A stretch of 63,656 bases of DNA, the filler included, from Reclinomonas americana ATCC 50394 (taxonomy: Eukaryota), in assembly GCA_048213135.1 (NCBI GenBank). It is 14 parts of 14 records of this genome, joined end to end, with 100 filler letters (N's around TTAATTAATTAA, not from the genome) between each part and the next. Parts side by side here need not be neighbours in the genome. Positions count along the whole stretch, not along the records: positions 52,931 to 62,202 come from AFZH01023784.1; 13 more parts are not named here. One strand, 5' to 3'. Positions 1-63,656 of the stretch are shown piece by piece. The translations under genes were made by a program, and so were the position numbers. The notes under the pieces are model-generated. The model did no database searches and was not told where the DNA came from. It saw only the letters and a list, made by a program, of their open reading frames with translations. Every line of letters starts with the position of its first letter. Positions within the stretch are counted from its first letter, which is position 1.

Positions 1-5
1 TGCAG

Positions 6-456
6 GACTACCGAGTGCCGAAGGAGGAGCATTTCCTCACCGAGTATTCGTTGCGTGCATGCGTGGTGCTCGCTCCACTACAAAGACCCGTTTTCTCATC
101 ATCATCATGTTTACAGATCTCGATTCGCCGCGACCGCCGCTGCCGCTGCTGCCGCCAACGCTCGCAATGCAGGAACCGGTAGCGCCAGTCGCGCCACGCC
201 GCGCAACCCCGACGACATGTCCACACCGCCGCCTGCTGCGCGTCCGTCCTCGGCCACCGTGCGTCCGCGCACTCCCGTCATGGTGACACCGCCCGCGTGT
301 GATCGCGACGGTCGCGAGTACAAGCCAGGCAGGGGTCCCACGGACACGCTGAACACGAAAACATTGCTGCGCTCTCCCGACCAGTTCCGGTCGACGTACG
401 AGGCCTCGTTTGGCGCCACCTCGCGTGCGTCTCTTCCCCGCATCTCCTTTTTTTGA
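6..456 (+). CDS. 3' part of a hypothetical eukaryotic protein (partial, probably spliced)
   Basis: Open frame 117-456 follows a TTTACAG acceptor. Peptides HFLTEYSL and QFRSTYEASF loosely resemble Mn-type (T/S-x-Y-xxx-F) microtubule-binding motifs. The splice phase could not be reconciled. Confidence 0.3.
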
Positions 457-896
457 TCTCGCTCAATTCTGACACTTTTTCACGTGCAGTACGATCGTCG
501 GGCGACTGGGAGCGTGGTGGCCCTGTGCTCTTCTTGCGCAAGTGGGACCCAACTGGCAAGACCGCCTTTTGAGATGTTCTGGCTGTGCACCGAGTGCCGC
601 TGAAGAAGCTGCACTCGTGTGCGTATTGTTGTTGTCGTCAATGTTTTTCGTGTTTGTCGCTGCTGAAACCCCACAATGTATCCTAACGTCTGTCGAACTC
701 ACCAACTACCACGCCGCAATCAAGTTCAATTTACGCATATTTTCCGCCAATGAAAAGAGATAAGAGAGAAGAGACAGACAGAGGAGACAGAGTGCACGAG
801 TGCGACATCCAACTTGACCTGCAAAGCGGGCATACAGCAACAGCCTACACACACCACACACACACAACCCGCCATCCGCAAAATATTGAATGGTCC

Positions 897-2904
897 TCAC
901 AATGCCAGCGCTCGTGTCAACTCCTCAATGCCCAGCGTCGGCAGGTTCCAAATCACAATCTTGCCATCGAGACCAATCGTCGAGACCTTGGTGATGGTGC
1001 CCTCCTGCCTGCCCACTGCCCTCACCTCACTGCACGCACGCATACGTGTGTAAGCCAACCGCACACAGAAATCTTTCAAGTGGATGCGACGCGGCACGCA
1101 ACGTAATGGGGTTCGTGTGAATCGTGTCAGCCGACTTGGCCGCGGAGCCAGAGCCGGAGCCCGACGCACCGCCCGACGATGAGGACGACACTGGCGCAGC
1201 AGCCTATTGTGCACGAGGCAGTGTGAGTTGTCGTCACACACCAAGGGAGAGAAAACAGCGAGACGCAACAGTCTGGAAGCGTGCAAACGCGGCGCGAGTA
1301 AAGTCTGACGAGGCACCCGGTCGAGCCGCGGCGTTGGCCGCGGCACCACCGCCCTTCTTGTCAATCAGCGACTTGCGGACCCTGTGGCGGAGACGCGTAA
1401 GTGCCATCCCATCGACAGCAACCTCCTCCCTCTCCAATTCCACTCACCAGTGACCACCCTCGAACGTGAATAGCGTGGGGTTGATCGAGTGGCCAGTGGC
1501 AATCAGCGCCTGCTCGCTGAGGAACAGGATGGAGGTGTACGGCAAATCGCCGCAGCGGACCGTGTGCACCGTCGGCTTGCCCTCGGCGTCGGTGTGGACC
1601 AGGTCGGCAACGTACACCGAGGCGTCGTGTGCTGTTTGCCTCCAAAAAATCAGCACACACTATCAGACAGTCAGAGAGTCACACCCGGCATGTGACGCAA
1701 CAGACAAAGCCGAGCGATGATCCCGTCGGTGACCAGTCCACAGAGTGCACCCAGCCGGAGCTGATGGTGAACTCGGCCAGCTTCTCACCGAGCTTCGGCT
1801 GCTTCAGCTTGCTGCTCGGAAGAAGAAGTAGAATGAGCGCGCAAACCCAACACAAAACGGCGGCGATGACGGGAGTGTGAGACGCACCCGTCGCACTCCC
1901 TGTGATAGGCCGAGTAGATGCGGCACTTGTTGTCGGAGGAGGCGGTGGCCAGCACGAGGTTGTTGGGGTGCCAGGCGAGCGCGAGAATGGTCGAATCGTG
2001 CGCCGGGAACTGCTTCGGCACCCACCAGTTGTTCTCCGCCTCAAAGTGGCACACCGACACCACCTTCTCTTCACCGTCCTTGTGCTTCGCGCCAGAGCCC
2101 ACTGCGAACTTGTTGCCTGCCATATATCGAGAATGAGAAGAAGGAGGGGGAAGGAGAAGAAGAGGAGGTGGAGAAGGAGGTGAAGGAGGAGAAGGAGAAG
2201 GAGGAGAAGGAGGAGGAGGACAAGGGGAAGGGGAAGGAGAAGGAGGAGGAGGAGGAGGAGGAGGAGGAGGAGGAGGAGGAGGAGGAGGAGGAGGAGGAGG
2301 AGGAGGAGGAGGAGGAGTAGTAGTAGTCGAACAACAACAAGAAGAAGAAGAGCAAGGGAGAGAGAGGGAGAGATAGACGAGGAGATTTATCCCACCTTGC
2401 GGGCTCCACTTGACACACGTGGCTGCGCGATTGATTTGCAGAATGCACAGAGAGGGGGTAAAGGTGCCAGTGCGGGCATCGGGGGTCCACACGTAGGCGT
2501 TGCGGTCGTGTGAGCACGACACCATTTGCTTGGTCACCGGGTGCCAGTCAATGCTCGACACCAGTTGGTCATGCTCGCGCAGCGTCTGCTCCAGCTTGAA
2601 CGTGTTGCTGGCCGCTGTGTACGCGTACACAAGGATCTCGTTGTTGTTGGGGCACAGCGCGACCTCTGTGTGTGAGAGTGTGTGAGTGTGAGGAAAAACT
2701 CGACATTGTGCGTCATGTCCACTCGCACGCCCGGTGCACAGTACGATGCAAGGATGCATGCGTGGTGCGCAGTGTGTGTGTGAGGAGAGAGAGAGAGTGT
2801 GCAAGTGTGTGCACGTGCGTGCAGGGGGATGAGTGAGCGCAACTTGTGCCATCGCCATTCCACGCGTGACACGTAATGTTCTTGGCCAGGTGCGAGAACG
2901 ACAT
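897..2904 (-). CDS. ARPC1: Arp2/3 complex subunit 1 (ARPC1/p41, WD40), multi-exon
   Basis: Spliced peptides MSFSHLAKNITCHAWNGDGT|KVALCPNNNEILVY...SCSHDRNAYVW...LQINRAATCVKWSPQ|GNKFAVGSGAK...FEAENNWWV...HDSTILALAWHPNN...GWVHSVDWSP...STIGLDGKIVIW, with GT-AG introns. Confidence 0.93.
2241..2317. repeat. (GGA)n microsatellite within an ARPC1 intron
   Basis: About 25 perfect GGA units between the donor at 2395 and the acceptor near 2118. Confidence 0.95.
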
Positions 2905-3062
2905 TGCTGCTTGCTTTGCGTGGGACACTGCTTTCACGGGCGCGTCTGAGGGGAAAGAAAGACAATGAGTGACGGCGGGTTTCACGCTACTCTGCGCAAT
3001 TCCGGTACGGTAACCCACTCGATCTTTTCGTTCTTTCGTCGTTTTTTTTTGTGAGTGCAGCC

Positions 3063-4203
3063 ATGCCGATCCAGTATGCGATGGTCGCTGAGGTGGGCGA
3101 CCTGTTGCATATGCGCGTGTGTGTGTGTGTTGTCGGTGCTATTTTGTTCTTTTGTTCAACATGGTGCGCCATTTCGCACGTCAAACTCACTCTCTCTCTG
3201 TGTCTGTGACTTGTGTTGTGTCGTTGTCTTGTTCTCTGTTAGGGCGACGATGTGCTCGCCGAGGAGCCCAGCAGCGCTCGCCAGCATGCACAAATCGGTT
3301 TGTGGCGTGTGATGCACTTCACTTTGATTCGCACACACACACTCTCACACACAATGGATGCTCATTCTCTTGCTCACTTACACACACGCACGCGCACACA
3401 GCTCGTCAAATCGTTTCGAAAATTGAGCGAAAGAATCAGAAGCGCACACTGACACAGGGCGGGTACGTCAATTCAACCTCTCACAGTCATCACTCTTTTC
3501 TCTCTCACACACGCTGTGATGCGCAGCGTGAACTTCCACGTCAAGTACTCTGGCACGTACTTGTTCCTGTGTGTGGCTGATGCCGATTTCCCGCTGCGCG
3601 TCTGCTACAAGTTCCTCGATGACATTGAGCACGAAACACCCGGACGCAACCTCAAGTCGGTCCTGCGCAACCGCATGGTGAGTGATGACAGCGACAACAA
3701 CAACACAGCGGGAGTATTTTCGATTCCAGCAGTAGCAGCCGGTGACTGAAATGTTCCTCGAATTCAGGCGCACTACAACGATCCCAAATCCGACGATATC
3801 ATGCGTGTGCGTGGAGAGATTGAGGAGGTCAAGGGCGTGATGATGGACAACATTGGTTTGTGTGGCGATGTAGCGTGATTGGCGATCGTCGGGGCTGATT
3901 GCGTCGGTCGGTGTGCAGACAAGGTGCTGGAGCGACAGGAGCGACTGGATCGCATGGTGGAGAAGACGACAACGCTGGCCGATCAGTCGTCCACCTTCCG
4001 TCAGCGATCGACGGCGCTCAAGAGACACTTTTGCATGCAGCACTTCAAGAGTTGCGCCGTGTGGCAAGGAGGAGAAGGATTGCCACCATGTGCTCACTTC
4101 TTCATGCGCAGTGATTATCATCATCACGGTGATTGTGCTGGTGGTGCTGTTCTTCATCATTGTGGCCGGCTGCGGCGGCTTCTCGTTCCCCCGCTGCCAC
4201 TAA
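3063..4203 (+). CDS. VAMP7: VAMP7-like longin R-SNARE, 7 exons
   Basis: MPIQYAMVAE|GDDVLAE...YLFLCVADADFPLRVCYKFLDDI (longin domain); VRGEIEEVKGVMMDNI|DKVLERQERLD (R-SNARE motif); C-terminal TM IIIITVIVLVVLFFIIVAGCGGF. Confidence 0.9.
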
Positions 4204-4556
4204 GGCGCGCTGGAGGAGAAACCCCACAAATGCGAGCGAACCTCTGCGTGCATCGTGGGGGTCGCTCCACACCTCTCCCCTCAAGATCTCTCATCGTTGT
4301 CATTATCATTAACTTTCCTCTCGTTCCCCTCTCCTTGTGTGTTGTTGGTCGCTGTCGTCGCCGTACATTATTTTTTTGCTGGACTTCCCCTCCTCGTCTT
4401 TAGGAACTCAAAGAGAAGGCCTCTCGCTCCAGCCCAGATGGAGTCTGTGTGTGTCCTTTTCTCCATCTCCACCCCTTGTAAAACTCGCTAATGTGCTGCG
4501 CGTACATGCCGTGAGGAGAGGTTTTCTGTTTTCTCTTTACTACGCCCTCGACGATG

Positions 4557-5284
4557 CTAGTCGGCGAGTGGATTGGCGTGAATGGTCACGCGGTTGATTT
4601 TGATCTCCTTGAGCGGGCGGTCCTTGGCATCCACCGGCACCTTCTCCATCGCATCCAACGTCTCAAACCCCGCAATCAACCTGCTTGCAACATAAGAACG
4701 AAAGAGCAACCTCTCGTGCGAGGAGTAAAGAGACGCAGCTTGCCAAAGATGGTGTACTTTCCGTCCAAGTGCGTCGCCTTTTTCGCGTACGTGAAGAAGA
4801 ATTGTGAGCCATTCGTGTTGGGACCCTTGTTGGCCATCGACATTAGCCCGCGTCGATTGTGCTTGAGCGAGTCATTGAGCTCGTCCTCAAACGGCACCTC
4901 CCACATCGACTTGCCGCCCTTACCAGTGCCTGTGTGGGGGCTCGAGGTGAGAGACAGTATGAGAGAGGAGAGAGAGGAAGAGTTGACCTGTTGGATCGCC
5001 GCCTTGTATCATAAAGTCTCTGATGTTGCGGTGAAAGATGGTGTTGTCGTAGTAGCCAGAGGCGCATAGTGCGAGGAAGTTCTGTGCATAGCGCGTGAGA
5101 GGCAGAGAGACACAGAGAGTGTGGGCATGTGGAAGAGAGACCTCTGCTGCTCGTGGTGTCAACTCGCAAAAGAGCTCGACTTTGAGGTCGCCGAGTGAGG
5201 TGTGCAAGGTAACACTCTGTGCGCGCGCATACAGTGAGGCACGCACATAAGACAGACAAGGCATTGTGCGCGTGTGCTCACCAT
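4557..5284 (-). CDS. PPIL3: Cyclophilin-type PPIase PPIL3/Cyp10, 5 exons
   Basis: [19 protein letters not shown]...[37 protein letters not shown]...[15 protein letters not shown]...[11 protein letters not shown]...[10 protein letters not shown]. Confidence 0.92.
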
Positions 5285-5331
5285 TGTCAAGTCAATCAAC
5301 GAGTGTCCTGTGCAGTGTGTGTTTGTGACGA

Positions 5332-7123
5332 ATGGTGGTGCGAAGCTTGCAAGGAGTCGACGACGCGAGTGCACTGGAGGAGGAGACGCGGAGGGTGTGT
5401 CACGCGGTGCCTCCGCGTGCGCTGGTCGATGTCACAAAGGCCGCAGTCGGACTCCTCTCACAGGTGAGAGAGAGAGAGAGAAGGAGAAGGGAGGGAAGGG
5501 CGAAGAGAAGGCGACAAGGGAGAGAACAGAGAAAGAAAGAGAGTCAAGAGAAGCACTCGGAACACACACACACACGCACACACACACACACACAGAGTGG
5601 CTCTGAGACTCACGCCCTCACTCGCACACAGACTGCTTTGACTTCATTCTCCTCTCTTTTTCCTACTGTTTTCATCATGTTCTCCTGTGCTTTTCGTAGG
5701 ATGTTGCTGCGGAGGATCTCGGTGATGTTTTCGAGCAACTGGCCGCGAAGCATGCTCCTCTCGAGGTCAAGGTCATTCGTGCGGCCTTCCGCACCTTTGT
5801 GCTGGTCAGTGCATGACACACACACACACACGCAGGCTTCTTGTTGTGACTGATTGTGTGTGTGCAGCTGGTGCAAGGTGCTTTGCGGAACAATGTGTCG
5901 CCTGATCAGCTGGCGGCGGATATGACGGAGCTTGGTTGCGTTTGTTTTCTTCCGTCCGTCTTGTGTTTTGATGCTGTTTTCATGTTGTTTTCTTGTGTAG
6001 GATGTGAGGAGGCGGTGGCGGGTGCGATTGGCAAGGTTTGGCGCGATAAGCTGGTGAATGTGTCGCGGAATGTGCTCGGCAACACGGTCACTGTGAATCA
6101 GCTGGTGGATATTCAGTGGCGTTTTGGAGGTGAGGGGGTGGAAGGGGGAAGGTGTTTACGTTGAGAGGATAGAGCACTTGATCAGGTCGGGGAAAGCAGG
6201 GCAGGTGCACGTGTGGGATCGTCCTTCCCATCTTCGCATTCTTCATCCTCCTCTGTGCGTGCAATGAGGCACGAGCACTGGACCGCTTCCTTGTGCTTCC
6301 TCTTCCTTCTCTGATCACGCCGTCTTCGCTTGCATTCTCTGTGCATGTATTGGAAGAGAGCAGCTGATCGCTTCCTGTCCTTCCTTTGTCCATCTCTTCC
6401 TTCTCCGATCACCTCGCCTTCTTGCATTCTTCATCCACGTCTGTGCATGCAATGAGGCATCGGCACTTGATCGCTTCCTTGTGCTTCACCTTCCTTCTCT
6501 GATCATGCCGTCTTCCGTAGCATCATCTGTGCATGTACTGGAAGGGGCAGCTTGGGCGCTTAATCGCTACCGAGTTCTTCATCTTCGTCCATCTCTTCTC
6601 CAATCGCCCCGTCCTCCCTTGCGTCCTCTGTACTTGCACTGAAAGAGAGCAGCTGGGGCACTTAATCGCTTTCCTCTGCGTCGTCTTTGCTCATTCTCCG
6701 ATCGCCCCGCCTTCTCTTGCACTCTCCATTCATCCGCGTCTGTGCATGTACGGAGAGGGAGCAGCTGGGCATTGGCATTTGATCTATTCCCTGTACTTGC
6801 CTTCGCCCATCTTCTCTCTCTCTCTCACACACACACTCTGAAAGCCTTGTCTTTCATACTCTTCAGAGCTGAGAAAACCTTTCCTCCTTCACCTCTCTCT
6901 CCCCTTCCTTCTCCTTCGCATCCTCACTTCCCTTCTTCCCTTGTCCCGCGCAGTGACGGCCTCCAGCAACGAGCTGAGCGACGTCGGCGCCACCTTCCTC
7001 CAACTCAACCTGAAGCTGGAGTCGGGCGACGATGTGCACATGGAGATGTCGCTGCCGCAATTCTATCAGTTTTTGCACGAGATGGAAAAGGCCAATTCCG
7101 CACTGGCGCTGCTCGACTCGTGA
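5332..7123 (+). CDS. COMMD7: COMM domain protein, COMMD7-like, 5 exons
   Basis: GALRNNVSPDQLAADMTELG...NQLVDIQWRFG|VTASSNELSDVGATFLQLNLKL...EMSLPQFYQFLHEMEK matches the COMMD7 COMM domain as recalled. First exon 5332-5463. Confidence 0.85.
6235..6800. repeat. Degenerate intronic minisatellite, about 6 units of 86-113 bp
   Basis: Recurrent TCTGTGCATG...GCAGCTG/GCACTTGATCGCT at about 6251, 6337, 6440, 6526, 6626 and 6739, inside COMMD7 intron 6130-6953. Confidence 0.8.
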
Positions 7124-7223
7124 TACACACACGCTCTCTTTTTCTCTCTCTCTCTCTCTGTCAGTGTGGCAGTAAAATGATATTCATGCATTTTGTTGTT
7201 GGAGCTCATCCCCCCACACACTC

Positions 7224-7509
7224 TCATCCCCTCCGCATGAGTTGCTGTTGCAGGCGACTCAGTTGCGCCTCGTCGACCACCACCGCCACGGTGCCGGAGG
7301 CGGCTAGTGCGGGTGCCGCCGCCGCCGCCGAGGTCGCCAAGGTGATGCGACCGACAGGTCGCAGGGTGCGCTGGTTGAGGGCACGAGCAAACTGTGGCGC
7401 CGCAAACGTGCGCTGCGACGCCTCCACGGTCATGTAGTGCGCCTTGTTGATGAAGAAGTTGGTCACGTCGTTCTTCAGGGCGGTGGCATGCTGCACTGCC
7501 AACGTCTTC
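7224..7509 (-). CDS. 3' end of an unidentified eukaryotic gene (partial)
   Basis: Open frame runs from the contig edge to a stop at 7224 (...LKNDVTNFFINKAHY...DEAQLSRLQQQLMRRG*) with GC-rich third positions. Confidence 0.45.
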
Positions 7510-7609
7510 NNNNNNNNNNNNNNNNNNNNNNNNNNNNNNNNNNNNNNNNNNNNTTAATTAATTAANNNNNNNNNNNNNNNNNNNNNNNNNNNNNNNNNNN
7601 NNNNNNNNN
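7510..7609. other. Artificial contig linker
   Basis: 44N-TTAATTAATTAA-44N. Confidence 0.99.
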
Positions 7610-9190
7610 GATGCCGCTGGCCTCATGCGAGAGCCTGGCTGCCTGCCGCGAGGCATCGGCCGCGGCCTTCACTGAAGCGGCGAGCTCCTCGGTGGTCGCG
7701 GCGCTCTCCTCCAGCGAGGAGGCCTGTTCCTCGGTGCGCTTGGAGAGATCGTCAGCGCCGCTGGTGATCTCGCGGCCGGCGGTCGCGACCTCGACGGAGG
7801 TCGCCTTGATCGCGTCGACGGTGGCGGCGAGGCGCTCGATCGCGCTGTTGAAGTCCTGTTTCAACGTCTCGTAGTCGGGCGCGACCGCATCCTCGATCCG
7901 CACGGTTAGGTCGCCCTGCGAGAGGCGGGCGAGCGCCTCGGCCAGAAGGGCGACGACCTCACGCTGCTCGGCTAGCAGGGAGCTCTGCGCCGCAGCGGCT
8001 TCCTCGCGCTGTCTGATGATGGCGAGATTCTGGCGTTCGGCCGCGGCCCGGCCCTCGCTGGTCTCGGCCTCCAGCCGCTGCACGGCGAGGCCGTTCTCCT
8101 TGAACACCTGCACGGCCTGCGCCATCTGGCCGATCTCGTCGCGGCGCGAGAGGCCGGCAATCGCGACCTCGTAATCGCCGGCGGCGAGCTTCAGCATGGC
8201 GTCGCGCAGGCGGCGCAAGGGAAGGGCGGTGGTGCGGCCGACAATGAAGGCAGCGATCAGGCCGAGCACCAGCGCGGCAGCGACCGTTCCGAGGATGATT
8301 CCTTGAGTCCGGCCCTGCGCCTCGGCGAGGCGGGCGCCGGCCTGGGCTTCCTCGGCCGAGAGCTTGGTTTCGAGCTCCTGCAACGGCGGAGCGATCAGAT
8401 CGAACTCGCCCGAGAGTTTCTCGCCGGCGAGCATGAAATCTTTTTCCGCCTTGCTCCAGGCCGGGACGATCTCGGCATAGGCCTTGAACGCCGGTTCGAT
8501 CTCGGCCTTGGCCTCGGCGGGAACGTCGGGACGACCGAGCGCGCGTTCGAAGCGGCCCTGCTCGACTTCCCATTGGCCGAGCAGACTCTCGTCGAGGGAA
8601 AGACGATAGGCGGCGTCGATCCGGCGCAAGGCCGCAAGAATGCCGGGCAGGCGCGCTAGGTCGGCCGAATCCGAGCCCATGCTGTTGGAGCGGACCTTGG
8701 TCCCCAGGGTGTCGGCTGCCTCCTCCACTTGCGCAGCCAGACCTTCCGGGGCGGCAGAACGCAAGGCGAGCTGCATTTTGCTGATGGCGGAGAAGTCGGC
8801 CTCGATCGCTTTCAAAGGCGCCTCGACTGCGGCGATGTCATCGCGCAGGCGCTCGGCGCCCGGCGAGCCGCCGAGGCGGGCGACCGCCTGCTTCAGAGAT
8901 TCAAGACCAGTCTTGAAGTCGTTGATATCCGTGGCTTCCTGGCGGAAGCGGACATCGCGGCTCTGCGCCTTCAGCGCGAAGCTCGCAGCGCGCACCTCGC
9001 GCGAGCGGGCGGCAAGGGCGGAATAGGCCTTGTGGTCCTCGAAGGCGGCGGTGAGTCGGCCGCTGCCGGTCCAGGACGCCATGCCGATCAGCACGAGGCC
9101 GAGGACGAAGACGACGCTGACCAGCGCGATCCTGAGCTGGATCGTCAGGCGCGATGCGGCCGAGCGCGAGTGTTCGGTAGACAACGCCAT
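7610..9190 (-). CDS. Methyl-accepting chemotaxis protein (2 TM, HAMP, MCP signal domain), 3' truncated
   Basis: TM1 and TM2; HAMP PLRRLRDAMLKLAAGD...RRDEIGQMAQAVQVFKEN; second HAMP LSQGDLTVRI; EITSGADDLSKRTEEQASSLEESAA. Confidence 0.93.
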
Positions 9191-9254
9191 GACCCTCACA
9201 CCTGTCGAGATCGGGCGAAAGCATGGCAAAACAGGCTTAATGTTCCGCTAAACG

Positions 9255-9289
9255 AAGAAGGCGCGGCCGTGAGGCCGCGCCTTTTTCTT
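9255..9289 (-). terminator. Rho-independent terminator hairpin (possibly bidirectional)
   Basis: AAGAAGGCGCGGCC-GTGA-GGCCGCGCCTTTTTCTT, 17 bp after the stop of the upstream MCP. Confidence 0.8.
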
Positions 9290-9306
9290 GGGCCGGCTCG
9301 TACGTC

Positions 9307-9467
9307 CTAGAACTCTTCCCAGCCGGCGTCGTCCGCGCGGGTATTGGCGTGCTTGCGGCCGGGGGCCTGGCGTGGCGCTGCCTTTTTCTGCTCGGCGATG
9401 GCAGCCGCGAGCTTGCGCAGGCGTTCCGGCTCCGCGCCCTGGCCGGTCGCGATCGCGGCCAGGTCGG
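9307..9467 (-). CDS. C-terminus of a second MCP ending in the CheR/CheB-tether pentapeptide
   Basis: Minus-strand frame ...PGRKHANTRADDAGWEEF*. xWxxF is the MCP C-terminal pentapeptide. Absent from the ORF track. Confidence 0.85.
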
Positions 9468-9567
9468 NNNNNNNNNNNNNNNNNNNNNNNNNNNNNNNNN
9501 NNNNNNNNNNNTTAATTAATTAANNNNNNNNNNNNNNNNNNNNNNNNNNNNNNNNNNNNNNNNNNNN
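9468..9567. other. Artificial contig linker
   Basis: 44N-TTAATTAATTAA-44N. Confidence 0.99.
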
Positions 9568-11885
9568 AAAGAACGCCCGCAAGAGGTAGAGGTGCGGCCC
9601 GGCTTTGATCCGACTGTGGAGAAGGTCTGCACCAGGAGCCTCTTCGGGCTGCCCGTTGCTCGCTTCTACACCATGTCCCGGCAGGAGGCCGGCTCGAACG
9701 TCACGACATCGATCAGCTATTCGCTCGACAGCCAGAACCAAGTGGCGCTCACATTCGACCTGGCGCTGCTGCAATGGCCGCTGCTTGCCTTGATGCGCTG
9801 GCTGGTGGAGGCGCGGGGATGGCAAAGCCCTGGGCGTCAGGCGACCCTCCTTTACGTTCTGCCGCGCCTAGGCGTCGATGCGCGTCCAGCGCTTCGCCGC
9901 CGCTACTTCTTGTTCGCGCTGCCCAGCACCGTCCTGCTGGTGGCCAGCATTGGGATTTTCGCGGCCTTGTGGGCAGGGCTGACGCTGCCGAGCGATCTGC
10001 CGCCTACTCTGTTGCTTGTCTCCAGATTGCCCGAAGCCACGGCGGTGATCGTCGCCCTGACGGCAATCGCAAGCGGCCGGGACGCCTTCTACGACGAGGC
10101 AGCGGGAATGAGCGTCGTCTATATCCGCGAAGAGATCGACGCGGCTGCACAGTTCCCGCAGTTGCCTGCGCCGGAGTCAAAGCAGGCGGGAACCAGCAAC
10201 GGCCTGCTTTCTCCCGTGCCTTGGGTGCCTTGGCGCTAGCTCTAATGCTCGTCCTCGTCTTCTTGGGCGAACTCGCCATGTCGATCGAGGGGGCGCGTGT
10301 CATGGCCGTGACCGCGCCGACTCTGGTGCTGTTCGGCGCGATGTCGAGTGAGTTGGTCTTTCAAGCGGGGCAGTGGTACCGGCTGGTCTGTTCCATATTC
10401 TTGCATGGCAGCACAGCCCACCTGTTTGCCAATGTCGTACTGCTCGTGATTGCCGGCTGGTTTCTTGAAGCCGTGCTCGGTATTGGCTGGCTGCTCGCGA
10501 TCTTCCTGCTGGGAGGATTGTCCGGCTCCCTCGCTTCGGTCAGCTTCAATCCGCCCGCCCTTCTGGGTATTGGCGCGTCCGGAGCCGTGCTGGCTCTCGT
10601 CGCTGCGGGCTTGGTACTCAGCTTCAGGAGGCCGGACACCACCCGAAACAGATGGCTGAGGGGCTTTTGCCTCGCAGCGCTTTTCGGCGCCGCTTTTTCG
10701 AGTACCGGGTTCGGCCCCATCCGCGTCGATCATGCCACGCATATCGCCGGTGCGCTGAGCGGTGGCGCGCTTGGTTTGCTCGTCTGGTGGAGCTGGGACC
10801 GCGAAACGGAGCGTCCGCGCTGGCGTCGGACCGCTCTCGCCAGTGCATTCCTTCTGCCCGCGCTGACGTTCCTGTCGATTCCCCGGGCGGGCTTTGGCGA
10901 CGTGTCCCTGGCGAGATTTCTGATACCGGAAGAACGCTTGCCCAAGACAGATGCTGAGTGGATAGCGCAATCCACCGAACTGGTACGGCGTTATCCTCGC
11001 GATCCTCGCAGCCATGTCGCCCGGGCACTGGCGCTCAATGACGACAAGGCGGAACGCGAGAAGTCATTGGCGCTGGTCAAGAGGACGCAGACGGATCTGG
11101 TGTCTACCGAAGGCCCGAAAGTCGAGCAGAATGCCTTGTTCCTGGTCGGTCAGGCTCGATTCAAGGCTCGGGATTGGGACGCTGCGAATGATCTCTTCAC
11201 CCGCGCCATCGCAATCAATGCGCCGACTCGGTCCGAAATTTTCGGTGCGCGTGCCGCGACAGCGCGTATGCTCGGCCGTCCGGAGGCTGCGTTGGATGAT
11301 CTGCAAGCCCAATTGCGATCGCAACTGGTCAATGCGGAGATACTCCAAAGCATGGCGGGCGCGCTATCCGACATGGGGCGCCACCCAGAGGCGCTGCAAA
11401 AGCTTGACGAAGCTCTGCTCCTCAATCCCAAGAACTTCGGCGCCACTCGCAGCCGCGGTTGGTATGCATTCCTCGACGGCCGCGCAGACGAAGCCGTTCG
11501 AGGCCTCGAACGTGCCGTGGAACTGAATCCGAACGATGCCTATGCCGTGCTTTTCCTGCATATCGCGTCCATGCGGGCAGGCCAGGGCGAGCGCATCACA
11601 GCATCTGGTGCAAAGGTCGATATGCAGGAATGGCCCGCGCCGATCATTCGATATTACCGTGGTGAGATTGACGCCGAGCAACTCCGCGAAGCTGCCAAGA
11701 ACCAGGATCAGGTCAAATACAATGAGCAGGATTGCGAGGCGAGCTTCTATATTGCCGAGGCGCGCCTCATGCAGGGGGCGACGAAGGACGCTGAACCGCT
11801 CCTGAGCCACGCGTGGCAAATCTGCCCGAAGACGTTCTATGAATGGGGTGCTGCCCGGGCCGAGCTACGCCGCATCGGTCAATAA
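9568..11885 (+). CDS. Membrane N-domain + rhomboid protease + TPR/NlpI-like domain; apparently one gene split by a 1-nt deletion near 10227, 5' truncated
   Basis: Rhomboid motifs WYRL...HGSTAHLFAN, GASG (catalytic Ser) and HATHIAG (catalytic His). TPRs, then an NlpI-like tail WPAPIIRYYRG...CEASFYIA...FYEW. The upstream frame ends PVPWV where rhomboid TM1 begins. Confidence 0.82.
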
Positions 11886-11916
11886 TGGGCTGTGGGAGCC
11901 TGTGCTCCTGCGCTGC

Positions 11917-12477
11917 TTACACTGCCGTCAGGCTCTTCATGAAGCCGGCGAAGCGCAGCAGCCCGTCCGGCCAGGGGCCGTGACCGGATTCGGTGTTGAG
12001 ATGGCCGCTGTCGCCGGCATCGACGAATTCCGAGCCCCAGGCATGCGCCAGCGCTTTCGCCTCGTCCGTCGTGCAATAGGGGTCGGTCGCGCTGGCGATC
12101 AGCACCGAGCGGAAGGGCAGGGTTTTTTGCGGGATCGCGGCGAAATCGTCGGCCATGCCGGGGATGGCCCGTTTGGCGCGCTCGGAAGCTGGCGCGACCA
12201 GGAAGGCGCCGGTGACCTCGTGGGGCTTAAGATGCTCGGCCGCATGCGCGACGGCGCTGCAGCCGGCCGAATGGGCGACTATGACGACCGGCTTGGTCGC
12301 GGCGCGCACGGCGGCGACGATGCGGTTCGCCCAGCCGTCGCGGGTCGGCTTGTACCAATCCTCCTGCTCGACGCGGCGGGCCGTGGGGAGCTTGGCCTCC
12401 CAGCGGCTCTGCCAATGGTCGGGGCCGGAGCCCGACCAGCCGGGAACGATGAGGATGTCGGTGTCGGAGGTTTTCAT
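11917..12477 (-). CDS. RBBP9/YdeN-family alpha/beta hydrolase
   Basis: ILIVPGWSGSGPDHWQ, nucleophile AHSAG, SATDPY, GHLNTESGHGPW. Confidence 0.92.
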   Translation of the reverse strand: MKTSDTDILIVPGWSGSGPDHWQSRWEAKLPTARRVEQEDWYKPTRDGWANRIVAAVRAATKPVVIVAHSAGCSAVAHAAEHLKPHEVTGAFLVAPASERAKRAIPGMADDFAAIPQKTLPFRSVLIASATDPYCTTDEAKALAHAWGSEFVDAGDSGHLNTESGHGPWPDGLLRFAGFMKSLTAV

Positions 12478-12486
12478 CGTTGTGGC

Positions 12487-12733
12487 TTACAGAAGCACGA
12501 CGCCGGCTGCCAAGGCGGCAGCGCGCAGTTGGGTGTCGAAGGTGGCGAGCGGCCGGCGCAGGCGGAGCGCCAATTCGAGATAGGCTGCATCATAGACCGT
12601 CAGTCCATATTGCAAGGCGAGAACAGCGCTCTGCCGTTGAGCGATCAGAGCGTCGGCCTCATCGGGTTCGACAGAGAGTCCTTCCAGTGCCTTGAGGAGT
12701 TCCGCTACCATTGCGGTTCCGATGCGGCCACGC
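12487..12733 (-). CDS. vapC: VapC-family PIN toxin (5' truncated)
   Basis: LALQYGLTVYDAAYLELA...PLATFDTQLRAAA is a typical PIN C-terminus. Confidence 0.88.
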
Positions 12734-12833
12734 NNNNNNNNNNNNNNNNNNNNNNNNNNNNNNNNNNNNNNNNNNNNTTAATTAATTAANNNNNNNNNNN
12801 NNNNNNNNNNNNNNNNNNNNNNNNNNNNNNNNN
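12734..12833. other. Artificial contig linker
   Basis: 44N-TTAATTAATTAA-44N. Confidence 0.99.
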
Positions 12834-13663
12834 GAGGCAGCATAGTGGCGCATCAGGAGCCAGACGACGACGAGCCCGACCGCCGAGATCAGGAATGCGA
12901 CCGCAATGAAGAGCGCAACCTGGCTGGGTCGCTCCAGCGCCGCATTGGTGACCCCGTCCATCGCCGCGATGGCGAAGATGAAGTACATCAGCACGCCGAA
13001 GCCATCGAGATTGGGCTTGAGCTCGCGGATGCGGGCCGCTCCGAGCCAGCGCCGGATCGCGAAGGCGACGACCATGCCGCCGCCGATGAACATCACCAGC
13101 CGCAGCGTCAGCGCCACCCGGTCGAGCGGGACGGCGGCCCCGGCCAGCCACTCGACCAGAAGCGGGGCGATGAGCGGGCTCGCGATCGTCGTGAGGATCA
13201 CGCTGGCTATGATCAGCGAGGGCTCGAAGCCGTAGAGGATCGCGACGGCCGGCGAGGACATGATCGGCGGCGCCGCCCCCATGATCGCGAGGCCGAGCAG
13301 CAGGCCGGGGTCGATGTTGTGATGGCCGACCAGCACGATGCCCGTGGCGAGAAGGAGGGGCGGGCCGAACATCAACCAGAGGCAGCTGTGGATGAGCTTG
13401 CCCGGCCGGCGCACCAGCCCGGCGATCACGCCCAGGTCGGCGCGCATGAACACGACCGTGGTGAAGCAGAAGATCGTGATCGGCAGGAGCGGGCGCGCCG
13501 CAGCCGAGAACTGCGGCAGAGCGAGGCCAAGGAAGATCGAGAGCGCGAAGCCCTGCGTGCCGTAGCGGCCGAGCAGAGCGAGGGCGGAGGCGAGGGCAGC
13601 GAACATCGAGACCGGAACCGCGAAACGGGGTGCCACACTGGCCGATCCGGAGGGCGGCGTCAT
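12834..13663 (-). CDS. Bile acid:Na+ symporter (BASS)-like membrane transporter, 3' truncated
   Basis: At least 8 hydrophobic helices; motif GLAIMGAAPPIMSSPAVA...LTTIASPLIAP. Confidence 0.75.
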
Positions 13664-13779
13664 CTGGGGCCGGCGCAGGGCGGCCAGCCGCCTGTGCGAG
13701 TGTCATATGCGGAAGCCGCACTGCCTGAACGAGTCCTTCCCGAAGTCCGCGCTGCGCGCAATCTGCGCTCCCGTTTGCC

Positions 13780-13919
13780 GCAGAAAATTGTGCGCCAATG
13801 CTCACTTTGATCGGAATTACTGCTTCAGTGCATCACGGAGTGCAGAATATGCGAAACTTTTCCCATTCTGCCGCAATATTCCACACAAGAGCTGACAGCG
13901 TCGCAGTCGGCGCTATTCT
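13780..13919 (+). promoter_or_regulatory. Four phased pseudo-palindromic operators plus a sigma70-like promoter of the dadA-like gene
   Basis: 13-mers with AT cores start at 13780, 13811, 13842 and 13872 (spacing 31/31/30), followed by CTGACA(13892)-16 bp-TATTCT(13914). Confidence 0.6.
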
Positions 13920-13951
13920 TGCCTCGGGGAAGGCTGGCGGAGTCATGTCGA

Positions 13952-15032
13952 ATGCGTACGGACGCGATCGTTGTTGGGGCGGGCATCGTCGGGATTTCGG
14001 TGGCGCTGCATCTGCAGAAGGCGGGCCGCTCGGTGCTGCTGGTCGATCGCGGCCAGCCCGGCGGTGAGACCAGTTATGGCAATGCCGGCCTGATCCAGCG
14101 CGAGGGCGTCTACCCCTACGGCTTCCCGCATGATTTCGGCGCGCTCATCCGCTATGCGATGAACAACACCATCGACGCGCATTACCACTGGAACGCGATC
14201 CCCAAGCTCGCGCCCTTCCTGTGGTCGTACTGGATGCATTCGCGCGCCTCGCAGCACGAGGCGATCGCCCACAAATATGCGACGCTGATCGAGCATTGCG
14301 TCACCGAGCACGACGCGCTGGCGCAGGAAGCCGGCGCGACCGATCTGCTACGCCGCAAGGGCTGGATGAAAGTCTTCCGCACGCAAGCGCAGCAGGATGA
14401 ACGGCTCGCCGAGGCCGAGCGCTGGAAGCGCGATTACGGCTTGAACCATCGCGCGCTCGGCCCCGAGGCGCTGCGGGCCGAGGAGCCGCATCTCGATCAG
14501 AGCCTGATCGGTGGCCTGCACTGGACCGACCCGGTGACGGTGATCGACCCGCTCGGCCTGTCAAAGGCCTATCTTGCGCTGTTCGAGAAGCTCGGCGGCC
14601 GCTTCGCCCAGGGCGACGCCGGCACGCTCACCCAGGACGGCGATCGCTGGAGCGTGACGCTGGCCGACGGCACCAAGGCGCTCGGCACCGATGCGATCGT
14701 CGCGCTCGGCCCCTGGGCCGACGTGCTGACCAACCGGCTCGGCTATCGCCTGCCGCTCGCGGTCAAGCGCGGCTACCACATGCACTACAAGCCGCTCGGC
14801 AACGCCGTGCTGAATCATCCGGTGCTCGACACCGAGCGCGGCTATTTCCTGGCGCCGATGCGTCAGGGCGTGCGCCTCACCACCGGCGCCGAATTCGCCA
14901 ATCGCGGTGCGCCGAAGACCCCGGTGCAGCTCGCTCGGGCCGAGCCGATCGCCAAGACGCTGTTCCCGCTGGGCGAGCGGCTCGATGCCGAGCCCTGGCT
15001 CGGCAACCGGCCGTGCACGCCGGACATGATGC
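13952..15032 (+). CDS. FAD-dependent D-amino acid dehydrogenase (DadA-like), 3' truncated
   Basis: Rossmann AIVVGAGIVG, ETSYGNAGLI, VALGPW, KRGYH, PWLGNRPCTPDM. Confidence 0.9.
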
Positions 15033-15132
15033 NNNNNNNNNNNNNNNNNNNNNNNNNNNNNNNNNNNNNNNNNNNNTTAATTAATTAANNNNNNNNNNNN
15101 NNNNNNNNNNNNNNNNNNNNNNNNNNNNNNNN
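15033..15132. other. Artificial contig linker
   Basis: 44N-TTAATTAATTAA-44N. Confidence 0.99.
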
Positions 15133-15159
15133 CAAAGAAACGGCACTCATTACGCACAT

Positions 15160-15570
15160 TCCGGGATCGGCCGCCCACGCAGCAATCGCCTCCTCAAAGT
15201 CGCGCTTCTTTGGTGCCTCCGCTGCTCGCGTGCTGGTGGCACTCGTCGTCGTTGTCGTCACCACAGCCGCAGAGGACGCCGACGGACGCAGCGAGGCCGA
15301 GCGCGCCAAGAACGTCGACGGAAGTTGTGCTTGTTGTTGTTGTTGATCGTCATCATCACCGCCTTCGGTGGCGATCACGGCGCCGCGGCTCGCGCGGCGC
15401 ACTGACGTGGCGACGCTCTTGACGAGTTCGTGGCCGGTGGTGGAGAGGCGAGACTCGGAGTCGGCAAAGAGGACCGCGGAGGGCGGCGACCGCCAACACC
15501 GCCGGCGTCGGGCTCGCCGGGTGGCACTTGGCCGGGAATAGAGTCGACGCACCCGGGCGTGCTGCTCCAT
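15160..15570 (-). CDS. Low-complexity exon of a hypothetical eukaryotic protein (partial)
   Basis: GC-rich open frame ...GGDDDDQQQQQ...KKRDFEEAIAAWAADPG. No family recognised. Confidence 0.3.
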
Positions 15571-16119
15571 ATGCTGCCGCGGCGGGAGGAGGGTGAGCCG
15601 GAGGGTGGGAGGGCGCTCATCGGTGAGTTGTCTTCTCTCGTCGAATGGGTGAGAAAAACGTGTACAACAATTGTGGTGGGTTTACAGGCGTTTCTGGCGG
15701 GTAAAAGGATCGATTTGTTTCTTTGCGACTTGAAGAGAGAGGGAGAGAGAGGGAGAGAGAGAGGGAGAGGATGAGGGAGAGGGCAGGAGGTGCATGAAGT
15801 TGAGCCTACGTTGTTGTTTGTGGATGGATGAAGACATGCTGGTGACTAACGATGTTTTTCTGATCATAACTTCTCCGACTTTTTCCACCCCGCCATGTGC
15901 GCTTGATATCGCAGCATGAAAGCAGCAGTCCTTTTTCTCGTCGCAAGAGACATTAATTTAATATCCCAGTCGCACGAGAAAAACCTGTTCGACTGTTGCT
16001 GGAATTTCTGCAAGAGTCACCACCACGGCTCGCGACAAAAAATGATGGCCATGAAACCAAACTCGAACCAGGAGTGCGCGAAGGCAACAAGAGACTCTAC
16101 AAACGCTGACTTCACTACA

Positions 16120-19100
16120 TCACATTACTGAACACCCACGCTGGTGTGGACAAATTTCGGTTGCGGCTTGATCACGACGGCGTCGGCACTCGGCCAGCCA
16201 CTTAATAGCCTGCACTGTCTTCGGATGCTCTTCTCCAAACATCGCTCGTCGACCATCCACACACTCCACCCGTAGTGCCTCTGCCTCGGCCCATCGTTGC
16301 TGCTTCGTGAGCACAATACTGAAGTTATACATTGTCGCCAATGTTTGTTCATGCCTGTCACCCAGCACCTCTCGATATCCCTCCAAACAGTGACGGTACA
16401 AATCAGCGGCTTCTGCCAGCGATTCGCATGTATTTTGTTGATAGACAGAAACAGCAAGATTGCCCATCGAAGCAAGAGTGTCAGGATGCCGATCTCCCAG
16501 AGCAGCTCGCTGCAACTGCAGGCATTCCCGTTCCAGTCGAATCGCTTCTTCCAGTCGACTGCCATCTTTGATACATAAAGCAACAGCTCCCATGGACATC
16601 AAAGTGTCTGAATGCTCAGCTCCAAGAACCCGTCGTCGCATCTCCCAACACCGTCGGAAGAGTGCCTCAGCATCAGCATACTGCTGTCCAAGATAGTGGT
16701 GCCAAGCCTGCTGATGCAACGTCGCCAGCGTGTCCGGATGGTACTCACCCAGTGTCTCACGCTGCCGCTCGTGACATCGCACCAGGAGCGGCAACTTGCC
16801 AGAATAGAAAGCCAACCGCATCAAGCAGCGGAACGCGTCAATCCTATCCAACACAGTCATCACGGCACTGTCACCTTTCTTCCGTTCCAAACACAAATGC
16901 CACGCCTGTTGCCACGCAGCCTCACGTTCATCCCACATACGAAGCATCTCAAACAACCGCGCTCGACATCTCGCCACGACCACGGCGAGCCGTCGCCGCA
17001 CAGGACTCCTACCGACGTCAGACCTTCCAAGATGTTCACACTCTGTCATACGTCGCACCAGCAACGATGCCACTGATTCGTCGAAACCGACCGTAGGCAG
17101 TCTTCCCAAGGCACATTGCTCACCAATCCACTCCACCGCCCCACACTGCACCAGCAAGCCATTCACACCAACCACATCACTCGCCCACATGTCGTTATCC
17201 TCACCTAACCGTCGCCACACTATGTAAAGCACACTGAGCAAGTCTCGTGACACGAACAGCACACCGTCACTGTCATTTCGATCAATGCCATTCAGCACCC
17301 AGCACACCAGTCGCACGATCAGTCTCCGCCCCCGTGACACTGCATCCCCGCACCGTCCCACAATCCACCCAGCAATCTCGTCGTGCACTCGATACTCCAC
17401 TGCCTTCCTGCCACTCTCCCCCACATGCTCATCACACAACACACGAGCCACACTGTCCATGCTGCCACTGACACCCACCGTCACCAGATTCGACGAGCAC
17501 AGACCCTCCAGCACGTCCTCCACTCCTTCATCACAACCACCACCACCAATCACCAACTCATCACGCCGTGAACGTACTCGCTGCTCCTCCTCCTCACTAA
17601 TCTCATCAAATTGCAGTTGCTCGCCCACAACCTCGAGCGCACGCCGTCGTCTCTCCTGTGCCAGCTCATGCAATCGCAGTCGACGCACACACTGGCCCAA
17701 CTCCACCAGTCGACTTGCCGCCTCCTCATCTTCATCCACTGCCGCCTGCTCACCATCACCACCACTCGCAGACATCCTCATATCGGGAATTACTCGCAAC
17801 ACACCATGCGCCACTCGTGCGAGTGCCAATGTCACTGGTAAGCCGAGCTCCTTGCACGCCGTGATCAGCACCAACAGACGACGTGCTGCAGCTGTCTGCG
17901 ACATCACATTGCGTTCCAGCAGCTGCGACAGAGCATCGCCACCGATGCCACTCAACGCCTCCTCCAATCGTACTCCCACCAGCTGTGCTGGTGATTGTGA
18001 CAACAGCCAGCTGCATGACGAAGAAGAAGAGAAGAAGAACAGTGAGTCTTCTCATCCGCACCACTCACTCTTGCTCATACACTCACCCAACACAAGCACT
18101 CACTCGCAGTGCACTCTTCTCCTGCTGTCCACCCTCCAGTGCCTCCACAATCCGTCGTCGAACATCCCCCGACACCTTGTGGAGCAGCCGCTCCTCCACC
18201 AGCTGCACAATATCCCCGTTCTCCACACTCTCCACTCGCACACACTCCACCTCCGCCTCGTGCATCATCGAGTCGCGTATCTCATCCGCCACTTGTCCAT
18301 GTCGACTCGTCACCACCACAATCGGTGCCACCATTCCACCTGCATGGAGATACGCACATGATGCATATCAAGTCAGGATCCAACATCCAATCAAGAATGC
18401 GAATTCTCTATCATGACAAACGCACCCTCATCAGCACACTGAACGACCGTCCTCACTTGCTCCGCCGATCCCACATTGTCCAGCACCATCACTCCGCTCG
18501 ATGAGTGTATCAGCTGTTGCAGAAGACGATGTGCTGGCTCCACCTCGCCACTCGCCAGCAGCGCATCCACTTGATTGGCCATCCTCCGTCCCTCCACTTC
18601 GTCCACGCGCATCTGCGCCGACACAAAGGCACGAAGACACTCGCCAAGGGCACTCTCCGCCTGCGCAATGTGGCAGGGAGAGAGAGAGAAAGAGTCAGAA
18701 GGAGTGACGCAACATGAAAGACATTATGCATGTTCTTCAGCACACCTTCACATGCTCCCTCGCATCACCCACATGACCACGCATCTCCACCGACACGGCC
18801 GATCCCTTCCATCGACGGGTCGCCTGCAACTCGGTCACCAGCAGCTCGGCCAAGAATGACTTGCCAGTGCCACCATCGCCCGTCAGCACCACAATGATTG
18901 GACGATGTGCTGTGCAAGTAACATCCACCACAGACAAACATGATGAGACACATGAATGTGGAGAAGGAAGGGAGAAAGAGAATGAACACCCAACCTTCCA
19001 CAGCATCCACGACGCGCGTGGCAAGTGAGGCTGCCATTGCACGACGACTCGGGAAGCGGAATGTGGTCACTGGATTGACGGTGCGGGCGATGAGTGGTGT

Positions 19101-20357
19101 CATGGATGGGTGACTGCTGTCTGGTGCTGCGTGTCACAGAGAGAACAAGGGTGAGAACAGCAATGCACATTGAATGCAGATCTATCATGGAGCGCACCTG
19201 CAGCTGAGAAAGAAGAGGGAGAGATGCTCATCTGGTCGTCTGCTTCGTGCACTTCCATTAGCATCTGGTCAAGCACAAGCAAGTGAGAAACAATTAGCCA
19301 TCTGCAAGCGACCGCCCTCCCTCATGCATTCTCACTCAACTTGCTCCACATTGGCCGCTATCGATGCCTGGTCTTCTTGACTCAGCGGAACTGCATTCAC
19401 ATACAACCAAGACAGCATCAGCTTCCACATTCAACCAAATCATCCACACACTCAAGCGCCAGTTATCTTTCTCTCCGCCACTCACCATCACGAGCCTCGT
19501 TCAGCTGCACCACCAATTCCTCCCCCACATCCCTGCCAATCTGCAGTCGCCGCACAAGCTGGTGCAACTCGCCCTCTCCTCCTCCGGCACCGAGCAGAGG
19601 CGCAAAGAGTGCACGAGCTCGTGCGGGACTCGCCTGCTCAAACACCTCCTGCAGTCGCTCAATCGCATCGCGCTGTGACAACAAGAGAGTGAGAGGCATG
19701 ATCACACAGAGAGGGAGATCCCACTCTTCCTTCCTTCCCATCCCCTTCCCATTCTCAACACACTCACCACATCACCAGCTGGAATCAGACGATCCGGCTC
19801 GTCTCTCGGGTGCTCTCGATGACCCGCCAACAGCAAGATCGAACAGCACAGCATCGCATCAAACGAACTGCAGTCGTGCAGCTGGCCTCGTTGATGCCAC
19901 TCGCGCACCAGCTGACGCTCCTCCTCGTTCAACTGGACACACATGTCCACTCCATCCGGCATGGTGCTGTATGTGGGAAGAAGGCACAAGGAAAGACAGG
20001 TAGTTAGTGAGTGCGACAAGAAAGAGAGGGGCATTCATCAGGGATAGAATGCGGAGTAGTGTGGTGAGACAATGAAGAGTGTGAGAATGGGGAGAAGGGG
20101 TGACCAGTGCAGTCACCAGCTGCATTGGCCTGTGGCTCTTCTCTCTCATTCACATCTCCATTCTGCATCTTGACAGTGTGTGCTCCCATATCCTCCCCAC
20201 ACACTCACCGCACATCACGCTCGCTCGGCGCCTTGCACCACTCGGCAACATGATTCACACCGGGATACGAATCGAGAAACGCCGGCAGCACTTGCTCGAG
20301 TTTCGATTGCAGAGCGCGGGTGCATGGACGAGACAAGGCATTGGCGAGGCGCATCAT
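16120..20357 (-). CDS. NLR-like STAND protein copy A: N-domain + NB-ARC + TPR repeats, multi-exon (start uncertain)
   Basis: Walker A VVLTGDGGTGKS (~18870), Walker B VMVLDNV (~18480), IVVVTSR, GLPVTLAL, YRVHDEIA (MHD-like), five LGxxHPDTL-type TPRs. Ends ...RGCSVM*. Confidence 0.85.
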
Positions 20358-20922
20358 GCATTCTTCATCACCACCATCGTGATGATGACTGTGTGAGAGA
20401 AGAGAGGAGGGGAGAGAGAGAAGGAACAAATCAGACACAATGTGAGAATGATGATGATGATGAATCGAGACAACAACACAATGAGAGAGACACGCAACTC
20501 ACGCGGCACTCCACTTCCACTCGCCATGATGATGCGTCACAACAAGAGCAACAACAACAGCACGCTGACAGACGCACAGGGGAATGACTCTCTCTCTCTC
20601 TCTCTCACAATATAAGAAGCGGAGAAATGCAACAGCTCCCTCTCCTTCTCCTTTCTCTCTCTTTGCACACGCAGTGGGGAATGACACTGAAACAGAACAG
20701 AACAGGGAACAGGCAAGCTCCTGCTCACACGCTGCCCTTATTTACACAATCCTGGGACAAGACTTCGTCGGAGTGAATGCGGGCTCACAAGACAGGAACA
20801 GAATGTCGCCGTGGAGGGAGACTTGTTCTTGTATGCACACTGTGCCATGACACACGTTACAGTGGAGACTGATAGTCAAGACGAAACGTCGAGAGATAGT
20901 TTGAGCGACAGAGAGGTCAACT

Positions 20923-23900
20923 TCATTGTAACAGCACGCCGGCCCTTCTTGCACGCCGTCGGCACCTCGCTAACCACTTGATGGTATTCAACGTGTCCGG
21001 ATCCTCTTCACCAAGCGCCGCTCGCCGACCATCCACACACTCCACCAGCAGTGCCTCTGCCTCGGCCCATCGTTGCTGCTTCATGAGCAAAATGCCGAAG
21101 TTGCACATCGTCATCAACGTGCTCTCATGTCTGTCACCCAGCACCTCACGATGTCCCTCCAAGGACTCACGGTACAAATCAGCAGCTTCTGCCAGTGATA
21201 CTGGTGTGTTCTGGTTCTCGAGAGAAAACGCGAGATTATTCATCGTATTGAGAGTCTCTGGGTGCTTGTCCCCCAGCGATACTCGCTTCAACCGCAAGCA
21301 TTCTCCGTCCAGTTGCACTCTCTCCTCCAAGCGACTGTCGTCTTGGATACACACGGCAACGTCGCTCATTGACACCAGTGTATCAGGATGCTCAGCACCA
21401 AGAACATGTGCCTGCATCTCCCAGCACCGTCGATAGAGTATCTCTGCAGCAGCAAACTGCTGCCGCCTGTAGTGGTCTACGCCCTGGTTATACAGCGTCA
21501 TAAGCGAGTCCGGGTGACTCTCACCCAGTGCCGCGCATTGACGCTCATGGCACTGCACCAGCAGTGGCAAGTTCTCTGAGCAGAGAGCAATCCACATCAA
21601 GCACCGCAGTGAGTCAAGTCTGTCCAGCACTGTCATCTCGCCAGTGTCATCGCTCTCCCTCTCCTCACATAAACACCACGCTTGCTGCCACGCCGCTTTG
21701 CGCTTATCCCACTGAAAAAGCATGCGATGCAATCGTGCTTGACACAATGAGGCCGCCATGGAGAACCTTCGTCGCGTTGGACTCATCTCAAGATCGCCAA
21801 CTGCGCGTTCTTCACATTCCGTCACAAGTCTCACAATCGACGAGGCTACAGTTGCACCAAACCCACGTGGCGGAAGTTCTCCACTGCAACACAACCCAGC
21901 CATCCACTCCACTCCTCCGAATTGTACAAGCAGCCCATTCACACCAACAGCATCCTTCGCCCACATGTCGTCATCCTCGCCCAATCGTCGCCACACTGTG
22001 TGAAGCACACCGAGCACGTCACGTGATATTAACAACTTACCATCGCTGTCATTCCACAGATCAATGCCATTCAACACACAACACACAAGTCGCACGATCA
22101 GTCGCTGCGCCCGTGACACTGCACCTCCACACCGTTCAACAATCCGCTCAGCAATCTCGTCGTGCACTCGATACTCCATCACCACGTTGCTCTCCCTCAC
22201 TTGCTCACCGCAAAGCACACGAGCCACACTGTCCATGCTGCTACTGACACCCACCGTCACCAGATTCGACAAGCACAGACCCTCCAGCAAATCCGCCACT
22301 TCTTCACCAACACCACCACCTCCCACCAATTCACTACGCCGTGCACGCACTCGCTGCTCCTCCTCCACATTCATCTCGTCAAACTGCAGTCCCTCACCCA
22401 CCACCTCCGGTGCACGTCGTCGCCTCTCCTGTGCCAGCCCATGCAATCGCAGTCGACGCACACACTGGCTCAACTCCACCAGCCGACATGCCGCCTCCTC
22501 ATCTTCTGCTACTGCAGCCTGCCCACCACCACCATCACCACCCACAACCACCGCCACATCGGGAATCACTCGCAGCACGCCCAGCGCCACTCGCGCAAGT
22601 GCCACTGTCACCGGCAAGCCGAGCTCCTTGCACGCTGTGATCAGCACCAACAGACGACGTGCTGCAGCTGTCTGCGACATCACATTGCGTTCCAGCAGCT
22701 GCGACAGAGCATCGCCACCGATGCCACTCAGTACCTCCTCCAGTTGCGCACCCACCAGCTGTGCTGGCGATTGTGACAGCAACCAGCTGCATGACGAAGA
22801 AGAGAGAAGAGTGAGTCTTCTCATCCGCAGGCCACTCACTCACTCACACTCACTCACCCAACACAAGCACTCACTCGCAGTGCACTCTTCTCCTGCTGTC
22901 CACTCCCCAGCGCCTCCACTATCCGCCTTCGTACGTCCCCCGACACCCTTTGCAGAAGTCGCTCCTCCACCAGCTGCACAATGTCCTCGTTTTCCACACT
23001 CTCCACTCGCACGCACTCGACCTCCGCCTCATGCATCATCGAGTCACGGATCTCATTCGCAACCCGCCCATATCGACTCGTCACCACCACAATCGGTGCC
23101 ACCATTCCCCCTGCACACAGAAACACACACGATGCACATCAAGTCAGGATCCAACATCCAAGCAAGATTGAGAATTTTCTCTCACATGACAAACACGAAC
23201 CCTCATCAGCACATTGAACAACATTCCTCACTTGCTCAGCCGATCCCACATTGTCCAGCACCATCACTCCACTCGATGCATGCATCATCTGCCGTAGGAG
23301 ACGGCGTGCTGGCTCCACTTCGCCACTCGCCAGCAGCGCATCCACCTGGCTGGCCATCATGCGTCCCTCCACTTCATCCACTCGCATCTGTGCCGTCACA
23401 AAGGCACGCAGACACTCGCCCAGAGCACTCTGCGCCTGCAGCATGGCGAGGAGAAAAAGAAGGAGTCAGCATGACAACAGAAAGAGATGACACAACGCGA
23501 AAGACAACATGCATTTTCCCTCAACACACCTTCACATGTTCCCTCGCATCACCCACATGACCACGCATCTCAACCGACACAGCCGATCCCTTCCACCGAC
23601 GGGTCGCCTGCAATTCGGTCACCAGCAGCTCGGCCAAGAATGACTTGCCGGTTCCACCATCACCCGTCAGCACCACCATGAATGGATGGTGTGCTGCGCA
23701 AGAATCATCCACCACAGACAACAAGATGAGAGACACACGAATGTGTGGTGAAGGAAGGGAGCAGGACAAGAAACACCCAACCTTCCACAGCATCCGCGAT
23801 GCGCATGGCGAGAGAGGTTGCCAGTGCACGCCGACTTGGGAAGCGGAATGTGGTCACCGGATTCACGGTGCGGGCGATGAGTGGTGTCTTGGGTGGGCGA

Positions 23901-52930: not shown

Positions 52931-55900
52931 GTTGCACGAACAATGTCACCAGTGACTGTGTTTGTCGCAGTGACGCTGTCACCAAACACGGTTCCTCCGG
53001 CTGTGATGTCTGTCGATGCCGTAATCATGTTCGCTGATACGTTACCCATGGTCGTGATGTTGTCGCTGTTGAAGTCGACATCCGGGCCGACTGCGTTGGT
53101 GAGTTGGTTGCCCATGATCATAAGCTTGCCAGCGTTCAACGTCGTCGTCGCCGTCAGTGAATCCGCAACAATGGCATTGGATGCAGTCACGTTGTCGGCT
53201 GTCACATTTCCTGTCACTGATGCGTCACCAGTAATCTTAGCGCTCGCTGCAGTTACTGAGCCGCCGATTACTGCGCCACTTGTCGTAATGTTGTTTGTAC
53301 CGAAATTCACGTCGGCCCCGGTCGGGTTGGAAATGGTATTGCCCATAATCTCAATCTGCGCCACAGTCAAGCTTGTTGACGCGTTGACTGACGTGGCCAA
53401 CACTCCACCCTGTGTGGTAATGTTCTCCGACCCGAAATCCACCAAATCGCCACTCGGGTTCGTGATGCTTCCCATGTTAATCTGGAGCACACCGTCCGTA
53501 ATCGTCGTACCAGTGACTGTTGTCGCACTGACAGTGGATGCCTGGAGGCCCTCTGCAATGACATTTCCAGTCGTCACAATGTCCTCTGTGGCAAAGTCAA
53601 CTGTGGTTCCACTTGGATTGTGAATCGTTCCGTTTTCAATCACAAGAGTCCCGTCAGTCAACGTCGTTCCACTCACAGTTGTGGCAGTGACAGTGTTTGC
53701 TGAGACTGCGTTAGCATTAACGGCATCCGCGCTCACGTCTCCAGTCGTCGTCAAATTTTCTCCACCGAAGTCAACTGCAGGTCCAGTCGGATTCGTAATG
53801 CTGCCGTTTGACATCAAGAGGAAGCCGTCTGTCACAGATTTTGCGTTTACCGCCGTCGCGAATACCGATCCAGTTGATCGAATATTCTCAGCACCGAATG
53901 ACACGTCGCCTGAACCAGTGGTAATTGTGCCGTTGGTTCCGTCGTGCGTCAAAATCAACGTATTGGTTCCCGCACCGATGGTGACAGTGCTACCTGCGCC
54001 AGTGGCACTGATGTTTGTTGACGTCGAGACGTTGCCGAGGTCGTCTACCGAAAAGTTGCCAGCGGTGCCCACGCGTGCTGAAGTGCCGCGCAATTCGCTG
54101 GTCGCCGTCACCGAAGCACCAGTCACCGATCCAAGTGTTGTCAAATTCTCGTTGCCGAAGTCAACAACGAAACCAGAAGGGTTTGTGATGCGACCACCGG
54201 CAATTTCGAGAGTGCCGTCAGACAGAGTTGCCGCGGTAATGACTCCAGTCGTCAAGAGATCTTCGCTTCCAAAGCTAACCGTGGTGCCTGTCGGGTTGGT
54301 GATTGCCCCGTTTGCGATGGTGAGCGTCCCGTCTGTCAAAGTTGCGGCGGTCACTGTTCCGCGAGTCACCAAGTCCTCAGACCCGAACGAAATCGAAGTG
54401 CCGATGGGGTTGGTAATTGCACCGTGCGAGATTTCAATCGTTCCATCTGTCAGCGTTGTAGCAGTCACAGTCGTTCCCGTAAAAGCATACGCGTCAACAT
54501 TTCCAGTGGTCACCAAGTTCTCGGCGCCGAAATTCACAGTCGTTCCAGATGGATTCGTAATGCTACCGTTCGCCATCACCAACACACCGTCGGTAAGCGA
54601 AGTGCCAGAAATCGTTCCTGCTTGCACATTGCCGGACGTCACAAGGTTCTCGATGCCAAAGTCGACGCCGTGCCCGACGGGTTTGTGATGCTGCCTCCAG
54701 AAATCTCCAGAACGCCGTCAGTAAGAGTTCCGCCAGATACTGTGCCAGCAGATACAGTCGTGGCTGTGACAGCAACAGCTGCAACGGTACCAGTGGTCGT
54801 CAGATCCTCTGCGCCGAAGTCAACTGCTGCTCCTGCAGGATTGGTGATGGAGCCGCCCGAAATTTCGAGGGTTCCGTCCGTCAAAACAGTCGCAGCCACG
54901 GACGATGCAGTCACACTGTTCGCCGCGACACCGCTAGCGTTCACTTGCCCAGTTGTCGTCAGATTCTCTGCACCAAAGTCAACAGCAAGTCCGACTGGGT
55001 TCGTGATAGATCCGTGCGAAATCTGGAGCGTCCCGTCCGTCAAAACAGAACCGCGCACCGTAGCCGCAGTTACTTCGCCAGTTGTCGAGACGTTGTCATC
55101 GTCAAAAGAAATCGTTCCGTTCACAGCATCAGTGGAGATAACCGTTGTCGTGCCGGGCACAATCGTAAGCAAACGACGAGCAGTGTTTCCCACTGTCAGC
55201 GAGTCGTCAGCGGTAACAGTTCCTGCGCGTGCGTTGCCGGAGACAACCAGCTCGCCGAGGTTTCCTGTAGCATACTTGTTAGCAATTTGAGTTGTTGATT
55301 GTGCGAATCAGAGCTGTTGACACACACCTTGAGCAATCACTGCCTTATTGGCAGACACAGCTGTCGCTGACACACTGCCAGTGGTCGTGAGATTGTCGTC
55401 ACCAAACGAAATGGTTCCGTTGATCGCGTCAAGCGACACTTCCGTCGCACCAACTCCAGGTGAGATTGTCAAAATGCGGTTCGCGACAGTTCCAACAGTC
55501 AAGGTCGACCGGGCGGTGATGTCGTCACCAGAAACATCGTTGAATGAAGCCTCGCCAGCAGTGAGGCTTCCACTGATGGCAACGGTGCCAAAAGAGCCCG
55601 ATGCAGCGGAAACACCGCCGCTCGCCGCAAGCGATGCTCCGTGAATGTCACCAGTTGTCGACAAAGTCTCGTCGCCGAATGAAATCGTTCCGTGGACCGC
55701 GTCAAGAGAAATCTCGGTCGTTGGTCCAGGAGTGATGGTCAGAATGTTATCGGTTGTGTCGCCCACCGTAAGCATGCCACCCACGGATACGTCAGTGCCG
55801 CTGACATTACCAAACGTCGCCGTTCCGCCGACAATGTTACCAGAAGTGAGCAAGTTTCCGCTTGCACCGATAGTGAGCGCACCACCGGCAAACGTCGCCG

Positions 55901-58900
55901 TTGTGCTGCTGATGTTAGCACTCGTCGTGATGTTATCGTCACCGAAAGAAATGATTCCTCCGACAGCGTCAAGCGAAATCTCGGTTGTCGCGCCTGGAGT
56001 GATCGACAGAACCTTGTCAGTCGTATCACCAACAGTGAGTTTGCCGGTCGCCAGAACCTCACGCCCGGAGAGAAGCCCGCCGGCTAAGGTCGTGTCAGTG
56101 AGTAGACAGATTGCATGCAGAACACGACGCAATGAGCACAAATCTTACCAGTAATGTCGTTCGCGCTGACAAATGAGTCGACAGCAACGGTCGTTGCCGA
56201 CACAACACCAGTTGTTGTCAGGTTTTCTTCTCCAAAGTCAATCGTCGTGCCCATCGGATTGGTGATCGTTCCCAAAGTCATCACCAACGTGCCGTCGGTG
56301 AGCGTCGCCGCAGAAACCGTGTCCGAAAAGACGGTGCCAGTGGTGGTAATGTTCTCCTCGCCAAAATCAACTGCGGAAACAATGCACGAGTTAGAATTGG
56401 TGTGGAGGTGTGGAAACGATCCCTGCCGACGCACTGTTTGGTCCAGTGGGATTCGTAATGCTTCCGTCTGAAATCTCAATCTGACCGTCTGTCAATGTTC
56501 CAGCAGCCACCTGTGGGTAAAACATACAAGATGCGCAAGTTGATGAGTCTTGTCTGCACCGCCGTCATGTTCCACAGCACTGAAAAACAAACCTTGCGGG
56601 CTCCGACGCTACCACCACTGACAATGTCATTGACTCCAAAGTCAATAACAGGGCCGGTTGGGTTGGTGATCGAGTTTCCGACAATCGTCAGGGTGCCGTC
56701 CGTCAGTGTTGCAGCGGAAACCACACGACTGAGCACTGAGCCACGAGTGTGTAGGTCTTCGTCGCCAAAGTCGATCGACGATCCCAGCGGATTGACAATC
56801 GTTCCTGCGTTGATCTTTGATGCCGTCACAGTGTCTGCCGTCACTCCACCAGCGCTTGTCACCAAGCTTGCGGCGCTGATAACGTCAGCAGCCACAGTAC
56901 CAGGCGTGGTCAAGTTGCCGCCAGAAATGTCAAGCGTGCCATCAGTGAGCGTCGAAGCGGAGACAAGATTCGCGCTGACAGTCTGGCCAGTGATCTTCTT
57001 GCCGGTGATGTCACCGGTCGTCTTCAGGTCGCTCGATCCGAAATCCAAGGTACCGCTTGAGCTCGTGATAGTTCCCGACCCGAGCACAATGTTGTCGATA
57101 GTCGCAGTTCCGTGAACTTCAAGCTTGTCGTCGATAATTACGCTGTGGTGAATGAATATTCGTCAGAAACATGGCTTCTTACAGACCCGACGAAATGCAG
57201 CGTGCGACGAACCATTGGCTTTCGAAACATTCACAGTGAGCACCGGAGTACCCCGGATTGCAAACACACGCATTGGTCTGGTTCGGATCGCACCGACCAC
57301 GACCCTCCGCATAGCCGCTGCACGAGACGATCGTTTCATAATGAACAGAACGACCAGTATGCGTAGGTGGCTGGTAAAAAGGAAAAGCACACAAACCATG
57401 ACGATTGGTGGCAAGTGCAACTGAGGCCGCCGAATCCGGCTGTGCAAGCACAGCGACCATCGGTGCTGTGCGGATCGCACGTCGAGTTCGGTGGGCTGCA
57501 AAGTATGGCCAGGTTTAGTGCCAATCATTCGGTTACAGGGCATAGTAAAGCGTTCTCTTTCCCACTGCCTCACCACAGCGCTTCTTCGCAGGCACACGTC
57601 GCTCCACCGAATCCAGGGTCGCAACGGCAACTTCCATCAGCGGCATTTGGATCGCAGCTCGCATGTGGCGGGCTGTACGTCAGGGCAGTGTCAAAAATCT
57701 CTTCACAGTCCGACACCTCTGCCGACCAACATTACCATCGGGACTCGACACACGCACAGTTGATGCCACCGATTCCGGGCTCACAGAGGCAGCTGCCATC
57801 AGCGGCGTTGGGATTGCACACGCCCCATTTGCTGTGGATTGTTCACAAGCACACGAAAAGGGTAAGCACTCGCACGGTGAAACGGGTCTTGTTATGACTA
57901 CGCACCAGTTCGCTTCGAGGCACAGGCAGTTTGCGCCACCAAAGCCATCAGCACAGCGGCAACGGCCATCAGCTGCAACCGGATCGCATGACTGGTTCGG
58001 ACCACTGCACATGCAACGAAAGGAAATCAGATTGAAATTCTGATTCGTGCAAAATAATAGAAAAATTTCTTACCAGCTGGCTTGCGAACATCCGCAGTTC
58101 ACACCACCAAAGCCGGGCGGGCAAGAGCACGAGCCGTCAGTCGCGGTCGGCGCGCAGTGTCCTCCGTTCAAGCTGTGGAAATGGACGTTGAGAAAGACCT
58201 ACTGATAGTGTGAAGAGAATCTGGCACTATCTTGTCGCACGTACCAATCGGACTGGCGACACTTGCAGTAGGCACCACCGTAACCCGGAGCGCACAGGCA
58301 TGAACCGTCAACCGCGTTGGGATCGCACGTTCCGTTCGGCGCGCTGCGAATATTAGGAGAAACGAATTAAGAACGCGTCAAATAATTGGGCACGGTTGCT
58401 GACGACCAACGTGGTACACATGCTACTCACCAAGACGATGAGACACAGGCGCTGCGAGGGGTGCACAGCAACATTTGCCACTGTTAGTCAGAAGTGTATA
58501 TTAGTCGTCAATGACAAGAATTTCGCGTTTCGTACCAATTTGCTCCGCCACGGCCAGGAAGGCAGTCCGTGCTGCACGAACCGTCTGCCGCAAGCGCGTC
58601 ACACGTAGTGCCAAGAGCGGCACTGAATTCATTGGTCAGTGAGTCTGCATTTCAAAAAGACTCCATGACAATCTGATGACGTACCACGTCGACGTCGCAC
58701 ACGCGCAGTTCGATCCGCCGAAGCCGGCAGGGCACAGGCACTTGTGGGTCATGTTGTCGCAGATGCCACCATTGAGGCAGGTTCCCGGACCGCAGGGGGG
58801 AATGCTGCAGGAACCGTCGCCGGCCGCTCCATCATTGCAGAGCGAACCCTGAGGGCATGTGCAGTAGTTTCCACACGTCGGGCCGTAGAACCCCGGACTG

Positions 58901-59683
58901 CAGGTGCAAAACCCGGTACTCGGATTGCAGACACCGTGCCCAGAACTGTGTGCAGTCAGTTAGCATTCGGTATGTGATCAGACATTTGTACTTGTTACCA
59001 ACCACTGATGCGTGCACAGGTCGACAAATGCAGGAATGCTGCAGTCGATTCCATGCCACATTGGTTGGCACGTGCAGCTGACACCGTCAGGGTTGCACAC
59101 TCCGTTTCCGTGGCAGGTCACCGACGGCTGGCAATTGCTGTTACCAAACAAAAAGAACCACAAACAATGAATCAAACTAAATAGGGCAACATTCACACAA
59201 AAATCCTGCAACACATGCGCACCAACGATCGCCGCCAAATCCTGGTGCGCAAGAGCACAGTCCAGTTGACGGGTTGCAGGCGCCATTCGTGGGACCTCCG
59301 CAAGTCTGAATGTTGTTGCACTGACACTGAGGGCCGAGCCAATCAGCATCGCACACGCAAGAACCGCTCTGGCATGTTCCATGCCCGGAGCTGCAGGAGT
59401 TGGTGAGGCGCAGATTGTAGTCAGCATTTCGAACAACAGCAAGTGGGTGGACATTGACAACGTATAAATCACCAGTCTGCGTTGGAAGTGCAAGCGGCGG
59501 TAACCAGCAAAGGCTGCAAGGTGAGAAGCAGCGCCAGAGCGAGCACCAAGCTTGCTACAAATGCATTTGACACCTGCGATTAATGCAAAATAACATTGTC
59601 AATTAGATGTCCAGTTGCAGTCCACGGTTGCCAGCTGCCGTGCTTACCGAAGTGGATGAACGACGGAAGTTGAATCCCGTCAT
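52931..59683 (-). CDS. Large secreted protein: signal peptide + ~13-14 EGF-like repeats + ~22 beta-rich fibre-like repeats, 3' truncated, one apparent frameshift near 54667
   Basis: MTGFNFRRSSTS|VSNAFVASLVLALALLLTLQPLLVTA; EGF exons (CSGHGTC...CxCxPGFGGxNC) at ~57190-59480; repeats LTDGTLxIxxGSITNPxGxxVDFGxENLTTTG at 52931-57140. Confidence 0.85.
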
Positions 59684-60673
59684 CAGTGTCAGTTGGAGTT
59701 CACGCAGTGATCTGCAATAAGTTGGTAACTGAGTGTGAGTAACATTACGTGCCAAAAAAAGCCCCCGACATGCAAATGGTCATCAACATCTACATGTGCA
59801 GTTGCTGATATCTACTACACATAATCGTGTTCCTGCCTACGCGTACCAACACTCGCACACACTCACACACAGCGCATATTGGTGACCCAGCGCAAAGTTG
59901 AACTCACCACACGGAACCCTTGGTTTTGTTGTTTTTTTGTTTTTGAAGATTTTTTGATTGTTTCCAATAGCGTAGTAACAGCTGACTGCTGTAGTCGATC
60001 TCGCACAACTGGCTTTCTTGTGCTGTGACTGTGTAGGAGAGAACAGCAAAGGTTAGTTTTGCGGTGTGATTAGTGATTTTGGCGGGAAATGGTTAACTCA
60101 CCACTTGTTGTGTACGCACTTGTCTAATGCGCGAATGTGGCTAAGCGTGCACCCAAAAAGCTCCTGCGAGTGCGTATCAAAATGTTAGCATCATCTGCAG
60201 GCAAGCATTCACAAAGCAAACTCACTCTGCAGAGGACATGGAAGACGGAAAGAGAGACAGCACGTTGATGATCCACGAAAGAGGAGAACAAGTGCTAACT
60301 CGGCGGCTTCTGCTGCACGTGTTTCTAGATCTGTGCACCCGTGGAACCAACCTTAGCCTTGGATACAAGCCCGGGTCACTCCACACACCCTTTGGCAAAA
60401 AAACCAGAATAAGGCTTTTGCCAGCGTTCACCTGCGTTCACGTGTGTTCACAAGCATGTAGGTCACAGAAATTGTGTTGCACAATCAAGATATATGGGTG
60501 CAATCGCGGGGCGAGGCTATATAGCTAGCGCTCCGGCCGCGGCCGGCGCCAGCATGCTCTCTTGCGTCTGTACAGCAACGATCGACACGGCAAATCATTG
60601 AGGTACAAAAATTCAACAATGGCAAAAATCAAGCTTTCATCAGAGACAGTGGCCACCACAGATGCACACAAAG

Positions 60674-61189
60674 TCAGCAGGCGTGATCACTTCTCGCCGC
60701 CGTCACAGCCAGATCGACGATTTGGCGTACTACTTCGCGATCCAGATGACTGACAGGCTGAGAACGGATGATGAAAACACGCAACCATCCTCTCCCCTCC
60801 CCTCCCCTTCACTGACCGATTGCTCTCGATCTTCGCTTGCAGAGCACAGTAATGTGGTGTCTACTCCAATGGCGCACACCAGCGGGCGCTGCGGAAGGAT
60901 GACTCTGGATGCCACCAATCTGTGCATGCACAGTGCGTCACACGGTCAAATTTCTTTGTCTTGTCATTGTGCCAACACAGCGACTTACTCTCGCGCAAGC
61001 AGGCGCACAACGAGCTCAAGGACCTCATCATCGCGTGAGCCCAGCATGCATTCCACGTTGATGAGCGGTTCACTTTCCTCACGCGGCATCTCGTGCACGT
61101 CAAGGGTCGCCGATGCGGCAACAAGCTCGTGAGAGAGTCGGTACTGCGAATGCCGCGTGTTTAGAGAGAGCGCAGAGGACGAATGCACG

Positions 61190-61221
<32 letters not shown>

Positions 61222-61356
61222 GTTGGTGCGCGTGAGTGTGCTCACCAAGGAACCGGGCTTTCCCGTTTGAGTCAACACCAGTAGTGTTGAGTCAGAGAAC
61301 TTGGTGAGGCAAGCACAGGTTGTGCGGCCAGCAATCTTTGTCGTCAGTACAGGCAT
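60674..61356 (-). CDS. PSMG3: Proteasome assembly chaperone 3 (PAC3/PSMG3)-like, 4 exons
   Basis: IAGRTTCACLTKFSDSTLLVLTQTGKPGSL|...VECMLGSRDDEVLELVVRLLA...RPLVCAIGV resembles recalled PAC3 (FSSHILVVVTQFGKMGTL...LLGQDE). Confidence 0.7.
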
Positions 61357-61417
61357 TGCTCACGCACTGAAAAATGCTCACTCGCGGCAGACGATAGAAT
61401 TTCACTTTTTCGGTGCA

Positions 61418-62078
61418 CTACGTCGAGTTGGAGGGTGCAGTGGTGGTGGTGGCAGCGCCATCGCCATCCTTGGACGTCTGCCGCTTGAACTGCACCAAGA
61501 CGGGGTAGATGTTGCGGAAAGCTGAGTAAATGTCCTCTTTTGTCTGTGGTTGAATGACAGTACACGGCATGTTAATGTGGCGCGGTAAGCAGCACGTGCG
61601 ACTGCGTAGCTTGTGGTGTACCTTGGCGCCAGTCAGCACAACTTTCCCGGAGGCAAATATCAGCAGCGCGACTTTCGGGACCAGCATGCGGTACACCGCT
61701 CCGGGGAACAGCTCTGGCTCGTACTGCCGACACATACGCGTCGGTGTTAGCACCGGCTCACGAATACGCACGTGTACAGGTAGGGGGTGTGCGATACGGC
61801 GACTCGCGTACCGTGACAAATATCTCGTGCTGGGTGGCAAGTAACTCCAGACGCACTTGAAAGCGCACGTCGCAGGAGGCAACAATGTTCTGAATCTTGA
61901 AATCCTGCTCAACCCACTTGGCGGGGAAGTCAAGCTTTTGAATAATACGCGCATACTTGCGTGCCGCTATCCGTGACTGGTGTTCGCTCTTTGCTCCCGT
62001 GACAACAATACGACCAGAGGCAAAGATGAGCGCCGTCGTTTTGGGGTCGCGGATTCGCATGATAACCGCGGCAAAGCG
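61418..62078 (-). CDS. TBP: TATA-binding protein, 3' exons (5' missing)
   Basis: [22 protein letters not shown]...[12 protein letters not shown]...[12 protein letters not shown]...YEPELFPG...[15 protein letters not shown]. Confidence 0.96.
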
Positions 62079-62115
62079 CTGCAAGTACCCAACAACAGCG
62101 TAAACGCGATACCAT

Positions 62116-62179
<64 letters not shown>

Positions 62180-62202
62180 GACGACTACGTACGTTACGTT
62201 GT

Positions 62203-62302
62203 NNNNNNNNNNNNNNNNNNNNNNNNNNNNNNNNNNNNNNNNNNNNTTAATTAATTAANNNNNNNNNNNNNNNNNNNNNNNNNNNNNNNNNNNNNNNNNN
62301 NN
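62203..62302. other. Artificial contig linker
   Basis: 44N-TTAATTAATTAA-44N. Confidence 0.99.
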
Positions 62303-62303
62303 G

Positions 62304-62465
62304 GTCCTCGATGCACTCGGTGACGCCGGATACCGCGACGTGGAAGAAGTGAAGACGGCTGAGGAGGATCTGATGTTCTCTCTGCCCAAGGAGCTGCGCC
62401 AGGACTCCACCGGCCAGCGCGACGCCCGGGCGCTCGGCGGTCGTGCCTCAGGAGGAGGCGCGTAG
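62304..62465 (+). CDS. ispH: C-terminus of IspH/LytB (HMBPP reductase), actinobacterial type
   Basis: [32 protein letters not shown]...*. Absent from the ORF track. Confidence 0.85.
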
Positions 62466-62467
62466 CG

Positions 62468-63259
62468 GTGAGCCCGACGGAGGGCGAGCCGACTCTCATC
62501 GGGTCGGTGCAGCGCGCACTCCGTCTCGTCGACATCGTCGCGAACTCGCCCCGTCCGCTGCCGGCGAAGATGCTGGCCACCGCCACCGGGCTGACCCCCG
62601 GCACGACGTACAACCTCATCCGAACTCTGATCCACGAGGGATATCTGTCCGCGGAGCCCGATGGCCTCGTGCTCGGCACCCGGTTCCCGTCCTTCCAGCA
62701 GGAGATCGACTCGCGAGGGGTTTTCCTCGCCCGCGTGCGCTCCGCCCTGCGGAAGGTGACGGAGGAGGTCGGCGCGACCGCCTATCTGTCTCGCTTCGAC
62801 GACGGCGAGATGCACCTCGTCGACATCGTCGACGCCGTGCACAATCCGCGGGTCGAGCTCTGGGTCGGCCTGCAGTCCAGCGCCCACGCCACGGCCCTCG
62901 GCAAGCAGATCCTCGCGGAGCTTCCCGACGAGCACCGGCTCGACTACCTGGCGCGGCACCGCCTGGAGGAGCTGACGCCTCGCACCATCAGCGATCGCCA
63001 CACGCTGCTGACGCAGCTCGAGCATTCTCCGGGCTGGGTGGTGGATCAGGAGGAATACGTCATCGGAGCGACGTGCGTCGCCGTGCCGGTGATCGCTCCG
63101 AACATCACCGCCTCGCTGGCGATCTCGCTGCCCTCGGAGCTCGCCGTCGTGGATCGAGCACTGGTTTCCCGTCTCCAGAGCGTGGCGCGGAGGCTGTCTC
63201 TCCAGCTCGGAGCCGATGCGTTGGACGCGGGCACGCCCGATGTCGAGTTCACTATCTGA
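62468..63259 (+). CDS. IclR-family transcriptional regulator
   Basis: IGSVQRALRLVD HTH, GTTYNLIRTL, AHATALGKQILA, EEYVIGATCVAVPV; GAGGAG RBS upstream. Confidence 0.93.
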   Translation: MSPTEGEPTLIGSVQRALRLVDIVANSPRPLPAKMLATATGLTPGTTYNLIRTLIHEGYLSAEPDGLVLGTRFPSFQQEIDSRGVFLARVRSALRKVTEEVGATAYLSRFDDGEMHLVDIVDAVHNPRVELWVGLQSSAHATALGKQILAELPDEHRLDYLARHRLEELTPRTISDRHTLLTQLEHSPGWVVDQEEYVIGATCVAVPVIAPNITASLAISLPSELAVVDRALVSRLQSVARRLSLQLGADALDAGTPDVEFTI

Positions 63260-63295
63260 AGTTTCCGCTCTAGCGCGGGGGGGCGAGGGTCTTCC

Positions 63296-63301
63296 TATGA
63301 T
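63296..63301 (+). promoter_or_regulatory. -10 element TATGAT
   Basis: TANNNT hexamer 5 nt upstream of the first hairpin of the candidate sRNA. Confidence 0.5.
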
Positions 63302-63306
63302 CAGAA

Positions 63307-63449
63307 CTGTAGGCGTCTGTGCAAACGGCCCTGCAGATTCGCGGAGGGTCCCCAGCTCTGCGTGAATCCACTTGGATGACGAGCGTCCCCAGCGTTCCGA
63401 GTCCGCGGCCCCGAGGAGTCCCCAATTCTCCGGGGCCGCCATCATTTTC
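63307..63449 (+). ncRNA. Candidate sRNA: four hairpins, three with GUCCCCA loops
   Basis: Stems 63307-63336, 63336-63368, 63371-63401 and 63405-63439; GTCCCCA at 63348, 63385 and 63418; weak T-tract after the last stem. Confidence 0.65.
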
Positions 63450-63500
63450 GGCGGTGTCCTGCTGTGAGCCGCTCCGAGCCACGGCGATTAGCATGGCGGG

Positions 63501-63656
63501 ATGACCGATCAGCGTCCTCAGTACGGCGAACTCGCGACCCCCGAGGAGCAGCGGAGAGCGGCGGGTCTTCCGCCGCTGAGCGAGGTCGTGGCTGAGCCGG
63601 TCTTCACGACCCCAGCGCCGGGGCCGGTCGTCGCGGATGCGGCTCCGCGCCGCCCC
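63501..63656 (+). CDS. N-terminus of a Microbacteriaceae membrane protein (DUF6264-like)
   Basis: MTDQRPQYGELATPEEQRRAAGLPP. The RPQYGExATPEEQR motif is recalled from proteins encoded downstream of ispH. Confidence 0.65.
   Translation, partial: MTDQRPQYGELATPEEQRRAAGLPPLSEVVAEPVFTTPAPGPVVADAAPRRP

What the first reader, a model, noticed from the sequence alone, without database searches (positions are those of the whole stretch)
52931..59683. Eukaryotic EGF-repeat protein fused to a long phage-tail-fibre-like repeat shaft
Seen: a spliced gene with a signal peptide, ~13-14 EGF-like units (about one short exon each), then ~22 copies of two Thr/Gly-rich repeats (LTDGTLxIxxGSITNPxGxxVDFGxENLTTTG and LTVGxT...ISxDAVxGTISFGDDNLTTTG) in a few long exons, one over 2.3 kb. 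Recalled, not searched: GSITDSSGAISFGNENLTTTG-like and HDGxN motifs (here LILTHDGTNGTI) occur in marine phage and large-virus fibre proteins. Inference: a horizontally acquired trimeric beta-fibre grafted onto a native EGF module, forming a surface hair, spike or prey-capture adhesin. The sharp drop in intron density at the junction fits a chimera.
Basis: partly seen in the sequence, partly recalled or inferred. Interest (0 to 1): 0.75.

Follow-up and report, generated by a model that had tools for sequence, protein, structure and literature searches.

The report
Protist EGF protein with phage-fibre shaft
A spliced nuclear gene of an unidentified microbial eukaryote joins a secretion signal and about 14 EGF modules to a very long repeat shaft whose only detectable relatives are tail-fibre proteins of marine bacteriophages, an unusual chimera that probably forms a three-stranded fibre outside the cell.

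Summary
On the minus strand of one 9.3-kb contig (52931-62202) lies a 19-exon gene. It encodes an N-terminal hydrophobic signal, about 14 EGF units and at least 1,311 aa of Thr/Gly-rich repeats with 23 FGxENLTTTG-type anchors. The contig end cuts off the C-terminus, and a 1-nt frameshift sits at 54664-54671.

All 18 introns are GT..AG and 57-87 nt long. One of them splits a repeat unit, and splicing restores it, so the fibre part is eukaryotic DNA and not a phage contaminant.

The only relatives are uninterrupted, Cys-poor ORFs, many with Peptidase_S74 or tail-fibre PHROGs. Six of nine metagenome loci examined carry a baseplate/tail-fibre connector gene nearby (next to the repeat ORF in four), and IMG/VR holds 259 relatives. 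No EGF-bearing relative was found.

A 200-aa, five-repeat piece models as an intertwined homotrimer (ipSAE 0.90, best control 0.00, pLDDT 94). The monomer model is poor (pLDDT 55.7).

The array is a diverged subtype: ITNPxG occurs 14 times here and never in 121 phage or metagenome loci. Its codon use resembles the EGF part.

Best reading: an old, domesticated phage-type trimeric fibre grafted into an EGF array. Function, expression, C-terminus and organism remain unknown.

The parts
59648..59683 (-). Exon 1: start codon and first 12 codons (MTGFNFRRSSTS)
   Evidence: It is the first Met of its stop-to-stop ORF. GTAAGC donor.
59473..59573 (-). Exon 2: hydrophobic signal peptide or signal anchor (FVASLVLALALLLTLQPLLVTAA). 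It ends in the first TG|N split Cys codon.
   Evidence: Kyte-Doolittle 19-residue mean up to 2.28.
57213..59390 (-). Exons 3-14: EGF-like array of about 14 six-Cys units. Every exon enters and leaves in phase 2, split inside a Cys codon. Exons 8-14 are 96-105 nt, one unit each.
   Evidence: Pfam EGF_2, EGF_Teneurin or EGF at or above the curated cut-off for 5 of 10 exons scanned. 83 Cys.
57143..57212 (-). Intron 14, the EGF-to-fibre junction: 70 nt, GTTCGT..CAG, phase 2. The next exon supplies the C of a TG|C Cys codon, which is the only Cys in the fibre part.
56593..57142 (-). Exon 15: start of the fibre. It contains no Met.
56435..56510 (-). Exon 16: part of one repeat unit (...GSITNPTGPN). 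The unit is completed by exon 17 (IDFGEENITTTG) across a 64-nt GT..AG intron.
   Evidence: Splicing restores the repeat consensus.
56149..56370 (-). Exon 17: two type-1 repeat units.
55328..56083 (-). Exon 18: three type-2 units (LTVGDTTDxxLTITPGxTTEISLDAVxGTISFGDxNLTTTG).
   Evidence: Only weak similarity to fetched phage proteins. No hit in the 'longer' word search.
52931..55264 (-). Exon 19: one type-2 unit and 13 further anchored units. It is open to the contig end, so the C-terminus is missing.
   Evidence: The trimer model used residues 1-200 of P0001, i.e. 54064-54663.
54664..54671 (-). Site of a 1-nt frameshift inside a repeat unit (GSITNPSGTA / VDFGIENL). It is either a sequencing error or a real lesion.
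   Evidence: The 577 codons downstream remain open.
61418..62202 (-). Neighbouring TBP gene on the same contig (context only). It has two GT..AG introns of 88 and 78 nt with GTACGC and GTACAC donors. Its 5' end is cut by the contig end.
   Evidence: Pfam TBP E 6.7e-26 and 9e-17. Introns are my reading.

Best explanation
This is a genuine nuclear gene of a microbial eukaryote that encodes a large chimeric protein (at least 1,812 aa) entering the secretory pathway.

Architecture:
- An N-terminal hydrophobic signal, either cleaved or acting as a type-II anchor.
- A disulfide-rich stalk of about 14 EGF modules.
- A shaft of at least 1,311 aa made of 35-90-aa units related to the GSITDxxGxISFGxENLTTTG repeats of marine tailed-phage tail-fibre and baseplate proteins.

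Proposed mechanism:
- Three chains intertwine along the repeat shaft into a rigid, probably glycosylated fibre, which holds three EGF stalks together.
- The fibre projects from, or is shed by, the cell as a hair, spike or adhesin.
- The repeat module most likely came from a phage or its bacterial host long ago.
- It was inserted into a phase-2 intron of an existing EGF exon array. It then gained four introns and drifted into its own subtype (ITNPxG, LTDGTL hairpin, N-to-D changes at the core sequon).

Shown here: the gene structure, the EGF identity, the sequence relatedness to phage fibres, and the model-level trimer.

Inferred: the transfer and its direction, the secretory fate, the fibre on the cell surface, and any binding role.
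For: Gene structure:
- 19 exons and 18 GT..AG introns of 57-87 nt.
- The neighbouring TBP gene has the same intron style.
- Intron 16 interrupts a repeat unit, and splicing restores ...NPTGPN|IDFGEENITTTG.
- The junction intron keeps the EGF array's TG|N phase.
- The fibre part has no Met before residue 741.
- GC3 is 0.62 in the EGF part and 0.57 in the fibre part, with similar codon choice.
- TRF finds no DNA-level tandem repeat, so the units are old and are not an assembly artefact.

EGF identity: Pfam EGF families at or above the cut-off for 5 of 10 exons scanned.

Relatives in the protein library:
- phmmer of P0001 against 1.84 billion representatives gave 41 hits at E<=1e-3; the best was 4.6e-22 at 42% identity.
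- Of 26 hits scanned, 7 carry Peptidase_S74, 1 Peptidase_G2 and 1 T4_gp9_10_N.
- 8 of 26 match tail-category PHROGs, and 11 of 26 match phrog_36164 on the repeat.
- None of the 48 fetched hits is Cys-rich.

Relatives in contig collections:
- Metagenome scan: 253 of 625 pattern matches are relatives, in 64 loci, all within single uninterrupted ORFs with 0-5 Cys and GC 0.36-0.47.
- Nine of the 64 loci were examined for neighbours. Their coding fraction is 0.90-0.98, and 6 of the 9 carry a phrog_677 baseplate wedge/tail-fibre connector gene, directly upstream of the repeat ORF in four (L002, L013, L027, L011).
- IMG/VR: 259 of 426 pattern matches are relatives, in 57 loci.
- The exact FGNENLTTTG motif occurs in only 9 stretches among 185,579 prokaryote genomes, all of them MAGs.

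Trimer:
- Three copies of P0001 residues 1-200 scored ipSAE 0.89, 0.90 and 0.90. The best of 3 controls scored 0.00. Partner pLDDT was 94, the runs share at least 97% of contacts, and there are more than 1,100 contacts.
- The tool's calibration: the mark was reached by 21 of 30 proteins solved as same-chain pairs and 0 of 23 solved as single chains. It was calibrated on two copies, not three.
- The AF2 monomer of all 577 aa is poor: pLDDT 55.7, pTM 0.32.

Signs of an ER passage (suggestive only):
- The core N-x-S/T sequon is present at 11 of 23 anchors here against 606 of 809 in 102 phage ORFs (Fisher p 0.0065).
- Asp replaces Asn at 8 of 23 anchors here against 9 of 809.
- The units are not independent, so the p-value overstates the case.
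Against: - The frame is broken by 1 nt at 54664-54671.
- The assembly is fragmentary and mixed with bacterial contigs.
- The C-terminus is missing, so neither the anchoring nor a receptor-binding tip or S74 chaperone can be checked.
- The similarity rests on short Thr/Gly-rich repeats at 31-50% identity.
- P0001 has no Pfam hit. Its only PHROG hit below 1e-3 is to a 28-position profile (phrog_37895, E 3.6e-6, on P0004). phrog_36164 reaches only E 0.012, on P0003.
- tblastn of P0001 against 50,697 cultured-phage records found nothing, with the low-complexity filter on.
- Type-2 units have no significant relatives.
- No solved structure matches by sequence, so the fold class rests on a model whose coordinates I could not inspect.
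- The ITNPxG subtype is absent from all 121 phage or metagenome loci. No donor is identified, and convergence or an unsampled eukaryotic family is not excluded.
- Both Atlas look-ups listed clusters of eukaryotic (chlorophyte) protein fragments among the nearest, with low shared-feature counts.
- 28 N-x-S/T sequons remain in the fibre part, 11 of them in the predicted trimer core. Glycosylation there could interfere with a tight trimer.
Confidence: 0.6

Rival explanations
1. The chimera is real but dead. The frameshift at 54664-54671 is genuine, and the locus is a recently inactivated pseudogene or a decaying relic of a transfer.
For: A 1-nt frameshift lies inside an otherwise canonical repeat unit.
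Against: It is the only lesion in about 5.4 kb of CDS. The 577 codons after it remain open in the shifted frame and still carry conserved repeat units. All 18 splice sites are intact. The contig comes from a fragmentary assembly, where single-base indels are common (inference). The one DNA run found covers only 54946-55410 and does not reach the site.
Confidence: 0.15
2. There was no horizontal transfer. The Thr/Gly-rich beta-repeat arose or persisted independently in this eukaryotic lineage, and its likeness to phage fibre repeats is convergence on a trimeric beta-fibre solution. Alternatively, phages took it from eukaryotes.
For: All units here belong to a subtype (ITNPxG 14 times, LTDGT 9 times) that occurs 0 times in 121 phage or metagenome loci. 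Codon use is host-like, and the fibre has four introns of its own. Atlas look-ups list chlorophyte protein-fragment clusters at 0.91-0.92. Type-2 units have no phage relatives.
Against: The shared motif is long and specific (GSIT-x3-G-x-I/V-x-FG-x-EN-L-TTTG). phmmer E-values reach 4.6e-22 with bias correction, and tblastn reaches 9e-38 over residues 4-521. Two units here (anchors 536 and 1491) keep the phage-type form without NP. Relatives are abundant in phage contexts, while no EGF-bearing or intron-bearing relative was found. The Atlas scores come with low shared-feature counts (127-148 of 256), which the tool rates as weak.
Confidence: 0.15
3. These are two separate genes, an EGF protein and a fibre protein, or the contig is an assembly chimera of eukaryotic and phage or bacterial DNA.
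For: The window also holds bacterial contigs. Intron density changes sharply at the junction.
Against: The fibre part has four GT..AG introns of host size, one of them inside a repeat unit. Its GC is 0.54, against 0.36-0.47 in the phage loci. Exon 15 follows a stop by 7 codons and has no Met; the first Met of the fibre part is residue 741. The junction intron has the same phase and TG|N split as the EGF introns. A separate DNA run holds a 465-nt contig that spans intron 18 with its flanking fibre exons; it may come from the same sample.
Confidence: 0.05
4. The repeat region folds as a monomeric beta-solenoid rod (bactofilin- or hexapeptide-like), not as a trimer.
For: Weak Pfam and Atlas pointers to Bactofilin and Hexapep families.
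Against: The AF2 monomer model is poor (pLDDT 55.7, pTM 0.32). The trimer model is confident (pLDDT 94, ipSAE 0.90 against 0.00). Seven of the 26 relatives scanned end in the trimer-specific Peptidase_S74 chaperone.
Confidence: 0.07

Closest known systems
Repeat-shaft tail-fibre and baseplate proteins of uncultured marine tailed phages (GSITDSSGAISFGNENLTTTG units; the repeat matches phrog_36164, annotated 'unknown function')
   Same: The same unit core (GSIT...G.I.FG.ENL.TTG) in long arrays. Identity is 31-50% over up to about 518 aa. Relatives carry trimer hallmarks (Peptidase_S74 in 7 of 26), and a homotrimer model was obtained here.
   Different: - The phage proteins are single uninterrupted ORFs, Cys-poor, with virion-attachment N-termini (T4 gp9/10-like and others). 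In four of nine loci examined they sit directly downstream of a baseplate connector gene, and two further loci hold one elsewhere.
- This protein has a secretion signal and an EGF array instead, plus spliceosomal introns.
- It has a derived unit (ITNPxG, longer LTDGTLxIxxG hairpin) and a second unit type without phage relatives.
- Its C-terminus is unknown.
MYRF (myelin regulatory factor) and its ICA/triple-beta-helix segment
   Same: It is a eukaryotic protein carrying a segment homologous to phage tailspike parts, which drives homotrimerisation (PMC3742443 and PMC8326128; I saw only the search listing and abstract starts).
   Different: MYRF has a short stalk plus the Peptidase_S74-type chaperone in a transcription factor. 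Here there is a repeat shaft of more than 1,300 aa fused to EGF modules, and no S74 domain was found on the available sequence. The only window hit, at 8268-8416, lies in a bacterial contig.
Stramenopile mastigoneme (flagellar hair) proteins such as PnMas1/PPTG_02441
   Same: Signal peptide plus EGF-like domains, no TM, located on an extracellular hair (PMC12223298, passages read).
   Different: Those have 3-4 EGF-like domains, are about 64 kDa and have no fibre repeat. Sequence homology to them was not tested here, and the lineage of this organism is unknown.
Teneurin/tenascin-type EGF arrays
   Same: Tandem six-Cys EGF units of about 31-33 aa. The best Pfam matches are EGF_Teneurin and EGF_2.
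   Different: Exons here are symmetric in phase 2 and split inside a Cys codon. From recall, animal EGF exons are typically phase 1. No other teneurin or tenascin domain is present.

Membership tests
EGF-like domain superfamily (Pfam EGF_2, EGF_Teneurin, EGF) | Six-cysteine unit of about 30-40 aa that matches the family profile above the curated cut-off | tested here: met
   5 of 10 exons scanned reach a curated cut-off, for example EGF_2 at 33.3, 31.0 and 29.8 bits against 22.1. The other 5 match below the cut-off. There are 83 Cys in 501 aa.
Phage tail-fibre shaft repeat (GSITDxxGxISFGxENLTTTG type) | Significant sequence similarity of the repeat array to proteins with phage tail-fibre hallmarks | tested here: met
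   phmmer best E 4.6e-22, 41 hits. S74, G2 or gp9/10 domains in 9 of 26 hits scanned, and tail-category PHROGs in 8 of 26. tblastn E down to 9e-38 in IMG/VR.
Phage tail-fibre shaft repeat (GSITDxxGxISFGxENLTTTG type) | Match to the curated phage profile that covers the repeat (phrog_36164) | tested here: inconclusive
   phrog_36164 reaches only E 0.012, on P0003. phrog_37895 (28 positions) gives E 3.6e-6 on P0004. P0001 has no hit below 0.029.
Phage tail-fibre shaft repeat (GSITDxxGxISFGxENLTTTG type) | Homotrimeric intertwined assembly | tested here: met
   This is model-level only. ipSAE 0.90 against a best control of 0.00, pLDDT 94, at least 97% of contacts shared between runs. The monomer model has pLDDT 55.7.
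Phage tail-fibre shaft repeat (GSITDxxGxISFGxENLTTTG type) | N-terminal virion or baseplate attachment domain | tested here: not met
   The N-terminus is a signal sequence plus an EGF array. No gp9/10-type or other phage N-terminal domain is present.
Phage tail-fibre shaft repeat (GSITDxxGxISFGxENLTTTG type) | C-terminal receptor-binding tip and/or Peptidase_S74 intramolecular chaperone | not testable with these tools
   The contig ends at 52931 inside the repeat array. tblastn with seven S74 segments found nothing credible in the window. No genome is held, and no run extends the contig.
Stramenopile mastigoneme proteins | Signal peptide, 3-4 EGF-like domains, no TM, stramenopile lineage, location on the flagellar hair | not tested
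   Only the signal-plus-EGF resemblance is seen (PMC12223298 passages). No sequence comparison was made, and the lineage is unknown.
MYRF-type ICA (Peptidase_S74) proteins | Peptidase_S74/ICA domain following a triple-beta-helix stalk | not testable with these tools
   No Pfam S74 hit on P0001-P0004. The region where it would lie is off the contig.

The most novel reading that the evidence does not exclude
A phagotrophic or surface-active protist has domesticated a bacteriophage receptor-binding fibre. The trimeric phage-type shaft, with a still unseen distal tip, is displayed on an EGF stalk at the cell or flagellar surface. There it serves to catch bacteria, or to act as a hair or spike. This would make it a eukaryotic organelle component of phage structural origin, and a second, independent and much larger case beside MYRF of phage fibre parts reused by eukaryotes.
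Probability: 0.15. Interest if true: 0.85.

Novelty: new variant of a known kind. Interest (0 to 1): 0.68.

Why it matters
Structural genes of tailed phages are almost never found as working parts of eukaryotic nuclear genes. From the abstracts seen, the known example is the short tailspike-derived trimerisation and cleavage module of MYRF.

Here a shaft of more than 1,300 aa, of a repeat type otherwise seen only in phage contexts, is spliced to a eukaryotic EGF array behind a secretion signal. If it is expressed, it would show three things:
- Phage fibre architecture can be adapted to the eukaryotic secretory pathway. The N-to-D shift at the core sequon hints at such adaptation.
- Exon-phase-compatible insertion into a module array is a route for such grafts.
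- A structurally uncharacterised phage repeat family (no PDB relative) has a tractable homologue.

It also gives a concrete candidate for an extracellular fibre of a protist. Two full-text searches found no report of an EGF and phage-fibre chimera. These searches cover open-access papers and bioRxiv only.

Tried and rejected
- No whole genome is held for the window.
- Sequencing runs: no RNA holder is listed. The one DNA run has a small share, a single 465-nt contig at 54946-55410. It reaches neither the frameshift nor the EGF/fibre junction.
- Earlier findings of this scan: nothing by place, sequence or words.
- Pfam and PHROGs on the four fibre pieces: nothing at curated level.
- PDB sequence searches with P0001 and with profile A1: 0 hits at E<=1.
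- tblastn against cultured phages: P0001 and P0008 gave none. P0005 and P0014 matched only through their C-terminal domain to a Synechococcus phage S-SM2 tail-fibre protein, which itself lacks the repeat.
- The first metagenome scan, with P0001 alone, gave no relative.
- Alignment A1 was too diverse for a locus scan, so I built A2 from the window's own units.
- The genome-contig scan with A2 used only the eukaryote-specific ITNPxGxxVD pattern and found none. It is therefore not comparable with the viral and metagenome scans.
The sources and names of the hits therefore remain unknown.
- The word search with the type-2 region against longer proteins gave none. Local phmmer gave 29 bits at best.
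- Search for an S74 domain elsewhere in the window: the only hit (8268-8416, E 4e-4) lies in a 64%-GC bacterial contig, inside an ORF that looks like a chemotaxis receptor by eye. I rejected it.
- No paralogue in the other 13 contigs.
- TRF found no DNA-level tandem repeats.
- The AF2 monomer model was too poor for a fold search, so no fold search was run. The trimer tool returns no coordinates, so the fold class (triple beta-helix or beta-spiral) is not determined.
- The organism could not be placed. Atlas pointers to chlorophyte fragments are leads only.
- I considered programmed frameshifting or a micro-intron at 54664-54671. I rejected both, because exactly one base is missing from an otherwise canonical unit and no GT..AG of host size is present.


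Full report
**What the window is.** The 63.6-kb window is not one locus. It is 14 contigs joined by N/TTAATTAATTAA spacers. The finding occupies most of contig 52931-62202 (9,272 bases). No whole genome is held. Other contigs are eukaryotic: WD40, TPR_10/12, GEVED, CLU and TBP. Others are clearly bacterial: IclR, Ser_hydrolase, Rhomboid+TPR and an ORF that looks like a chemotaxis receptor by eye. The assembly is therefore fragmentary and mixed, which makes contamination and chimerism the first things to exclude.

**The gene model.** The gene is on the minus strand. Reading, and testing every in-phase acceptor, I obtained a model of 19 exons starting at ATG 59683.
- All 18 introns are GT..AG and 57-87 nt long.
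- Exons 1-2 encode MTGFNFRRSSTSVSNA followed by FVASLVLALALLLTLQPLLVTAA. The 19-residue Kyte-Doolittle mean reaches 2.28, which fits either a cleavable signal peptide or a type-II signal anchor.
- Exons 3-14 encode 83 cysteines in about 460 aa, roughly 13.8 six-Cys units.
- Five of the ten EGF exons scanned reach a curated Pfam cut-off (EGF_2, EGF_Teneurin or EGF). The other five match the same families below the cut-off.
- Every intron from intron 2 to intron 14 is phase 2 and splits a TG|N cysteine codon, so the EGF exons are symmetric modules. Exons 8-14 are 96-105 nt, one unit each. One unit is split by an extra intron into an 87-nt and a 21-nt exon.

**The junction.** Intron 14 (57143-57212, 70 nt) has the same phase and the same TG|C split as the EGF introns. 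The C it needs is the first base of exon 15, and the resulting Cys is the only cysteine in the whole fibre part. The ORF holding exon 15 opens seven codons upstream of the acceptor and has no Met. The first Met in the fibre part is residue 741. This looks like a fibre-coding segment placed into a phase-2 intron of an EGF exon array, and it argues against two separate genes.

**The fibre part.** It spans five exons of 550, 76, 222, 756 and at least 2,334 nt, which is 1.0 intron per kb of CDS against 9.3 in the EGF part. It holds 23 FGxENL-type anchors spaced 35-91 aa apart:
- 16 units of the form LTDGTLxIxxGSITNPxGxxVDFGxENLTTTG;
- 2 units without NP that look like the phage form (anchors 536 and 1491);
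- 4 units of a second type, LTVGDTTDxxLTITPGxTTEISLDAVxGTISFGDxNLTTTG;
- 1 degenerate unit.

Intron 16 lies inside a unit, and splicing joins ...GSITNPTGPN to IDFGEENITTTG, restoring the consensus exactly. That is direct sequence evidence that the fibre region is spliced eukaryotic DNA.

TRF finds no DNA-level tandem repeat, so the units are old. GC3 and codon choice resemble the EGF part (0.57 against 0.62). The neighbouring TBP gene (Pfam TBP) has GT..AG introns of 88 and 78 nt with similar GTAC donors (my reading).

**Two blemishes.** First, one base is missing at 54664-54671 within ...GSITNPSGTA/VDFGIENL.... The 577 codons after it stay open and keep their repeats. Second, the contig ends at 52931 inside the array, so the C-terminus is unknown.

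**What the repeat is related to.** Pfam and PHROGs give nothing at curated level for the four fibre pieces. There is a 28-position profile hit (phrog_37895, E 3.6e-6), and phrog_36164 reaches only E 0.012.

An exhaustive phmmer of the last 577 aa (P0001) against 1.84 billion cluster representatives gave 41 hits at E<=1e-3. The best was 4.6e-22, identity was at most 51%, and there was no near-identical entry. Word-indexed searches added eight more hits. All carry GSITDxxGxISFGxENLxTTG arrays, and none is Cys-rich.

Of 26 hits scanned:
- 7 end in Peptidase_S74, 1 has Peptidase_G2 and 1 has T4_gp9_10_N;
- 8 match tail-category PHROGs;
- 11 match phrog_36164 over the repeat.

With an alignment of the window's own units (A2), the scans gave the following:
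- The metagenome scan found 253 relatives among 625 pattern matches, in 64 marine loci at 32-50% identity.
- In all 64 loci the match lies in one uninterrupted ORF of 227-1,903 aa with 0-5 Cys and GC 0.36-0.47.
- None of the 55 ORFs scanned (of the 64) has a Pfam domain at 1e-5.
- In the nine loci I examined further, the coding fraction is 0.90-0.98. Six of them carry a phrog_677 'baseplate wedge tail fiber protein connector' gene, directly upstream of the repeat ORF in four (L002, L013, L027, L011), and a second repeat protein often follows.
- IMG/VR gave 259 relatives among 426 matches, in 57 loci, with E down to 9e-38 over residues 4-521.
- The exact FGNENLTTTG motif occurs in only nine stretches among 185,579 prokaryote genomes, all MAGs of scattered phyla.

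Cultured phages in INPHARED gave no tblastn hit to P0001. The family therefore lives mainly in uncultured marine tailed phages. I found no evidence for large eukaryotic viruses.

**How it differs from the phage proteins.** I[TSH]NPxG occurs 14 times here. It occurs 0 times among 838 anchors in 121 phage or metagenome loci, which have IT[DSNT]xxG instead (735 times). The eukaryotic array is thus a derived, internally coherent subtype, and no donor is identified.

The Asn of the core ENLTT sequon is part of an N-x-S/T at 606 of 809 phage anchors, but at only 11 of 23 here. Asp sits at that position in 8 of 23 anchors here against 9 of 809 (Fisher p 0.0065). The units are not independent, so this is only suggestive. 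It is what one would expect if a cytoplasmic phage fold had to pass through an N-glycosylating ER.

**Structure.**
- No solved structure matches by sequence, with either P0001 or profile A1.
- An AF2 monomer model of P0001 built on a 51-row alignment is poor: pLDDT 55.7, pTM 0.32. I therefore ran no fold search on it.
- Three copies of residues 1-200 (five units) gave ipSAE 0.89, 0.90 and 0.90, with a best control of 0.00. Partner pLDDT was 94, at least 97% of contacts were shared between runs, and there were more than 1,100 inter-chain contacts.
- The contacts recur with the repeat period. The xVDFGxENLTTTGxVxAAT stretch and the IxxGxITN turn of each unit form the interface.
- The tool's calibration: the mark was reached by 21 of 30 proteins solved as same-chain pairs and 0 of 23 solved as single chains. 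It was calibrated on two copies, and the alignment was not used.
- The model supports an obligate intertwined homotrimer but does not prove it. I could not inspect coordinates, so the fold class (triple beta-helix or beta-spiral) is not named.

**Mechanism proposed.**
- Shown: one spliced gene, a signal sequence, an EGF array, and a phage-type repeat shaft that models as a trimer.
- Inferred: the protein enters the ER, and the shaft zips three chains into a long rigid fibre. From recalled dimensions of phage fibres I would guess a length on the order of 100 nm or more; this was not computed. The fibre ties three EGF stalks together, is glycosylated at the remaining 28 sequons, and is displayed on or released from the cell.
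- If the N-terminal segment is an uncleaved anchor, the topology mimics a phage fibre: base attached, tip distal.
- A role as hair, spike or adhesin for bacteria is plausible but untested. The part that would decide it, the distal tip, is missing.

**Comparison with the known.**
- The closest sequence relatives are the marine phage repeat-shaft proteins. The protein works like them (trimeric shaft) but fails membership as a tail fibre on the N-terminal attachment domain, and it cannot be tested on the C-terminal tip or chaperone.
- The closest conceptual precedent is MYRF, a eukaryotic protein with a phage tailspike-derived trimerisation and cleavage segment (PMC3742443 and PMC8326128; listing and abstract starts only).
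- Stramenopile mastigoneme proteins share the 'signal peptide + EGF-like domains, no TM' design of an extracellular hair (PMC12223298, passages). I made no sequence comparison with them, and the lineage here is unknown.

**Novelty and verdict.** Two full-text searches found no report of an EGF and phage-fibre chimera. Both cover open-access literature only. The earlier notes of this scan hold nothing similar.

I rate this a new variant of a known kind: a phage-type fibre repeat in a new, eukaryotic, spliced, secreted context. Confidence that it is a real chimeric gene encoding a trimeric extracellular fibre of phage-type ancestry is about 0.6. Four things hold this down: the frameshift, the missing C-terminus, the single fragmentary contig, and the lack of any eukaryotic relative.

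Noticed in passing
window 1-63656: The window is 14 separate contigs joined by 44-N / TTAATTAATTAA / 44-N spacers (13 spacers). Eukaryotic and bacterial contigs are mixed, so the assembly is not from an axenic source or carries contaminants.
   Followed up: partly
window 7610-9467, 9568-12733, 62303-63656: These are high-GC bacterial contigs. A 561-aa ORF at 7562-9247(-) looks like a methyl-accepting chemotaxis protein by eye (not scanned). Also present: Rhomboid+TPR at 9609-11882(+), Ser_hydrolase at 11920-12486(-), and an IclR regulator at 62363-63256(+).
   Followed up: partly
window 61418-62202 (-): A TBP gene lies upstream on the same strand and contig. It has two GT..AG introns (88 and 78 nt). 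Its 5' end is cut by the contig end next to a long (TG)n microsatellite at about 62090-62180.
   Followed up: partly
window 16123-18051 (-) and 20926-22839 (-): Two paralogous ORFs of about 640 aa with TPR_10/TPR_12 (NPHP3-like) repeats lie on one contig. They share the N-terminal motif ...SSSSCSWLLSQSPAQLVG....
   Followed up: no
window 40699-42621 (-): A 641-aa ORF with a GEVED domain (E 1.2e-17) sits in a contig rich in (GA)n-derived low-complexity sequence.
   Followed up: no
window 57142 (first base of exon 15): The only cysteine of the 1,311-aa fibre part is the split TG|C codon at the EGF/fibre junction. It appears to be a vestige of the EGF array's intron phase.
   Followed up: yes
fibre part, 23 anchors (52931-57142): Asp replaces the sequon Asn of FGxENLTT at 8 of 23 anchors, against 9 of 809 in phage relatives. 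This may be purging of N-glycosylation sites from the trimer core.
   Followed up: partly
P0001, P0004 (Atlas look-ups): Both ESM Atlas queries list clusters of 'Uncharacterized protein (Fragment)' labelled Eukaryota/Chlorophyta among the nearest (score 0.91-0.92, shared features 127-148 of 256). This is a lead to possible eukaryotic relatives. I could not fetch or test them.
   Followed up: no
L002, L011, L013, L027 and others: Marine phage loci share a conserved order: phrog_30607 protein, phrog_677 connector, a giant repeat-shaft ORF (up to 1,903 aa), then a second repeat protein matching phrog_36164. Some also carry a glycosyltransferase (phrog_1962) upstream.
   Followed up: partly
P0007, P0008, P0028, P0033, P0038, P0042: Six of the hits share a distinctive N-terminus (M..H.R..I.N.SQHPY.H...) that no Pfam family recognises at 1e-3 and no PHROG family at 1e-5 among those of the six that were scanned. 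It may be a virion-attachment domain of an uncultured phage group.
   Followed up: no
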